From Candidatus Cloacimonadales bacterium (lineage in GTDB: Bacteria; Cloacimonadota; Cloacimonadia; Cloacimonadales; JAFGVF01): DNA of 64,000 bases. The position numbers and the translations under genes were made by a program. Numbering within the stretch: position 1 is the first letter of the stretch; each line of letters starts with the position of its first letter. Below, piece by piece: positions 1-64,000 of the stretch. The notes beneath the pieces are model-generated. The model had not been told where the DNA came from, did no database searches, and was given only the letters and a program-made list of their open reading frames with translations. The DNA is taken from assembly GCA_963677495.2 (NCBI GenBank), contig CAXXOU010000001.1, forward strand, positions 192,001 to 256,000, written 5' to 3'.

Positions 1-3000
1 TTTGAGCTTATAGAAATAAACACCGCTTGATACTTTCTTACCATTACTATCTAATCCTTTCCAAACGAAGTTATGAGGTCCGGCTTCCAAAACATCATTA
101 ACGAGAGTTTTAACAAGCTGTCCCCTCTGGTTATAGATTTTAAATTCCGTTGCTGAACGCTCTTTCAAACTAAAGCTGAGAGTAGTTTCAGGATTGAATG
201 GATTTGGATAGTTGTTTTCAAGTGTAGTTGCATTAACTTGATTAACTTCTCCCTCAACTGAAGTAGGCACAAGCACACCTGTGAATACTTCATCGAAAAG
301 GAGATAATCAACTAAGACATCACTAATATCCTGCTGACCAATGTTGTTGAATCTGATTGAAAAGACAGGTTCATCTGTCTGCAGTTCAGTTACACTAAAG
401 CCACCAAGATAGAGTTCTCCGTCAACATTGCTGTTTACCATTACAGGTATATCAGAGAGATTAGAAACTACCTCCACAAACTCAAGTTCTTGAGGATTGT
501 AGTTGAGTTTCATTCCGGTTGAGAAGAAAGCATTATCGCAGAATGCATCAAGTCTCACACCATTTCTATCCGCTGTTAATGGCACAATCTGTGGAACAGG
601 AAGTGCTCTAGTTGCAACACTTGGATAGTTACCTGATGGATCACCTATCGCAATAGCGATGAAGTCACGTGAATGAGGACTATCTAATGTGATAGTTACA
701 TCTTCCGGAGTGAACATCCAGTCACCTGCAGGAAACTCATCGATAAGGTTGATAGCATATTGCACCATAAGTGCAGAGTCATACGCATCAGTCGTATCAT
801 CACCACTAACATCACCTGCAATAATCTGTGAGCTGTTGAAAGCCCATGTATTGAGAGCATATTGTGCTGTAATAGATGCATCATAAGGAGTTACTGTCAG
901 GAACGGTAACGCTTCCTCATGTGTAAGAGTGAATGTATAGTCACCAGCATACATCGGATCAAAGGTAAATGTTCCATCTGTAAGCGTTGTTGCTGCATCT
1001 GACTCAATACCTTCAACAGAGATGTTAACACCTTCTACCGGAGCTGCTTGGTTGTAATAACTCACTGAACCTGATAATGCGTACTTGTTACGAACGGTGA
1101 AAACACCACTTTGCTGTGTAACAGGTATAGTTGCATCGTTGAATACGAAGGAACTGAATCCCATATTACCTGTAGTGAAATCATTCTCACCTGTGTTAAC
1201 ATCAAAGATGATATACACAAGAGCTCCATCGTCAGTGAGTTGGGACACGTTGTATCCATTCACATCAATCTGACCGGGAATGGAGTTGTTATAGTTAGCA
1301 CTCCAAGACTCTGTTAACGTACCTGCTTGCTCAATACCGGTAGCTGTAAGAAGGGTTGGGTCATAAACGAGACTGAACTGCCAAGCTATGAAACCAAAAC
1401 GACTATGAGCGTTTGTGATATTCACAGGCACCATAACCTGAGCACCTGACTCACCATAGGCATCAGCTACTTTAGCTGTAACAGGTCCTACCATCACTTG
1501 TTCACTTGAATAGGCAGTGAACGCAGGATTAGTTCCATCATCTATCACTGCAGAGATATAATAAAGTCCGAAAGGAACTGTTGATACATCCCATGTGTAA
1601 GAATCAGTCGCTGAGTCCTCATGAAGATTAGTTATAATTGTAGTACCTGCATCAGTATTTGTTGGAGTATAACCAAGAGTGATGATAGCATCATCATCAA
1701 GGTCATAGTCTGACCAGTTAATCTCAACAGTGTCCGGGTTCAAAGTAAGAACATCCGGTGTTAAGATAGCAATCTGAGGTTCGAGGTTAATAAGTGTAGC
1801 ACCTGCAGTTGGCTCTACCATCATAGGGCTACTGTAATCTGAGAGACCATTAGTCATAGTATAGAGTTCGTTCTCTATGCTTTCAGTTGTTCCCCACCAG
1901 TTCATAGTTAAATCAACTGACAATGATGTATTGAGATTTACGACCTGATAGTTTAAACCACCAATATCATACTCAATCTCACTTATACGACCATTGTATG
2001 AATATATCGAGTATCCGTTACAAAGAACTCTAATTGAGTTTGTAGTTAAAGCTGTATTAATATCAAACCACTGGTTGAAGTTTGTATCTGAGCTTGTGTT
2101 TGTTCTAGTATAACTCCAGAAGTTATTACTGTTTGTGTCATAAGCTCTGAAATAATAATCATCAGAAGAGCCGTTATGATCAGCATAACCGGAAGCATGA
2201 ATTCGAGTTATCAGGTTCAAAGGCAACATTGTAGTATAGAATGCACTATAACTACCTGCTGAATACAGATGACTTGATGGAATATCCTCATTGAAAACGT
2301 ACGCTGCCGGATTCTCTCCATTACCTGATATAGAACAGGTGTTGAAGGTCATGTTAGCATCATTCATGAAGAGTATACCACCATTACCGTTACCGGAGAT
2401 AATACAACTGCTAGCTGTTCCATCGTAATCACCATTCAGAACAACACCGAATACAGCATTATCACTAATTGTGCATTCAGATATTGTTCCTGTATGCCCG
2501 ATAACACCCTGTTCATCAAGTGAGATACCCATCTCATTGTTATATGAAACTGAGCTATTCAAGAGTGTGAAGTCACTATTTGCTACTTTTAAACCACATT
2601 CCTGATTACTAACAAGACGGGAATTTTGAATTGTAATGTTCACAGTTCCTTGAACTGCAATACCATCAGATCCGTTATCACTAACGAACACGCCATCAGC
2701 CAATATAATAGCATCAGTGTTTGCATAGATTCCGTCGTCACCACAGTTAGTGATAACAACATCAGTAAGAGTTAACTGACCTGAAACTGAATCATTTGCA
2801 ACGATACCGATGTTTGCACAATCTTCAATTACAACATCTGTTAATGAAAGGAACTTACCTTCCTCAGTAACAGCATCGTAAGCATATTGAATTACAGCAT
2901 GATCAATTGTACTATAAACACTGGTAGGATTATCGTGTGTGATACCTTGCCAGTCACCCGGTTGTGGGTTAGTTTCCCAAGATGTGAAGACAACAGGATT

Positions 3001-3258
3001 GGCTTCTGTACCATTAACATCTATTCGACCATTGATAATGAAGTCAATATCACCAACACCATCGTTGGCAATGTCAATCTTAAGGAATGAAACAGTTACA
3101 CCCTCTTCGATTGTGAGAGTAATATCTGTATCAATCCATACATCACCGGTAATCAGGACATCTGAGTCCCAAACAGTGTTCTGTGTTATATGACCAGAGA
3201 AGGCGTTAAGTGATAATCCGATAACTGCTAATACAAGTATAAATAGTGTCTTTTTCAT
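1..3258 (-). CDS. Large secreted protein (right-handed beta-helix, cohesin, dockerin-like, FlgD-Ig/T9SS-like CTD); 3' end runs off the window; missing from the ORF track
   Basis: Manual translation from ATG at 3258, overlapping the upstream TAA and preceded by GGAGG: MKKTLFILVLAVIGLSLNAFSGHITQNTVWD...TVTPYDASITAQYAL...AGDVSGDDTTDAYDSALMVQY...NYPNPFNPETT...SSGVYFYKLK. Collinear paralog of 7373..10693. Confidence 0.9.
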   Translation of the reverse strand, partial: MKKTLFILVLAVIGLSLNAFSGHITQNTVWDSDVLITGDVWIDTDITLTIEEGVTVSFLKIDIANDGVGDIDFIINGRIDVNGTEANPVVFTSWETNPQPGDWQGITHDNPTSVYSTIDHAVIQYAYDAVTEEGKFLSLTDVVIEDCANIGIVANDSVSGQLTLTDVVITNCGDDGIYANTDAIILADGVFVSDNGSDGIAVQGTVNITIQNSRLVSNQECGLKVANSDFTLLNSSVSYNNEMGISLDEQGVIGHTGTISECTISDNAVFGVVLNGDYDGTASSCIISGNGNGGILFMNDANMTFNTCSISGNGENPAAYVFNEDIPSSHLYSAGSYSAFYTTMLPLNLITRIHASGYADHNGSSDDYYFRAYDTNSNNFWSYTRTNTSSDTNFNQWFDINTALTTNSIRVLCNGYSIYSYNGRISEIEYDIGGLNYQVVNLNTSLSVDLTMNWWGTTESIENELYTMTNGLSDYSSPMMVEPTAGATLINLEPQIAILTPDVLTLNPDTVEINWSDYDLDDDAIITLGYTPTNTDAGTTIITNLHEDSATDSYTWDVSTVPFGLYYISAVIDDGTNPAFTAYSSEQVMVGPVTAKVADAYGESGAQVMVPVNITNAHSRFGFIAWQFSLVYDPTLLTATGIEQAGTLTESWSANYNNSIPGQIDVNGYNVSQLTDDGALVYIIFDVNTGENDFTTGNMGFSSFVFNDATIPVTQQSGVFTVRNKYALSGSVSYYNQAAPVEGVNISVEGIESDAATTLTDGTFTFDPMYAGDYTFTLTHEEALPFLTVTPYDASITAQYALNTWAFNSSQIIAGDVSGDDTTDAYDSALMVQYAINLIDEFPAGDWMFTPEDVTITLDSPHSRDFIAIAIGDPSGNYPSVATRALPVPQIVPLTADRNGVRLDAFCDNAFFSTGMKLNYNPQELEFVEVVSNLSDIPVMVNSNVDGELYLGGFSVTELQTDEPVFSIRFNNIGQQDISDVLVDYLLFDEVFTGVLVPTSVEGEVNQVNATTLENNYPNPFNPETTLSFSLKERSATEFKIYNQRGQLVKTLVNDVLEAGPHNFVWKGLDSNGKKVSSGVYFYKLK

Positions 3259-6200
3259 TATCTAACCTCCTCTCTTTTATTTTCTGAGAGATATCTGATA
3301 AATGCCTCTCTTGTATTTGTAACGCGACTTTGACGTGCTCCCTCAACTGCTGTTACTTTGTAGAACAGATGAGTTGAGATTGAGTTTAGAATACCTGAAT
3401 GTGTAAAGCTGGTATCAGCACTACTGCTATCACCATCATACTCAGTAATACTATAGCTATCGTCTATTTCGAAGTCAGGATCACTTGTTGAGTAAACTTC
3501 ATATCCGGTAATAGTCATTGGGTCACCGTTAGTATTCGTAGCAACAGGATCCCAAGTGAGGACTACATCATTACCAGTAGTTGTAATCACGATATTCTGT
3601 GGAACTGCCGGAGCAAAGCTACCTTCTGTTGTATTTGATGCTTCCATTGCAGAAAGCAGAGAAGCATTACCCGCAGAGTCAAGCGCACGGATTTTGAAGT
3701 AATATGTTGTACCGGGATTCAAACCGGTGACTCTGGAAGAGGTGAAACCTGCACCAATGTTTGCAAGGGTAGGGTCATCTGAAAGTCCCCAAACCATATC
3801 ATCAGTGGTAACACCTGCATGAGTTGCATAGTAAACTTCATAATTAGTGAAGTGAAGGTCACTTGAACTTGTCCAGTAGACATCAATAGCATCTGAACCT
3901 GCTGAGTATGCTACTACAGTAGAAATCTGAGTAGGAAGTACTGAGTCAATTGCAACGTAGTAGTCATCAGCAATGCCTTCCTGACAGCTACTTCCTGAGT
4001 AAACTGGTCCATAACCATCAACATCCCAAGCACGGAGCTCGAATGGTAGCATTTCACCATCTACATCATAGGTAACATCAACACGTACTACTGCTTGAAG
4101 GTTTCTATCTCTGCCAACACGACCTTGATAGTTAACCCAAACCTCTTCTGCATCATAAGCACCGTTTCCATTCGCATCTATACGATACTGGATTGAACTT
4201 TCGTCGATACCGAAGTAGTCTTCGAAAGTGCAACCAACTGTTACAGTTCTGCTGTTACCAAGAGTTGGAGTCTCTGGATATGGAGCAGAGCAAGTAGGTA
4301 AGTCACTACGTGGAACAGAAGCAACTTCGTCTGAGAGTAGTGAGTTGTTTCCGGCTGTATCATTAGACATGATAGCAAAGTAGTACATTGTGCCTGCTTG
4401 CAGACCTGTTACGGTAGTTGTATCTGTAGTGATATTAGCTAGGTTAGAATCGTTAATCTGATTCCATTCCATATCTGATGTAGTTACACCTTCTGTCTGG
4501 CTGTAGTATACTAAATATTCATTGAAATGAAGCTCAGTTACAGGAGTCCAGCTAAGTGTAAGTGTTGTACCGTCATAAGCTGTAACTAGCAGGTCAGAAA
4601 CCTGAGTTGGAGCGATAGTATCGATTGCAACATGGTAGTCGTCAGCGATACCTTCTTGATTTGAAGTACCACTATAGACCATAGGAGAACCAATCTCATC
4701 TTGAGCTCTGAACTCAAAGTAAAGCATCTCACCATCTGCATTATATGTTACATTCTCACGAATAACAAGCTCGATTCCATCACTGTAACCGGTTACATCT
4801 ATCCAACTTTCCTCTCCGTCATAAGTACCGTTACCATTAGCATCAATACGATACTGAACTGATTCAGCATCTACAAGGAAGTCATCAGTGATAGTAACAC
4901 CGATTTCAACAGTACGAGAAGCTTGAAGCTCAGTTGCTGGTTGAGTTGGATAAGGAGTTGTAATTATCACAGGGTCAGCAACAATGCATTCAACTGTATT
5001 TGAAATATCACTAACATTGCCCCAAACATCAACACCACGAATAGCAATGTAATACTTAGTATTGAAGTTAACTGGAGTAATTGTAGTAAGAACTGTGTTT
5101 ATATCTCCAAGGTTAGCGTCATCGCTAACACCCCAAACAGGGTCGTTAAAGATGTTAATCACACTTGAAGTTGAATAGAACAGCTCATAATAATCGAAGA
5201 ACTGATCAGTAGTTGGAGACCAACTCAGTGTGATTGTATCATTTGTAAAGCTGTCAACATCCAAATCAGTAATAACAGTAGGAGGAGTTGAATCAGCAAC
5301 TCTACCACTAATCACTACATCATCGATAGTCCAACTTGCACCCAAATTAATGAATGAGTTGAAGTACCATCTGAACTGAACATAAGATGCAGCATCGAAA
5401 TTATATGTTACATTTCCGGAAGTGCTTGCATTAAATGTTGCAAGGTTCTGGAATGTTGTTCCATTATTGGTTACCTGAAGATAAGCACTCGCATTATCCC
5501 CATGAGCATAGTTATGATTAAATGAGATTGTCAACTCTGAATAACCTGAAAGGTCGTATACAGGAGATAACAGCTTCTCATCTGAACTTTGAAGTACACC
5601 ATTAGCAACATACATGTTCCAGTCAACACCTGCTTCATTAACAGGTGTCCATGGTGAAACTGTATTACCTGCATGCTGAGTACTCCAACCTGTTGGTAAT
5701 GCACCACCATGGTTAAAGTCCTCGGTCATACTGAAATCACTTACAGTTACCTGAACCACTTCAACTACCTCTTCATTGTAGTCATCTGTAGCCACAACCG
5801 TGATATTCTCTGTTCCATACCAATCTGCTGCAGGAGTTAAAGTAAGAGTGTTATCAACGTTCAATTGATAAGAGATGTTCACATTATCTCTAACCGAATA
5901 GGTTAATGACGAATCAATATCATTGAATATACTATCAAGTGAGACAGTATTATAAGAGCCATTAACAGAGATGACTATTGCACCAATTGTAGCGATAGCG
6001 TAAGGTAAATCGTTAACACTATCCACTGTAACTTGAACTGAAGTATCAACAGAAACACGTGAATGCATATCATCTGCTGTGAAAGTGATTGTTTCATCTC
6101 CAAACCAGTTTTCAAGCGGAGTAAGTGTCACATAGCCATCTACTTCAGAAACACTGATATTAGCATTACCTGACCAAGAATAGCTTAACATGTCACCATC

Positions 6201-7343
6201 AACATCACCGAATACCTGGTTCAAATCAATACTTGCATCTACTCCATCTTCCTGAATTGTTATTGGACTGATTGTATTAACAACATAAGGAGCATCATTC
6301 ACATTAAGAACTGTGATCAATACAACTTCATCTGTTGATCTCATGTTAGTATCAGCAGCAATAAATATTATCTCCTCGGTTCCATGCCAGTCAGGGGCAG
6401 GAGTAAGAGTTACAAGTCCATTCACGATGCTAACACCAATATTTGAAGCACCGAAGTAATCGAATGTCAGATAATCACCGAACTCAATATCGTAATCAGT
6501 GAATACGTTGTTCAAATCAATGCTTGTATCGACTGTATCTTCATCAAAGCTGAAATCAGCAATCGGATTCTCTACCACAGGTGGCTGAGTAACATTATTG
6601 ATTACTAAATCAAAGCTTTCACTATCTGTTAGAAGATCTTCATTCTCAACAGAAACTGTCAGGTTGTATGTACCACCATCAAGATAATCGGTTTGCCAAG
6701 TGATAGTACCTGTGCCATCACCGTTATCTACAAAAGAAGCACCTGTCGGTAGAGCAGTATCCATAGTCAAACTCAATGCAAGGTTCAATGGATCATGTGC
6801 TATGAGATCAAATGATACTAAATCATTCTCATCGTAAGTAACAGTTCCCGGATTATCTAACCAAGGGTCAGGGTCTCCGTGGAAGACTATTCCATCATCG
6901 ACTACTGCGCTTGGTGAACCTTCATTAAAGTAGAAATAATCAAATTCAAGATCAGTTCCGGTTCCGAAAGCTCCTGTAATTGCGAATGCCAGGTTAGCAA
7001 AGTTACCGTTTGCACCAATCTCGTCTGTACCCCAGATAGCGAGGATTACCTCACCTGGGGTATTACTATTACTGTTCAACTGTGCTACTCCCGGCAAATC
7101 ACTACCGGTAGTTACATCTGTAAGAGTAACCACAGTTGTATCATAAGTAATCTTTGTGTATAATGAGTAGATTACCTCTGAGTCAACTCCTGTAATATTG
7201 AGTGGAACTGTAATATCTCCACCGGAAGGATAACAGTTGTCACTAAGACTAACTGATATCTCCGCTAAAAGTGTTCCACTAATAGTAGTTAGGAGTAAAA
7301 CCAGTAGAGCTAATCTCCGTGGAATCCTAAATACTTTATTCAT
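3258..7343 (-). CDS. Large secreted multidomain protein: N-terminal cohesin, cadherin/Ig-like repeats, several fibronectin type III modules; no CTD
   Basis: Signal peptide; cohesin-like TVPLNITG...KITYDTTVV...FNEG; repeated IDLNxVFxDxD...VTLTPxxxWxGxExIxxxAxD units; three DxxxPTxIxD...WxxxxDxxFxxYxVYY FN3 units; two YRIDANGNGxYD...QEGIADDY repeats. Confidence 0.85.
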   Translation of the reverse strand: MNKVFRIPRRLALLVLLLTTISGTLLAEISVSLSDNCYPSGGDITVPLNITGVDSEVIYSLYTKITYDTTVVTLTDVTTGSDLPGVAQLNSNSNTPGEVILAIWGTDEIGANGNFANLAFAITGAFGTGTDLEFDYFYFNEGSPSAVVDDGIVFHGDPDPWLDNPGTVTYDENDLVSFDLIAHDPLNLALSLTMDTALPTGASFVDNGDGTGTITWQTDYLDGGTYNLTVSVENEDLLTDSESFDLVINNVTQPPVVENPIADFSFDEDTVDTSIDLNNVFTDYDIEFGDYLTFDYFGASNIGVSIVNGLVTLTPAPDWHGTEEIIFIAADTNMRSTDEVVLITVLNVNDAPYVVNTISPITIQEDGVDASIDLNQVFGDVDGDMLSYSWSGNANISVSEVDGYVTLTPLENWFGDETITFTADDMHSRVSVDTSVQVTVDSVNDLPYAIATIGAIVISVNGSYNTVSLDSIFNDIDSSLTYSVRDNVNISYQLNVDNTLTLTPAADWYGTENITVVATDDYNEEVVEVVQVTVSDFSMTEDFNHGGALPTGWSTQHAGNTVSPWTPVNEAGVDWNMYVANGVLQSSDEKLLSPVYDLSGYSELTISFNHNYAHGDNASAYLQVTNNGTTFQNLATFNASTSGNVTYNFDAASYVQFRWYFNSFINLGASWTIDDVVISGRVADSTPPTVITDLDVDSFTNDTITLSWSPTTDQFFDYYELFYSTSSVINIFNDPVWGVSDDANLGDINTVLTTITPVNFNTKYYIAIRGVDVWGNVSDISNTVECIVADPVIITTPYPTQPATELQASRTVEIGVTITDDFLVDAESVQYRIDANGNGTYDGEESWIDVTGYSDGIELVIRENVTYNADGEMLYFEFRAQDEIGSPMVYSGTSNQEGIADDYHVAIDTIAPTQVSDLLVTAYDGTTLTLSWTPVTELHFNEYLVYYSQTEGVTTSDMEWNQINDSNLANITTDTTTVTGLQAGTMYYFAIMSNDTAGNNSLLSDEVASVPRSDLPTCSAPYPETPTLGNSRTVTVGCTFEDYFGIDESSIQYRIDANGNGAYDAEEVWVNYQGRVGRDRNLQAVVRVDVTYDVDGEMLPFELRAWDVDGYGPVYSGSSCQEGIADDYYVAIDSVLPTQISTVVAYSAGSDAIDVYWTSSSDLHFTNYEVYYATHAGVTTDDMVWGLSDDPTLANIGAGFTSSRVTGLNPGTTYYFKIRALDSAGNASLLSAMEASNTTEGSFAPAVPQNIVITTTGNDVVLTWDPVATNTNGDPMTITGYEVYSTSDPDFEIDDSYSITEYDGDSSSADTSFTHSGILNSISTHLFYKVTAVEGARQSRVTNTREAFIRYLSENKREEVR

Positions 7344-7372
7344 ATATCCTCCGGTTTATCCCTAATCGAGGA

Positions 7373-10300
7373 TTACTTCAAGAGAGCCATTTTACGGACT
7401 GCTGAATATGATCCTGCATCCATTCTATAGAAATAAACACCGGAAGCTACACTGTTGCCATTGTCAGTTCTACCATTCCAAACAACACTGTGAGTTCCTG
7501 TTTTGTAGAGTTCATTAGTAAGAGTTCTAACCTTCTCACCCTTGATATTGTAGATATCAATCTTAACTTCACTATCAGTAGGAACTGAGAAGCTGATTGA
7601 TGTTTCAGGGTTGAATGGGTTAGGGTGGTTACCATTAAGAGCAAAACTTACTGGAGTAATAACTTCCTCATCTGTACCAGTTGGTGCTTCGAAGATACCA
7701 CCGGCAATTTCATCTATTGCGAAGTATTCAACTTCTACTGTAGATTGTGCTACATTACCAGTAAAGATAAGAGTAGCTACTGAACCTGCGTTAGCTTCAT
7801 CAACATCCCAAGCTGAAAGCATGATGTTTCCATTATTAGCTTCAAACTCACAGTTTGAGTCACTGAGCTGGTTAGCAAAAACAACATCAGTCAAAGTAAG
7901 CTCTTCTCTATAGTTGATTGAACCGATAACTGAGTAGAAGTTCTCATCAGAACTAATTTCAAGAATATATTCACCATTAGTATTAGGTGTAAGTACTACA
8001 GGTTGAGTATTAAACTCAATTGCCCTTTCAGCTGAACCGGGATAGTTACCTGAAGGGTCGCCAATCACGATTGCACTGAAGTCAGCTGTTTCATCTGCTT
8101 CAAATATTTCAATGCTTGTACTTTCTGGTGAGAACATCCAAGTTCCACCTGGAAGCTCAGTTATAATACCAAGTGCATACTGAGCCATTAAAGCAGAGTC
8201 ATATACTGATACTGAGCCATTTCCACTTGCATCAGCAGCTATAACCTGATTTGGGTTGAATACTTCAAGTCCAAGTGAATATCTTGCAGTAAGAGCTGCG
8301 TCGTATGGAGTAACTGTTAAAGCTGGAATTGCAATATCAGTTGATGGAGTTACAACATAGTTACCTGTAGATACGTCAGCAAAGGTATATGTTCCATCAG
8401 CAGCTGATGTCTCAACTTCATCGTCATCACCTGTTAATGTAAGAGTTACACCCGGAAGTGGATTGCCTGTTCCGAAGTATGATACAGTACCATCAATATC
8501 GTATTTGTTATAAACAGTAAATAAGCCATTGTGTTGTACTACCGCTTCAGCTGTTTCATTGAAGACGAAGTTAGTGAAGTTGAGCTGACAGTTATCATAG
8601 TCACTGGCATTACCTGCAACAGTCATATTAACATAAAGGAGAGTTCCACCTTCTTGTAATGCTGTAGTATTGAAACCATTGATTACGATTTCACCAACTG
8701 TACCTGCATTATAGTTCACACTCCAGTTCTCTGTAAGAGTTCCGGCAGTTGTAACATCAATTGCAGTAAGCAATGTGAAGTCATAAGTAATAGTGAACTG
8801 GAATGAAAGAATATTGTATTGTGGAATTGAGTTAGTAATGAATACAGGGATAGCAACTGTTTCACCTGCAGCACCTGTTTCATCTTGTGTAATTCCTGCA
8901 CTAAGTGGTCCAACCATAACCTGACCTGCAGCATAATCCATAACAGGAGCATTAACTCCATCATCAATCACAGCATAGATATTATATAAACCATGTGGGA
9001 TGTCAGTGAAATCCCAAGTATAACTGTTTGTTGCAGAATCTTCGCTAATATCAGTAGCAAAAGCTGTACCTGTATAATCTAAACCATCATCATAATAAAG
9101 AGAAATTGTTGCATTATCATCAACATCGATATCCATCCATGTGATGTCATAAGATGTTGGGTTCAACTCTAATGAAGTTGGAGTGTAGAGATCAATTGTT
9201 GGGGCTAAGTTAGGTAAGTTACAAGCAGAACCATCCATATTAGCAACCTGAAGGTTAGTGTAGCTAACAGTTCCATTATTAAGTTGTGTAACTAAGCTAT
9301 TCACACCTGTGATCTGTCCCCACCAGTTGTATTCTGCATTCACAACTTGTGTTTCATTAATACAAGTAAAATCATTAATGTAGGATGTAAGGTCATATCT
9401 CAACTCAGTACAACGTCCCCAAGGAGTACCACTGTAATAGTATGCATATACTCTAATTCTGATGCTTTGACTTGTGCTTGTTGTATTAATATCAAACCAT
9501 GAATTAAGGTTAGTATCATAGGATGAATTGTTTCTTAAATATGTCACTAGTGCATTAGAGTTCTCATCATAAAGATAAAGATTATAATCAGAAGATGAGC
9601 TGTAATGGTCCATCCAACCTGACATCCTTGCCTGTGTCATTAAGTTAACAGGGAATTTTGTTGTATAGTAGTTTGAATAACCATTAGAGCCTGAATAATA
9701 CAAGCTACTTGATGGAATATCTTCAGTAAAAATATATGTTGTTGGAGGATTAGTAACGTTACCATAGATATTACTATAATTCACTGTAGGAGCAGCTTCT
9801 GTTTGAACCCAAACTCCAGCCCAGGCATTATCTGTGATTGTTGAATAAGTAATATCACCAACAGCATCTGTTTCATAAAGAGCACCCATTTTACCATTGT
9901 TTGTAATACAACAGTTATCAAAATCAGCATCAGCTGAAGCACCTGTTATAAATACACCATTCAAAGTATTGTCTGAAATGTCAGTATTGGAGAATGTAAT
10001 TATTGCATTCGTTACGTTGATACCGTTATCACCATTATTAATAGCCCCTGAGTTATCAAAAGTAACGTTCTGCGAATTAGTTATATCAAAACCATATCTA
10101 CCATTTGAAGAAGAGATAACACCATCACCGTTTACAATCGCATCTGAAAGTATTATCATACCATCAGTAGTATTGTTAAAGATAATAGTATTATTGATTG
10201 ATGTCAGACCTGAATATGAATCTGTTACTTTAACACCAAAGTCATTACAATAAGCAATAACACAGTTATTCATTGTCACGTACTTTGCATCAACGTGTAT

Positions 10301-10693
10301 ACCTTCATCTGCATAGTATACTTGCATGTAGTTAAGCACTGAGTAGATAGCTCCTGAGTTACTGAATGTAATACCTGACCAATCTGAAGGAGCAGGACTA
10401 GTTTCTAAAGAAGTAAAGATTACTTCATTACCATCAGCACCATTTACGATTAGGCGACCATCAACAACAAAACGTGTATCACCAATGCCATCAAGGTCAT
10501 TATCAATTTTAGGAAAAGTAACAGTTACACCTGCATTGATTGTTAGTACAGCCCCGTCATCAATAAACAAGTCCCCGGTAATTGTTTGATCTGTGTCCCA
10601 GACCACGTTGTCAGTAATATGCCCCGATACTGCCCAACTAAGTGTAGCTGCCAGTAGAAAAAGCATGAAAATAGTTAAATTCTTTCTCATCAT
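7373..10693 (-). CDS. Large secreted protein (right-handed beta-helix, cohesin, dockerin-like, FlgD-Ig/T9SS-like CTD)
   Basis: Signal peptide; NxxxG beta-helix repeats; cohesin-like GETVAIPVFITN...FQFTITYD; dockerin-like VTPYDAALTARY...ADASGNGSVSVYDSALMAQY; C-terminal NHPNPFNPET...ASGVYFYRM...RKMALLK. Confidence 0.88.
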   Translation of the reverse strand: MMRKNLTIFMLFLLAATLSWAVSGHITDNVVWDTDQTITGDLFIDDGAVLTINAGVTVTFPKIDNDLDGIGDTRFVVDGRLIVNGADGNEVIFTSLETSPAPSDWSGITFSNSGAIYSVLNYMQVYYADEGIHVDAKYVTMNNCVIAYCNDFGVKVTDSYSGLTSINNTIIFNNTTDGMIILSDAIVNGDGVISSSNGRYGFDITNSQNVTFDNSGAINNGDNGINVTNAIITFSNTDISDNTLNGVFITGASADADFDNCCITNNGKMGALYETDAVGDITYSTITDNAWAGVWVQTEAAPTVNYSNIYGNVTNPPTTYIFTEDIPSSSLYYSGSNGYSNYYTTKFPVNLMTQARMSGWMDHYSSSSDYNLYLYDENSNALVTYLRNNSSYDTNLNSWFDINTTSTSQSIRIRVYAYYYSGTPWGRCTELRYDLTSYINDFTCINETQVVNAEYNWWGQITGVNSLVTQLNNGTVSYTNLQVANMDGSACNLPNLAPTIDLYTPTSLELNPTSYDITWMDIDVDDNATISLYYDDGLDYTGTAFATDISEDSATNSYTWDFTDIPHGLYNIYAVIDDGVNAPVMDYAAGQVMVGPLSAGITQDETGAAGETVAIPVFITNSIPQYNILSFQFTITYDFTLLTAIDVTTAGTLTENWSVNYNAGTVGEIVINGFNTTALQEGGTLLYVNMTVAGNASDYDNCQLNFTNFVFNETAEAVVQHNGLFTVYNKYDIDGTVSYFGTGNPLPGVTLTLTGDDDEVETSAADGTYTFADVSTGNYVVTPSTDIAIPALTVTPYDAALTARYSLGLEVFNPNQVIAADASGNGSVSVYDSALMAQYALGIITELPGGTWMFSPESTSIEIFEADETADFSAIVIGDPSGNYPGSAERAIEFNTQPVVLTPNTNGEYILEISSDENFYSVIGSINYREELTLTDVVFANQLSDSNCEFEANNGNIMLSAWDVDEANAGSVATLIFTGNVAQSTVEVEYFAIDEIAGGIFEAPTGTDEEVITPVSFALNGNHPNPFNPETSISFSVPTDSEVKIDIYNIKGEKVRTLTNELYKTGTHSVVWNGRTDNGNSVASGVYFYRMDAGSYSAVRKMALLK

Positions 10694-11171
10694 AGACTCC
10701 TTTTTACATCATCAATTTTGTTATTTTTTTAGATTATATCTCCTATTTCCTTAGCGTTCAATCTTAGTTATTCAGCTAAATTATAGTCAAGTTAAAATGT
10801 GCTTCTATCGCTGTAACTTTATTATTATTACAGTCTTAATGAGTAAGAATCATTTTCCAGCAACATTCTACTTAGCATATAAAGAATAAATTACGTTCTT
10901 CTGCTATCTATAGTTTCTATTACAGACAAATATTTTAACACTGCAAGTTTTCCCCTCATACAGCAATTAAGCATGAACATAAATCTTAATGAACACATAT
11001 AAAATTTGCATAAGTCCGATCATTTCTATTAAACCGTCTTCATCTTTCACCTTTACTTATCTTGCCTTGATAACGTTCGAATCTACTTAGAACTTGTTTA
11101 TCTCTAGTTGATTCATTTTTTCCTTCATTATCCCAATATTGTTAACTGGAACTCTTTATGTAATCTCATCA

Positions 11172-11263
11172 AAAACCTAGAATCTCGCTTGTCCCTCCCT
11201 TTAGCCTCCCTAGACCCTCCCTATGAACCCCTAAAGTTATCCACATCGTGTGCATAACTTAAT
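11172..11263. repeat. Dispersed ~90-bp intergenic repeat, copy 1 (inverted copy at 39671-39763)
   Basis: ctagaatctcgct...cctccctagaccctccctatgaacccctaaagttatccacatcgtgtgcataactta is nearly the reverse complement of 39671-39763. Confidence 0.9.
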
Positions 11264-11496
11264 ATAGGGTGCAAAGAAGTTCTTGATGCGACTAAGTATA
11301 GAGAGAAAGCAGACTGCATAAGAATGATAACTTAATTTCAATGTGTTAATAGAATATATACTTAATTATGTAGAAACTACCTTTCAAATGGTCCTTAGAC
11401 CTTTGAAATGGTACTCTTGTCCCACAACCAGTAATCTCTCCGAATTGCACCATTTGGAAGGTCTATCAACCATTCCAAAGGTACAAGTCATAGTAA

Positions 11497-12522
11497 CTAA
11501 AACTTATTATCAAGTATTGTGGTGACAATAGGCTTAAACTCAATACCCAACACAATCAGAGGTAGATCTGAATACCTTTTGAGTTTAGTGAAGTCTTTCT
11601 CAGTAGTGAGAAGATAGTCAATATGATTTGCATGAAGTTCTTTCATAATCTTGTTAATGACATTCTCATCCTTATAATCATAGTGATCGGGATAAATGAA
11701 ATGCGTTTCAAAATTTATATCTGCATCAATAACTGATTTTTCGAAGGAAGCAGGATTACCTAACCCGGAGATTAATGCTACCTTAGAGTCTGCAAATTGA
11801 GGAATATCAATAATATCACCATGCTTATCTCTAATACCTGTAGAAACATGTTTACCTGTTATTATGGGTTTATCATATTTCTGCACTACATTTGGTACAG
11901 TTCCATCACCGGTTAGAACAACATAATCAGCATACTTTATAGCAGAAATAGGTTCCCTTAAAATTCCAGCCGGTAATGTGAATCCGTTGCCTAAAGGTGA
12001 TGGTTGTTTAAAGAGAACAAAATCGATGTCATGCTTTACTTTTAGGTGTTGGAAGGAATCATCTAGAATCACGTAATCAAGATTAGGAAATGACTTTAGA
12101 AGGGTCATTATAGCATTCTTACGATTTCTGCCTGCCACAACCGGGATACCCGGTAAACTATTAGCTATCAAACTCGCTTCATCACATGCTTTTTCCGCTT
12201 TTTCAAGCACCTCTTCCCTATTAGAAATAATGGTGACTAGATTTTCAAACTCACCTTTATAATCTCTATGTGATACTGCAACCTTTAGTCCTTTTGAGGA
12301 TAATAGCTTTGCTAAGAAGATTGTAAAAGGTGTCTTACCGGTGCCACCACTAACAATGTTACCAACACTAATCACTTTAACAGGTGCTTGCCATCCCTTA
12401 TCTTGAAAAATAGCCCGTCTGGTTCTTAAAACGATGCCATAGAGAGCAGAAATTGGATAAAGGAGATATGACAAGGCTGTCCGATTGTTGAGGTGCTTAT
12501 CAATAAAATGCTGTGATGACAT
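11497..12522 (-). CDS. lpxK: Tetraacyldisaccharide 4'-kinase
   Basis: VISVGNIVSGGTGKTP P-loop, LDDSFQH, LPAGILRE, TTEKD motifs. Confidence 0.95.
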   Translation of the reverse strand: MSSQHFIDKHLNNRTALSYLLYPISALYGIVLRTRRAIFQDKGWQAPVKVISVGNIVSGGTGKTPFTIFLAKLLSSKGLKVAVSHRDYKGEFENLVTIISNREEVLEKAEKACDEASLIANSLPGIPVVAGRNRKNAIMTLLKSFPNLDYVILDDSFQHLKVKHDIDFVLFKQPSPLGNGFTLPAGILREPISAIKYADYVVLTGDGTVPNVVQKYDKPIITGKHVSTGIRDKHGDIIDIPQFADSKVALISGLGNPASFEKSVIDADINFETHFIYPDHYDYKDENVINKIMKELHANHIDYLLTTEKDFTKLKRYSDLPLIVLGIEFKPIVTTILDNKF

Positions 12523-12530
12523 AATTGAAT

Positions 12531-12556
12531 AGCCCCATGCCCGAGGACATGGGGCT
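12531..12556 (-). terminator. Hairpin after lemA, possible terminator
   Basis: agccccatg...catggggct inverted repeat; weak U-tract. Confidence 0.5.
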
Positions 12557-12563
12557 TTGGTTA

Positions 12564-13157
12564 TTAAAACTTAACTTTAGGTGCTTCTTGAGCTTCTTGA
12601 GTAGCTTTGAAGAACTCAACCTTAGTAATGTTAAAGATGCCTGCAAGCATATTATTTGGGAAAGTGATAATCATCTGATTGAATCTGTTAGCAGCCTGAT
12701 TATAGTCACGACGTGCAACAGCGATTCTGTTCTCAGTACCTTCAAGCTGACTCTGAAGAGCTAAGAAATTCTGATTAGCTTTAAGATCAGGATAGCGTTC
12801 AGCCACAACCATAAGACGTTGTAACGCACCGCCGAGACCTGCTTGCATCTGCTGGAATTTAGCAAAAGCTTGAGGATCATTAACAACACTACCTGCATCG
12901 ATAGTTCCGCCCATTTTAGAACGAGCTTCAGTAACTGCCTGCAATGTTTCCTTCTCATGAGAAGCATAACCTTTAACGGTTTCAACAAGATTAGGGATTA
13001 AATCGTATCTACGTTGATACTGATTCTCAACTTGTGACCATTGGTTATCTATTTCAACTCTGGCACGTTGCATTGAGTTATATTTACCGATTACACTGAA
13101 GATACCTAAGACAATGATTCCTACTATTACTAACAGGATTAACAAACCTTTTTTCAT
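12564..13157 (-). CDS. lemA: LemA family protein
   Basis: QRRYDLIPNLVETVKGYASHE, YPDLKANQNF, EGTENRIAVARRDYN. Confidence 0.95.
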   Translation of the reverse strand: MKKGLLILLVIVGIIVLGIFSVIGKYNSMQRARVEIDNQWSQVENQYQRRYDLIPNLVETVKGYASHEKETLQAVTEARSKMGGTIDAGSVVNDPQAFAKFQQMQAGLGGALQRLMVVAERYPDLKANQNFLALQSQLEGTENRIAVARRDYNQAANRFNQMIITFPNNMLAGIFNITKVEFFKATQEAQEAPKVKF

Positions 13158-13189
13158 ATATTACCTCACATATTTGGTTTATAAAAGTA

Positions 13190-13215
13190 CAGCAAGGACT
13201 ATTTAGTCCTTGCTG
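13190..13215. terminator. Intergenic hairpin, possible terminator
   Basis: cagcaaggact-attt-agtccttgctg perfect 11-bp stem. Confidence 0.55.
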
Positions 13216-13237
13216 ATTAGTTTAAAACACTTAGAAC

Positions 13238-13525
13238 TTAGATTACGTTAAAAACTCTGAGTAAAATGAGAAGTAAAAGGAGTGCTTGAACACCCCAGCT
13301 GATGAAGAGCTTAGACTTAAGGTCATCAACCATCTTCCTCATCTCATTCTGTTTCTTCTCAGCTTTAACAAGTAAGTTCTCACATACTTCAACCCTTTCA
13401 GCTGTCTGGTCAAATTTCTTAACCTTATTGTTATGGTTGAAGTCACGAATCATAGGACTAATAAAACTGCCTAAAATGGTGAGAAAGGCCGGCAACATTG
13501 AGTGCTTATCTTTCTTCTTCGCCAT
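13238..13525 (-). CDS. Small hypothetical membrane protein with coiled coil
   Basis: GGAGG RBS; operon position; C-terminal hydrophobic helix. Confidence 0.75.
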   Translation of the reverse strand: MAKKKDKHSMLPAFLTILGSFISPMIRDFNHNNKVKKFDQTAERVEVCENLLVKAEKKQNEMRKMVDDLKSKLFISWGVQALLLLLILLRVFNVI

Positions 13526-13536
13526 TTATTCCTCCA

Positions 13537-14379
13537 TTAAAACTTATAACCGACTGAAAAATGATGTGTGCCATCTAGAGTTGCATGTGAATTATATGCA
13601 TAATCAACGAGAATATTGTACATGTTGATTCCGGCACCAAAACTAATTACATTCGGTTTATTGTGAACACCACCCCTTAAAGTAAGGACTTCATGAGGTG
13701 AAATCTCAAGACCACCCATAATTTGGGTTTCTTCACCAAATTCCTGCTTAAGCTCAACAGATGTAGTCACCTTCTCATATGGTGAATGTGAGAGACCTAC
13801 AGCAAAAACTTGAGGAAGATCACTTTCATTATCTTTACCAATCTTAGGATTGTTTATGTTTGTAACAGAGAAAGCAAGTTTTGTTCTCTGTCTGATGGTA
13901 GCAAGTGCACCCATATTCACACCGAAAGCCATCTGAGTGTCATCAGAGTCAGCAAACTCAAGATTATATAGATTAACACCATAACCGAGTGTAAATTCAG
14001 TGTGTATATCTTTCATTAAAGTGAAACCATGGAAAAGACCCATAGTCTGTTCAGACATAAGTGTCTCATCTTCAAAGTCAACACTAAATGATTGAACACC
14101 GAGTCCGATTGCTCCGGCTTTACCAAAGTTGTAAGACACAGCTCCATTGATAAGAGTGTTATAGCCGGTGTTCCATAAGTCAGTATAGCTGATAATAGCA
14201 GCATTGTCAGCATAAACGAGACCGGCAGGATTATAGAAAACAGCAGTAGCATCATCAGCAACTGAGTAGAAAGCTCCACCCATACCACGAGCTCTTGCAG
14301 ATGCACCGTAATCATCAAAAACAGCATTAAGTGACAGAAGGGAAACGGTAAGTGCTATAATAATAAGTATCTTTTTCAT
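13537..14379 (-). CDS. PorV/PorQ-like (UPF0164/FadL-fold) outer-membrane beta-barrel
   Basis: Signal peptide; SARARGMGGAF...ATAVFYNPAGL N-terminal motif; C-terminal HHFSVGYKF. Confidence 0.8.
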   Translation of the reverse strand: MKKILIIIALTVSLLSLNAVFDDYGASARARGMGGAFYSVADDATAVFYNPAGLVYADNAAIISYTDLWNTGYNTLINGAVSYNFGKAGAIGLGVQSFSVDFEDETLMSEQTMGLFHGFTLMKDIHTEFTLGYGVNLYNLEFADSDDTQMAFGVNMGALATIRQRTKLAFSVTNINNPKIGKDNESDLPQVFAVGLSHSPYEKVTTSVELKQEFGEETQIMGGLEISPHEVLTLRGGVHNKPNVISFGAGINMYNILVDYAYNSHATLDGTHHFSVGYKF

Positions 14380-14388
14380 CTCTACCTC

Positions 14389-15780
14389 CTATAGCTCTGT
14401 TGATATGACAATCGGTTGAGTAGTTGTTTTCTTTTTACCTGAGTCAAGTTTTATGACTTCAAGATGACATATATACATTCCGGGTGGAAGCATTTCATAA
14501 GATCTGTCCTTCCCGTTCCAAGTTGTGCTTTCAATGCCTAAAGAGCTGATTAGCTTTTCATTTAAGATAGTGTTTTCAAGCTGACCTTTAGAGTTATAAA
14601 TACTGATTATAACTTTGCAGTTAGTATTACCTTTCACTTCAGCACCGTACGCAATAGTAATCATCTCTTCTTTTGGATTGAAGATGTTTTTATCGCTATC
14701 AGCAGTGTAGATGTTTAAGAAAGGTTTTGATTCAGAATAAGGTACACTCACAAGGGAGTTAAAAATTCTGAAAGCATCTTCTTCATTATACATAAAAGAG
14801 TCGAAGATAAGTTCTGATTGCCCAAACTCTTTTGCAGTAGCTTCAAGAGTAATCAACAAACTATTGTCATCATCAACGATTAGATAATCATCAAAGTTGC
14901 ATTCAACTTTAACAGTATTCCCATCAACATGTGTGAACGTAACTTCTCCATCATACTCATCTGTCATTGAATCATCAAGACTATAACCATCAATAGAGAT
15001 AATTGCTGAATCATAAGAGAGCTCGAAGCTGTAAGACTCAACTTCTTCAGTATCTTCAACAGTATATGTTCTAACTGGGATATCGAAACTACCTGTACCA
15101 TCAACATTAATCTGTGGGATGTTGATACTTGGCTGTTCTATATCAGCTGAAGTTCTTGGACAAATTCTGAAGTAACTATAAGAATACTGAACAACACCTG
15201 TAATAGCAGTAAATTGATCTCCTGCTTGAGGATTAAGTTCATTATATGTAAAGAAGCCATCCATTACATATATTGAAGCACCGGAAGTATCAGTGATTTT
15301 GAAATCTCCATAGCTATCCACAGGGTTTGAGCATGTAGGAGCAATTATTTTTACAAGAACACCTTCCCATTGTTCTGCATCAGCACCAGTAAGGTCTGAA
15401 CATGTAATAACAGCAGGTTCAGGAAGTGGATTACCACTTGATTCTACAGTTGCACTAGAGACCTGACTCATTTCTGTAAGTTCATAATACTCTACAACAT
15501 CAGCAGTAACTACAACAGAGTCACCTAATGCTGGGAATGTACTGTAATCATAAACATAAACACCACTCCATGGTCCACCTTCTCTATCAGAAATAAAGTA
15601 TTTTTCATCATCAAATTCAATAGCTGTTACTATACCACCAACAGATACAGTTTGTCCGGAGTAAGGAGAGTTTCCATTTGCTTGATCAGTATACTGAATG
15701 TCGTACACGGATAATACTTCTGCAAAAAGCATGCTAGATGCAAGAAGTAACATAATAAATAATATCTTTTTTGTTTTCAT
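14389..15780 (-). CDS. Secreted protein with tandem OB-fold-like domains, a cohesin-like domain and a variant FlgD-Ig CTD
   Basis: SVYDIQY...SPYSGQTVSVGGIVTA and EQWEGVLVKI; FDIPVRT...YSFELSYD; FNPKEE...IYNSKGQL...WNGKD...PPGMYI. Confidence 0.75.
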   Translation of the reverse strand: MKTKKILFIMLLLASSMLFAEVLSVYDIQYTDQANGNSPYSGQTVSVGGIVTAIEFDDEKYFISDREGGPWSGVYVYDYSTFPALGDSVVVTADVVEYYELTEMSQVSSATVESSGNPLPEPAVITCSDLTGADAEQWEGVLVKIIAPTCSNPVDSYGDFKITDTSGASIYVMDGFFTYNELNPQAGDQFTAITGVVQYSYSYFRICPRTSADIEQPSINIPQINVDGTGSFDIPVRTYTVEDTEEVESYSFELSYDSAIISIDGYSLDDSMTDEYDGEVTFTHVDGNTVKVECNFDDYLIVDDDNSLLITLEATAKEFGQSELIFDSFMYNEEDAFRIFNSLVSVPYSESKPFLNIYTADSDKNIFNPKEEMITIAYGAEVKGNTNCKVIISIYNSKGQLENTILNEKLISSLGIESTTWNGKDRSYEMLPPGMYICHLEVIKLDSGKKKTTTQPIVISTEL

Positions 15781-15798
15781 ATTCGCCTCATTTATAGT

Positions 15799-16299
15799 CT
15801 AAAGATTCTTATCCTCTATTTTCACATTCTTGTCAAAGAATAATATATAAATAATTAGTAAAGCTATAGCAATCGATATGGAACTGTCTGCCACATTGAA
15901 GACTGGAAAGCGTGTCATAACGAAATCAGGGAAGTCACAATCAATAAAATCTGTAACGTAACCAAGGGATATTCTATCTATCAAGTTCCCAACAGCTCCG
16001 CCAAGAATCATAGAAATTATGGCACTCTCAAAGTTGTTCTTAGTTTTTCTTAGATATAAGAACATCACAACTATTGCAATTAAAGTCACTGCAATGAAGA
16101 TTATCCTATTTACTAACACATTGCCAAATGAAAGGCTAAAAGCTGCTCCTGTGTTACGAACATAGGTAAATCTTACCAGATCACCAATTATCTGAATTGA
16201 ATCATATAACTCAAATCTAGCACGAATCAGATACTTAGTAATCTGGTCAAAAATAATAATAAAACCGGAAAGCAAGAGCCAAGAATATTTAGATTTCAT
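15799..16299 (-). CDS. lspA: Lipoprotein signal peptidase II
   Basis: DQITK, NTGAAFS, GGAVGNLIDR, VTDFI, FNVADS. Confidence 0.97.
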   Translation of the reverse strand: MKSKYSWLLLSGFIIIFDQITKYLIRARFELYDSIQIIGDLVRFTYVRNTGAAFSLSFGNVLVNRIIFIAVTLIAIVVMFLYLRKTKNNFESAIISMILGGAVGNLIDRISLGYVTDFIDCDFPDFVMTRFPVFNVADSSISIAIALLIIYILFFDKNVKIEDKNL

Positions 16300-16697
16300 T
16301 ATCTTCTACTATTCTTAGTCTCTTCTTTAGATTTACAATCAATGCAGAATCGAGCATAAGGTATAGCTTTCAGACGTGATTCCGAAATTAGTTCACCACA
16401 AATTTCGCATACACCATAAACTCCATCATATACCTTTTCTAACGCAATATTCAAGCGTTTTATCTTCTTCTGTTCTGAGTCATACAGATACATTTTCTTC
16501 TCTAAGCTATTTGTATCTGAGCCTTGATCTGCCTGATGAAAAGCATAACTAGAAAGATCTCCTGAACTCTCTTTTGAACTCTTCTTCTGTTCTTGATGTA
16601 CTGATTCAATAAACTTACGACTTTCATCTCTCTCTTCAAGAATCACTTCTTTAAATTCATCAAGCTTTTCTTTTGAATATCTTTTTTCGCTCATCAT
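16299..16697 (-). CDS. TraR/DksA C4 zinc-finger protein
   Basis: HQADQGSD; YGVCEICGELISESRLKAIPYARFCIDC. Confidence 0.92.
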   Translation of the reverse strand: MMSEKRYSKEKLDEFKEVILEERDESRKFIESVHQEQKKSSKESSGDLSSYAFHQADQGSDTNSLEKKMYLYDSEQKKIKRLNIALEKVYDGVYGVCEICGELISESRLKAIPYARFCIDCKSKEETKNSRR

Positions 16698-16711
16698 ATC
16701 CCCTTTTGACG

Positions 16712-17521
16712 TTAATCAAGTCTTTCGATAATTTGTGATATTATAGTTTGTAAGTTATCTTTTGCCAATTCTGCAGCTTTCTGCACATCTTCATGTGTAT
16801 GAGCTTCTGAATGGAAAATATTAGTCATATTAGTAACTACAGAGCATGTAAACACTTTCAATCCACAATGTACAGCTGTAATCACTCCCGGAACTGTTGA
16901 CATTCCAACAACATCAGCTCCCCATCCTGCAAGCATACGGCATTCAGCCCTAGTTTCGAATGATGGCCCTGATACTGCTACATAAATACCCTCTGCTAAA
17001 TCTATCTTATTCTCTTTAGCAACTACTTTTGCCAGTTCTCTTAATCCATTATCATATGCTTCATGCATTGAGGGAAACCTGACTCCAAACTCAGATTTGT
17101 TATCGCCTCTAAGCGGGTTTACTCCCATAAAATTGATATGGTCATTTAGAATCATAAGTTGTCCGGGTTGTAATGCTTCGTTCAAACTACCGGCTGCATT
17201 TGTTGCAAAATAGTACTTCACACCCAATAATGAGAATACTCGCACGGGAAATGTTATTTCCTCCATCGTCCAGCCCTCATAAAAATGGAATCTTCCCTGC
17301 TGGCACACAATAAATTTTTCACCAATAGTTCCAAAGATTAGGTTTCCGGCATGCCCCTCAACTGTTGATTGAACAAATCCGGGAATCTCTGAATATGGTA
17401 TTACAACTTTATTCTGAATCGTATCAGCAAATGAGGACAACCCGCTACCAAGCACTATGGCAACTTCAGGTGTTTGTTTACATCTGCTCTTAATATATTC
17501 TACTGCTTCTTTATAATTCAT
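16712..17521 (-). CDS. punA: Purine-nucleoside phosphorylase (trimeric PNP-I type)
   Basis: IVLGSGL, VEGHAG, GRFHFYEG, TNAAGS, GPSFET, VGMSTVP. Confidence 0.93.
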   Translation of the reverse strand: MNYKEAVEYIKSRCKQTPEVAIVLGSGLSSFADTIQNKVVIPYSEIPGFVQSTVEGHAGNLIFGTIGEKFIVCQQGRFHFYEGWTMEEITFPVRVFSLLGVKYYFATNAAGSLNEALQPGQLMILNDHINFMGVNPLRGDNKSEFGVRFPSMHEAYDNGLRELAKVVAKENKIDLAEGIYVAVSGPSFETRAECRMLAGWGADVVGMSTVPGVITAVHCGLKVFTCSVVTNMTNIFHSEAHTHEDVQKAAELAKDNLQTIISQIIERLD

Positions 17522-18126
17522 TTCTTCTCTGCACTTTGAGGTTTTGCATTTGCATTGTTTCTTGGAGTTTGCTTAGAGTTCTGCTGAGCTGGATAACTCT
17601 GTATAGATTTAAACTCCTTATCCATTAACTGCTCTGCTTTTCTATTAAGCAACGGATCATTTTCTATCTGATGCACAAAGGTATTTAGTTCTGCTTTCAT
17701 CTTCATCAAAAACTGCCTTTTTTGCTCTTTTAATGCAACAAACTGATGTTCATATACATTAAGATACTGTCTCGCTTGCTGTATAGCATTTTGGGCTTTT
17801 ATTTGCGCTTCTTTGATGATAAGCTCAGCTTCTTTTCTAGCGTTATCTACAATCTCAGCTTTTGTCTTTTCAGCTAAGACAAGTGTACGTGTAATCAACT
17901 GTTCTCTTTTCTTTAAATCGCTAACAGTTGCAGTTGCATTATTTACTTCATGCTTTGTTAATTTATGCTGAAGGGCAACTTCATCACTTTTCTTATTCCA
18001 ATCAGTAATTTGATCTCTAATATCATGGGCAATCTCTTCTAGATATGCTCTTACCTCATCCTTATTGTATCCGGCAATCGACGTTTTAAATTCTTTGTAC
18101 TTAATATCTTCCGGTTTTAATGCCAT
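17518..18126 (-). CDS. DivIVA domain coiled-coil protein
   Basis: LKPEDIKYKEFKTSIAGYNKDEVRAYLEEI N-terminus followed by coiled coil. Confidence 0.9.
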   Translation of the reverse strand: MALKPEDIKYKEFKTSIAGYNKDEVRAYLEEIAHDIRDQITDWNKKSDEVALQHKLTKHEVNNATATVSDLKKREQLITRTLVLAEKTKAEIVDNARKEAELIIKEAQIKAQNAIQQARQYLNVYEHQFVALKEQKRQFLMKMKAELNTFVHQIENDPLLNRKAEQLMDKEFKSIQSYPAQQNSKQTPRNNANAKPQSAEKK

Positions 18127-18136
18127 AATTCCCCCA

Positions 18137-18385
18137 TTAGAAGTAAAGTTGTCTGAATAATAATCTCTGAATAATACTAATTAGAAATAATGCAACGATT
18201 GGAGACAAATCAAATGTCCCTGTTCTCGGTAGCATCTGTCTGATTGGTTTCAATACAGGTTCGGTAGCTTTTATTAATAGCTGATAAAACTGATTATAAG
18301 GGTCATTCATTATCCAAGAGAATACTACACGAAGTAGTATTAACAGTTGGTAAATCTTTAATGCAAAGCTTAATAGTTCTATCAT
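18137..18385 (-). CDS. yggT: YggT/YlmG family membrane protein (start revised to ATG 18385)
   Basis: RVVFSWI...ATEPVLKPIRQMLP...DLSPIVA; GAGGA RBS before MIELLS. Confidence 0.9.
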   Translation of the reverse strand: MIELLSFALKIYQLLILLRVVFSWIMNDPYNQFYQLLIKATEPVLKPIRQMLPRTGTFDLSPIVALFLISIIQRLLFRQLYF

Positions 18386-18392
18386 TAGTTCC

Positions 18393-18953
18393 TCAATCAA
18401 TAATCTCATGACAGTTGCGACATCTAGCTTCATAAAGTTCATCTGCCCCTACCAGAATCGTATAATGATCCTTAGTAAGTCTCTGAGTTCTGTTAGCTGG
18501 ATTACCACACTTCATGCAAATCGCAAGATTCTTGGTAATGTATTCAGCAATGGCCAAAAGCTGTGGCATAGGACCGAAAGGTTTGCCCATGTAGTCCTGG
18601 TCTAGACCGGCAACTATAACACGATACCCTTTATCTGCCAGATCATTGGCAACTTCAACTATAGAATCTGCAAAGAACTGAGCTTCATCAATTGCTATGA
18701 TCTCAGGTTCAGTATCAAGGTGTTGATAAATCTCTTCCGGAACTTCAATATTTATGCTGGGAGCAGACATCCTTGAATGCGAAACTATCTGATTATCAGA
18801 ATACCTATTATCTATTACTGGTTTGAAAACGAGAACCTTCTGTTTCGCATATTCAGCTCTTCTTATTCTACGGATAAGCTCTTCAGTTTTTCCTGAAAAC
18901 ATACTACCGCAAATCACTTCTATCCAACCCGTCTTCTGTGTAATAATGTTCAT
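18393..18953 (-). CDS. tdk: Thymidine kinase
   Basis: [33 protein letters not shown]. Confidence 0.97.
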
Positions 18954-19140
18954 TAATTATATATCCTTAATCTACTTAAACCGCTATTTTCCTGCTTAAG
19001 CACAACACTTCTTTATAACTAATCATACTAACTAAAGCATCATTATTTTTGACAAGCACTTTTTCATTTTTTTTTGGAACACCTAATCATCATATTTCCC
19101 TTTTTTATAATTCATATACTTTATTGACTGAACGCGAAAT

Positions 19141-19166
19141 TGCACCGAAACGAAGTATGGGTCGAG
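19141..19166 (+). repeat. Degenerate half-copy of the RAYT-associated REP
   Basis: tgcaccgaaacgaagtatgggtcg resembles tgcaccgtggcgaagtatggggcg at 36946. Confidence 0.55.
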
Positions 19167-19329
19167 AGCTAACATGCTTTCAGGTTCAACAATTTGGACC
19201 TAAGCTGTCTTTCAGGTTCAGGTTTGTTAAATATCACTTCTCCCTTAGTCTCATACGTGTTTATCAGATCCGCATCCTCTTTTGCGATATTGCAAACTTT
19301 CAGTAGACTATCTATCAAAGCGCAGTCAT

Positions 19330-19422
19330 CCCACTGTTTTCCCACTGTGCACGCACTGTGCACCCAGTGAAACAGTGGGTTCGCAGTGCCTTCACAGTGC
19401 GTGCACAGTGCAAACACAGTGC
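19330..19422. repeat. Opposed 11-bp-period array (CACTG x3, then CAGTG x5)
   Basis: CACTGT at 19332, 19343, 19354; CAGTG at 19373, 19384, 19395, 19406, 19417. Confidence 0.9.
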
Positions 19423-19704
19423 GTTGGTGGATAGAGCAGTAAAAGAGAGTAAAAAGGGCAATAAATATAGCTAAGTTATTGCAATAGGCACTGTGTGTGT
19501 CAATTTCGGACTTGCGTTGCAGCGATAGCGTGACGCGAGAACGAAATCAGGAACATGCGACTTCGGAGTGCATTTTAAGAAGTACGTTTTCCTTTCAGTC
19601 TGACAAACTCCCTGAAATGCAGTAAGTCATTGCTAAAGACACTGTCTGGAAATGCAAAAGAGCCCGACCTGATGGTAGGGCTCAAATGTATCTAAATGAT
19701 TAGA

Positions 19705-21984
19705 TTATTTAACCATTATCATTTTTTGAGTTTCAGTTCTGTTTCCACTTGTCATTTTGTAGAAATAGATACCGCTAGTAGTCTGCTGACCATTGTTGTC
19801 TTCACCATTCCATACAATTGAATGTTCGCCGGCAGCTTTATGCTCGTTAACAAGAGTTTTAACAAGCTGGCCTTTAACATTGTATACGCTAACGTTAACG
19901 TTGCCATTAACAGGAGCATTGTATTTGATAGTTGTAGTTGGGTTGAATGGGTTAGGATAGTTACCCTGAAGCATAGCTTTTGAAGGAGCAACTTCAACAA
20001 CTTCGTTGTCAGTAGGGTTAACAGTAAAGTCAATAGCAGAAAGGACTAATTTACCAGGACCTGCTTGACCTTCAGCTTGAGTTGAACAACCCCAAACATC
20101 ATCATCATGGAAATAGAAGAATAAACGGTAAGTTTCGTTATTCTGATCATCTTCACCGAGGAAGAGAAGTTCTTCTGCTGGGTAAGCAAACATTGGAGTC
20201 ATACCATCCCAATCTGAGATATAAGCATGCTCAACACCAAAGCCCATGTCATTACCTGATTCATCTAACCAGAAATCGTCTTCAACTGAAACACCACTGA
20301 AAGCGATTGGTTGCTGCCATGTGCTACCATTATCAAGAGATAATGAGATATAGATTTCGTTAGAGTTTTCATAAGGCTGCCAGTATGATAAGTTATCAAC
20401 GTGGAAGTCATTTGCAGGAGTTGAATCATGCCATACCATAGCCATAACACCATTTTCATTAGCATTAGTAATCTTAGTATGTGCAAGATGGAAGAACATA
20501 GCATCATCATGTGAATCATGCTGATAGTGAGGGAAAGGCCAGATTGAATCTAAGCGGATGTTTCCATAACCTTCAACATCTGGAGTAACACCATCATCGA
20601 TACCATCATTAGCTCCGTCATCCCAATACTGGTCAACGTTACCATCATTATCCATATCCCAATGTACAAAGTGTCCGTCACCATTGCTCTTAGGGAATAC
20701 ATCAATAAGTTCCATTGTATTGTTAGCTACATCATAAACGATATCTTTAACAATGTGTAAACCATAGAAGTATGAACCTTCAGGAGTAACAAGACAGTAA
20801 GTAGCAGGCATATGAAGTTTGCCTTCTTCGTCCCAACCTAAAGTGAAGTGACCATTGTTTGTGATTGTGAATTCAAGACCATCATAAGGCGCATCACCAT
20901 TTTCAGTATCAACAAAGTAGTATGAACCATCAGCATTCTGAGGATTAGCAACCGGATAAGAAACGTCAAATGCATTCCAAGTCCAATCAGATGTTGGATT
21001 ACAATAATCATCATGAATGAAAACATCATAAGTCATCTCATCATCAGCTGTATCACCAATATGGTAACCCATATAGATAACTTTACCGGCATTAACACCT
21101 TTACCAACGATGAAACTGAACATAGGACGACGCCATTCGTTAGTATCGATATTCCAAGCATCCATTGTAGGGATAGATGTATAGTTCCAAGTCAATTCAA
21201 GACCGAAATCAACATCATCTTGAGTATAATCAGCATAAGCGATATAAGGGTTCTCAACTGGTGAAGGTTCACCTGTTGTTTCACTAATAACTGAATGAGA
21301 AACTGAGTTTCTACCTAAGATGTAGATACGTTGGTATGTGTCACCAAGTGGTGAAGGACCAACTTGAGTTGAAGGCCAGATGTACTGGTTATCATCAAAA
21401 CCGTTTAATGTAACAGGATTAAGAACAGCATTATATGCATCAGAAGGGATTCCAGGAATACCCGCAAAGTACGGATCCCAACCCATCTTGATATCATATA
21501 CGTCGTCACCATCTGGATCAACGTGCCATGCCATCATCATTTTACCCCAATCATCGACATCCATACTTGAATATCCTTCCCAGGTATCAACAGTTGTGAA
21601 TAAGCCATTATGAGCAACACTACCAGTTCCATCTACGTATGAGTAATAAACACGTCTGTTACCAGAAGCAGAAGGTTTACCCATATAAGTGATGAACATG
21701 CCATCGCCATATGCTCCACCCGGTTGCATTCTGATAGGTGTGTTTGAATATGCACCAGGCATATAATCATAGTAGTTAGGATCAAGTAAATTTTGCTGAG
21801 CATAGTTGTTTGCCCAGTTTACAGTTCTTTCTGTTCTTGATGTTGTGCCAATAGTACTAGCATTACGGCCAGCAATTGAACCATCAAGTCCAATCATCTT
21901 CTGCGTTCTAGCAGGAGTTTGTACTTCTGCAAATAATGCAAAAGCCAATGTTATTAACATAAGTATGGTCAGGGTCTTCTTCAT
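19705..21984 (-). CDS. Secreted acidic protein with FlgD-Ig/T9SS-like CTD; Asp-box-like motif
   Basis: Signal peptide; [18 protein letters not shown]...TSGIYFYKM...QKMIMVK. Confidence 0.85.
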   Translation of the reverse strand: MKKTLTILMLITLAFALFAEVQTPARTQKMIGLDGSIAGRNASTIGTTSRTERTVNWANNYAQQNLLDPNYYDYMPGAYSNTPIRMQPGGAYGDGMFITYMGKPSASGNRRVYYSYVDGTGSVAHNGLFTTVDTWEGYSSMDVDDWGKMMMAWHVDPDGDDVYDIKMGWDPYFAGIPGIPSDAYNAVLNPVTLNGFDDNQYIWPSTQVGPSPLGDTYQRIYILGRNSVSHSVISETTGEPSPVENPYIAYADYTQDDVDFGLELTWNYTSIPTMDAWNIDTNEWRRPMFSFIVGKGVNAGKVIYMGYHIGDTADDEMTYDVFIHDDYCNPTSDWTWNAFDVSYPVANPQNADGSYYFVDTENGDAPYDGLEFTITNNGHFTLGWDEEGKLHMPATYCLVTPEGSYFYGLHIVKDIVYDVANNTMELIDVFPKSNGDGHFVHWDMDNDGNVDQYWDDGANDGIDDGVTPDVEGYGNIRLDSIWPFPHYQHDSHDDAMFFHLAHTKITNANENGVMAMVWHDSTPANDFHVDNLSYWQPYENSNEIYISLSLDNGSTWQQPIAFSGVSVEDDFWLDESGNDMGFGVEHAYISDWDGMTPMFAYPAEELLFLGEDDQNNETYRLFFYFHDDDVWGCSTQAEGQAGPGKLVLSAIDFTVNPTDNEVVEVAPSKAMLQGNYPNPFNPTTTIKYNAPVNGNVNVSVYNVKGQLVKTLVNEHKAAGEHSIVWNGEDNNGQQTTSGIYFYKMTSGNRTETQKMIMVK

Positions 21985-22014
21985 AATTCCTCCATATATT
22001 ACTTATTACTTATT

Positions 22015-23046
22015 TTAGAATTTCATTTTAAGTGAGACTCTATGAGCTCCGTGTACGAAATCTTCTGTTAGATATCCCATATCAGTGTAAGCATAGTCAA
22101 CATGATAAACAGCTAAGTCTGTAGGCAACATAACACCGAAACCTGCAGTGAAACCGTTTGTATCATAATTGAACTGGTAACCACCTCTTAAGAATAAGAC
22201 TGAAATCTTATACTCAAGACCGGCATTCCAAGTTTCACTTCTATCAACAACGTTATCAAGCTGAGCTGAAGCTAAAAGATATGAGTTATCGTTTTTGAAG
22301 AGGTCCATACTTGCTCCAAGTGAGAAGTTAAGAGGAATCTTGTATCCAAGTTCTTCTTTATCTTCATCGATAAGACCGTCATTGTCATTATCAAGCAAGT
22401 CAAAAGGATCCTCATCTTCACTACCATCGCCATCATTATCAACAGTGAATTTTACATCAGGACCAAAGTTTCTGAGTGTCATACCAATCTTAAGATTGTT
22501 CCAGTTAGTATTATAGATTGAGCCAATATCAACAGCATAGCTATTAACACTAATATCTTCATAAAGGTCTTCTCTTAAATACTTAACAGTAACACCAAAG
22601 TTGAACTGGCTAGTCCAAGCTACTGCATATGTTAAACCAACTGAAAGATCGGAAGATCTGAAAGTACGGCCAGTAGGACCAAACTCTTCTTCAGTAGTTT
22701 CATCCATTTCAGACATATGCAAGAATGAACCTGATATAGCAAATGTGCTTATACCACTGTTGTATGATGCTGCAACAAATTCATGATAAATGTCTGCAGG
22801 CCAGTTTGTGTGTGAGTAAAAAGCCTGAGAGCTGGTAGTCATACCAAGTCCTGCAGGATTCCAGAAAACTGAAGAGATATCATCAGTGACAGGAACATAC
22901 GCTTCACCCATACCAATAGCACGAGCATCAACACCAAGTTTCAAAAACTGAAGTGATGCTGTACCAACTTTAGGAAAGATTTCAGCATTAAGAAATACCG
23001 GAACAAAAAGTAAGATTACGATTAAGGTAGTAACTATTCTTTTCAT
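22015..23046 (-). CDS. PorV/PorQ-like (UPF0164) outer-membrane beta-barrel with acidic DxDxDG insert
   Basis: KVGTASLQFLKLGVDARAIGMGEAY...FWNPAGL; HRVSLKMKF C-terminus; DNDGDGSEDEDPFDLLDNDNDGLIDED insert. Confidence 0.85.
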   Translation of the reverse strand: MKRIVTTLIVILLFVPVFLNAEIFPKVGTASLQFLKLGVDARAIGMGEAYVPVTDDISSVFWNPAGLGMTTSSQAFYSHTNWPADIYHEFVAASYNSGISTFAISGSFLHMSEMDETTEEEFGPTGRTFRSSDLSVGLTYAVAWTSQFNFGVTVKYLREDLYEDISVNSYAVDIGSIYNTNWNNLKIGMTLRNFGPDVKFTVDNDGDGSEDEDPFDLLDNDNDGLIDEDKEELGYKIPLNFSLGASMDLFKNDNSYLLASAQLDNVVDRSETWNAGLEYKISVLFLRGGYQFNYDTNGFTAGFGVMLPTDLAVYHVDYAYTDMGYLTEDFVHGAHRVSLKMKF

Positions 23047-23054
23047 CTTTCCTC

Positions 23055-26000
23055 CTATTTAATTATCACGAATTTGCCGACTTTGATATCACCACTTTCT
23101 TTATCTTCTACAGAGAAAAGATAAACTCCACTAGCAATAATCTGGTCATAACGGGATAGGATATCCCATTCGTGCATACCATCTGCAGTAATACCTTGGG
23201 TAGCAGCTTTACTAATAGTAATAATGTCAGCACCATGTGCACCATTATGCTTAATAGTATCTACCAAGTCACCTGCAAGGGTATAAATTCTAATTGTACA
23301 TTTTTTTGGTAAGTTAACGAACCAAAGGCGCTTACTCTTATCACCTTTATCGTCACTCTCTCTTCTACCATCAAACTTAGATGAGCCAAGATATGGGTTT
23401 GGCACAACATAGATGTCATCCATATCCGCTTTAGCTGTGTTTCCAGGGAAAAGAACTTTCATATTAGCATCTGCATCTCTACCAGACTCAAGGTAATCAA
23501 GGTCATTACTTGGGATACCTCTATCAAAGGCTGTTACAGCTGTATAATATTCGATTCCACGTGGAGGGCTAACAATCTGCTGATGATAAAATCTTCTTGA
23601 TAATCTATCCATCATAAGAAGTTCTAATGTTGCGTCAGTAGCACTAGCAAAGATGTTAGGGTTACTTGTTTGTCCGCCATGACCTTCTAATGGAATTAAA
23701 GCATCATCATAAAGCTCATTGTAAACTTCTACAGGGACATTCTCATTCTTAAATAAGAGTGCCTGTGCATTTCTAGCTTCAGCAGTTAACAAACTTGTAC
23801 TGCTGCCAAGATCTTGAGCGATTTGGTCTGCAGTAGCTTGTAAATCTTCTGTCCAGAAAACATCTGGAGCATATAAAGGACTACCGTAAATTACATCATC
23901 AACTTGAACTGGAACAAAACGATAGTATTCATTTAATCTGTAATAACCAAGATCTGTGTCATCAGCAACCTTCTTTTCAGGTAAACCTAAATCATTACCA
24001 CGATAACCGCCGTAGTAGATTGAATCACCTTGGTCTTGGTTAACAACATAGTCAGCCAAATCAACTTCAGTCTCAATTTTATCCCAACGGTTAATCATTT
24101 CCCAGTCTTCCTGAGAACCGCTACCTGAACGACCCCATAATGTGTAACCTTGGAAATCATGTCTAAGTCTATTACCTGTGAAAGGATTAACTTTAGCAGC
24201 AACATTCATGTTGTTCTCTGTCAAACCAAATTCAGCAGGGAATGAACTATCATGATTACCTTGGAAACTATCCCATTGTGGGTTATTGGACTGCCAACCG
24301 ATAAGAGCAGTACTTACTGTTTTTGTATCAACAGTATACTCAGATCTATTATCCCAATAGATGTCAATTATCTTACCATCGTCAACGATGTCAGCATACA
24401 TTTTAGGAATTGTTGGTGGCTCTGGTGGATTATAATGTGGGAAGGTATCAGGTAAGACAACAGTAGTCAAATCCTGTGCTTGACCATAGATATCTTTTGC
24501 CCAACGAGCTGAACGCTTAAGGTCAGGTAAATTATCTCCAGGGAATACAGCAACAACAATTTTCATTGTCTTTGATGGCGCAAGATTCCAACGTTTAGTC
24601 TCATCATTATAATCAGATGAACCCGGTTGAGCACCATAGAATGCAAACAAGAAACGAGTATCAGCTGCATTTGGTTGTTCAAACTCAGTTATTGTAGGAT
24701 CATCATTTTTTCTTAAGTCAAGAATGTCTGGGTTAGATGCAGGCTTTTTACCTGTAAGAAGATAATACTTTTCATTATAAGTTTCAGCACTACCTATCTG
24801 CAATGGATCAGTGTCATCCGGACCTTCACCAACAGCCCAATACCAACATGAGAACTCAAGAGTATCAGGGTCAGGAGTACATACACGAGCACCAACTAAA
24901 CCATCAACAAGACCATCATCACCATCATCATCTCTAGTATAAGCAAACTCATATCCACGACCTTTTACATAACCGGAAAGGTCATCTTGAGCTTTTTCAG
25001 AGCCATAACTCTGAGGACCAACGTCTGAGTCCATATAGATGCCCATTGCACAATCGTACAATGTGTCCTGACCCATATTGGTAACGTCAAATTCAACATA
25101 TACTAGGTTTTTAATATATTCATAACTCCACTGATATGACATCTGTCTTACTCTAATATTCAATGGTACGTGGTTATTACCACCCTTTGAACCACCCCAG
25201 TCTCTGTTAACTGAAGTACCGAAAGGACTATAGTCATAATAATATGAAATGAAATCCTGTTCTGAAACAGGGGCACCATCTTCATCAATGTAGTTATCGT
25301 TATCATCATTTACAGGACCGGCAAAATTGTAATCAAGATCACCGTAAGCAAAATCTTCACCTGAGTCACTAAGATCCATAAATCCGAGTGGGAACCAGAT
25401 TTCAAAGTTTCTACCTTCTGTAATTTTACCAATGTCTTCAGCTGTAAGACTAGCAAGATAATCCTCACTCATATTAGAGAATACAGAAGGCAATTCTGAG
25501 TCATCTCTAAACTTGAAAGTGTATCCTGGGAAATCTTCATCTACAAGTCCATCACCATCATCATCAACTCCACGACGGTTTCTTCTGATTGAAGAAGTAA
25601 TAATCTCATCTGATGGATTGTTACCTTCAAAATATGGAGCAACTTCATCAGATGAAGATTCTAATGGATTATAAGCAGGTAAGAATTCATAAAGGTCTGC
25701 ATCACCATCAAAACCAACTGAGACAAGTGTGTCGATTACAGCGTGTAAGCCTGGATTCCAATCCGGACTATCCTCTGTAACTGTATCATTATTTTCAGGT
25801 GTTGGTGGGAAAGTCTTCCAATAAAGCTTTTCACCAGCCTGATCTCTTCTTTGCTTCTTAGCACCAAACCATAAAGCACCTTGATAAAGGTAGTCAGCAC
25901 CACTACCACCTGGATATTCAAGTGACGGATACTGTGGTTGAATATCATCACCGGAGCCAAAGAAACCGTAGTTACTTACTCTCAGCCAAATATTACCAAC

Positions 26001-26126
26001 ATTATGATATTGGGTTAAATCAAATTTCTTTCCTGATGTTGAATTTACAGCCATTCTTGCACCAAGTGCTAAGAGAACTGTAAGAAGTAATAAAACCAGG
26101 AAAACCTTTCTATAGTTATAGTTCAT
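23055..26126 (-). CDS. Large secreted acidic protein with DxDxDG motifs and variant CTD
   Basis: Signal peptide; HNVGNIWLRVSNYGFFG...EYPGGSG; DDDGDGLVDED; C-terminal VVPNPY...FVNLPKKCTIRIYTLAGDLV...ASGVYLF...GKFVIIK. Confidence 0.85.
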   Translation of the reverse strand: MNYNYRKVFLVLLLLTVLLALGARMAVNSTSGKKFDLTQYHNVGNIWLRVSNYGFFGSGDDIQPQYPSLEYPGGSGADYLYQGALWFGAKKQRRDQAGEKLYWKTFPPTPENNDTVTEDSPDWNPGLHAVIDTLVSVGFDGDADLYEFLPAYNPLESSSDEVAPYFEGNNPSDEIITSSIRRNRRGVDDDGDGLVDEDFPGYTFKFRDDSELPSVFSNMSEDYLASLTAEDIGKITEGRNFEIWFPLGFMDLSDSGEDFAYGDLDYNFAGPVNDDNDNYIDEDGAPVSEQDFISYYYDYSPFGTSVNRDWGGSKGGNNHVPLNIRVRQMSYQWSYEYIKNLVYVEFDVTNMGQDTLYDCAMGIYMDSDVGPQSYGSEKAQDDLSGYVKGRGYEFAYTRDDDGDDGLVDGLVGARVCTPDPDTLEFSCWYWAVGEGPDDTDPLQIGSAETYNEKYYLLTGKKPASNPDILDLRKNDDPTITEFEQPNAADTRFLFAFYGAQPGSSDYNDETKRWNLAPSKTMKIVVAVFPGDNLPDLKRSARWAKDIYGQAQDLTTVVLPDTFPHYNPPEPPTIPKMYADIVDDGKIIDIYWDNRSEYTVDTKTVSTALIGWQSNNPQWDSFQGNHDSSFPAEFGLTENNMNVAAKVNPFTGNRLRHDFQGYTLWGRSGSGSQEDWEMINRWDKIETEVDLADYVVNQDQGDSIYYGGYRGNDLGLPEKKVADDTDLGYYRLNEYYRFVPVQVDDVIYGSPLYAPDVFWTEDLQATADQIAQDLGSSTSLLTAEARNAQALLFKNENVPVEVYNELYDDALIPLEGHGGQTSNPNIFASATDATLELLMMDRLSRRFYHQQIVSPPRGIEYYTAVTAFDRGIPSNDLDYLESGRDADANMKVLFPGNTAKADMDDIYVVPNPYLGSSKFDGRRESDDKGDKSKRLWFVNLPKKCTIRIYTLAGDLVDTIKHNGAHGADIITISKAATQGITADGMHEWDILSRYDQIIASGVYLFSVEDKESGDIKVGKFVIIK

Positions 26127-26144
26127 TAGTTATCCTCCAATAGA

Positions 26145-26789
26145 TCAAAACGCGAATGTTACAGGGAACTGAACCCAACATGCAACTGGTTGTCCACCGC
26201 TTTTAGCAGGCTGGAAAGTCCATTTTTTTACTGCTTTAACAGCAGCTTCATCTAAACCACCCATACCGGGTTGTAGTGACTCAAGTACTTCAACAGCACC
26301 AACTGAGCCATCTTCTAATACTTCAACATCAAGAAGTACATCACCCTGGATACCGGATTTCTTAGCGAAATCTGAATACTCAGGTAATACTGAAGTCAAT
26401 ACCTCTGGTGGATCCTCATAAGCAACGAACTTAGGAGTTTCACCATGCTTGCCTCTTGGGGCTTCAACTATGTCTTGAGGATCCAATGAGGTGCTTTCGA
26501 TAGTATCAATTTCAATTATGTCTTCATTTTCATCACTATCAAGATCAGTATCATCGATAATGATTTCCAGATCAACTTTAGCCTGCTCTGGTGGTTTAAT
26601 CTTTTCCCTGATCTCAGGTGGGATTTCTATTGCTTCAACGTGTTTTACTTCACGTTTTTTTACCTTTATCTCGAACTTAGGTGTGGTCATTACTGCGAAT
26701 AGCATAATGATTATAGAAAGGCTTAAAGCTTTCTCAAAATAGGAGTTTGCAACATCTTTCCAATCCTGGATTCTTTCTGTTTTACTCAT
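26145..26789 (-). CDS. tonB: Energy transducer TonB (ATG 26789 preferred to GTG 26798)
   Basis: N-terminal TM helix; PEYSDFAKKSGIQGDV...LDEAAVKAVKKWTFQPA TonB_C domain. Confidence 0.92.
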   Translation of the reverse strand: MSKTERIQDWKDVANSYFEKALSLSIIIMLFAVMTTPKFEIKVKKREVKHVEAIEIPPEIREKIKPPEQAKVDLEIIIDDTDLDSDENEDIIEIDTIESTSLDPQDIVEAPRGKHGETPKFVAYEDPPEVLTSVLPEYSDFAKKSGIQGDVLLDVEVLEDGSVGAVEVLESLQPGMGGLDEAAVKAVKKWTFQPAKSGGQPVACWVQFPVTFAF

Positions 26790-26798
26790 CTCACTCAC

Positions 26799-27203
26799 CT
26801 ACCTTTTCAACCTTGCTTCAAAGTATACGCGAAGAGCATCAGCTTTTTGTAGCTGCTTTAAAACGTCTGACATCACACCAAAACGTGTGTGCTTATCTGT
26901 TCTAAAACAGAAAAGAGAGTTGTAGTCCAAAGCTAACTTGCTTAACATTATATATTCTATGCTTTCTAATGGAATAAGCAAATCATCAATTGATACATTC
27001 TCATTTTTATCTACATAAATAGTCACAGCATGATTACGTGGAATCTTCTCAATAGCGTATGCTTTTGGAAGTTCAACGTTCAAGCCTTTTTCTTTCACGA
27101 ACACTGTTGAAACCATGAAGAACAGTAACAGAAGGAAGGAGATGTCTGACATTGAAGCTGTCGGTATTGAAACTTTAGCTCTTTTCTTTCTAAGTAAGGC
27201 CAT
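26799..27203 (-). CDS. exbD: Biopolymer transporter ExbD/TolR
   Basis: IPTASMSDISFLLLLFFMVST; RTDK. Confidence 0.92.
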   Translation of the reverse strand: MALLRKKRAKVSIPTASMSDISFLLLLFFMVSTVFVKEKGLNVELPKAYAIEKIPRNHAVTIYVDKNENVSIDDLLIPLESIEYIMLSKLALDYNSLFCFRTDKHTRFGVMSDVLKQLQKADALRVYFEARLKR

Positions 27204-27214
27204 CTTTTCTCCTT

Positions 27215-27622
27215 TTAGTTAGTTGAAAGCGAAATTTTTTCAGCACCAGCTCTTTGAATTCTATCAAGAACAAGTACCATATTATCATATTTCGCGTTTC
27301 TGTCTGTTTTTAGAGAAACAACCATATCAGGGTTCTCTCTAACAGTTTTCTGAACTCTGTCTTCAAGCTGGTCAATGTCAACAATCTCATCGTTTAGGTG
27401 AATCTCACCTTCACCGTCGACAAAAACCTTGGTTAAATTATCTTGTTTAAGTTTCACCTTCTTTGTATCTTCTTTAGAAGCTGCAGGTAAAACTATACCA
27501 AGACCTTTCTTAATATCGAATGTAGTAGTTGAAAGGAAGAACACCAGCAAAAGGAAAGAAATATCTGACATAGAAGCTGTTGGTATTTCAACTTCTGCCT
27601 TCCTTTTACGGTCAAAACTCAT
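27215..27622 (-). CDS. exbD: Biopolymer transporter ExbD/TolR
   Basis: IPTASMSDISFLLLVFFLSTT; KTDRNAKYDNMVLVLD. Confidence 0.92.
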   Translation of the reverse strand: MSFDRKRKAEVEIPTASMSDISFLLLVFFLSTTTFDIKKGLGIVLPAASKEDTKKVKLKQDNLTKVFVDGEGEIHLNDEIVDIDQLEDRVQKTVRENPDMVVSLKTDRNAKYDNMVLVLDRIQRAGAEKISLSTN

Positions 27623-28447
27623 TTATTCCCCCTTCTTTTCGATAAGCTTTTCAACTACTTTTTCTGTTGCACGCTGCATATCAATCACAAGGTTATCAAC
27701 CATACCGGTGAAGATATTGTAGAAGAACTGTACCGGAATAGAGATAGCCAAACCAGCAGCAGAAGTAATAAGAGCGATCTTAATACCACCGGCAACAATA
27801 GTTGGTTCAACTTCACCGGCTTTTTCAATCGCATCGAAAGCAGCAATCATACCAACAAGTGTACCGAAGAAACCGAACATTGGTGCAAGGGTAATAGTTG
27901 TTGATAACTCTGTGAAACCTTTTTCAAGGTAAGACATCTCAATCACACCGGCATTTTCAATAGCTTTTTCTACAGCTTCAAGCCCTCTATCAGCTTTAAG
28001 CAATCCGGCATAAATAACAGCAGCAACTGGACCGCGAGTTTTCTTTGCAAACTCAACTGCATCTTTGTACTGACCTTTTTCGATAAGAGGAAGAATTTTC
28101 TCCAAAAATTCGGAAACGTTTACTTTAGCATAGCTGATAGCAATCATTTTCCAGATAATGTAAGCAAGACCCCAAATTGTTAGGGCAAGAAGTGGCCACA
28201 TTGTGAATCCACCCTTTACAAAGATATCTACGAATCCACTACCAAGAACTTTCTTTGCGAATTCTTGTAATCCACCACCTTGGGTAGCAGCCTCTGTTTC
28301 CATTGCATCGGGTTGTGCAACATCTGCACTTTCCACTTCCTGACTCATTGTAGGATCGGTAGCATCTGCTTGAGCAAAAGCTATACTTGTGAAGGTTAAA
28401 CTCATCACAATAACCATAAGTACGGTTAAGACAAGATTCCTTTTCAT
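27623..28447 (-). CDS. exbB: MotA/TolQ/ExbB proton channel with signal peptide
   Basis: APMFGFFGTLVGMIAAF; VAGGIKIALITSAAGLAISIP. Confidence 0.93.
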   Translation of the reverse strand: MKRNLVLTVLMVIVMSLTFTSIAFAQADATDPTMSQEVESADVAQPDAMETEAATQGGGLQEFAKKVLGSGFVDIFVKGGFTMWPLLALTIWGLAYIIWKMIAISYAKVNVSEFLEKILPLIEKGQYKDAVEFAKKTRGPVAAVIYAGLLKADRGLEAVEKAIENAGVIEMSYLEKGFTELSTTITLAPMFGFFGTLVGMIAAFDAIEKAGEVEPTIVAGGIKIALITSAAGLAISIPVQFFYNIFTGMVDNLVIDMQRATEKVVEKLIEKKGE

Positions 28448-28473
28448 TCTTCTCTATCCTCCTTAGTATTTAT

Positions 28474-31400
28474 TTAAAAATTAAAGGCTACGCCAACCGT
28501 AACTCTTCTTTCATTATTTTCGTATGATGGGTTGTTTACTACAGATTCACGTACAAACTGATCTTCAGGTACAACATAGCCCTCATTCGTTGTTATAGCG
28601 TCGTTGCTTCCATCCCAGTTTGGATTTCCTGTTTTTGGATATACGTAGCTGATATTATTATATTTGAACAGATTTGAGATATCACAATAAGCTCTGAGTT
28701 TAAATCTCTTTCCAAATGCCCAGCCTTTTGTGATTCTTAAATTTGTATTCATTGTTGGTTCCATTCTCTCACTATTTGTATCAAGTGTTTCATCGTTCTC
28801 TGATACTGGAGTGTAAGGTCTGGCTGTAGTGAAGTTCGCACTGAAGTTAGTTGAGAAATCACTGAATGGTAAAATCCATGATGTACCAGGTATGATAAAT
28901 TCTTCACCACGGTCAATTCTGAAAGTAAGGTTCAACTTCACATCGTGTCTTACATCCCAATCAAGTGGGAATTCACGGTAGTTAGTATTGTAATCTTGTA
29001 TTACTGTAGCTGAGCTATTACCTTCTGCCCATGCTAAACTATAAGCAACTGAACCGGTCCAGAAGTTAGACATAAACTTAGTTAAACTTAAGTCAATACC
29101 TCTAGCACTACCATAGTCCTGAGAGATATACTCATACCAGTAAACCTGTTCCTGATCTTCCTGTGTTTTCTTTTCAGTTGATACATAATTATAGATATTC
29201 TTATAATATGTAGTAACATCAAGTACGTAGTCTTCACTAACCTGGTGAGTAAGACCAACTTCATAAGTCACAGTAATCTGTGGCTCAAGTTTTGGGTTAC
29301 CAACTGTGATACCAGCATTATCATTTGCATCATCAGGAGTTCTACTTGTGAAGATATATGCCATAGGAGGTAACTGGTTTTGGTAGTTGTAAGCAAATCT
29401 CAACACGTCTCTTTCTGAGATAGGATGAGAAACACCTAATCTAGGAGAAAGCATCAACTGATGCAGATCTGACTCATCAAAACCAAGATCATCTACAAAA
29501 TCAACATCTTCATAAGTACCATCATCAAGAAGCTTTTCATAACCTTGGCCAAGATACCAATAGTCAAGACGAAGACCTAAGTTTACGATCATTCCTTCCC
29601 ATTCCATTCTATCTTGTAAGTAGTATGCACCTTGAAGTGGATTTGCTTTATAACCATTACTAACACCTGATCCTGCTTGTGCAGCAGAGTAGTAGTCGTC
29701 TGGTTTATAAACAAAAATGTAGTCATTAGCAACAACGCCTGTTGTATCAATCTGTTCAACATGAGCAAGCTGGTCAGGAATTGAAGCCATATCAGCAGTG
29801 TCATCTAAATCTATATATGAACTTGTATCATAAACATTTTTGAGATAATCTTCCATTCTAGTATTGCTTATAGAAAGGAAACCACCTAATTGATCTTTAT
29901 TAATATCATGCTGTATAAACTCTAAACCGGTTTTAGCTTGATGAATATCATTAATCATATATTCAAAGTCAGCTTTGAAACTTGCAGTTGTAGTTTCATC
30001 ATTTATGAATGTATCAGCAATAGTACCTGGATAAGTATAAGGTATACTTCCGGATGTATCCATACCTGTTAATGGATACTCATAAACCCACTCTTCATAT
30101 GATGGGAAACCGGCCATAATGTTACCGGTCTGTGCAATTGTGTCCCAACCTGCTCCAATATCACCGATAACGTAATTACTGAAAACATCATCTACATATG
30201 CATCAAGTGCTTCCTGATCTACAGTTCCATCAGCATTGTAAATATCAGAGTTATTTGTTGTTTGATAAATATATGAATCTCTATCTACACCTTTAGGTGC
30301 ATAATCTGTAGTTTTATTATAATAACTAGCTTTGATCTTAAGATTCATCTGTGGGTTGAATACTTGGTCAAAGTTAACAACATACTGTCTTTGGTTGACT
30401 TCACTCTGTCCATTATGCTGAAGTGCATATTGATCACCATGACTGTATGAATCGTTTACTTCTCTATCACCACGAACAGCTAAAGTAACTTTTGTTCTTG
30501 GTGTAATCTGATACTTGGTTTTAAAGTTCAGATTATAGCTATTATAATTTCTCTGACCTGTCTCTGTCCAAAGGAAATCTTCTCTGTTTTCATATGGATC
30601 ATATTCATCATAGTCATACTCTAAAAGAGGAGTGCCATTAAGGATGAAGTCATCGTTAGGATCACTTTTCCAGTTATCTTTAAATCTTCCATCAGTCCAT
30701 TGACCACTTCCATTTAAGAAGAAAGTAAGATTATTCCTTAATTTTCCAAATCCATAACCAAGAACCGGACCACCAATAGCAAAACGTAATAAATCAAAGT
30801 TACTGTTTTCATCTATAATAAGATGATCAGTTGAATACTCAATTTTACCACTATAATTTCTGCTACCACTTTTAGTAACAATTGAAACGATACCAGACTG
30901 TGCATTACCAAATTCAGCAGTAAAACCACCGGTCATAACATTCATATCTGCAATAGCATCTGTATCAACAGATAAAGCTGCACCACCGTCAACTGGGTCA
31001 GAAACTGACATACCGTCAACTGAGTAAACTACCTCACCGGTACGTCCACCACGAACACGTACACCATCTCCTGAAACTGAGATACCGGCAATGTTTCCAA
31101 GAATGTCAGAAACATCATCGACAGCCTGTTCACTAAGATTATCAACTTCGATTCTCTTTTGAGAACCAACCTGTTTTGTGTCCACTTTGTCTTTTACGGC
31201 TTTAATTGTTACACCTTCGATTTTCACGGATGATTTAACCAGTTTTGCATTCTGTGTACTAACAGAACCTGCGTTAATTCTAATTCCTTCGATTGTAACA
31301 GTGTGGAAACTCATTTTTGATACACGTGCATCATAAACACCCGGAGGGATGTTAATAATTTTACATGTACCGTTTTTCTTAGTCATTCCACCAATTTGGG

Positions 31401-31557
31401 TGATTGCACCATCTTTAAATAGAACTATGTTCACATAAGATAACGCTTCTCCATCCTCGGTCTTAACTTTAACAGCTAGGGTACCTGTTTCTTGTGCAAC
31501 CAAAGATAAACTTCCAAAAAGCAAAACAAAGAACAATATTGAAGCTATCTTTCGCAT
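28474..31557 (-). CDS. TonB-dependent receptor-like outer-membrane barrel (carboxypeptidase-regulatory-like N-domain, plug, barrel)
   Basis: VRGGRTGEVVYSVDGM...TGGFTAEFGNAQSGIVSIVTKSG plug; SPRLGVSHPI; GNPKLEPQ; terminal Phe. Confidence 0.92.
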   Translation of the reverse strand: MRKIASILFFVLLFGSLSLVAQETGTLAVKVKTEDGEALSYVNIVLFKDGAITQIGGMTKKNGTCKIINIPPGVYDARVSKMSFHTVTIEGIRINAGSVSTQNAKLVKSSVKIEGVTIKAVKDKVDTKQVGSQKRIEVDNLSEQAVDDVSDILGNIAGISVSGDGVRVRGGRTGEVVYSVDGMSVSDPVDGGAALSVDTDAIADMNVMTGGFTAEFGNAQSGIVSIVTKSGSRNYSGKIEYSTDHLIIDENSNFDLLRFAIGGPVLGYGFGKLRNNLTFFLNGSGQWTDGRFKDNWKSDPNDDFILNGTPLLEYDYDEYDPYENREDFLWTETGQRNYNSYNLNFKTKYQITPRTKVTLAVRGDREVNDSYSHGDQYALQHNGQSEVNQRQYVVNFDQVFNPQMNLKIKASYYNKTTDYAPKGVDRDSYIYQTTNNSDIYNADGTVDQEALDAYVDDVFSNYVIGDIGAGWDTIAQTGNIMAGFPSYEEWVYEYPLTGMDTSGSIPYTYPGTIADTFINDETTTASFKADFEYMINDIHQAKTGLEFIQHDINKDQLGGFLSISNTRMEDYLKNVYDTSSYIDLDDTADMASIPDQLAHVEQIDTTGVVANDYIFVYKPDDYYSAAQAGSGVSNGYKANPLQGAYYLQDRMEWEGMIVNLGLRLDYWYLGQGYEKLLDDGTYEDVDFVDDLGFDESDLHQLMLSPRLGVSHPISERDVLRFAYNYQNQLPPMAYIFTSRTPDDANDNAGITVGNPKLEPQITVTYEVGLTHQVSEDYVLDVTTYYKNIYNYVSTEKKTQEDQEQVYWYEYISQDYGSARGIDLSLTKFMSNFWTGSVAYSLAWAEGNSSATVIQDYNTNYREFPLDWDVRHDVKLNLTFRIDRGEEFIIPGTSWILPFSDFSTNFSANFTTARPYTPVSENDETLDTNSERMEPTMNTNLRITKGWAFGKRFKLRAYCDISNLFKYNNISYVYPKTGNPNWDGSNDAITTNEGYVVPEDQFVRESVVNNPSYENNERRVTVGVAFNF

Positions 31558-31670
31558 CAATTAATCCTCCCTTTCTATTTCACAATATCATTGTTTTCGT
31601 AAAATTATCCATTCTACCAAAAAACGAATGGAATAACTTAAATGTCAATAAATTTTCTGCAAGCACTTGT

Positions 31671-32492
31671 TTATTTACGGAAATTCCAGCTGTCTGTACC
31701 ATATTTACTCTCTGTTAATTCTTCCATTAGCTTTCTCTCATATTCACTGATTCCTGATTCAATTACGAATTCATCTGAACTCCATTGCTCCTGAAATCCT
31801 TGAACTAATTTTTCCGTTACTTCCTCGTAAGAATAATTGTTAATCTGTGCTTGATTAATCGAAATTGTCTTTCTCTGCAAGAATCTGGCCAACTTCTCTT
31901 TCTTCTCCGTTTCCAGTCCGGGTACTAACCATGCAACTTCTGCCTGGTTTTCATGAAGAAGGATTGAGCCATGTTGTAATAGCATATCTCCCTTTCGAAC
32001 TTGAGCACTCCCTACTATTTTCTTTCCAAGACACTTTAGTTCATATCTAGAAGTACTTGTAAAGCAGGGATTAGCATTCACTCTCTGCTCTGAAGCAGTA
32101 AGCTCACCTTTCTCAAATTCGATCGGTACACCAAGGTTCTTTAAACCTGTAGCTAATGCTTTACTGATCTCCGCGTAAGTATCAGTTATTCCTCCCTCAA
32201 ATTTCTCAATCGAAGGAGTTATAACAGCATACGTTACTTCGTTTTTGTGCAGAACAACTCTACCACCGGTTGGTCTTCGCACAAATCCATAACCCCGACT
32301 TTCCAGTTCACCGAGGTCAATCTCATCCAATGCTCTTTGGTTAAAACCGCACGACACTGTCGCCGGTTCCCAATCATAAAAACGTATTGTAGGTAAACTC
32401 TCCCCCGCCTCAATAGCCATCATGATTGCTTCATCAATAGCCATGTTTTCGGCTGAGTTAAATCTACCGTGGACTATAACTCTCCACTTCAT
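31671..32492 (-). CDS. Lipoate-protein ligase A family / LipM-like octanoyltransferase
   Basis: NMAIDEA, VRRPTGGRVVLH, CF, KKIVGSAQ, LQHGSI. Confidence 0.9.
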   Translation of the reverse strand: MKWRVIVHGRFNSAENMAIDEAIMMAIEAGESLPTIRFYDWEPATVSCGFNQRALDEIDLGELESRGYGFVRRPTGGRVVLHKNEVTYAVITPSIEKFEGGITDTYAEISKALATGLKNLGVPIEFEKGELTASEQRVNANPCFTSTSRYELKCLGKKIVGSAQVRKGDMLLQHGSILLHENQAEVAWLVPGLETEKKEKLARFLQRKTISINQAQINNYSYEEVTEKLVQGFQEQWSSDEFVIESGISEYERKLMEELTESKYGTDSWNFRK

Positions 32493-33508
32493 ATATTAAT
32501 CAATTTTACCTTTTCGGCATCTTTTTTCTTTTCTATAACACCTATTTTTTTCACAGGTAATTTTGCCATCATCTCATTTGCTACTGTTTCAGGACATACA
32601 ACTATGTAACCAACACCCATATTAAAAGCACTGTATGATTCATATGAATCAACCTTTCCTGCATCCACTAAAAGCTTGAACAGTTCAGGTGTTTCCCAAG
32701 TTGCAACATCAACTACTGCTGTTAGTCCATCAGGGATTACACGTTTAAGATTCCCAACGATACCGCCACCTGTGATATGCGCCATGCCATGTGTTTGTTC
32801 TGGTTCAAGGAAGTTCTTCAAATATGGAAGGTATGATTTGTGTATCTTTAGAAATGCTTCTGCAACTGTTTCATCCATTCCCGGTAAGAGTGAATCATGC
32901 TTAAGATTAAGAATATCAAAAGCAATAGCACGAGCTAAAGAATAGCCGTTTGTATGCAAACCGGTTGATTCAAAACCAAGCACTACATCACCTTCTTCAA
33001 TATTATCACCTGTAATAATTTTTTTCTTTTCAACAAGACCTACAATTGTTCCTGCTAAATCAAAATCGTCCGGATCATATATCCCCGGCATCTCAGCCAT
33101 CTCACCACCGATAAGAGCCATATCATTTTCTTTACAAGCCTTACAAAAACCTGATATGATTGACTCAATATTCTGAGGATTAAGTTTTCCTACTCCAATA
33201 TAATCAAGGAAGTATTGTGGGATTGCACCCTGAACAAGAATATCATTTACACAATGGTTCACCAAGTCCTGACCAACTGTGTCATAAACTCCGGCCATTC
33301 CTGCAACCATTATCTTTGTTCCAACACCATCAGCACTTGAGACCAAAACAGGCTCTTTCCAGCTTGTAAGGTCAACTTGGTATAAACCACCAAATCCACC
33401 AATTTGAGTTAGGACATTCTTATTAAATGTTGATTTAACTAAAGGCTTAATTCTATCTACAGACTCCTCACCCGCCTTAATATCTACACCTGATTTCTTA
33501 TAATCCAT
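32489..33508 (-). CDS. purM: Phosphoribosylformylglycinamidine cyclo-ligase (AIR synthetase); start revised to ATG 33508
   Basis: MDYKKSGVDI, DGVGTK, GLHTNGYSL, AHITGGG, FNMGVG. Confidence 0.95.
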   Translation of the reverse strand: MDYKKSGVDIKAGEESVDRIKPLVKSTFNKNVLTQIGGFGGLYQVDLTSWKEPVLVSSADGVGTKIMVAGMAGVYDTVGQDLVNHCVNDILVQGAIPQYFLDYIGVGKLNPQNIESIISGFCKACKENDMALIGGEMAEMPGIYDPDDFDLAGTIVGLVEKKKIITGDNIEEGDVVLGFESTGLHTNGYSLARAIAFDILNLKHDSLLPGMDETVAEAFLKIHKSYLPYLKNFLEPEQTHGMAHITGGGIVGNLKRVIPDGLTAVVDVATWETPELFKLLVDAGKVDSYESYSAFNMGVGYIVVCPETVANEMMAKLPVKKIGVIEKKKDAEKVKLINI

Positions 33509-33518
33509 ATTCTCCTCG

Positions 33519-34415
33519 TTACATTGAGATAATGTCAATTACACACTTTTTTCTTGCTTCTATGATTTCTTCAGTTGCTTTAAGTAGTCCATCTGCACTG
33601 AAAGATTCTACATCAAGTGACGCCATTACTGTACCATAGATAACAGCTTCTTTTACATTCTTGGGAGTAAACTCACCCTTGCCCGCAAGGAATCCCATGA
33701 ATCCACCTGCAAAACTGTCACCAGCTCCAGTAGGATCTACAACTTTCTTTACCGGATAAACAGGAGCGAAGAACAGCATATCTTTCATTATTGCCATTGC
33801 ACCATATTCTCCTCTTTTGAGAAGTACAAGTTTTGGACCGTAGGCAAGGATATCATCTGCTGCGTCGTAAACATTGCTTCTTCCGGTCAGCATCTTTGCT
33901 TCATCTTCATTCACGAAAACAATGTCAATCTTCTTAATAACTTCAATCAACTCATCTTTGGCAATATCAATCCAGAGATTCATTGTATCCATAGCAGTGA
34001 GTTTACAACATTCTAATTGATTAAGCACATTCAATTGTAAAGCAGGATGAATGTTTCCTAAAAAGAGGAATTCATTAGTCGCATATTCTTCTGAAAGTAC
34101 AGGATTAAAATCAGCAAATACGTTAAGTTGGGTATCAAGTGTTTCTGCTCTATTCAGATCATTATAAACACCTTTCCATCTAAATGTTTCACCTTTTGCT
34201 ACTTCGATACCGGATGTATCAATTCCTTTACTATTCAACATTTCAATATTCTTGTGGTCGTAATCCTCCCCAACAACACCAACAACACAAGGTTTACAAA
34301 AGCTACTAGCTGCTATTGATGCGTATAGAGATGAACCACCGAGAGCATCCTCTACTTCTCCAAATGGGGTTTTGATGCTATCAAGTGCAATTGAACCGAC
34401 TAATGTCAATTTCAT
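33519..34415 (-). CDS. PfkB/ribokinase family kinase
   Basis: LGGS near N-terminus, NEDE, DPTGAGDSFAGG. Confidence 0.93.
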   Translation of the reverse strand: MKLTLVGSIALDSIKTPFGEVEDALGGSSLYASIAASSFCKPCVVGVVGEDYDHKNIEMLNSKGIDTSGIEVAKGETFRWKGVYNDLNRAETLDTQLNVFADFNPVLSEEYATNEFLFLGNIHPALQLNVLNQLECCKLTAMDTMNLWIDIAKDELIEVIKKIDIVFVNEDEAKMLTGRSNVYDAADDILAYGPKLVLLKRGEYGAMAIMKDMLFFAPVYPVKKVVDPTGAGDSFAGGFMGFLAGKGEFTPKNVKEAVIYGTVMASLDVESFSADGLLKATEEIIEARKKCVIDIISM

Positions 34416-34618
34416 TCATTACTCCTATCTATGACTGTATTATTGTTTGATTTTCCAAAACTGAGGATAGATTTCAGACGTTCTCCTGAGAAACCTCTAA
34501 TAATTACTATTATAAGGATAAAGGCAGCCATTTTGATAAGCAGCTTTTTCCAGGACCTTTTCACCTTTTTGTGACGATCCTCTAAACGAGTTTGAATCTT
34601 CCCTCTAAAATTATCCAT
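34412..34618 (-). CDS. Small basic single-pass membrane protein
   Basis: Overlaps both neighbours by 1-4 nt (translational coupling); one hydrophobic helix. Confidence 0.7.
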   Translation of the reverse strand: MDNFRGKIQTRLEDRHKKVKRSWKKLLIKMAAFILIIVIIRGFSGERLKSILSFGKSNNNTVIDRSNE

Positions 34619-35823
34619 TAAGCTTTAAGACTGAGCATTCCCTCTTTGAAACGCTTTGCACCTTCAGCAAGATTCTCCATACTATTTGCATATGAGAATC
34701 TCACATAATTATCAGCACCGAAAGCACTACCGGGTACGACTGCAATCTGGTAATTCTCAAGCAAATAAGCACAAAGTTCATTACTATTTGTAACACCTTT
34801 TGCATGATTGTTCAGATATGTACTAATATCAACCATCATGTAAAATGCACCCGAGGGCTGGGAACATTGAACTTCAGGAGTCTTAAGCAGTTCGTTTCTA
34901 AGGAAGTCTTTTCTCTTTTCAAATTCAAGTCGCATATTCTCAACTGAACCATCATCTTCAGCAAGAGCTGCCACACCGGCTTTCTGACTAATTGCAGATG
35001 CACATGATGTTGTATGAGCCTGAACTCTACCGATTGCTCCGGCAACATCAAGAGGAGCAGCTAAATATCCTAGTCTCCAACCTGTCATTGCGTATGCTTT
35101 TGAGAATCCATTGATAACAATTGTATTCTCTTTAACTTCTTCTGAAAGTGATGCAATAGAAACATGTTTCACACCATCGTAAACAAGTTTCTCATAAATC
35201 TCATCAGAGATAATTGCAATGTTATGTCTAAGGCAAACACCTGCAATAGAAACAAGCTCTGCTTTTGTATATACAGCACCGGTTGGATTTCCCGGAGTGT
35301 TAAGAATAAGTGCTTTTGCTCTTGGATTGTTTATAATAAGCTCTTCCAGCTTTTCGGCATCAATCTTGAAGCCATCTTCAATTGTTGTTTCTAAATATAA
35401 TGGCTCAGCTTCTGCCATCTCTATCTGGTATGGATAGCTGACCCAATAAGGTGTCTGTACAATCACCTGGTCATGCACATCACAAATTGCTCTTAAAGCA
35501 AATGCGATAGAAGCTTTTGCTCCTGGGGACACAATAATCTGCTTTGGATCATAATTCAACCCGTTCTCTTTCTCCAGTTTATCACAGATAAGCTGTTTCA
35601 GTTCAGGAATACCGGGAGTCGGAGTATAACGAGTGAAGTTCTCATCAATCGCCTGTTTGGCATAATCTTTTATATATTCTGGTGTATTAAAATCAGGTTC
35701 ACCAACTCCAAAGTTGATAACATTCACACCCTCTTTACGCATTTGATTGGCTTTAGCTGCAATAGCTAAAGTCGGAGATGGTTTAATCCGTCTTATCTGG
35801 CGGGACAATTGAATAGGCATCAT
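34618..35823 (-). CDS. aspC: Aspartate aminotransferase family (PLP class I/II)
   Basis: GEPDF, NPTG, SDEIY, SKAYAMTGWRLGY, VPGSAFG, RFSYA. Confidence 0.92.
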   Translation of the reverse strand: MMPIQLSRQIRRIKPSPTLAIAAKANQMRKEGVNVINFGVGEPDFNTPEYIKDYAKQAIDENFTRYTPTPGIPELKQLICDKLEKENGLNYDPKQIIVSPGAKASIAFALRAICDVHDQVIVQTPYWVSYPYQIEMAEAEPLYLETTIEDGFKIDAEKLEELIINNPRAKALILNTPGNPTGAVYTKAELVSIAGVCLRHNIAIISDEIYEKLVYDGVKHVSIASLSEEVKENTIVINGFSKAYAMTGWRLGYLAAPLDVAGAIGRVQAHTTSCASAISQKAGVAALAEDDGSVENMRLEFEKRKDFLRNELLKTPEVQCSQPSGAFYMMVDISTYLNNHAKGVTNSNELCAYLLENYQIAVVPGSAFGADNYVRFSYANSMENLAEGAKRFKEGMLSLKA

Positions 35824-35845
35824 ATCTCCTTTCGCGTTTACTCTA

Positions 35846-36832
35846 CTATCTAGAGAGTAATAAAACTAACGCTGTTGTATTATAAATATCTTCCCAAGAA
35901 CATCCACGAGACAAATCGCATACAGGTGCTGCTAAACCTTGAATAACAGGGCCAATAGCTTCCGCTTTAGCAAATCTTTGAACAAGTTTATAACCAATAT
36001 TACCTGCCTGAAGGTCAGGGAATATAAGTACATTAGCGTGTCCTGCAATAGTGCTTCCGGGAGCTTTCTTTGAACCTACTGACGGAATAACCGCAGCATC
36101 AAGCTGTAACTCACCTTCGAGTTCGAAGTCCGGGTTTCTTGATTCTATAATTTCTTTTGCTTGTAAAACTTTGTCAACTAATTCGTGCTTTGCACTTCCC
36201 TTAGTTGAGAAGGAAAGGAGAGCTACTTTAGGATCGTCACCAATAAGAGAGCGACGTGTAGCTGCTGTTGAAATTGCAATATCAGCTAACTGATTAGCGT
36301 CCGGATTTGGGACCACCGCACAGTCACCGAAGAGGAATATTTTGTCACTTCCAAGGAAGTCAGGTGTCACCATAATGAAACTACTTGAAACAGTTTTAAG
36401 TCCAGGTTTAACACCAACAACTTGAAGAGCTGCTCTTAGTACATCGCCTGTAGTATTAGCAGCACCGGCTACCATACCATTAACGATTCCATATTTCACA
36501 AGTAGTGCACCAAAGAATAATGGTTGTTTAACTGTTTCTATTGCCTGCTCTTTTGTGACACCTTTCTTCTTACGTTTCTCGAAAAAGAAATCTGCGAATT
36601 CAGCAATGTCATAATTCTCAGGATTAATAATCTCAGCATTTGAAATATTTAGTTCAAGCTCTTCTGCTTTCGCCTTAATAATTGATTCTTCACCTACAAG
36701 TACAACTCCTGCCATCTCCTCTTTGAGTACAGCTTCTGTTGCGCGTAATGTTCTTTCATCATAAGCTTCAGGAAAAACTACCTTTCCCTTAAGAGCTTTG
36801 GCTTTCATCCTAAAATCAGCTAAAACGTCCAT
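35846..36832 (-). CDS. pta: Phosphate acetyltransferase (short form)
   Basis: DCAVVPNP, LSFSTKGS, GELQLDAA, FPDLQAGNIGYK, DLSRG. Confidence 0.96.
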   Translation of the reverse strand: MDVLADFRMKAKALKGKVVFPEAYDERTLRATEAVLKEEMAGVVLVGEESIIKAKAEELELNISNAEIINPENYDIAEFADFFFEKRKKKGVTKEQAIETVKQPLFFGALLVKYGIVNGMVAGAANTTGDVLRAALQVVGVKPGLKTVSSSFIMVTPDFLGSDKIFLFGDCAVVPNPDANQLADIAISTAATRRSLIGDDPKVALLSFSTKGSAKHELVDKVLQAKEIIESRNPDFELEGELQLDAAVIPSVGSKKAPGSTIAGHANVLIFPDLQAGNIGYKLVQRFAKAEAIGPVIQGLAAPVCDLSRGCSWEDIYNTTALVLLLSR

Positions 36833-36938
36833 TATTGTCTCCTCTAATGATAATTTTTTTTACATTTTTAACTCCACATTTTTTGTCAACACTAACAGTG
36901 TTTTTTATACTATATAGTGTAATTATTGAGATCCTCAC

Positions 36939-36974
36939 CAGACCTGCACCGTGGCGAAGTATGGGGCGGGAATG
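36939..36974 (+). repeat. REP half-copy at the 3' end of the RAYT gene
   Basis: cagacctgcaccgtggcgaagtatggggcgggaatg matches the first half of the repeats at 37633 and 39475. Confidence 0.85.
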
Positions 36975-36999
36975 ATGCGAACAGAACCTAATACTTTTC

Positions 37000-37574
37000 T
37001 CAATCAAGCATCAGTTCAGTAAATTGTGTGCTAGATAGATACTCTTCATAGCTTTTAAGATTCTCTGAATAATTTTCAAACTCTTCAGGATACATTTCTA
37101 GCAACTCATTTGAGAATAGAGTTCCTTTCCTTAAACCAACTATTTCGTGATAATTAGAAAACTCCCAATCCCGAATATCTTTAACTAAACCGGCTTTTAC
37201 CGGATTATAATGAATATACTTACAAAGTTGTAACAGATAGTTATCTTTTATCACACGTTTACTTTGCAACCTATCCTCCATTAATTGACCTTTACATTTG
37301 TACTTATGATTGTAATGAAGCGAGTAGGAGGTTAATGTATCATTAAAGATTCTATACGTTGGTTTCTCACCTGTTTGTTGAATGCAAAAGTGAAAATGGT
37401 TAGGCATAAGACAGTATGCTAATACTTGGCATGGATATTTTGCTATGTTTTTTTAAGTTTCATAAGAAAGTACATGTAATCACTATCAGATTTGAATAAA
37501 AGCTTCCCTTTTGGGGTTCGATTGTAGAAGTGTATAATACTTCCAGTATAATAATCACTTTCTTTACATTGCAT
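37000..37574 (-). pseudogene. REP-associated tyrosine transposase (RAYT/TnpA-REP, Y1 HUH), frameshifted in an A7 run
   Basis: AAAGGAGG + ATG 37574 gives MQCKESDYYTGSIIHFYNR...MKLKKT*. One extra A at 37448-37454 continues it into ...AYCLMPNHFH...KYIHYNPVKAGLV...WEFSNY. Confidence 0.88.
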
Positions 37575-37632
37575 TTGTCCTCCTTTCTTTTGTCTGGCAT
37601 ACCTATTCGCCTTACTCAAGTAGACACCTTTT

Positions 37633-37730
37633 CAGACCTGCACCGTAGCGTAGCATGGGGCGGGAATGGTAAACTCGAAGCCTTACACCTCGCCCCACAT
37701 TCGCAGCAATACTGCTCACTGCGGTGCAAG
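37633..37730 (+). repeat. ~98-bp REP/REPIN hairpin, copy A
   Basis: Outer stem tgcaccgtag/ctgcggtgca; inner stem tggggcg/cgcccca. Confidence 0.88.
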
Positions 37731-37740
37731 GAGACCACAT

Positions 37741-39369
37741 CTATTTTATCAAAGACACCTTAACAGAACTTAAAATAGTATTCCCGAAGGTTAGCTTACA
37801 TAAGTATACTCCGGAAGCTACCTTATTACCTTTACTATCGACTCCGCCCCAAGTAACTGTTTGATCTCTTTGCACTTTACCTGCATTCAAATTATTAACA
37901 AGTTGTCCTTTCACATTATAAATCTGTATCTCAAGTTTATTATACTCTTTATCTGTCTTTACACTGAATTGCACTGATGGATTGAAGGGATTTGGATATG
38001 CTGTAAACTCAACTCCAGAAGGTGCAAGAATTGTATCATCCGAGATTGATACTGTAGTATCATACAATGATGCATCTCCAGCATATACATAGGCATGTCC
38101 GGCATACTGAGATCCTCTTCCTGGAGCCCCAACTGCTACATCATCACATCCATCATTATTGAAATCACCAATTGCAACGGAAGTCCCAAACTCTGAGCTG
38201 GTGATTATAGGGGCTTCAATTTCATAATCCCGTAGTCCATTGGGATCTTCATTCCCAAAGAAGAAATAGGCCTTTCCTTGATCTAAACTCCAACAAGGAT
38301 CACCTAAAACGATATCAGTGTAGTTATCATTGTTCAGATCTCCATAATAAATGCCATTGTCATAATCTCCATAATTGGATAAGTGTATATCAGGTACTAC
38401 ATTGCTTTGATTCCCACCCAGCCATATTCCCGGGCATGTACCGGCATATTTTTTAGCTCCTACAAAATCATCAACACTATCTCCATTTATATCCCCGCAA
38501 GCAACTCCACCTGGTCGAAAGTTAGTTCCTTGAAAAACAATGTTTGTTAAAATTGTATCAACCACAGTTGCACCATAGATTATTGAGTTTTTGATTAACA
38601 GGTCTTCAGCATCAAAATAGCCAACAATAAAATCATCGAATCCATCACTATTGATATCACCAACCTCTCGTATTGCACTTCCACCTGAATTATCTCCAAT
38701 ACGGTATGGTCCTGTATCCTTCCAAAGCTCTACATAAGGTTCTAATTCATCACCATATAAAAGATAAAAATGGGTAAATGGATTTCCTGAAAAACGACCC
38801 CAGATGACAAATCCGGCATCAGAACAACCATCTCCATCAATATCACCTAAAGGATAAAGTGAAAAAATGTCTTCTATCTCATCATCCCCGGTTCCTCGCA
38901 TTATATCATAACTGAAATCAGGGATTGTATCACAATTTACACCTCCATAGTAAATGTCGATAACAGCTTTTATCTCATAGATTGGGTCTCGACGATATAA
39001 ACCAAGATCATCAAAACCATCACCATTCACATCACCAAAATTATGTATTGACTTACCAAGCCAATTAGCAGTAGAGCCTGTTATAGTTAAATCAGGTGTA
39101 GTTGAAAAACTACTCCCCCCATAATAGAAATATACTTTACCTAAAAAGGCACTTCCTCCTCCCGGCTCATATCCTAAAGAGCCGATAACCAAGTCATCAA
39201 TTCCATCACCATTATAATCCATTGATGTCATGGAGGAACCATAATCTGAATATGGATGTTCTCCTTGGCTTTCCCAAATTAGTTCCATTGAATTCTCTGC
39301 AAAGAGTGTGTTAATCGCTATTAAAAGGATTAATAGCATTAAAAAGTTGTGTCCAATACCTATTTTCAT
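37741..39369 (-). CDS. FG-GAP repeat (integrin-alpha-like beta-propeller) secreted protein with CTD; start likely 39369
   Basis: Repeated GDxNGDGxDD; FGTSVAIGDFNNDGCDDVAVGAP; YPNPFNP...ASGVYL...KVSLIK; GGAGG before MKIGI. Confidence 0.88.
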   Translation of the reverse strand: MKIGIGHNFLMLLILLIAINTLFAENSMELIWESQGEHPYSDYGSSMTSMDYNGDGIDDLVIGSLGYEPGGGSAFLGKVYFYYGGSSFSTTPDLTITGSTANWLGKSIHNFGDVNGDGFDDLGLYRRDPIYEIKAVIDIYYGGVNCDTIPDFSYDIMRGTGDDEIEDIFSLYPLGDIDGDGCSDAGFVIWGRFSGNPFTHFYLLYGDELEPYVELWKDTGPYRIGDNSGGSAIREVGDINSDGFDDFIVGYFDAEDLLIKNSIIYGATVVDTILTNIVFQGTNFRPGGVACGDINGDSVDDFVGAKKYAGTCPGIWLGGNQSNVVPDIHLSNYGDYDNGIYYGDLNNDNYTDIVLGDPCWSLDQGKAYFFFGNEDPNGLRDYEIEAPIITSSEFGTSVAIGDFNNDGCDDVAVGAPGRGSQYAGHAYVYAGDASLYDTTVSISDDTILAPSGVEFTAYPNPFNPSVQFSVKTDKEYNKLEIQIYNVKGQLVNNLNAGKVQRDQTVTWGGVDSKGNKVASGVYLCKLTFGNTILSSVKVSLIK

Positions 39370-39474
39370 ATCTTCCTCCATTGGAGTCTAACTACATATC
39401 TATTAATTACGATTGAATATTAAAACATTGACTAATACTGGCAAGTTCTTTATTTCCTTGCTCCACATTCGCAT

Positions 39475-39596
39475 CAGACCTGCACCGTGGCGTAGCATGG
39501 GGCGGGAATGGTGAAATCAAAGTCTGAACTCCTCACCCCACATTCGCAGTAACACTGTTCACTGCGGTGCAAGTAGACATCTCTCCAGACCTGCAC
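39475..39596 (+). repeat. ~98-bp REP/REPIN hairpin, copy B, plus the start of a further copy
   Basis: Direct repeat of 37633-37730, followed by tagacatctctccagacctgcac. Confidence 0.88.
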
Positions 39597-39670
39597 TAAT
39601 TAACTAACATAACACTACTTGTGCTTCATTTCCTCTACGTCCTACTTCAAGAACTTCTTTTCTCCGTTAA

Positions 39671-39763
39671 ATAAGTTATGCACACGATGTGGATAACTTT
39701 AGGGTTTCATAGGGAGGGTCTAGGGAGGCTATAGGGAGGAACTAGCGAGATTCTAGCGTTTTG
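39671..39763. repeat. Dispersed ~90-bp intergenic repeat, copy 2
   Basis: Near reverse complement of 11172-11263. Confidence 0.9.
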
Positions 39764-40138
39764 TAAAGACTTGCTAAAGAGAAGTATCAGTTTTGAAGCC
39801 ATGAGATAACCCTTTCTTATCATGATTTATAGAATGTGTATGGATTTACTTGTATTGTAGAGATAAACAGGATCGAAACCAGTGTGAGTTTATGAACTTG
39901 AGCCCTAAACATTGTCACCCTGAGCGTAGATGAATGAAGTGAAACGAAATGAACGAAGTCGAACCGACTGAGAGGAGTTCGTAAGCCGATAGGCGCATCA
40001 ACTTCCGGGTCGCTCGGATGGCTTTAGTGGTTAATCTTTTGAAGTATTGACTTATTTGTAGCTTCATCGTTCCCATTAACAATCAATTCATTTGACCAAA
40101 CAACAACTATTGCAAACATTGTATCAGAGGTAAAGATA

Positions 40139-40798
40139 ATGTTTAAAGGTATAGTATTTGATTTAGATGGGACACTTTTAGATACTCTTAGAGATATAAG
40201 AGTATCAATAAACAGGTTATTAGAGAAGGATGGATATCCAACTCATACTTTGGCAGAGTATCACAAGTTTGTTGGTGCAGGGATTTATCATCTGTGTCAA
40301 TCTGCTATGCCGGAAACGGCAAGAGATGACGCAAATGTGAAGAGATATATTGAACTTTTTAGGGAAGACTATAGCACGAATTGGCATGATGAGACAATTC
40401 CTTATCCCGGTATTTCTGAGTTGTTGGCTAATCTGCAGGAGATGGGAATAGAGATGGCAATTTTATCCAATAAACCCGATTATTTTGTAAAGCCTATGCT
40501 TGATTACTACTTCCCTGAAATCGATTTCATCCATGCTCAAGGTAATGTACCTGAGTTACCGGCAAAACCTGACAAGGAATCAGCAACTTATGTATTAAAT
40601 GCACTTACATATAAACCTGAGCAGTATCTATTCATAGGTGACTCTGATATTGATATCTTCACAGGGCACAACATAGGAATGAAAAGTGTTGGAGTAACTT
40701 GGGGGTTCAGAACAACAGAGGAACTTAAAGAAGCTGGTGCAGATTGGCTTGTCTATTCTGCACAAGAGATATTGGAGATTGTGGAAGGTAAAAGATAA
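40139..40798 (+). CDS. HAD family hydrolase (phosphoglycolate phosphatase-like)
   Basis: FDLDGTLLDT, LSNK, KPD, IGDSDIDI, VTWGF. Confidence 0.92.
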   Translation: MFKGIVFDLDGTLLDTLRDIRVSINRLLEKDGYPTHTLAEYHKFVGAGIYHLCQSAMPETARDDANVKRYIELFREDYSTNWHDETIPYPGISELLANLQEMGIEMAILSNKPDYFVKPMLDYYFPEIDFIHAQGNVPELPAKPDKESATYVLNALTYKPEQYLFIGDSDIDIFTGHNIGMKSVGVTWGFRTTEELKEAGADWLVYSAQEILEIVEGKR

Positions 40799-40871
40799 GG
40801 CTTTATCCCAGCAGGGTCGCAAGTAAAACGTCTCTCTGGGGTGTTGGTCTCAGCCGAGACTGCTGAGTTTC

Positions 40872-40957
40872 GGCAGTTTGCACAGAATCAAGGGAGTTTG
40901 CCAGAGCTGAACGATAGAGAAGCGAAAGCGGACTTCTTGGATTCTGTGCAAACTGCC
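40872..40957. mobile_element. 86-bp MITE-like element with perfect 18-bp terminal inverted repeats
   Basis: ggcagtttgcacagaatc (40872-40889) / gattctgtgcaaactgcc (40940-40957). Confidence 0.55.
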
Positions 40958-41127
40958 TTGATTCAGTGGATAGTTTTCAAAAACTTAAAACTAAATGTTT
41001 AAATTGAGGAAGTCTAATCTCTATAAAATACAATAAATTATCCATTTATCTTGACATATAATGAGGGTGCAAAATATTTTGATTCGCTATAAAGTATAGT
41101 TAAAGTGAATATGGAAAAGGAGAAACG

Positions 41128-41553
41128 ATGAAAACACTGACTCCGAAACCTGACCAGATCCAGCATAACTGGATACTGATTGACGCAACGGATCAGACTC
41201 TGGGTAGACTTTCTACTAAAGTAGCTTCTATACTTCGCGGTAAGACAAAACCTTACTTTGCACCAAACCTTGATTGTGGTGACTATGTTGTCATTATCAA
41301 TGCAGAGAAGATTGTTGTAACCGGAAGTAAAGAACTTCAGAAAGTATATCAGGATTATAGTGGTTTTCCAGGTGGTTTAAGAGAAACCAGCTACGCAAAC
41401 ATGCGTGAGAACAAACCGGAAGAGATAATCCGCAGAGCAGTAAAAGGAATGATGCCAAAGAATATTCTTGGCCGTCAGATGATGACAAAATTAAAAATTT
41501 ACACAGGTTCTGAGCATCCACATGAAGCCCAGAAACCGGTTGCATTATCTTAG
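41128..41553 (+). CDS. rplM: 50S ribosomal protein L13
   Basis: W.LIDA...LGRL...ILRGK.KP...GDYVVIINAEK...HPHEAQKP. Confidence 0.98.
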   Translation: MKTLTPKPDQIQHNWILIDATDQTLGRLSTKVASILRGKTKPYFAPNLDCGDYVVIINAEKIVVTGSKELQKVYQDYSGFPGGLRETSYANMRENKPEEIIRRAVKGMMPKNILGRQMMTKLKIYTGSEHPHEAQKPVALS

Positions 41554-41564
41554 GAGGATACTGA

Positions 41565-41951
41565 ATGCAATATTTTGACGCTACCGGTAGAAGAAAAGAT
41601 GCTGTCGCAAGAGTACGTCTTACACCCGGAACCGGCAAAAGAATCATCAATAACCGTCTTATGAAAGATTACCTTCAGCGTGAAGTGCTTTCAATGATGG
41701 TTGAGCAACCATTCAACGTAGTTGAGCTTGGTGACAAGTTTGACCTTAAAGTGAATGTTTGCGGTGGTGGTTTAACCGGTCAAGCCGGCGCTATCAGACA
41801 TGGAGTATCAAGAGCACTCGTTTTATATGATGAGGAATTGAGAAAAGCTCTTAAGAAACGTGGTTTCCTTACTCGTGACCCTCGTATGGTTGAGAGAAAG
41901 AAACCGGGTCGTCCAAAAGCACGTAAGAGATTCCAGTTCTCTAAACGTTAA
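41565..41951 (+). CDS. rpsI: 30S ribosomal protein S9
   Basis: [11 protein letters not shown]...[14 protein letters not shown]...QFSKR. Confidence 0.98.
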
Positions 41952-41964
41952 TCAGCTCATAATC

Positions 41965-42053
41965 TACCAAAAAACCGTAGTGGGAGTTGTAAGGCGGTGT
42001 TTCCATTTAGTTTGGGAACTGAATTACGTATATCCCGGTGCGGAAATCTAACC
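41965..42053 (+). promoter_or_regulatory. rpsB leader (t44/S2 autoregulatory RNA-like)
   Basis: Located just before rpsB; ccgta...tgcgg outer stem, ggga/tccc stem, GGCGGTG followed by a hairpin, and 3' TAACC. Confidence 0.6.
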
Positions 42054-42074
42054 GTATATTAAGGAGAAATTAGA

Positions 42075-42899
42075 ATGTCTGTGGTTTCTATGAAACAACT
42101 GCTCGAGGCTGGTGTACATTTTGGTCATCAGACTCAGAAATGGAACCCTAAAATGAAGAAATATATCTTCATCAAAAGAAACGGGATTCATATTCTTGAT
42201 TTAAAGCAAACCGTTGATTCAATCAACGATGCATATCAGTTTTTAAAAGACGTTGCCAGCAGAGGTGAACAGATCCTTTTTGTTGGAACAAAGAAACAGG
42301 CTCAGGACGCAGTTAAAATGGCTGCTGAAAAAGCTGAAGTATTTTACGTAAACAACCGCTGGCTTGGTGGTATGCTTACAAACATGAAGACTATCCGTCA
42401 ATCCGTTGAAAAAATGGAATATTATGAGGATATCGTTGAAGACGGCACTATCTCAAGTTTCACTAAACTTGAAGCTGTTAAAATGAAAAGAGTCCATGAC
42501 AAGATTGAAAAGAACCTTGGTGGAATTCGTGGTTTGAATAGAGTACCTGGTGCTGTATTCTGCGTTGACATCATGCATGAAGGCATTGCTATCCACGAAG
42601 CTAGAAAACTTGGTGTTCCAATCATTGCTATGGTTGATACTAATAGTGATCCTGATTTAGTGGACTATGTAATCCCATCTAATGATGACGCTATCCGTGC
42701 TATTCACCTTATCTCTGACATTATGGCTAAAGCTGTAATCGAAGGAAAACAGATGATGGGTGAAGGTATGCAGGCTGAAGATGCAGTTGAAGGTGAAGAA
42801 GTTACTGAAGAAGTAATCGAAGAAAAAGCACCAGAAGCTGTTGAAGAAGTAGAGAATAAACCGGAAGAAGCTGTTAAAACAGAAGAATCCGCGGAATAA
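42075..42899 (+). CDS. rpsB: 30S ribosomal protein S2
   Basis: LLEAGVHFGHQT...RWLGGMLTN...DTNSDPD; acidic tail. Confidence 0.98.
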   Translation: MSVVSMKQLLEAGVHFGHQTQKWNPKMKKYIFIKRNGIHILDLKQTVDSINDAYQFLKDVASRGEQILFVGTKKQAQDAVKMAAEKAEVFYVNNRWLGGMLTNMKTIRQSVEKMEYYEDIVEDGTISSFTKLEAVKMKRVHDKIEKNLGGIRGLNRVPGAVFCVDIMHEGIAIHEARKLGVPIIAMVDTNSDPDLVDYVIPSNDDAIRAIHLISDIMAKAVIEGKQMMGEGMQAEDAVEGEEVTEEVIEEKAPEAVEEVENKPEEAVKTEESAE

Positions 42900-42906
42900 A
42901 CTTTAC

Positions 42907-42937
42907 GAGGGAAAGCTTCAGCTTTCCCTCTCTTTTT
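42907..42937 (+). terminator. Intrinsic terminator-like hairpin between rpsB and tsf
   Basis: gagggaaagc-ttca-gctttccctc followed by tcttttt. Confidence 0.75.
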
Positions 42938-42980
42938 GTTTAATCATTTAACTAATAATATAAAATATAAGGAGTTTCCT

Positions 42981-43577
42981 ATGGCTAAAATCTCTGCAGC
43001 TGATGTAAAAAAACTTCGTGAACTTACAGGCGTAGGCATGATGGATTGTAAGAAAGCTTTGACTGAGAAAGATGGTAACCTTGACGAGGCTGTTAAATAT
43101 CTTCGTGAAAAAGGTCTCAGTAAAGCTGCTAAAAAAGCAGATCGTGAAACACATGAAGGACTTATCTATTCATACGTTCACACAAACGGCAAAGTTGGTG
43201 CTATGGTTGAAATGAGTTGCGAAACTGACTTCGTAGCTAGAACAGAAGCTTTCCAAGCACTTTGCAAAGATATCTGTATGCAGATCGTTGCAACAAACCC
43301 AATCGCAGTTAATGGTGATGACATTGATGATTCAACAATCCAAGCTGAAGCTGAGATTGCTAGAAATAAAGCTATCAATGATGGCAAACCTGAAAAAATT
43401 ATCGACCGTATCGTTGAAGGTATCGTAGGTAAATTCAGACAGGAAAATGCTCTTATGGAACAGGATTTCATTAAAGATTCTGATAAGAAAGTTTCTGACG
43501 TAATGAATGAAGCAATCATGTCTCTCGGAGAGAATATCAAGATTGCTCGTTTTGCAAGACTTTCACTTGGTGAATAA
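42981..43577 (+). CDS. tsf: Elongation factor Ts, short form (start revised to ATG 42981)
   Basis: AAGGAG RBS; VKKLRELTGVGMMDCKKAL; CETDFVA. Confidence 0.96.
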   Translation: MAKISAADVKKLRELTGVGMMDCKKALTEKDGNLDEAVKYLREKGLSKAAKKADRETHEGLIYSYVHTNGKVGAMVEMSCETDFVARTEAFQALCKDICMQIVATNPIAVNGDDIDDSTIQAEAEIARNKAINDGKPEKIIDRIVEGIVGKFRQENALMEQDFIKDSDKKVSDVMNEAIMSLGENIKIARFARLSLGE

Positions 43578-43598
43578 TTAAGGTTGAGGTGCAGGTCT

Positions 43599-44324
43599 AT
43601 GGATAGATATACTCCCGGAAATATTCAACGTGTTATCTTTAAACTGAGTGGCGAAATCCTTGCAGGTGACAAAGGTTTCGGATTTGATGATGCAGTTGTT
43701 GATTCAATCACTGATGATATCATCGAATTACGTAAACTTGGTGTTTCAGTAGGAATCGTACTTGGTGGTGGCAATATCTTCCGTGGCGGAAGCATGACTA
43801 ATATGTCACTGGACAGAACTGTCCTCGATAATATCGGAATGCTTGCAACTATCCAGAATGCTCTCTATCTTGCTGAAGTTATTACTCGTAAAAACCACAG
43901 AGCTGAAGTTTTCTCTGCTATCCAAGCAGATAAAATTGCTAAATTCTATACACCAGGTCGTGTAAAGACAGCTCTAAAAGAAGGAAGAATCTGCTTCCTT
44001 TGTGGTGGTACAGGTAATCCATTCTTCACTACTGATACAGCTGCTGTTCTTAGAGCAATCGAACTGAATGCCGGACTGGTTCTGAAAGGAACAAAAGTCG
44101 ATGGTGTTTATTCTGCTGATCCGGTTAAAGTTCCGGATGCAGTTAAATATGATAGTTTATCATACGATGAAGCACTTATGAAAGAATTAAGAATTATGGA
44201 TATGACTGCCTTCTCTCTCGCCAGAGAACATGATTTGACCATAAAAGTTTTTGATGTAACGAAGAAAGGAAATGTCCGGAACGCACTTCTGGAACAAACA
44301 ACCGGCACAATTATTCATAAGTAA
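43599..44324 (+). CDS. pyrH: UMP kinase
   Basis: KLSGE, GGGNIFRG, GTGNPFFTTDTAA, KVDGVY. Confidence 0.97.
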   Translation: MDRYTPGNIQRVIFKLSGEILAGDKGFGFDDAVVDSITDDIIELRKLGVSVGIVLGGGNIFRGGSMTNMSLDRTVLDNIGMLATIQNALYLAEVITRKNHRAEVFSAIQADKIAKFYTPGRVKTALKEGRICFLCGGTGNPFFTTDTAAVLRAIELNAGLVLKGTKVDGVYSADPVKVPDAVKYDSLSYDEALMKELRIMDMTAFSLAREHDLTIKVFDVTKKGNVRNALLEQTTGTIIHK

Positions 44325-44335
44325 TTGGGGGAATT

Positions 44336-44890
44336 ATGCAAGACTATATTAACGATATAGATAAGAAGATGGAAAAGTCCTTTGAGTCTCTCTTAGGTAA
44401 CTTTGCCAAAGTTAGAACAGGTAGAGCAAACGCCAGTGTTCTTGATAATATCAAGATTAACTATTACGGTGCTCCAACTCCTGTTAAACAGTTATGTAAC
44501 ATCAGTATTCCTGAAGCAAGAATGATCGTTCTTCAGCCTTGGGATAAAACTACATTAGCTGAGATCGAAAAAGCGATTTATGCTGCTAATTTAGGCGTTA
44601 CACCTGAAAATGATGGCAACATAATCCGTCTTCCTTTCCAAGCTCTTACTGAAGATAAACGTAAAGAGATTGTGAAACAAGTTAAGCAGATGGGCGAAGA
44701 AGCTAAGATAGCTGTTCGCAACATCCGCAGAGATGCTAACGACCATATTAAGAAAGCCAAGAAGAATTCTGATATCACTGAAGATGATGAGAAGATGTAT
44801 CTCAAGAATACTCAGGATAAAACAGACAAGTGGATTTCTAAAGTGGATGAAGCTATCTCTAATAAAGAAAAAGAGATAATGGAAGTTTAA
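44336..44890 (+). CDS. frr: Ribosome recycling factor
   Basis: VRTGRAN, YYGAPTP, AVRNIRRDAND. Confidence 0.97.
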   Translation: MQDYINDIDKKMEKSFESLLGNFAKVRTGRANASVLDNIKINYYGAPTPVKQLCNISIPEARMIVLQPWDKTTLAEIEKAIYAANLGVTPENDGNIIRLPFQALTEDKRKEIVKQVKQMGEEAKIAVRNIRRDANDHIKKAKKNSDITEDDEKMYLKNTQDKTDKWISKVDEAISNKEKEIMEV

Positions 44891-44940
44891 TCACTTCCTG
44901 ATATATTTCAAGCCCCTTGTTCGCAAGGGGCTTTTTTGAT
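44882..44940 (+). repeat. 59-bp direct repeat, copy 1 (frr 3' end plus intrinsic terminator)
   Basis: gaagtttaatcacttcctgatatatttcaagccccttgttcgcaaggggcttttttgat; 56/59 identical to 46479-46537. Confidence 0.93.
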
Positions 44941-45072
44941 TACTTTTTTTATCTTGACGAATGATTATTAAATATATAAATTTGCTATATTGAAATTGAG
45001 GGTTGAATGGATATAAGGATTAGAGCCTTCTATTAAACATAATCATAGTACATTCCCTCTTGAAGGAACTAT

Positions 45073-46479
45073 ATGAAAGCATTAATACTCATACTTTGCT
45101 TAATTAGTTGCAATTGCGTCATTGCCTTAGAATTTGATATTCCTCGTTTACCTGAATCAATTGATGTATCAGATATTGATTTAGATGGGAATTATGATGT
45201 TGCAATAGGGCATTCTTCGAGTTTAGGAGCTCCAACAATTACTATTCTTTCAAATTTCGAAGGGACAGAGTTTACATTCATAGATTCTTCAATAGTATAT
45301 CAGTCCTACATTGAAGCTATCCAATTTGCTTGTATAGATGGTGATGAATACCCAGATTTAGTTGCAACTTTTTCTGATTATATTGCTCCAACAGATTTCA
45401 ACAATTTAAGAGTTTACTATAATGATGAGAATGGATATCAATTACCAACAGATTATTTGATAACAACAAATTCAGGGCCTAAAAGATTCTCTTGTGCTGA
45501 TGTAACTGGGGATGGTCTAGATGATGTCATATTTATTTCCAATCACGATATGCTTTGTGCTTCAATGCTAAACTTGAGCAATTGTCAGTTTATGCCTGCA
45601 ACAATTTTAAATTTAGGATTCCCACCTCAAAACATAACGAGTGGAGACCTTACGGGAAATGGATGTGATGATATACTAATATCCGGAAATCCCACAATCT
45701 TTAGCTACACTGATGGACAGTGGGAATCTCAGATTCTTGAGGATGGATTAATAAATATGTACTCAGAAATAAGTGATTTGGATAATGACGGGGATAACGA
45801 CATTATTACCTATACAACACCTATGATGGGGGATGATTATGAGTTAAGAATTTTCGAGAATCAATCAGGGCAATTCGTTTTTCATTCATTGCATGTTTAT
45901 TCATTTCCAAGTGCGTTAGAGGTATTTGATCATAACAATGATAACCTTCCAGATTTCCTGTTGGCAAATAAGTTAGTTACTAATCTTGGAAATTTTACCT
46001 TTTCTGAACCCGATACGCTTCTTCTTGTCGGGAATGATAATGCCTTTGCAGATTTAGATCATAATGGATATTTAGACATTCTTGGAGTTGTTGCTAATTA
46101 TGGTGAAAATCGAGGGGTTTTAAGAATTCTCTTTAATGATGGGATGGGAAATTTTCTACCCGAACCTCCAACTGGGATTGAAGAAGAAACTAACCCATTG
46201 ATAGGAAGTATTGAGCTTATTTGTTACCCAAATCCATTCAACCCAACAACTACTATATCTTTCTCTATCCCAAAAGATGATAAGGTAGAGTTGTCAATCT
46301 ACAATATTAAAGGTCAGAAAGTGAAAATGCTTACTTCTGATCATTATTTAAAGGGTAATCATAGTGTTGTATGGAATGGAACTGATAAAAATGATAAATC
46401 AGTTGCAAGTGGTGTGTATTTCTACAGACTTAAGACTTCTGATAAGACATATTCCAAGAAAATGATGCTATTAAAGTAG
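45073..46479 (+). CDS. FG-GAP/VCBS repeat secreted protein with CTD
   Basis: Repeated DxDxDGxx[10 protein letters not shown]...ASGVYFYRL...KKMMLLK; TTGACG-17-TAAATT promoter candidate near 44955. Confidence 0.88.
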
Positions 46480-46537
46480 AAGTTTAAGCACTTCCTCATA
46501 TATTTCTAGCCCCTTGTTCGCAAGGGGCTTTTTTGAT
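46479..46537 (+). repeat. 59-bp direct repeat, copy 2 (includes terminator)
   Basis: gaagtttaagcacttcctcatatatttctagccccttgttcgcaaggggcttttttgat. Confidence 0.93.
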
Positions 46538-46544
46538 ATAATAT

Positions 46545-46770
46545 TGGGCGACTCTGTCAGAGTTGGATTGTTTCGGGAACTTGCCCATAGGTTGAAACCT
46601 ATGGCAAACAATGGGGAACCCTTTCCAGGTTCAGATGCATAATCCCTTTTAAAGGTTACCTGTACCCTAGAGAAATATGATTATCCTGAAAGGATAACCC
46701 AATGTTAGCCATGGTGCTTTAGCCCATGGATATAAATACCCCATCAACACGACCCTGACGGGGTCGTCCT
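46545..46770. repeat. REPIN-like nested palindromic element (second REP family)
   Basis: cgactctgtcagagttg mirrors cgaccctgacggggtcg; ccataggttgaaacctatggcaaaca mirrors tgttagccatggtgctttagcccatgg; internal atcctgaaaggat hairpin. Confidence 0.7.
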
Positions 46771-46852
46771 AACAAGTATTAGCAACAAATCTATTGACAC
46801 CACATATCCTCCCTCACTCTTTTAACAAAACTGTTTATATTAAGGAGCCAAG

Positions 46853-47926
46853 ATGAAGAAGACCATTATCGCACTTGTTTTAGTTATTCAATCTCTTATG
46901 CTTATAGCTGAGGAACCCTGGAAGGACTTTATCCCGGAACCTAAGAACAATGCATTTCCAAAGAAGTACTTTTGTCAGAAGGTAGAAAAAGCCCCGATTA
47001 TTGATGGTAAAATCGATGATGCAGAGTGGGAATTAGCAGAATGGACGGATAAGTTTGTGGATATTGAGGGGTCAAGAAAGCCTAATCCTGAGTTCAAGAC
47101 TGCTGTAAAAATGCTTTGGGATAACGAATATTTCTATTTCGCATGCAGGATGGAAGAACCGCATGTTTGGGCAAAGCTGAAAGAGAGAGACTCTGTAATC
47201 TTCTACGATAATGACTTCGAAATCTTCATCGATCCTGACGGAGATACAAAGAACTATTACGAGTTCGAGATGAACGCTTTCAATACAGTTTGGGATCTTC
47301 TTCTTATAAATGCCTATAGAGATGGTGGTCCTGCAGCTATAGACTCATGGGATATTCAAGGCTTGAAGACTGCTGTCCATATCGATGGTACTATAAATGA
47401 CCCATCAGATGTAGATAAAGGCTGGAGCGTAGAGGTAGCATTGCCTTGGAAAGTGTTGGAAGAGTGTGCACAGGGTGCTCCACCAAAACCGGGTGATATT
47501 TGGAGAGTGAACTTCTCTAGAGTTCAATGGGATACCGACATTGTTGATGGTGATTACGTTAAGAGGAAAGCTCCGGAGCACAACTGGGTTTGGTCACCTC
47601 AAGGTTTAATCAACATGCACTATCCTGAGATGTGGGGATTTGTTCAATTCCAGGAAAATAACCAACCTGAGTTCGCAAAAGAGACAATCATGTTAGAGAA
47701 GATCAAGTGGCAGTTAAGAAGACTCTACTACAAAGAGTACACATACAGACTTAAACATGGAGAGTACACGGACATCCCTCGCGATATGGGTCTGGATGTT
47801 AGCCGTGAGTTCCCGCCACCATCAATATTTATTACACCTAACTGGTTTGAAGCTCGCATTATTCACAAAGGATATTTCGTATATATCCAAGCTGACGGTA
47901 AAGTATGGTGGGAGAAGAAAGAATGA
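46853..47926 (+). CDS. Secreted carbohydrate-binding family 9 (CBM9/DOMON-like) protein
   Basis: PIIDGKIDDAEW...KMLWDNEYFY...DNDFEIFIDPDGD...YYEFEMN...WRVNFSR...MHYPEMWG. Confidence 0.85.
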   Translation: MKKTIIALVLVIQSLMLIAEEPWKDFIPEPKNNAFPKKYFCQKVEKAPIIDGKIDDAEWELAEWTDKFVDIEGSRKPNPEFKTAVKMLWDNEYFYFACRMEEPHVWAKLKERDSVIFYDNDFEIFIDPDGDTKNYYEFEMNAFNTVWDLLLINAYRDGGPAAIDSWDIQGLKTAVHIDGTINDPSDVDKGWSVEVALPWKVLEECAQGAPPKPGDIWRVNFSRVQWDTDIVDGDYVKRKAPEHNWVWSPQGLINMHYPEMWGFVQFQENNQPEFAKETIMLEKIKWQLRRLYYKEYTYRLKHGEYTDIPRDMGLDVSREFPPPSIFITPNWFEARIIHKGYFVYIQADGKVWWEKKE

Positions 47927-49173
47927 AGATTCTGATTAAGCAGGGATTACTAAATGGTCAACCTGTAGATCTTCTAGTTGATGGCAAATACATCGCTAGA
48001 ATAGACTCTAATATTGAGGAGGATGCTGACGTTACAATAGATGCAAGTGATAAGGCAATTCTACCACCATATGTGAATGCTCATACCCATGCAGCAATGA
48101 CCCTTCTCCGTGGTTATGCTGATGATATGGAGTTGATGGATTGGCTTCAAAACAAGATATGGCCCTTAGAAGCTAAACTCACTGAAGAAGATATTTATGT
48201 CGGAACTAAGCTTGCCTGCCTTGAGATGATTAAATCAGGTACTGCGTACTTTGTGGATATGTATTGGCATCTTCCGGGAATCGTAAAAGCAGTTGAAGAG
48301 ATGGGATTGAAAGCTCTGTTATCAGGTGTTATCATAGATTCTTTTGATGAGAAGCAAGCAGAAGCAATGCAAAAGAAGAACGAGAAACTATTCAAGGAAC
48401 TGAAATGGAGCGATAACGTGCAGTTCTGTCTGGGACCTCATGCAATATATACAGTTTCTGAGAAAAGCCTTAAATGGGTGCGCAATTTTGCTACAGAGCA
48501 TAAAATCCCTATCACTATCCATCTCTCAGAAACTGAGTATGTAGTTAGTGAATGTGAAAAGCGATATGGCATGCGTCCCGTTGAGTTTCTTGATAGCATC
48601 GGTTTCCTGGGTTCTGATGTAATCGCAGCTCATTGCGTGCATCTTTCAGATAAGGAGATAGAGATTCTAAAGAGAGACCAAGTAATCGTTGCTCATAATC
48701 CAATCTCGAATATGAAGCTTTGTTCCGGTGTAATGCCTTTCGAAAGATTAAGTAAAGCAGGTGTTGAGATAACGCTTGGAACTGATGGTTGTTCCTCAAA
48801 CAATAATCTCAATATGGCAGATGAGATGAAGATGATGGCATTAATACATAAAAGTGCTTCCGGTAATCCCAAACTTGCATCAGCAGATGAAGTTTATGCA
48901 TGTGCAACTGATAATAGAATTAAGCACCTCTTTCCTGAAACCGGTAAGATAGAGGCTGGCAAGCGTGCTGATCTTATCCTAGTAGATTTAACTCATCCTC
49001 AAATGCAGCCAAATCATAATCTTATCTCGAATCTGGTTTATTCCGGTACAGGTGATGTTGTTGATACAATGATTATAGATGGAAAAATTCTGATGCAAGA
49101 CAAACATGTTACCGATGAAGATGAGATTAGACAACAAGTAAAAAAGACTGTTCAGGAAATTCTAAGCAGATAA
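47923..49173 (+). CDS. Amidohydrolase, MtaD-like 5'-methylthioadenosine/SAH deaminase (start revised to ATG 47923)
   Basis: NAHTHAAM, RGYADD, PHAIY, IHLSET, AHCV, GTDGCSSNN. Confidence 0.88.
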   Translation: MKILIKQGLLNGQPVDLLVDGKYIARIDSNIEEDADVTIDASDKAILPPYVNAHTHAAMTLLRGYADDMELMDWLQNKIWPLEAKLTEEDIYVGTKLACLEMIKSGTAYFVDMYWHLPGIVKAVEEMGLKALLSGVIIDSFDEKQAEAMQKKNEKLFKELKWSDNVQFCLGPHAIYTVSEKSLKWVRNFATEHKIPITIHLSETEYVVSECEKRYGMRPVEFLDSIGFLGSDVIAAHCVHLSDKEIEILKRDQVIVAHNPISNMKLCSGVMPFERLSKAGVEITLGTDGCSSNNNLNMADEMKMMALIHKSASGNPKLASADEVYACATDNRIKHLFPETGKIEAGKRADLILVDLTHPQMQPNHNLISNLVYSGTGDVVDTMIIDGKILMQDKHVTDEDEIRQQVKKTVQEILSR

Positions 49174-49195
49174 TAAGAACTATTAGTAAATACAT

Positions 49196-49225
49196 AAGAC
49201 CGATGAAATCCCATCGGTCTTTTTT
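49196..49225 (+). terminator. Intrinsic terminator
   Basis: aagaccgatg-aaatcc-catcggtctt followed by T run. Confidence 0.85.
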
Positions 49226-49236
49226 CATATCCCCTC

Positions 49237-49382
49237 TTCATTGCACTATCATAATTCGTATCCTTTTCCACTCAATTTCTACCCGATTTCTTTCCTGTCT
49301 CTTGGCAATTTTACCCGGAGAGCCCCAAGAGACTCCCTAGATTCGATCAATTATTGGGTAGCAATTATGATAGAGCAATGAA
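49237..49382. mobile_element. 146-bp MITE-like element with 20-bp terminal inverted repeats
   Basis: ttcattgcactatcataatt / aattatgatagagcaatgaa (19/20 complementary). Confidence 0.55.
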
Positions 49383-49470
49383 AGTATAAAGATACTGAAA
49401 AAATACTCACTTTCGATATATTCGTGATATTGAGCAAGTTGCTCCTATTCCAGGTATCTGTGGCATTCCT

Positions 49471-49554
49471 GACCACGGGTTGACCACGGGTAAACCACGG
49501 GTTGACCACGGCTTCTGCCGTTTAGCCGTGGTTTGGCCGTGGTTATTCCATGGT
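49471..49554. repeat. Opposed 11-bp-period array (CCACGG x4, then CCRTGG x3)
   Basis: CCACGG at 49473, 49484, 49495, 49506; CCGTGG/CCATGG at 49526, 49537, 49548. Confidence 0.9.
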
Positions 49555-49575
49555 AAAGTATGCATTTGGAGTTAA

Positions 49576-50310
49576 TATGGAGTTAATCGACTGTGTCGAT
49601 TTGTCATGTGGTACTTAGTTTATTAGCCGGATTTCTGGTGGTTAAGTTCTTTGCCGTTATCCTGCAATTGCATCTTCGCAGTTGATGCTGTCCAAAATTA
49701 TGGAGTTAGTCGACTGTGTCGATTTGTCATGTGGTACTGAGTTTATTAGCCGGGTTTCTGGTGGTTAAGTTCTTTGCTGTTATCCTGCAATTGCATCTAC
49801 GCAGTTGATGCAGTCCAAAATTATGGAGTTAATCGACTGTGTCGATTTGTCATGTGGTACTTAGTTTATTAGCCGGGTTTCTGGTGGTTAAGTTCTTTGC
49901 TGTTATCCTGCAATTGCATCTACGCAGTTGATGCAGTCCAAAATTATGGAGTTAGTCGACTGTGTCGATTTGTCATGTGGTACTTAGTTTATTAGCCGGG
50001 TTTCTGGTGGTTAAGTTCTTTGCTGTTATTCTGCCATTGCATCTACGCAGTTGATGCTGTCCAAAATTATGGAGTTAGTCGACTGTGTCGATTTGTCATG
50101 TGGTACTTAGTTTATTAGCCGGGTTTCTGGTGGTTAAGTTCTTTGCTGTTATTCTGCCATTGCATCTACGCAGTTGATGCAGTCCAAAATTATGGAGTTA
50201 ATCGACTGTCGATTTGTCATGTGTTACTTAGTTTATTAGCCGGGTTTCTGGTGGTTAAGTTCTTTGCTGTTATCCTGCCATTGCATCTTCGCAGTTGATG
50301 CAGTCCAAAA
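49576..50310. repeat. Tandem array of six near-identical 123-bp non-coding units
   Basis: tatggagtta starts at 49576, 49699, 49822, 49945, 50068, 50191; no unique spacers. Confidence 0.97.
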
Positions 50311-50338
50311 AAAAAAGCCGGAGCAAAACTCCGGCTTT
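50307..50338 (-). terminator. Intrinsic terminator of the lipoprotein gene
   Basis: On minus strand: aaagccggag-ttttg-ctccggc followed by 10 T. Confidence 0.88.
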
Positions 50339-50358
50339 AATATATCTCTTATTATCTA

Positions 50359-52842
50359 CTATTCAGCAGGTACATCATTCATTAATGACTGGTAAATAGT
50401 ATCAATAAGTTGGAATACAGGTTTAGTTGTATCGAACTCAAGTTCAACAATATCTTCATCGTCATTAGTATCTATCTGACTTTCCATATAAGATAATGGG
50501 AAACCAAACATATAGGCTTGACCACCGGCAGTTACATTAGTTTTGAATGCAACTGTCTGCAGATTATACTGTTCATACTCGTCCGGTGTTGGTGGTCTGT
50601 TATCATCATAAACAGACTTACAATTGTACATAGCAATTGAGTTTTCAGTTCCTTCTGCGATTGGGAAATATGTTACAGGACCAATACCGGCAAATCTATC
50701 AACATAAGTACTGAAAGCTATATCTTCATCTACTTCTAAATTAACAGTTGTATCCTGCATATAACTACTGGAAATTTGAGCACCAATGAAGTATGGATTA
50801 GCTGCAGCGTTAGTAGTAACAGAAGCTGTGTAAAGATCTATTGGGGCTTCAAGTGAATTTGTGAACCCAAAAATTCTTTCGAAGAAAGTTTTCTCTTCTG
50901 TGAAACTATTTCTGATAGCTGAATCAATATTTGCTCCACCACTAAAGAGTATGTTACCACCACTCATCATATAAAGAGCAAGACCATCGTTTTCAGCTAC
51001 AAGAGCAGTTGGTGCACCTGGAGAATCAGCATGATAAACAACTAACTTATATTGATTAAGATCAGTTGGAGATATTCTTCTGCCAATATAGTCCATATTG
51101 TTTTCAAGATCTTGAAGATCAAGATTATCAACAGTAGCAACATTCTCAAAAGCTGTATTATAGAAATCATCAGTGAACTGTTCAGGGCTCAAGAAAGCTT
51201 GTTGATCACTTGGATGGTCATCATCAATAATAAGAACACCATCTTTCTGGTCAGTAGGGATAGGTTCCTGAACGATGAATTCAAGAACAGCTGGAGTTTT
51301 GTCTGCCTCACCCTGAAGGTCAACAGCTCTAACTTCAAACTTATGGTAACCATAATCAAGACCTGTAACAACAACGCTTTGAGCGATATCGTTGTCAGCA
51401 GGTACTCTTAACCAAGTTTCACCTGCGTAGTCACCACTTTCATCAGTAACAGTACTTTCAGCAAGTGGAGGATAGTTGTAAGCTGCTCCGTCTAAACGTA
51501 AGTCATAATATTCAACAGAAGAGAAGTAGTTCTCATCAGTTTCTTCGTCTAAAAGGATATTAAGAGCACTATCATAAGGATTATCAGTAACAACTTCCTC
51601 AGAAGTAGATTCGTTTCTATAACCATATTGGCCATGGTAACCCCAGCGTAACCAGAGTTTCAAATCACTAGATCCAAGACAAGCATAGAAACCATCTTTA
51701 TTTTTGAAGAGTGCAGTTGCATAGCGACCTTCCACGATTGGAGGATCTTCTTCAAGCTCTTTATAGCGATAATCAGTGAAATGGTTTTCACCAATAGCAT
51801 ATGTTCTTTCAGGATAAATCATAGTCTGCGCATGATAACCTTCGCGAACAGCAAAACGGATTATCTTATCTTCTGACTGAATACCGGCCATATCAACAGA
51901 ACGGGCTACAACCTCAGTATAAGAAACCTGAAGTGAGTTTTCAAAGTCTGATGAGATTGAAGGTTCAGTATATTTTGTAAGTAAGAACTCAGAAATACCT
52001 TCCATATTACCATGGTCTTTTGTACTATACCATGTGCTATCAGCAGGAAGAGTTTCTATAATTGCTTGTGTAGAAGCATTTCTTTTTAAAACTTTAAACA
52101 TATAGTAGTCAGCTTCAGCTTCAACGAACGGATCGCTATCGTTAATACTGAAATCCAAAACGATACCTGTACCAACACTTGAAAGTTCACGAGCGTTGAA
52201 AGGATCTGGAGCATTAAGAGCACCTTTAGCAAGTTTTAAAAGACAAGTAGGTTTTTCAGACATAGCTTTATATTTTTTGTTAGCAATATCTGAAATAGCT
52301 CCTCTGTTATCCATACAGATAACTTCTAAAGTTGTAATTCTCTCTAATGGGTTTCCATCAGCATCAGCAGATGGTAAGTTAAGAGTAACATACTTCTGGT
52401 CTGACCAGATTGTTTTACTCTCATTTGGTGCATCAGCAAGTGATGTTTCTTGTAAAGCACCTTCTTTAAAATGAACTACCCAACCACCACCATGAAGATC
52501 TTTAACATCATCAGGTACGATTGCATTTTCTGTATCAACTACAGAGTTACCAGGAGTACTGATAGGATCACCGTTCTCATCAAGTATACGATAAGCATAA
52601 GATACAACTGTACCATCCTTATCCACTGCATGCCAATAAACACGCTGCCTTGAATAAACAACTAAACTATCAGGATATTCTGCATTATCAACTGAAACAT
52701 CAGTTCCTTCGTAAGATGTGATTGAGATTTCAGGAATCTCATTTGCAGTTCTTTCACCATCTACACCACATCCATAAAAAAGAAAAGAAACTACTAATGT
52801 CAAAAGCAACATAGTAACCAATTTGTTACCTGCTTTTTTCAT
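50359..52842 (-). CDS. Large acidic lipoprotein of unknown function (Ig/FN3-like repeats); start revised to ATG 52842
   Basis: GGGAGG RBS; MKKAGNKLVTMLLLTLVVSFLFYG|C lipobox; recurring EVxxxDxxG strands (EVICMDNRG, ARSVDMAG, FEVRAVDLQG). Confidence 0.85.
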   Translation of the reverse strand: MKKAGNKLVTMLLLTLVVSFLFYGCGVDGERTANEIPEISITSYEGTDVSVDNAEYPDSLVVYSRQRVYWHAVDKDGTVVSYAYRILDENGDPISTPGNSVVDTENAIVPDDVKDLHGGGWVVHFKEGALQETSLADAPNESKTIWSDQKYVTLNLPSADADGNPLERITTLEVICMDNRGAISDIANKKYKAMSEKPTCLLKLAKGALNAPDPFNARELSSVGTGIVLDFSINDSDPFVEAEADYYMFKVLKRNASTQAIIETLPADSTWYSTKDHGNMEGISEFLLTKYTEPSISSDFENSLQVSYTEVVARSVDMAGIQSEDKIIRFAVREGYHAQTMIYPERTYAIGENHFTDYRYKELEEDPPIVEGRYATALFKNKDGFYACLGSSDLKLWLRWGYHGQYGYRNESTSEEVVTDNPYDSALNILLDEETDENYFSSVEYYDLRLDGAAYNYPPLAESTVTDESGDYAGETWLRVPADNDIAQSVVVTGLDYGYHKFEVRAVDLQGEADKTPAVLEFIVQEPIPTDQKDGVLIIDDDHPSDQQAFLSPEQFTDDFYNTAFENVATVDNLDLQDLENNMDYIGRRISPTDLNQYKLVVYHADSPGAPTALVAENDGLALYMMSGGNILFSGGANIDSAIRNSFTEEKTFFERIFGFTNSLEAPIDLYTASVTTNAAANPYFIGAQISSSYMQDTTVNLEVDEDIAFSTYVDRFAGIGPVTYFPIAEGTENSIAMYNCKSVYDDNRPPTPDEYEQYNLQTVAFKTNVTAGGQAYMFGFPLSYMESQIDTNDDEDIVELEFDTTKPVFQLIDTIYQSLMNDVPAE

Positions 52843-52942
52843 AATTTTCCTCCCATATTTATCATCTTCGCTAATTTTACACTTAGGGATATTACCTTTA
52901 TTAAATCTTTCTTCTATTAAGTCAATAATTTTTTTGATGTCG

Positions 52943-53803
52943 TTAAGCATTATTAAGCCTCGCAGCTACAAGCACATTGTACAAGAGTTTGTATGTAGTA
53001 AGAGAACCAATTCCTCCGGGAACGGGAGTTATGGCTGATGCTTTATCATAGCAACCCTCATAATCTACATCTCCAACATACTTTGCTGAGCCATCTTCTG
53101 CTATAACTTCATTGATGCCTACATCAATAACAATAGCACCATCTTTGACCATCTTCTCTGTGACAAAGTTAGCTCGACCAATTGCAGCTACAAGGATATC
53201 TGCCTGAGAAGTGAAGTCGACTAGATTCTTAGTTCGGCTGTGGCAAATTGTGACTGTTGCATTACCTGTTGTATCTTTTCTTAAGAAGAGATTTGCCAGT
53301 GGCTTTCCAACTATATTACTTCTACCAATAATTACAATATGCTTACCATTAGTTTGAATCTCATTTGCTTCCAACATTTCAAGAACAGCAGCAGGTGTAC
53401 ATGGGATGAAATGAGACTCTTCCATATAAAGCCCACCAAGATTTTGAAGGTGAAAACCATCAACGTCTTTATCAGGAGAGATTGCTTTAACTACTGCATC
53501 CTCTTCAATATGCTTTGGTAATGGTTTTTGTAACATGATTCCATCACACTCAGCTGATTCATTTAGCTTGAGAATCAATCTAATCAATTCATCCTGTGTG
53601 ATTGTGGTTTCAAAACGTAAGATATCAACATTGATACCTACTTTCTTACCGTTCTTAGCAAGGTTCTGCACATAATATGCTGCAGCAGGATCTTCACCGA
53701 TTAGGATAATATTCAGAGTAGGTACTTTTCCTAACTCAGCAATCTGAGTTTTAAGAACTTTATACTTCTCTTTTGTTATAGGTCTTGCTTTCAAATCTTT
53801 CAT
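52943..53803 (-). CDS. folD: Methylenetetrahydrofolate dehydrogenase/cyclohydrolase
   Basis: KDVDGFH, PCTP, GRSNIVGKP, ITPVPGGIG. Confidence 0.97.
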   Translation of the reverse strand: MKDLKARPITKEKYKVLKTQIAELGKVPTLNIILIGEDPAAAYYVQNLAKNGKKVGINVDILRFETTITQDELIRLILKLNESAECDGIMLQKPLPKHIEEDAVVKAISPDKDVDGFHLQNLGGLYMEESHFIPCTPAAVLEMLEANEIQTNGKHIVIIGRSNIVGKPLANLFLRKDTTGNATVTICHSRTKNLVDFTSQADILVAAIGRANFVTEKMVKDGAIVIDVGINEVIAEDGSAKYVGDVDYEGCYDKASAITPVPGGIGSLTTYKLLYNVLVAARLNNA

Positions 53804-53804
53804 A

Positions 53805-55364
53805 TTACTTAGCTACTGCAACCTGTCTTGTTTCTCTAATTACTGTAACTTTGATTTGACCGGGATATTGGACATCCTTTTCAATCTTCTCAGCAATGTC
53901 ATTTGCAATATATGGAGTCTTAGTATCATCAATCTCAGATGGTTCAACAATAATTCTAAGTTCTCTACCTGCCTGGATAGCGTAAGTTTTAGTAACACCA
54001 TCAACAGATCCGGCAATATCTTCAAGTTGTTCAAGACGTTTCATATAGCTTTCAAGCATCTCTCTTCTAGCACCCGGACGGGCTCCTGAGATAGCATCAC
54101 AAGCTTGTACGAGTGGAGCGTAAACAGAAGTAGGCTCAACATCTTCATGATGAGCTTCAACAGCATTGATGATAATTTTGCTTTCACCGTTCTTACGAAC
54201 AATGTTAGCACCGATAGCAGCATGTGAACCTTCGAATTCATGGTCAACTGCTTTACCAATATCGTGAAGAAGAGCAGCTCTACGAGCGATTTGCTGGTTA
54301 AGCCCAAGTTCAGCAGCCATAATACCACACATCCAAGCTGCCTCAATAGAGTGTTGGAGTATATTCTGACCATAACTGGTTCTATAATGGAGTCTACCAA
54401 GCAGTTTAATAAGGTTTGGTGAAAGATTATGAATATTGGCTTCAAGTGATGCCTTTTCACCTATCTTCACAAGGTTTTCATCCATCTCTTTACCTGTTTT
54501 TTCGATAACTTCTTCGATTCTACCAGGATGGATTCTACCATCTTGGATAAGTTTTTCTAATGAAAGTCTGGCAATCTCTCTACGTACAGGATCGAAACAT
54601 GAAAGAACAACAGCTTCCGGAGTATCGTCTATGATAAGGTCAACGCCTGAAGCTTTTTCGAATGCACGAATATTTCTACCTTCACGTCCGATAATTCTAC
54701 CCTTCATTTCGTCACCAGGTAATGATACAACTGCAACTGTGCTCTCTGAGACATGGTCAACTGCCATTCTTTGGATAGAGAGAGCTAGAATTTCAGCTGT
54801 CTTCTTCTGAGCATCATTCTTAGCTTGGCTAATCATATCTCTAACTTCACCGGAGATTCTTTTCTTAACTCCACCTACAAGTTCTGTCTTAAGCTGATCA
54901 GAAGCTTCATCTCTAGTCATCCCGGCAATCTCAATAAGTTTCTTCTCTTGATCTTCAATAAGAGTATCAAGTTGTTTATCTCTTTTGTCGATTTTAACTT
55001 CAAGATCTTTTAATTGTGATTCCTGTTTTTGAAGGTTACCCTCTTTCTTATCAAGAGACTCGATTCTCTTCTCAAGCTTAGTTACACGTTCATTATAAGT
55101 GTTTTCTTGAGTTCTGAGCTCTCTTTGTCTCTCTTTGATTTCATCTTCATAGGTTTTCTTGGTTTTGTACCATTCTTCTTTGGCTTCTAAGATTGTTTCT
55201 TTGCGAATTGAGGATTTCTCGTTGGTAGCTTCTTCAATAATTTTATCTGCTTGATCTTTAGCTGTAAAGATAATAGCCTTAGACCTTTGTTTGAGGATAA
55301 GAAACAGAATACCTGCACCGATTAGTCCTATAACTAAACCGATCAGAATATAAACAATATTCAT
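53805..55364 (-). CDS. rny: Ribonuclease Y
   Basis: N-terminal TM, coiled coil, KH (MKGRIIGREGRNIR), HD (LLHDIGK). Confidence 0.97.
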   Translation of the reverse strand: MNIVYILIGLVIGLIGAGILFLILKQRSKAIIFTAKDQADKIIEEATNEKSSIRKETILEAKEEWYKTKKTYEDEIKERQRELRTQENTYNERVTKLEKRIESLDKKEGNLQKQESQLKDLEVKIDKRDKQLDTLIEDQEKKLIEIAGMTRDEASDQLKTELVGGVKKRISGEVRDMISQAKNDAQKKTAEILALSIQRMAVDHVSESTVAVVSLPGDEMKGRIIGREGRNIRAFEKASGVDLIIDDTPEAVVLSCFDPVRREIARLSLEKLIQDGRIHPGRIEEVIEKTGKEMDENLVKIGEKASLEANIHNLSPNLIKLLGRLHYRTSYGQNILQHSIEAAWMCGIMAAELGLNQQIARRAALLHDIGKAVDHEFEGSHAAIGANIVRKNGESKIIINAVEAHHEDVEPTSVYAPLVQACDAISGARPGARREMLESYMKRLEQLEDIAGSVDGVTKTYAIQAGRELRIIVEPSEIDDTKTPYIANDIAEKIEKDVQYPGQIKVTVIRETRQVAVAK

Positions 55365-55387
55365 CGTTTTCCCTTTTTGATATAAAC

Positions 55388-55557
55388 TCTACCCACTGTA
55401 CCGTGTTTGTTTGACTGTTGTGAACCTTTAACAAGGTGGGTAGCTTACAAATTAGCTTTATTTTTCCGGATATACCGGCCTAAATGCCACTAGTAGCTTG
55501 CTTCCCTATTTAACATTAGTTCAAAAGCAACACAAGGTCACGAATACCGCAGGTAGA
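55388..55557 (-). ncRNA. ssrS: 6S RNA
   Basis: ~170 nt between zapA and rny (conserved 6S synteny); ends pair (TCTACCTGC...CGTG / CACG...GTGGGTAGA); internal TGAAC/GTTCA stem flanking an A-rich bubble. Confidence 0.85.
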
Positions 55558-55559
55558 CG

Positions 55560-55829
55560 TTAAATATTATCGTTTAATAAGGAATCGGCAGCATTTAATA
55601 CGGATAATTCGGAGCGAACAGATTCTAACTCACCTCTTAACTTGAGGTATTCCTCAGTAAGAATCATTGAAAATAGTACTAATAACTTGTCTCTATCAAG
55701 CTCGTTAAACTTGTTAGCAAGCTTGTTTAATTCAGAATTTATATATAGTTCTAATTGTCTCGTATTCTCTGGAGAGTCAGTTTTCATCTGGTATCTTCGC
55801 CCGAAGATGTCAACGCTGATTGATTCCAT
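55560..55829 (-). CDS. zapA: Cell division protein ZapA
   Basis: ISVDIFGRRYQM N-terminus, 89 aa, coiled-coil tail, pheT-zapA-6S-rny synteny. Confidence 0.85.
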   Translation of the reverse strand: MESISVDIFGRRYQMKTDSPENTRQLELYINSELNKLANKFNELDRDKLLVLFSMILTEEYLKLRGELESVRSELSVLNAADSLLNDNI

Positions 55830-55838
55830 AATTTATTT

Positions 55839-56204
55839 TTATACTTCGTCTAATAACGGTAAAATATCTTGCAATTTCTCAGAAATACTATTAGCTTTAT
55901 TATTAGCTTCAGTAAGAGTATTTCCAAGGTTTTCTTTCTCAGTTGTCAATGCATTCACTCGTTCTTCGAGTTCAGCTTTCTGAGTTTCAAGCTCAACTAT
56001 TCTTTCATTAGCAATTTCTAGTTCAAGAGTTTTCTCATCTCTAGCATTCTCTGTTGAGCTGAGTTTAGTTTTAAGTTCTTCATGTTCATTTTTAAGAGTT
56101 GCATGTTTCTCTTTTAAAGATTTAAATCCATCTATTAACCTCTGAATCTGCTGGCCTAAAGCACTGTCGTTCTGAGGGGTAGTCTGTTGCTGATTATCAA
56201 ACAT
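55839..56204 (-). CDS. Coiled-coil protein, ZapB-like (start revised to ATG 56204)
   Basis: Almost entirely heptad coiled coil; directly upstream of zapA; GAGG RBS. Confidence 0.7.
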   Translation of the reverse strand: MFDNQQQTTPQNDSALGQQIQRLIDGFKSLKEKHATLKNEHEELKTKLSSTENARDEKTLELEIANERIVELETQKAELEERVNALTTEKENLGNTLTEANNKANSISEKLQDILPLLDEV

Positions 56205-56209
56205 ATATA

Positions 56210-58612
56210 TTACCTCATTTTGATATTGCACTGCTGTTCTAACAGCTTAAGAATTTTTTTGAAAAGGTTCTCAATGAAGTTATCTGTCAATGTTTTTTTC
56301 TCTGAACCGAAGATTATTGAGAACGTTAAACTTCTTGCTCCTTCTTCAATACCTTTTCCTTTATATTCATCAATGAGTTTTACGTCCTTGATTATCGAGG
56401 GATTAACCGATTTTATTGCCTTCGCAATCTTCTCGATTGTTACATCTACTGATGCCTGGAAAGACAAATCACGTCTTATTAATGGGAACTTAGATGGTTC
56501 AACAAACTCCCTCGGGCTGGTTGAAGCAATGCCTAACATCGCTGTCAGGTTAAAATCAAATACAAAAATATCTTGTTTGAAATCAAGAATGTTGATTCCA
56601 AAATTCTCGGCTACCTCCGGATTCAACTTACCAAAGTAACCTATCTCTTTACCCTTAACTTCTACTCTTAATGACATATTAGTTACAAGATATGGATTCT
56701 CACAAACTTGGAATCTTGCTTTAGATACTTTCATCGCATCCAAAAGCTCTTCAGCAATACCTTTTACATCGTAGAAGTCTATTACTTCAGCCTTATCCTG
56801 CCAATACTGTCCTGCCCTCACACCGGTCATCAAACCTGCCAACTGATAGTTCTCAGTATATTCGGCATCAACATTATGATAAACTTTGTTGATTTCAAAC
56901 GTCTTAAGATCTTGTGACCCACGATTCATGTTGTAAGTTGCAACCTTAATCTGGTCAGTAATCAAATTAGTTCTTAAGATAGAAGTATCTGTACCCTGTG
57001 GATTAATAAGTTTAACAGCTTTTCTAAGATAATCATCTTCAGTAAATTTAAGTTTATCATAGTCTTCAGGATTAGCAAAGGAGAGTGTTATAGTATCATA
57101 GAAACCATTGTTAATCAGAACATCCTGCAATTTTCTCTTTGCAGTAAACAGAGGAAAGTTCATTATACGCTGTGGTTTAATACGCTGATCTACATTGTTA
57201 TAACCATGAAGTCTAATAATCTCTTCGATCAGATCTATTTCTCTTGTAAGATCATTTCTATAAGATGGTACTTCAAAATAGAGAGTATCATCTTTATTCT
57301 CTTTGAACTTAAGTCCTAAGTTTTGGAGATATGCAATAATAGTACTATTATCAATATTGATAGTAAGAACTTTCTTCATCCTTTCAGGACGGATTCCAAC
57401 TACATTAGCTTCAAGTTTAGCTGTACTTTCATCAAGACAGCCTTTTACAATAGTCCCTCCTGACATCATAAGAATCAAGTCACAAGCTCTGTCACAAATA
57501 ATGTCACATGTTTCAGGGCTCATACCTCTTTCAAATCTGTATGAAGAATCAGTGAACACTTTATGTTTGTAAGAGCTCTTACGTACAGTTGGATATTCAA
57601 AACAAGCCGCTTCAATAACAACATTAACAGTATTCTCGTTTATACTTTTAGGATCTCCACCGATAATACCTGCAAGAGCAATAGGAGCTTCTCCATCAGC
57701 AATGACAAGGTCATCTGATGTTAACTCATAAGTCTCACCGTTTAGAGCTTCGAGTTTTTCACCATCAACTGCATCTCTAACGATGATCTCTTTATTTGTA
57801 AGAAGATCATAGTCAAAACCATGGATTGGATGTCCCCACTCCATCATCACGAAGTTAGTTATATCAACAATTGTATTAATCGGTCTCAAACCTACACCAA
57901 TAAGATATCTTTGCAACCAATCAGGTGATTCTTGAACTTTAACACCTTTAACAACTCTCGCTTTATAACGTGAGCATTTATCATTTTGCTCAATGCGCAA
58001 TTTTAGGAGGTCAGAGATCTTCTCTTCTCCTTCTTTCAAGTTAGGAGTAACAGTTCTTAATGGTAAATTTAACAGGGCGGAAAGATCACGAGCAACACCA
58101 ACCATACCTAATAAGTCCGGTCGGTTAGGAGTGATTTCAACTTCATAGATTGTATCATCAAGCTCATAGTAAGAAGCAAGGTCAGTACCGAGTGGAGCAT
58201 CTTCAGGTAACTCAATAATTCCATCATGGTTATCTGAGAGTTCTAACTCTTTTTCAGAACAGATCATACCAAAAGATTGGTGTCCGCGAAGCTTAGCTTT
58301 CTTGATTTTAAACTCACCAAGAACAGTTCCTACCGGTGCAAAAGCTATTTTAAGCCCTGCACGAACATTAGGAGCACCACATACAACCTGAACTGTCTCA
58401 GTACCATCATTAACCTGACAGATACTAAGATGATCAGAATCAGGCATAGGGTCGCAACTAACAACTTCAGCTATTTTGATCTGTTTCTGTAAACTACCAC
58501 TTTTTTCTACTGCTTCTACTTCGATTCCGGCAAAGGTCAATCTATCTTCAAGCTCTTCCGGAGTAAGCTTCAAATCTATGTATTGTTTTAGCCAATTATA
58601 ACTAATCCGCAT
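56210..58612 (-). CDS. pheT: Phenylalanine--tRNA ligase beta subunit
   Basis: MRISYNWL, VVCGAPN, ITPNRPD, RFERG, EIDLIEEI, RRDLSF. Confidence 0.98.
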   Translation of the reverse strand: MRISYNWLKQYIDLKLTPEELEDRLTFAGIEVEAVEKSGSLQKQIKIAEVVSCDPMPDSDHLSICQVNDGTETVQVVCGAPNVRAGLKIAFAPVGTVLGEFKIKKAKLRGHQSFGMICSEKELELSDNHDGIIELPEDAPLGTDLASYYELDDTIYEVEITPNRPDLLGMVGVARDLSALLNLPLRTVTPNLKEGEEKISDLLKLRIEQNDKCSRYKARVVKGVKVQESPDWLQRYLIGVGLRPINTIVDITNFVMMEWGHPIHGFDYDLLTNKEIIVRDAVDGEKLEALNGETYELTSDDLVIADGEAPIALAGIIGGDPKSINENTVNVVIEAACFEYPTVRKSSYKHKVFTDSSYRFERGMSPETCDIICDRACDLILMMSGGTIVKGCLDESTAKLEANVVGIRPERMKKVLTINIDNSTIIAYLQNLGLKFKENKDDTLYFEVPSYRNDLTREIDLIEEIIRLHGYNNVDQRIKPQRIMNFPLFTAKRKLQDVLINNGFYDTITLSFANPEDYDKLKFTEDDYLRKAVKLINPQGTDTSILRTNLITDQIKVATYNMNRGSQDLKTFEINKVYHNVDAEYTENYQLAGLMTGVRAGQYWQDKAEVIDFYDVKGIAEELLDAMKVSKARFQVCENPYLVTNMSLRVEVKGKEIGYFGKLNPEVAENFGINILDFKQDIFVFDFNLTAMLGIASTSPREFVEPSKFPLIRRDLSFQASVDVTIEKIAKAIKSVNPSIIKDVKLIDEYKGKGIEEGARSLTFSIIFGSEKKTLTDNFIENLFKKILKLLEQQCNIKMR

Positions 58613-58629
58613 TGTAATTCCTGTTTATA

Positions 58630-59661
58630 TTAGTTTTCGTCTCTGAACTGTTTTAAGACTCTTAAGTCATTTTCGTAAAGAACTCTAATATCTCGGATTT
58701 TGTACTTCAACATAGCAATACGATCGATACCAAGACCGAAAGCAAAGCCTGTATACTTTTCAGAGTCTATTCCGGTTTTCTCGAAAACATTTGGGTCCAC
58801 CATTCCGGCTCCACCCATCTCGATCCATCCGCTGTCTTTACAAATCCTACATCCGCTACCACCGCAACCGATACAGCTGATATCAATCTCAGCACTTGGT
58901 TCAGTGAACGGGAAGAAATGTGGTCTGATACGTGATTTAGTACCGGGACCAAACATCTTAACAACAAACTGATTTAGTGTATCTTTTAGATCAGCAAAGG
59001 TAACATTCTCATCCACATAGAGTGCTTCAACCTGATGGAATACAGGTGAATGAGTAGCATCAATCTTATCATTTCTATAGGCTCTGCCCGGAGCAATGAT
59101 TCTGATTGGTGGCTCAAACTTCTCCATAGTTCTAATCTGAACAGGAGATGTATGAGTTCTCAGCAGAAGATTGTTTTCAACATAGAATGTATCCGCAAGG
59201 TTCCTTGAAGGGTGGTCTTGAGGAGTATTCAAAGCATCAAAGTTATGAAACTCATCTTCTATGTCAGCACCTTCCGCAATCTCGAAACCGAGACTTAAGA
59301 AAGCATCTTCAATCTCACGCCATACTAGAGTGAGAGGATGGAGAGACCCTTTATTAAAGCGACGACCGGGCATTGTTAAATCGATTGAAACATCCTTATT
59401 TTGACGAGTAATCTCAGCACTCTTCAAAGCAGCTTGTTTCTCAGTAATCAATTTATCAAGAGCCTTTTTTGCATCGTTAATAGCTTTACCAAATGCAGGT
59501 CTCTCTTCGGGACTAAGTTCTCTCAGCTTGGTCATAAGCTGACTTAGCTCACTCTTTTTCCCTAAAAAAGTGGATTTAAGATTTAACAGTTCAGGCACTT
59601 TCTGTGCCTTAGAAACCTTCTCCTCTGCTAATTCAATAATCCTTTTTAACTTTTCCTTCAC
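58630..59661 (-). CDS. pheS: Phenylalanine--tRNA ligase alpha subunit
   Basis: LRTHTSPVQIR, DATHSPVFHQVE, FPFTEPS, GFAFGLGIDR. Confidence 0.98.
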   Translation of the reverse strand: MKEKLKRIIELAEEKVSKAQKVPELLNLKSTFLGKKSELSQLMTKLRELSPEERPAFGKAINDAKKALDKLITEKQAALKSAEITRQNKDVSIDLTMPGRRFNKGSLHPLTLVWREIEDAFLSLGFEIAEGADIEDEFHNFDALNTPQDHPSRNLADTFYVENNLLLRTHTSPVQIRTMEKFEPPIRIIAPGRAYRNDKIDATHSPVFHQVEALYVDENVTFADLKDTLNQFVVKMFGPGTKSRIRPHFFPFTEPSAEIDISCIGCGGSGCRICKDSGWIEMGGAGMVDPNVFEKTGIDSEKYTGFAFGLGIDRIAMLKYKIRDIRVLYENDLRVLKQFRDEN

Positions 59662-59666
59662 TGTAT

Positions 59667-60017
59667 TTATTCACCTTTTGCAAGCTGACAAACACGTGCG
59701 AAAGCTTCAGCATCATGCCAAGCTAAGTGTGCAAGAACCTTACGGTTGATGCGGATCTCAGCTTTGTGTAATCCATTGATTAACTGGCTATATGATAAAC
59801 CGTTGATTCTGCTGGCTGCATTGATACGTGTAATCCAAAGACGACGGAAGTTACGTTTTCTTTGTTTTCTATCTCTATATGCGTATGTCCAACCTTTTTC
59901 TACGGTTTGACGGGCTGTTTTATATCTTTTACTACGGGCTCCAAAATAACCCTTGGCAGCTTTTAAATATCCTTTCTTTCTTCTCTTAGCGGCTACATTA
60001 TTCGCTGAACGTGGCAT
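59667..60017 (-). CDS. rplT: 50S ribosomal protein L20
   Basis: AKGYFGARS...AYRDRKQRKRNFRRLWITRINAA. Confidence 0.98.
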   Translation of the reverse strand: MPRSANNVAAKRRKKGYLKAAKGYFGARSKRYKTARQTVEKGWTYAYRDRKQRKRNFRRLWITRINAASRINGLSYSQLINGLHKAEIRINRKVLAHLAWHDAEAFARVCQLAKGE

Positions 60018-60049
60018 TGCTTTCTCCTTTAATTATAAATTTTCTTTTC

Positions 60050-60244
60050 TTAGCAACCAAGCATCTTTTTGACTCTTGGTACGTCTGCCTTAACAACTAT
60101 CGCAGAGTCTCTGAGGTTTCTTTTGAGCTTTCTGCTTTTCTTGGTTTTAATATGAGCTGCTTTAGCGTGGTGACGTTTTACCTTACCGCTTCCGGTTACT
60201 TTGAATCTTTTAGCTGCCGCTCTATGTGTTTTGATCTTTGGCAT
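60050..60244 (-). CDS. rpmI: 50S ribosomal protein L35
   Basis: [21 protein letters not shown]. Confidence 0.98.
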
Positions 60245-60264
60245 TATTCCTCCTCAATCTTCGT

Positions 60265-60891
60265 CTATTCGTTTGTGTCTTCCTGTACTTCGTGATTGTC
60301 AATCTCTACATCCAAATTCTTCTGGGCGAGGATCTTATCAATCTCTTTTTTAGGACTAACTACCATTGACAACAAGTTTCTGTCGCTTCTTGGTTTTGAA
60401 TCAACATCTATGATATCTTTCAAATCTTCTGTAATACGCTCTAACAGCTCGAAACCTCTGTCTCTATGAGCCATCTGGCGTCCACGGAACCTTACTGTAA
60501 ACTTCACTTTATTGTGCTGTTTAAGGAACTTCATGGCATTTTTCTTTTTGAAGTTATAGTCATGCTCTTCAGTGTTAGGTCCGAATTTAACCTCTTTAAC
60601 CTGAACTACATGCTGTTTTTTCCTGGCTTCACGAGCCCTGCGCTCTTTCTCATAATAATACTTACTAAAATCAAGTATTCTACATACAGGTGGTTTTGCC
60701 TTAGGAGAGATCTCAACTAAGTCAAGCCCGGTTTCTTCAGCTTTCTTCAAAGCCATTTTAATGCTTACAACACCAACCTGGTTTCCATCTGCGCCAATCA
60801 GTCTTACTTCTCTTGCAGTAATCTGACCATTAATGTTCTCTTTAGGGACGACTTCTTTAGTCTTTGCCTTCCCTCTGCGTATCCGAATTAT
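60265..60891 (-). CDS. infC: Translation initiation factor IF-3 with non-canonical ATA/ATT start
   Basis: Frame stays open 45 codons above the track's ATG (INGQITAREVRLIGADG...VGVV); AGGAGG precedes ATT-ATA-ATT at 60894-60886. Confidence 0.93.
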   Translation of the reverse strand: MIRIRRGKAKTKEVVPKENINGQITAREVRLIGADGNQVGVVSIKMALKKAEETGLDLVEISPKAKPPVCRILDFSKYYYEKERRAREARKKQHVVQVKEVKFGPNTEEHDYNFKKKNAMKFLKQHNKVKFTVRFRGRQMAHRDRGFELLERITEDLKDIIDVDSKPRSDRNLLSMVVSPKKEIDKILAQKNLDVEIDNHEVQEDTNE

Positions 60892-60933
60892 AATAAACCT
60901 CCTGTGTTTATCCCGGTTAATTCTTTCGCCAAT

Positions 60934-61045
60934 AAAAAAAGGCGGTTAATACCGCCTGCTTAGAATAGTGCTCTCGCCCTATTCATCACTAACCTTACTC
61001 ATAATCTTGCAATGGTAAGGTAGAAGCAGACAGCTTCATTTCCTT
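60934..61045 (-). promoter_or_regulatory. L20-leader-like attenuator upstream of infC-rpmI-rplT
   Basis: Minus strand: gaagc-tgtct-gcttc hairpin, accttac/gtaaggt stem, terminator aggcggt-atta-accgcct followed by T run. Confidence 0.65.
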
Positions 61046-61148
61046 AATGACATGTACAAGATTTATGATTGCCTAACTACGTCAAGAAAAAAGAATTAAT
61101 TGACGTTGTGGACATTAAGTGGACATAGTTGACTTAGTAGGAGGAGCG

Positions 61149-61754
61149 ATGAAAGACTCTGAGCCACTTATAGAAAAACATGGAGGATATAGAAAGTTAA
61201 AAAGCTTCCAAATCTCTCAATTAGTATATGATATCACCGTAAGGTTTTGCGAAAGATACATTAACTATAAAAGTAGAACACGTGACCAAATGGTTCAAGC
61301 TGCACGATCAGGAGTTCAGAATATCGCTGAAGGCTCCCAAGCATCTGCAACTTCAAAGAAAACCGAGTTAAGACTAACTAATGTTGCACGGGCAAGCTTA
61401 GAAGAGCTAAAACTTGATTATGAAGATTTCTTAAGACAGAATAATCTTCAGTTCTGGAAACGAGATAGCGCACTAAGACAAAGTTTAGTCGATGCTAGAT
61501 GTCAAAGAGCAGATGAAGTAGCACGATGGATTGTACAGCAAAAAACTTCGTCCACTATGACCAAATCTAAGCCCACTAAACCTACTTTCAATCCAGTATA
61601 CGCAGAGCTTTCAGCCAATGCTGTTTTAACTCTTATCAACGTAGCATGTTCACTCTTAGATAAACAGATAATTCGACTTGCAAATGACTTCAAACAAGAT
61701 GGAGGTTTTACTGAAAAATTGTATAGAGTGAGAACAAACTGTAGAAAAAAGTAG
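61149..61754 (+). CDS. Four-helix-bundle protein (23S rRNA IVS protein-like) with four-helix-bundle suffix domain; start revised to ATG 61149
   Basis: HGGYRKLKSFQ...RTRDQMVQAARSGVQNIAEGS...VARASLEEL.LDYEDFLRQ...LLDKQI...GGFTEKLYRVR. Confidence 0.88.
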   Translation: MKDSEPLIEKHGGYRKLKSFQISQLVYDITVRFCERYINYKSRTRDQMVQAARSGVQNIAEGSQASATSKKTELRLTNVARASLEELKLDYEDFLRQNNLQFWKRDSALRQSLVDARCQRADEVARWIVQQKTSSTMTKSKPTKPTFNPVYAELSANAVLTLINVACSLLDKQIIRLANDFKQDGGFTEKLYRVRTNCRKK

Positions 61755-61833
61755 TAAGGTTTGCATCATAACACATTTTGTCCACTTCTGTCCACTCCCG
61801 TCCATACTGTCCACTTAGATTGTTATATATCAT

Positions 61834-62097
61834 CTATTTCATCAACACCATTTTCTTGAAATCAATCTCATTCTCATAACTCAATCTACTGAAATAGATA
61901 CCGGAAGCTACTGATTTACCGTTATCATTAGTTCCATCCCAAACAACCTTATGCTGTCCTTTTTTCATTTGATTATTAATCAGAGCTTTAACCCTTTGAC
62001 CCTTTACATTGTGGATAGTAAGCTCAACAATAGATGTTGAGGATATTGTAAATGAAATGTTTGTTGTAGGATTAAATGGATTGGGGGAGATTAGATG
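61834..62097 (-). pseudogene. Orphan CTD fragment (3' end of a lost secreted-protein gene)
   Basis: [16 protein letters not shown]...HNVKGQRVK...WDGTNDNGKSVASGIYFSRL...KKMVLMK*; in-frame stop at 62101-62103 just upstream and no start codon. Confidence 0.85.
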
Positions 62098-62207
62098 ACA
62101 CTACACTACCACCTATAAAAGAAAATAAAGTCAAGATTGGAAGGAACGAGCTATGCCCCTGCAACAGTGGTTTGAAATATAAGAAGTGTTGTGGTAAAAG
62201 ACATTAA
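62076..62207 (+). pseudogene. SEC-C metal-binding motif fragment or 43-aa micro-ORF
   Basis: ...[24 protein letters not shown]; in-frame ATG at 62076 lies inside the opposite-strand CTD remnant. Confidence 0.75.
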
Positions 62208-62415
62208 CATAATTGATACAAAGGAACTTTAAGCATAGTAGCTGGATTTATGTAAGATCTGAACCAATTGTATAAAAGTTATAGAAGGTTTTACTGATAA
62301 ATTGTATAGATTCAGAAATCATAACAGTAGCAAATTGAAGAATTATATTATGATAAATGATAAGTTTGTCCACAGCCCAGTCCTACATATCCACTTCTAT
62401 CCACCATCACAACCA

Positions 62416-62524
62416 ACGGGAACCGGTCGGGAATTTTTTGAGAATAACATAGGAATTTCTCGGGTAAAGCCCCGAGAGATTCCCGAGAGAGTCCCGGGAG
62501 ATTCCCGTGTGTATCCCGAGAATT
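62416..62524. repeat. Opposed 11-bp-period array (CGGGA-like x5, then CCCG x5)
   Basis: CGGGA-like at 62417, 62428, 62439, 62450, 62461; CCCG at 62471, 62482, 62493, 62504, 62515. Confidence 0.85.
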
Positions 62525-62597
62525 AAGATGCAGAGATTAAAGGTTGAGGAAATGGAACTGAAATCAACTTTTGCATTGGCAGAGTCTGTATAATAAA

Positions 62598-62626
62598 TTG
62601 ACAATTCAATCCCGGAGTGGTATAAG
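62598..62626 (+). promoter_or_regulatory. Sigma70-type promoter of the AraC gene
   Basis: TTGACA-17 nt-TATAAG with extended TG. Confidence 0.65.
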
Positions 62627-62650
62627 CAAAAAAAATCAATGAGGTGAGAA

Positions 62651-63517
62651 ATGCCGGATTATAAAAGAATCATTCAATCGTCAGTTAATTACATCGAGAA
62701 TAATCTTGAGAAAAGGTTTTCAACGGAAGATGTTTCAGAGCATGCCGGTTTTTCACTATATCATTTTATGAGAGTATTTGATATGCTTACGGGCTATCAT
62801 TTAAAAGAGTATATTAGAGTAAGGAGGTTATCCGAAGCTGCAGCAAAACTTGTGGATACGGATGTTTTAGTGAAAGAGCTTGCCGGCAAAATGGGGTTTG
62901 ATTCCTCAGAAGCTTTCATTAGGGCTTTCAAACGCGAGTTTGGAATAACACCTACTCAATATAGAAAAAACAATCAGCTGATTCACTACACACCAAAACT
63001 AAAAGTACAGATCTGTCCTAGAACCAACGGAGGAATCAAGATGGATTACAAAGTAAAAGAGATGCCTGAATTAACAGTTCTTGGATTGAAGAAAAGAGTT
63101 AAACATGATTCTTCGATCCCAAAAGTATGGGAAGAGTTCCAAAGTAGATACATTGAATTGGAGGAGTACAAAGATGCTCCTGTAGTGGGCGTAATCTTCC
63201 ATGATCCAAGATTTACTGAAAGAGCTCCTACCCCAGATGAATCATTCTCATATATGCCGGGAATCGTTGTTAATGAGATCGGTTCAATTCCAAAAGGAAT
63301 GGAGATTTACAAGATTAAACCGGCCAAATATGCAATCTTCTCAAACAAAGGTGAGAAAAGTAATTTATGCAATCTCTACGAATACATGTGTGGAGAATGG
63401 ATAAACAGTGTCGATTACGAGTTTTCTCCTACAGACGAGCTGGAATGGTATGGAGACATAAATACTCCATTAAATCTAACAATACATGAAATGGATTTAT
63501 ACGTACCAATCAAATAG
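62651..63517 (+). CDS. AraC family regulator with C-terminal GyrI-like effector domain
   Basis: YIENNL...FSLYHFMRVF...EYIRVRRLSEAA...GFDSSEAFIRAFKREFGITP; IPKGME...KYAIF...DLYVPIK. Confidence 0.93.
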   Translation: MPDYKRIIQSSVNYIENNLEKRFSTEDVSEHAGFSLYHFMRVFDMLTGYHLKEYIRVRRLSEAAAKLVDTDVLVKELAGKMGFDSSEAFIRAFKREFGITPTQYRKNNQLIHYTPKLKVQICPRTNGGIKMDYKVKEMPELTVLGLKKRVKHDSSIPKVWEEFQSRYIELEEYKDAPVVGVIFHDPRFTERAPTPDESFSYMPGIVVNEIGSIPKGMEIYKIKPAKYAIFSNKGEKSNLCNLYEYMCGEWINSVDYEFSPTDELEWYGDINTPLNLTIHEMDLYVPIK

Positions 63518-63527
63518 TATTAACCAT

Positions 63528-63557
63528 GAGGATGGGAAGTAATTCCTATCCTCTTTT
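63528..63557 (+). terminator. Intrinsic terminator
   Basis: gaggatgggaa-gtaa-ttcctatcctc followed by tttt. Confidence 0.75.
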
Positions 63558-63639
63558 ACACTAACTCATATAATTTCGATTGACATAACAAAAAGCTGTG
63601 AACTTTTGTTCAGCAATTAATGATTAATTGGAGGCCGAA

Positions 63640-64000
63640 ATGGCAGAAGAACAAAAAGTTCCTACAGCTGAAGAGCGTGAACAGCTCCTCAATGACAACC
63701 TTGCCAGAATCAAAAACAGCATCGTTGTAATCAGTGGTAAAGGTGGTGTTGGTAAATCAACAGTATCAGTTAATCTTGCTTACGGATTAGCATTATCAGG
63801 TAAGAGTGTTGGTATTCTTGATGTGGATATTCATGGTCCATCAATTGCCAAGATGGTTGGTGTTGAAGGAAACCCTATCTTAGCACATCCTGAGACTAAG
63901 AAACCAATGCCTGTTAGAGTTCATGACAACCTGCACGTTATGTCAATTGCATCTTTGATTGAAGACCAAGATGCACCTCTCATTTGGCGTGGTCCAATGA
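63640..64000 (+). CDS. Mrp/NBP35 (ApbC) Fe-S cluster carrier ATPase, partial; missing from the ORF track
   Basis: GGAGG + ATG 63640; SGKGGVGKSTVSVNLA...LDVDIHGPS...LIWRGPM. Confidence 0.93.
   Translation, partial: MAEEQKVPTAEEREQLLNDNLARIKNSIVVISGKGGVGKSTVSVNLAYGLALSGKSVGILDVDIHGPSIAKMVGVEGNPILAHPETKKPMPVRVHDNLHVMSIASLIEDQDAPLIWRGPM

Follow-up and report, generated by a model that had tools for sequence, protein, structure and literature searches.

In the T9SS, the SprA translocon is described in the passages cited here as a barrel of 36 strands with a lateral gate, and in F. johnsoniae the removal of PorV-cargo from SprA requires energy (PMC10994853). For PorZ and PorQ it has been proposed, in the text cited, that uncleaved CTDs are kept by cognate PorV-like barrels (PMC10202324). 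Amongst the FCB phyla surveyed in a further study Chlorobiota are given, in the section cited, as the only one without SprA, the coverage of Cloacimonadota being uncertain (PMC12611786). A gene arrangement relevant to the present locus has been described in the alginate locus of Rhodothermus marinus, where, in the part of the article cited, a TonB receptor, a T9SS type A protein, a PorV/PorQ protein and a 465-aa protein precede the lyases, and where the authors left three genes as hypothetical (PMC9530828).

The locus analyzed here lies in a window (the whole stretch of DNA that was analyzed) of 64 kb from a Cloacimonadota-type genome and comprises, at 19705-31557, eight ORFs that all lie on the minus strand, the ATG start being that of the receptor gene, with an in-frame TTG at 31560, one codon 5' of it (Table 1). 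The intergenic gaps are, in order, 26, 0, 11, 0, 18, 8 and 30 nt, and purine-rich, RBS-like stretches precede the gene starts. The hairpin at the operon end (z = -4.2; equal stability in 0 of 200 shuffles) was not picked up by a consensus terminator scan, and a promoter scan stayed at background level (36 observed vs 44.8 expected). The order receptor-exbB-exbD-tonB-X-porV, X denoting the 1023-aa CTD protein, is kept in 9 of the 10 orthologous loci amongst the best 80 of 568 loci recovered, so that the linkage goes beyond chance and a chance adjacency of the genes can be rejected; both exbD genes were called in 8 of these 9 loci (L080 is frameshifted), while the tenth, L074, begins within X and has no PorV downstream. 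The eight-gene operon is thus confirmed. The sequence-only reading had proposed eight co-oriented, tightly packed genes, and this as well as its gene identities, including a variant CTD on the 1023-aa protein, are borne out by the gaps of 0-30 nt, by matches to Pfam, TIGR and NF models and by the CTD homology of X. Its statement that the operon holds no SusD, glycoside hydrolase, ABC or regulator gene likewise agrees with our searches, in which none of the eight operon proteins matched such models at cut-off.

Table 1. Features of the operon and of associated genes in the 64-kb window.
Feature	Coordinates	Strand	Evidence and remarks
Second PorV/PorQ-family barrel	13537..14379	-	NF033709 79 bits, under cut-off 90; directly after 463-aa protein
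463-aa CTD-like protein	14389..15780	-	3.9 kb downstream of operon; family in X loci
Terminator-like hairpin with U run	19656..19683	-	operon end; fold -18.8 kcal/mol
759-aa protein, standard type A CTD	19705..21984	-	TIGR04183 46 bits vs cut-off 23; accessory
PorV/PorQ-family barrel, 343 aa	22015..23046	-	NF033709 196 bits vs cut-off 90
X, 1023 aa	23055..26126	-	supersandwich, FN3-like, variant CTD; putative PorV-anchored surface cap or binding subunit
TonB, 217 aa	26145..26798	-	TonB_C PF03544, 69.4 bits
ExbD 2	26799..27203	-	PF02472, 63.9 bits; transmembrane Asp kept
ExbD 1	27215..27622	-	PF02472, 93.8 bits; transmembrane Asp kept
ExbB (MotA/TolQ/ExbB proton channel)	27623..28447	-	PF01618, 92.8 bits
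TonB-dependent transporter, 1027 aa	28474..31557	-	CarboxypepD_reg, Plug PF07715, OMP_b-brl_3
Y, 826-aa lipoprotein	50359..52839	-	lipobox-like FYG-C; two Ig/PKD-like domains and alpha/beta domain

The first gene product features a signal peptide, a CarboxypepD_reg-like N-terminal extension, a TonB box at about residues 114-120, a plug (31.7 bits vs a cut-off of 23.9), a barrel with large loops and a C-terminal Phe. Its AF2 model (pLDDT 88.5) shows 22 long barrel strands by DSSP count and superimposes on BtuB with Z 34.5 and rmsd 2.4 over 524 aligned residues, so that in this model the protein has the usual architecture of a TonB-dependent transporter, with 22 strands and a plug. Judging from this model, in which we rejected an enlarged barrel in favor of the standard 22 strands with a plug, the barrel is too small for the export of folded proteins of 80-150 kDa, and any import of substrate by the transporter would probably be TonB-driven. 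The pattern V-x-V/I-x-A, which we take to be the TonB box, is present in 136 of 150 relatives; at least 119 relatives have 46-80% identity amongst the matches listed, the named ones belonging to Cloacimonadota. The transporter does not fall into the SusC/RagA family, as it has no TIGR04056 match at E<=0.05, and two of its relatives score about 71 bits vs 368 on this model. The complete ExbB-ExbD-ExbD-TonB set adjoins the transporter; by motif check the window TonB lacks the transmembrane His, which is a feature of E. coli TonB.

X consists of a signal peptide, a beta-supersandwich with insertions (about residues 33-550), a Pro-rich linker, an FN3-like sandwich interrupted by a helical insertion, and a variant type-A-like CTD (about 900-1023), which hhalign identifies as a homologue of the standard CTD (97.7%) with two insertions. 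The beta-rich AF2 model (pLDDT 90) aligns in its supersandwich with GH15/GH94-type N-terminal domains (Z 19.4, rmsd 3.3, 263 aligned), and its top Foldseek match is PorZ (5m11, E 9e-6); no SusD-like or propeller match appeared near the top of the list of fold matches. X is not a PorZ orthologue, as it reaches 22.7 vs 260 bits on the PorZ model NF052228 and does so in the CTD region only, nor is it a SusD, given its beta-rich fold, its CTD and the missing SusD-model match. Pfam gave no match for X, PDB searches with the single X or transporter sequence returned nothing useful, and atlas searches with X, as with the body of the 759-aa protein, led to unnamed clusters only. Judged by sequence, X belongs to a large family without a name (3203 clusters at E<=0.001), within which the Cloacimonadota orthologues share 56-84% identity; the MAG prefix K0B87 occurs twice amongst the X matches in this phylum, so that X may not be strictly single-copy there. 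A stand-in complex prediction combining the plug-less barrel of L044 with a trimmed X core scored 0.00, a no-answer result that counts neither for nor against a contact.

The 343-aa barrel carries an acidic DxDxDG-type insertion. It belongs to the family described by NF033709, which is matched by 54 of 54 barrels from the loci surveyed, and remains under the equivalog cut-offs for PorQ (85 vs 220) and PorV (NF033710, 72.7 vs 250); it is hence not a PorV orthologue, and its profile matches F. johnsoniae PorV (6h3i_F) with E 4e-29. By analogy, we propose that it might serve as a dedicated anchor for the X CTD. The 759-aa protein, with one Asp-box-like motif, may be guessed from sequence to have a propeller fold; in 7 of 9 loci of Cloacimonadota type (from the best 80 of 568) its orthologue comes after porV. 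The family of the 463-aa protein, which is possibly associated with the module, is present in 29 of 80 X loci (best 80 of 568), and some members have OB-fold-like repeats.

In order to place the operon in a wider context, we surveyed loci recovered by a genome scan with one 9-residue X motif, which gave at least 602 matches and of which the best 80 of 568 loci were kept; the sample is biased by this single motif and this selection, as the motif occurs in similar form in only 24 of 110 distant X matches. Amongst the 38 fully flanked loci of this sample (at least 8 kb on either side of X), transporter, X and PorV-family barrel occur together in 33. In 33 of the 38 the transporter and PorV-family genes are co-stranded with X, in 31 at a distance of up to 8 kb, and none of the 38 has an opposite-strand counterpart at the same thresholds; in four (L008, L009, L025, L046) X occurs with neither of the two. 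The X tree and the PorV tree each reproduce 28 of 32 supported splits of the transporter tree, and the distances of the three proteins correlate (Mantel rho 0.60-0.69), an agreement that plain linkage and shared descent would also produce. Four genomes have two loci each, and X is found in tandem copies in L024, L045 and L078; a scan of plasmids recovered a single X locus, besides a PorV locus that is unrelated. The survey therefore answers the suggestion to check whether the neighborhood of the 1023-aa family is conserved across FCB: transporter, X and PorV-family barrel are a conserved module in many FCB lineages.

A fourth component, lipoprotein Y, is encoded in 25 of the 38 fully flanked loci and in 40 of 80 overall (best 80 of 568). 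Its window member lies 19 kb from the operon and is unlinked to it, while the family flanks X in other lineages; against a profile of 36 locus Y proteins it is the sole significant match amongst 115 window segments (E 2e-40). At least 90 relatives occur amongst the matches listed, the named ones mostly from Cloacimonadota. Y has weak Ig and IFT52-like matches and no Pfam family at cut-off, and SusD models matched none of 38 Y proteins. The gene was missing from the parts named in the sequence-only reading.

Module relatives are found within sugar-, peptide- and peptidoglycan-degradation loci. L050 combines LacI, LamG-CTD, Y, X, GH2-CTD, GH43-CTD, transporter and PorV; L063 has a GH63-like CTD protein as neighbor, L013, L029 and L044 have peptidases S41 and M19, and an R. 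marinus plasmid carries transporter-X-PorV-amidase-serine hydrolase. The R. marinus alginate locus, as far as the cited part describes it, has the same gene order as the module and a Y-sized 465-aa protein, a match by annotation only, and differs in its adjacent lyases, which the window operon lacks. Many relatives elsewhere (e.g. L057, L064, L072) have no catabolic neighbors, and the orthologous operons of Cloacimonadota lie in housekeeping surroundings, strongly conserved and with no hydrolase or regulator inside.

We favor, with a probability of roughly 0.55, a TonB-dependent importer of nutrients whose surface apparatus is not of the SusD type, an arrangement similar to SusC/SusD without SusD. 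X would pass the inner membrane via Sec and the outer membrane via a T9SS translocon encoded elsewhere, and its variant CTD would remain uncleaved on the adjacent PorV-family barrel, comparable to PorZ on PorQ. Barrel, X and Y would be positioned beside the transporter, and we infer physical contacts between the four; X would then capture or cap an oligomeric substrate on the side of the loops, as SusD does in Bacteroidota, and TonB would pull the plug to let the substrate enter. That the operon includes motor genes is probably explained by its transporter being the main one of the lineage. The substrates are likely peptides or oligosaccharides freed by the cell's many CTD proteins. An importer with a PorV-held CTD surface partner had been one of two options offered from the sequence, and it fits the 22-strand plugged transporter, the FCB-wide module and degradation-locus relatives such as L050 with LacI, GH2 and GH43. 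Canonical barrel, plug and box, co-stranded genes, congruent trees, paralogous loci and relatives in degradation loci argue for import, as do the R. marinus alginate arrangement and the retention of CTDs proposed for PorZ/PorQ. The Cloacimonadota operon, conserved amongst housekeeping genes without a hydrolase or regulator, counts against it, as this would be expected of an envelope machine, and so do the many relatives without catabolic neighbors and the four loci in which X has neither partner.

Import might also proceed without a lid, with X as an enzyme or binding protein that PorV anchors at the surface near the transporter, connected to it by shared substrate and regulation rather than by a stable complex. 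We consider this rather unlikely, even though the supersandwich fold is common to N-terminal domains of glycoside phosphorylases and hydrolases and to aldose epimerases, and polar residues show conservation throughout the family (D298 100%, N52 97%, H319 88%, E147 86% in 97 rows). The close relatives P0127-P0159 furthermore pair the X core with a standard CTD in place of the variant one, so the core can function in other contexts. However, X is kept across loci pointing to sugars, peptides or peptidoglycan, a pattern more readily expected of a structural partner than of an enzyme; its AF2 model lacks the catalytic (alpha/alpha)6 barrel, and transporter and X lengths co-vary (rho 0.68, 48 triads).

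Two further explanations assign the operon to secretion. The Ton motor and transporter could energize CTD secretion or surface assembly in GldLM's place where GldLM is lacking, TonB pulling the plugged barrel, which together with X and the PorV-family barrel would extract carrier-cargo from the SprA translocon; we judge both this role and this mechanism improbable. The energy needed in F. johnsoniae to draw PorV-cargo from SprA (in the cited passages of PMC10994853) is in keeping with it, as are five window proteins above the TIGR04183 cut-off, thus type A CTD cargo, and the conserved Cloacimonadota operon with its whole motor and no catabolic genes; the same motor set follows the transporter-X-PorV triad in the Eisenbacteria locus L057. 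Were it true, the operon would be the missing energizer of a T9SS variant in FCB lineages outside Bacteroidota. Yet ExbB occurs in only 6 of the 38 fully flanked loci (best 80 of 568), the motor being joined to the module solely in Cloacimonadota and in a single further locus of these 80. Paralogous modules within degradation loci fit a general energizer poorly, in the 80 partly annotated loci (best 80 of 568) we saw neither a gene of sprA size nor any gld gene, and the 343-aa barrel is a family member below the PorV equivalog. The other option offered from the sequence, the TBDR-fold barrel as an alternative route for CTD proteins, has become unlikely, as the barrel has the usual size, X bears a CTD of its own and the motor is present in only 6 of the 38 fully flanked loci (best 80 of 568). 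In its strict form, with the barrel as an export pore replacing SprA, we regard it as highly improbable: the barrel is co-located with the motor, the PorV-family carrier and CTD proteins, and SprA was not seen within the 64-kb window, but a standard 22-strand plugged barrel is set against the 36 strands and lateral gate of SprA as described in the source cited above, the local cargo has 50-120 kDa, and SprA is lacking only in Chlorobiota amongst the FCB phyla in the cited section of the survey (PMC12611786).

A literature search found no description of the module, and an importer with a secreted surface partner clipped to its own barrel, occurring in many poorly known bacterial groups, is apparently undescribed. 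The analysis defines a four-part outer-membrane module of transporter, PorV-anchored CTD protein, PorV-family barrel and lipoprotein in many, mostly uncultured FCB lineages, and assigns a function to two large families that lack annotation as well as to PorV/PorQ paralogues. It suggests how polymer feeding can proceed without SusD in these lineages and provides a marker for utilization loci that SusC/SusD-based searches would miss; the module would be T9SS cargo built into an importer, and R. marinus, a cultured carrier, makes it testable.

With SusC/SusD, the RagAB utilisomes and BtuB-BtuG of Bacteroidota the module shares a plugged 22-strand transporter that is extended at its N-terminus, surface partners encoded alongside it and relatives in polysaccharide or peptide utilization loci. 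It differs from SusC/SusD in that the window transporter lies outside the SusC family and the operon has no SusD, the main partner being a CTD protein that has a barrel of its own as anchor instead of a lipoprotein and the lipoprotein Y an unrelated Ig and alpha/beta protein. The degradative enzymes and regulator of a utilisome are absent from the window operon and present in relatives such as L050. As in PorZ-PorQ and the type B CTD-PorP/SprF pairs of the T9SS, a CTD protein stands next to a cognate PorV-like barrel, and the X CTD resembles that of PorZ, whereas the X body is a supersandwich with FN3 and the pair is linked with a TonB-dependent transporter. Across the 64-kb window no gene for the GldKN ring, GldLM or PorU was seen. 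With the T9SS proper (SprA, GldKLMN, PorV, PorU) the locus shares a PorV-family barrel and cargo with a type A CTD, but in place of translocon, ring, GldLM and sortase it encodes ExbB/ExbD/TonB as its motor.

The eight genes of the operon, described in the sequence-only reading as co-oriented and closely packed, indeed all run in the same direction with gaps of 0-30 nt, and a terminator-like hairpin closes the operon at its 3' end. Profile searches likewise bear out the proposed identities of a TonB-dependent receptor (the transporter), ExbB, two ExbD proteins, TonB, a PorV/PorQ-family barrel and a 759-aa protein with a type A T9SS C-terminal domain (CTD). The remaining 1023-aa protein, referred to as X, matched no family in a Pfam search. 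Every named match among the 120 best homologues of X, and among the 120 best of the receptor, belongs to Cloacimonadota; in one genome the two homologues carry locus tags five genes apart (CVU50_02450 and CVU50_02475), spaced as in the window. X, its PorV-family neighbour and the 759-aa protein all carry acidic insertions of DxDxDG type, which probably bind calcium.

Neighbourhood counts rest on the best 80 of 568 confirmed X loci from one genome scan, with neighbour genes annotated through cluster representatives. These 80 are labelled Cloacimonadota, KSB1, Gemmatimonadota, Marinimicrobia/Fidelibacterota, Eisenbacteria, Ignavibacteria, Calditrichota, Zixibacteria, Delongbacteria and Bacteroidota, besides unlabelled loci and three odd labels. 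A related transporter lies on the same strand as X in 58 of the 80, a PorV-family gene in 57 and both in 52; where X is fully flanked, with 8 kb or more of sequence to either side, the fractions are 34/38, 33/38 and 33/38, and for neighbours within 8 kb 34/38, 31/38 and 31/38. On the opposite strand of the 38 fully flanked loci, equal score thresholds returned no transporter and no PorV-family gene. Trees of transporter, X and PorV-family gene were compared for 48 complete triads (47 loci and the window), with truncated, split and incomplete loci excluded and, where X is repeated, the copy adjoining PorV taken. Most supported splits and distances agree among the three trees, and the lengths of X and transporter co-vary; these correlations take no account of ancestry. 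The agreement shows that the module was inherited and duplicated as a unit, which is no proof of physical contact.

The motor genes and the last gene, encoding the 759-aa protein, are accessory to this module. ExbB is present in 10 of the best 80 loci and 6 of the 38 fully flanked ones, the carriers being nine Cloacimonadota-type loci and one from Eisenbacteria (L057, ordered transporter, X, PorV, GWxTD protein, ExbB, ExbD, ExbD, TonB); a 759-aa orthologue follows porV in seven of the nine. GWxTD-family proteins lie near the module in five of the 80 loci (L004, L007, L030, L057, L064). Clustering of locus proteins also revealed an unannotated lipoprotein family, Y, which occurs in 40 of the best 80 loci and 25 of the 38 fully flanked ones and is absent from the Cloacimonadota operons. 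Elsewhere in the window its profile matches a single ORF (E 2e-40, the sole significant match among 115 segments), whose product is kept across Cloacimonadota. Y proteins combine two Ig/PKD-like domains with a C-terminal alpha/beta domain, for which IFT52-like matches are weak; comparison with a SusD model rejected Y as a SusD.

Among the relatives, L050 has the classic make-up of a utilisation locus, with a LacI regulator, a lectin-CTD protein, Y, X, GH2-CTD, GH43-CTD, transporter and PorV. Other X loci adjoin peptidases S41 and M19, a GH63-like or GH106 enzyme, or exonuclease-endonuclease-phosphatase proteins, and an R. marinus plasmid carries transporter, X, PorV, amidase and serine hydrolase. 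In the available part of PMC9530828, the same triplet, alike by annotation and left hypothetical, precedes the lyases of an R. marinus alginate locus. By the annotation of cluster representatives, housekeeping genes are the sole neighbours in many loci, the window operon included.

In the model of X (pLDDT 90), a beta-supersandwich of the kind that GH15/GH94 enzymes have as N-terminal domain (Z 19.4, rmsd 3.3, 263 aligned) is followed by an FN3-like sandwich. The domain at the C-terminus has PorZ as its best Foldseek match; its alignment to the standard CTD has a probability of 97.7% and contains two insertions. When 76 orthologues were combined into a profile, it matched 3203 clusters at E<=0.001. 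Most of the 149 further proteins listed share the layout of X and its variant CTD, while about 25 consist of the core and a standard CTD. A sister group of Cloacimonadota X (P0127-P0159) keeps the supersandwich core and ends in a standard CTD, which suggests that these proteins may be released versions of the core domain.

For the transporter, an AlphaFold2 model built from 150 sequences (pLDDT 88.5) has a barrel of 22 strands, as counted from the DSSP list, together with a plug and an extension at the N-terminus. The structures most similar to it are those of ordinary importers, such as BtuB (Z 34.5, rmsd 2.4, 524 aligned), and 136 of 150 aligned relatives carry a TonB-box-like pattern. A profile search rejected the transporter as a SusC-family protein.

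We favour, with a probability of roughly 0.55, an importer whose surface partner X would be exported via a T9SS and then held by a PorV-family barrel of its own; the lipoprotein Y would be an accessory of the importer, and all contacts are putative. In the sections available, PMC11285876 describes T9SSs as possibly present in Cloacimonadota, and PMC10202324 proposes for PorZ/PorQ and type B cargo that uncleaved CTDs are kept by cognate barrels. That the transporter imports with no stable lid is a distinctly weaker candidate, and a role of the module in energising secretion appears more doubtful still. Direct export through the transporter barrel is very improbable: the translocon SprA is, according to PMC10994853, a laterally gated barrel of 36 strands, and because the modelled transporter has 22 strands and resembles importers, it is an unlikely exporter of folded proteins of 50-120 kDa.

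Features of the window and of two other X loci (window positions unless a locus is named)
Feature	Position	Strand	Remarks
Three large surface proteins	1-10693	-	cohesin, dockerin, beta-helix, cadherin, FN3 domains; CTDs in two
Second pair, CTD-like protein and PorV-family barrel	13537-15780	-	family of the CTD-like protein adjoins X in many other lineages
Intergenic 11-bp-period repeat	19327-19426		forms 43-bp inverted repeat
PorV-family barrel	22015-23046	-
X	23055-26126	-
Transporter	28474-31557	-
Lipoate-protein ligase-like gene	31671-32492		directly upstream of transporter
Lipoate-protein ligase-like gene, L079	4744-5580		likewise, unrelated locus; possibly coincidence
Repeat region	36938-39578		repeated 51-52 bp elements flank FG-GAP CTD gene
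REP-associated tyrosine transposase fragment	37000-37407		within repeat region
Intergenic 11-bp-period repeats	49470-49511, 62471-62521
Six tandem copies of 123-bp unit	49576-50310		96% identity; just downstream of terminator-like hairpin of Y gene; no match in Rfam search
Y gene	50359-52839	-	826 aa
6S RNA	55386-55558	-	upstream of RNase Y gene
Split X and PorV genes, L080	9887-14063		frameshifts, first ExbD uncalled; probably assembly error

The available text of a study of Antarctic Cloacimonadota (PMC8542988) notes CTD proteins, leaves TonB unmentioned and reports cellulosome-like proteins, which the three large surface proteins of the window resemble. No description of a transporter-CTD-PorV module was found in full-text searches of a mostly open-access literature. 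In its proposed working the module is similar to the SusC/SusD utilisome, but it contains neither of the defining proteins, a SusC-family transporter and SusD; we therefore rate it as a new form of lidded TonB-dependent import, made of undescribed families.
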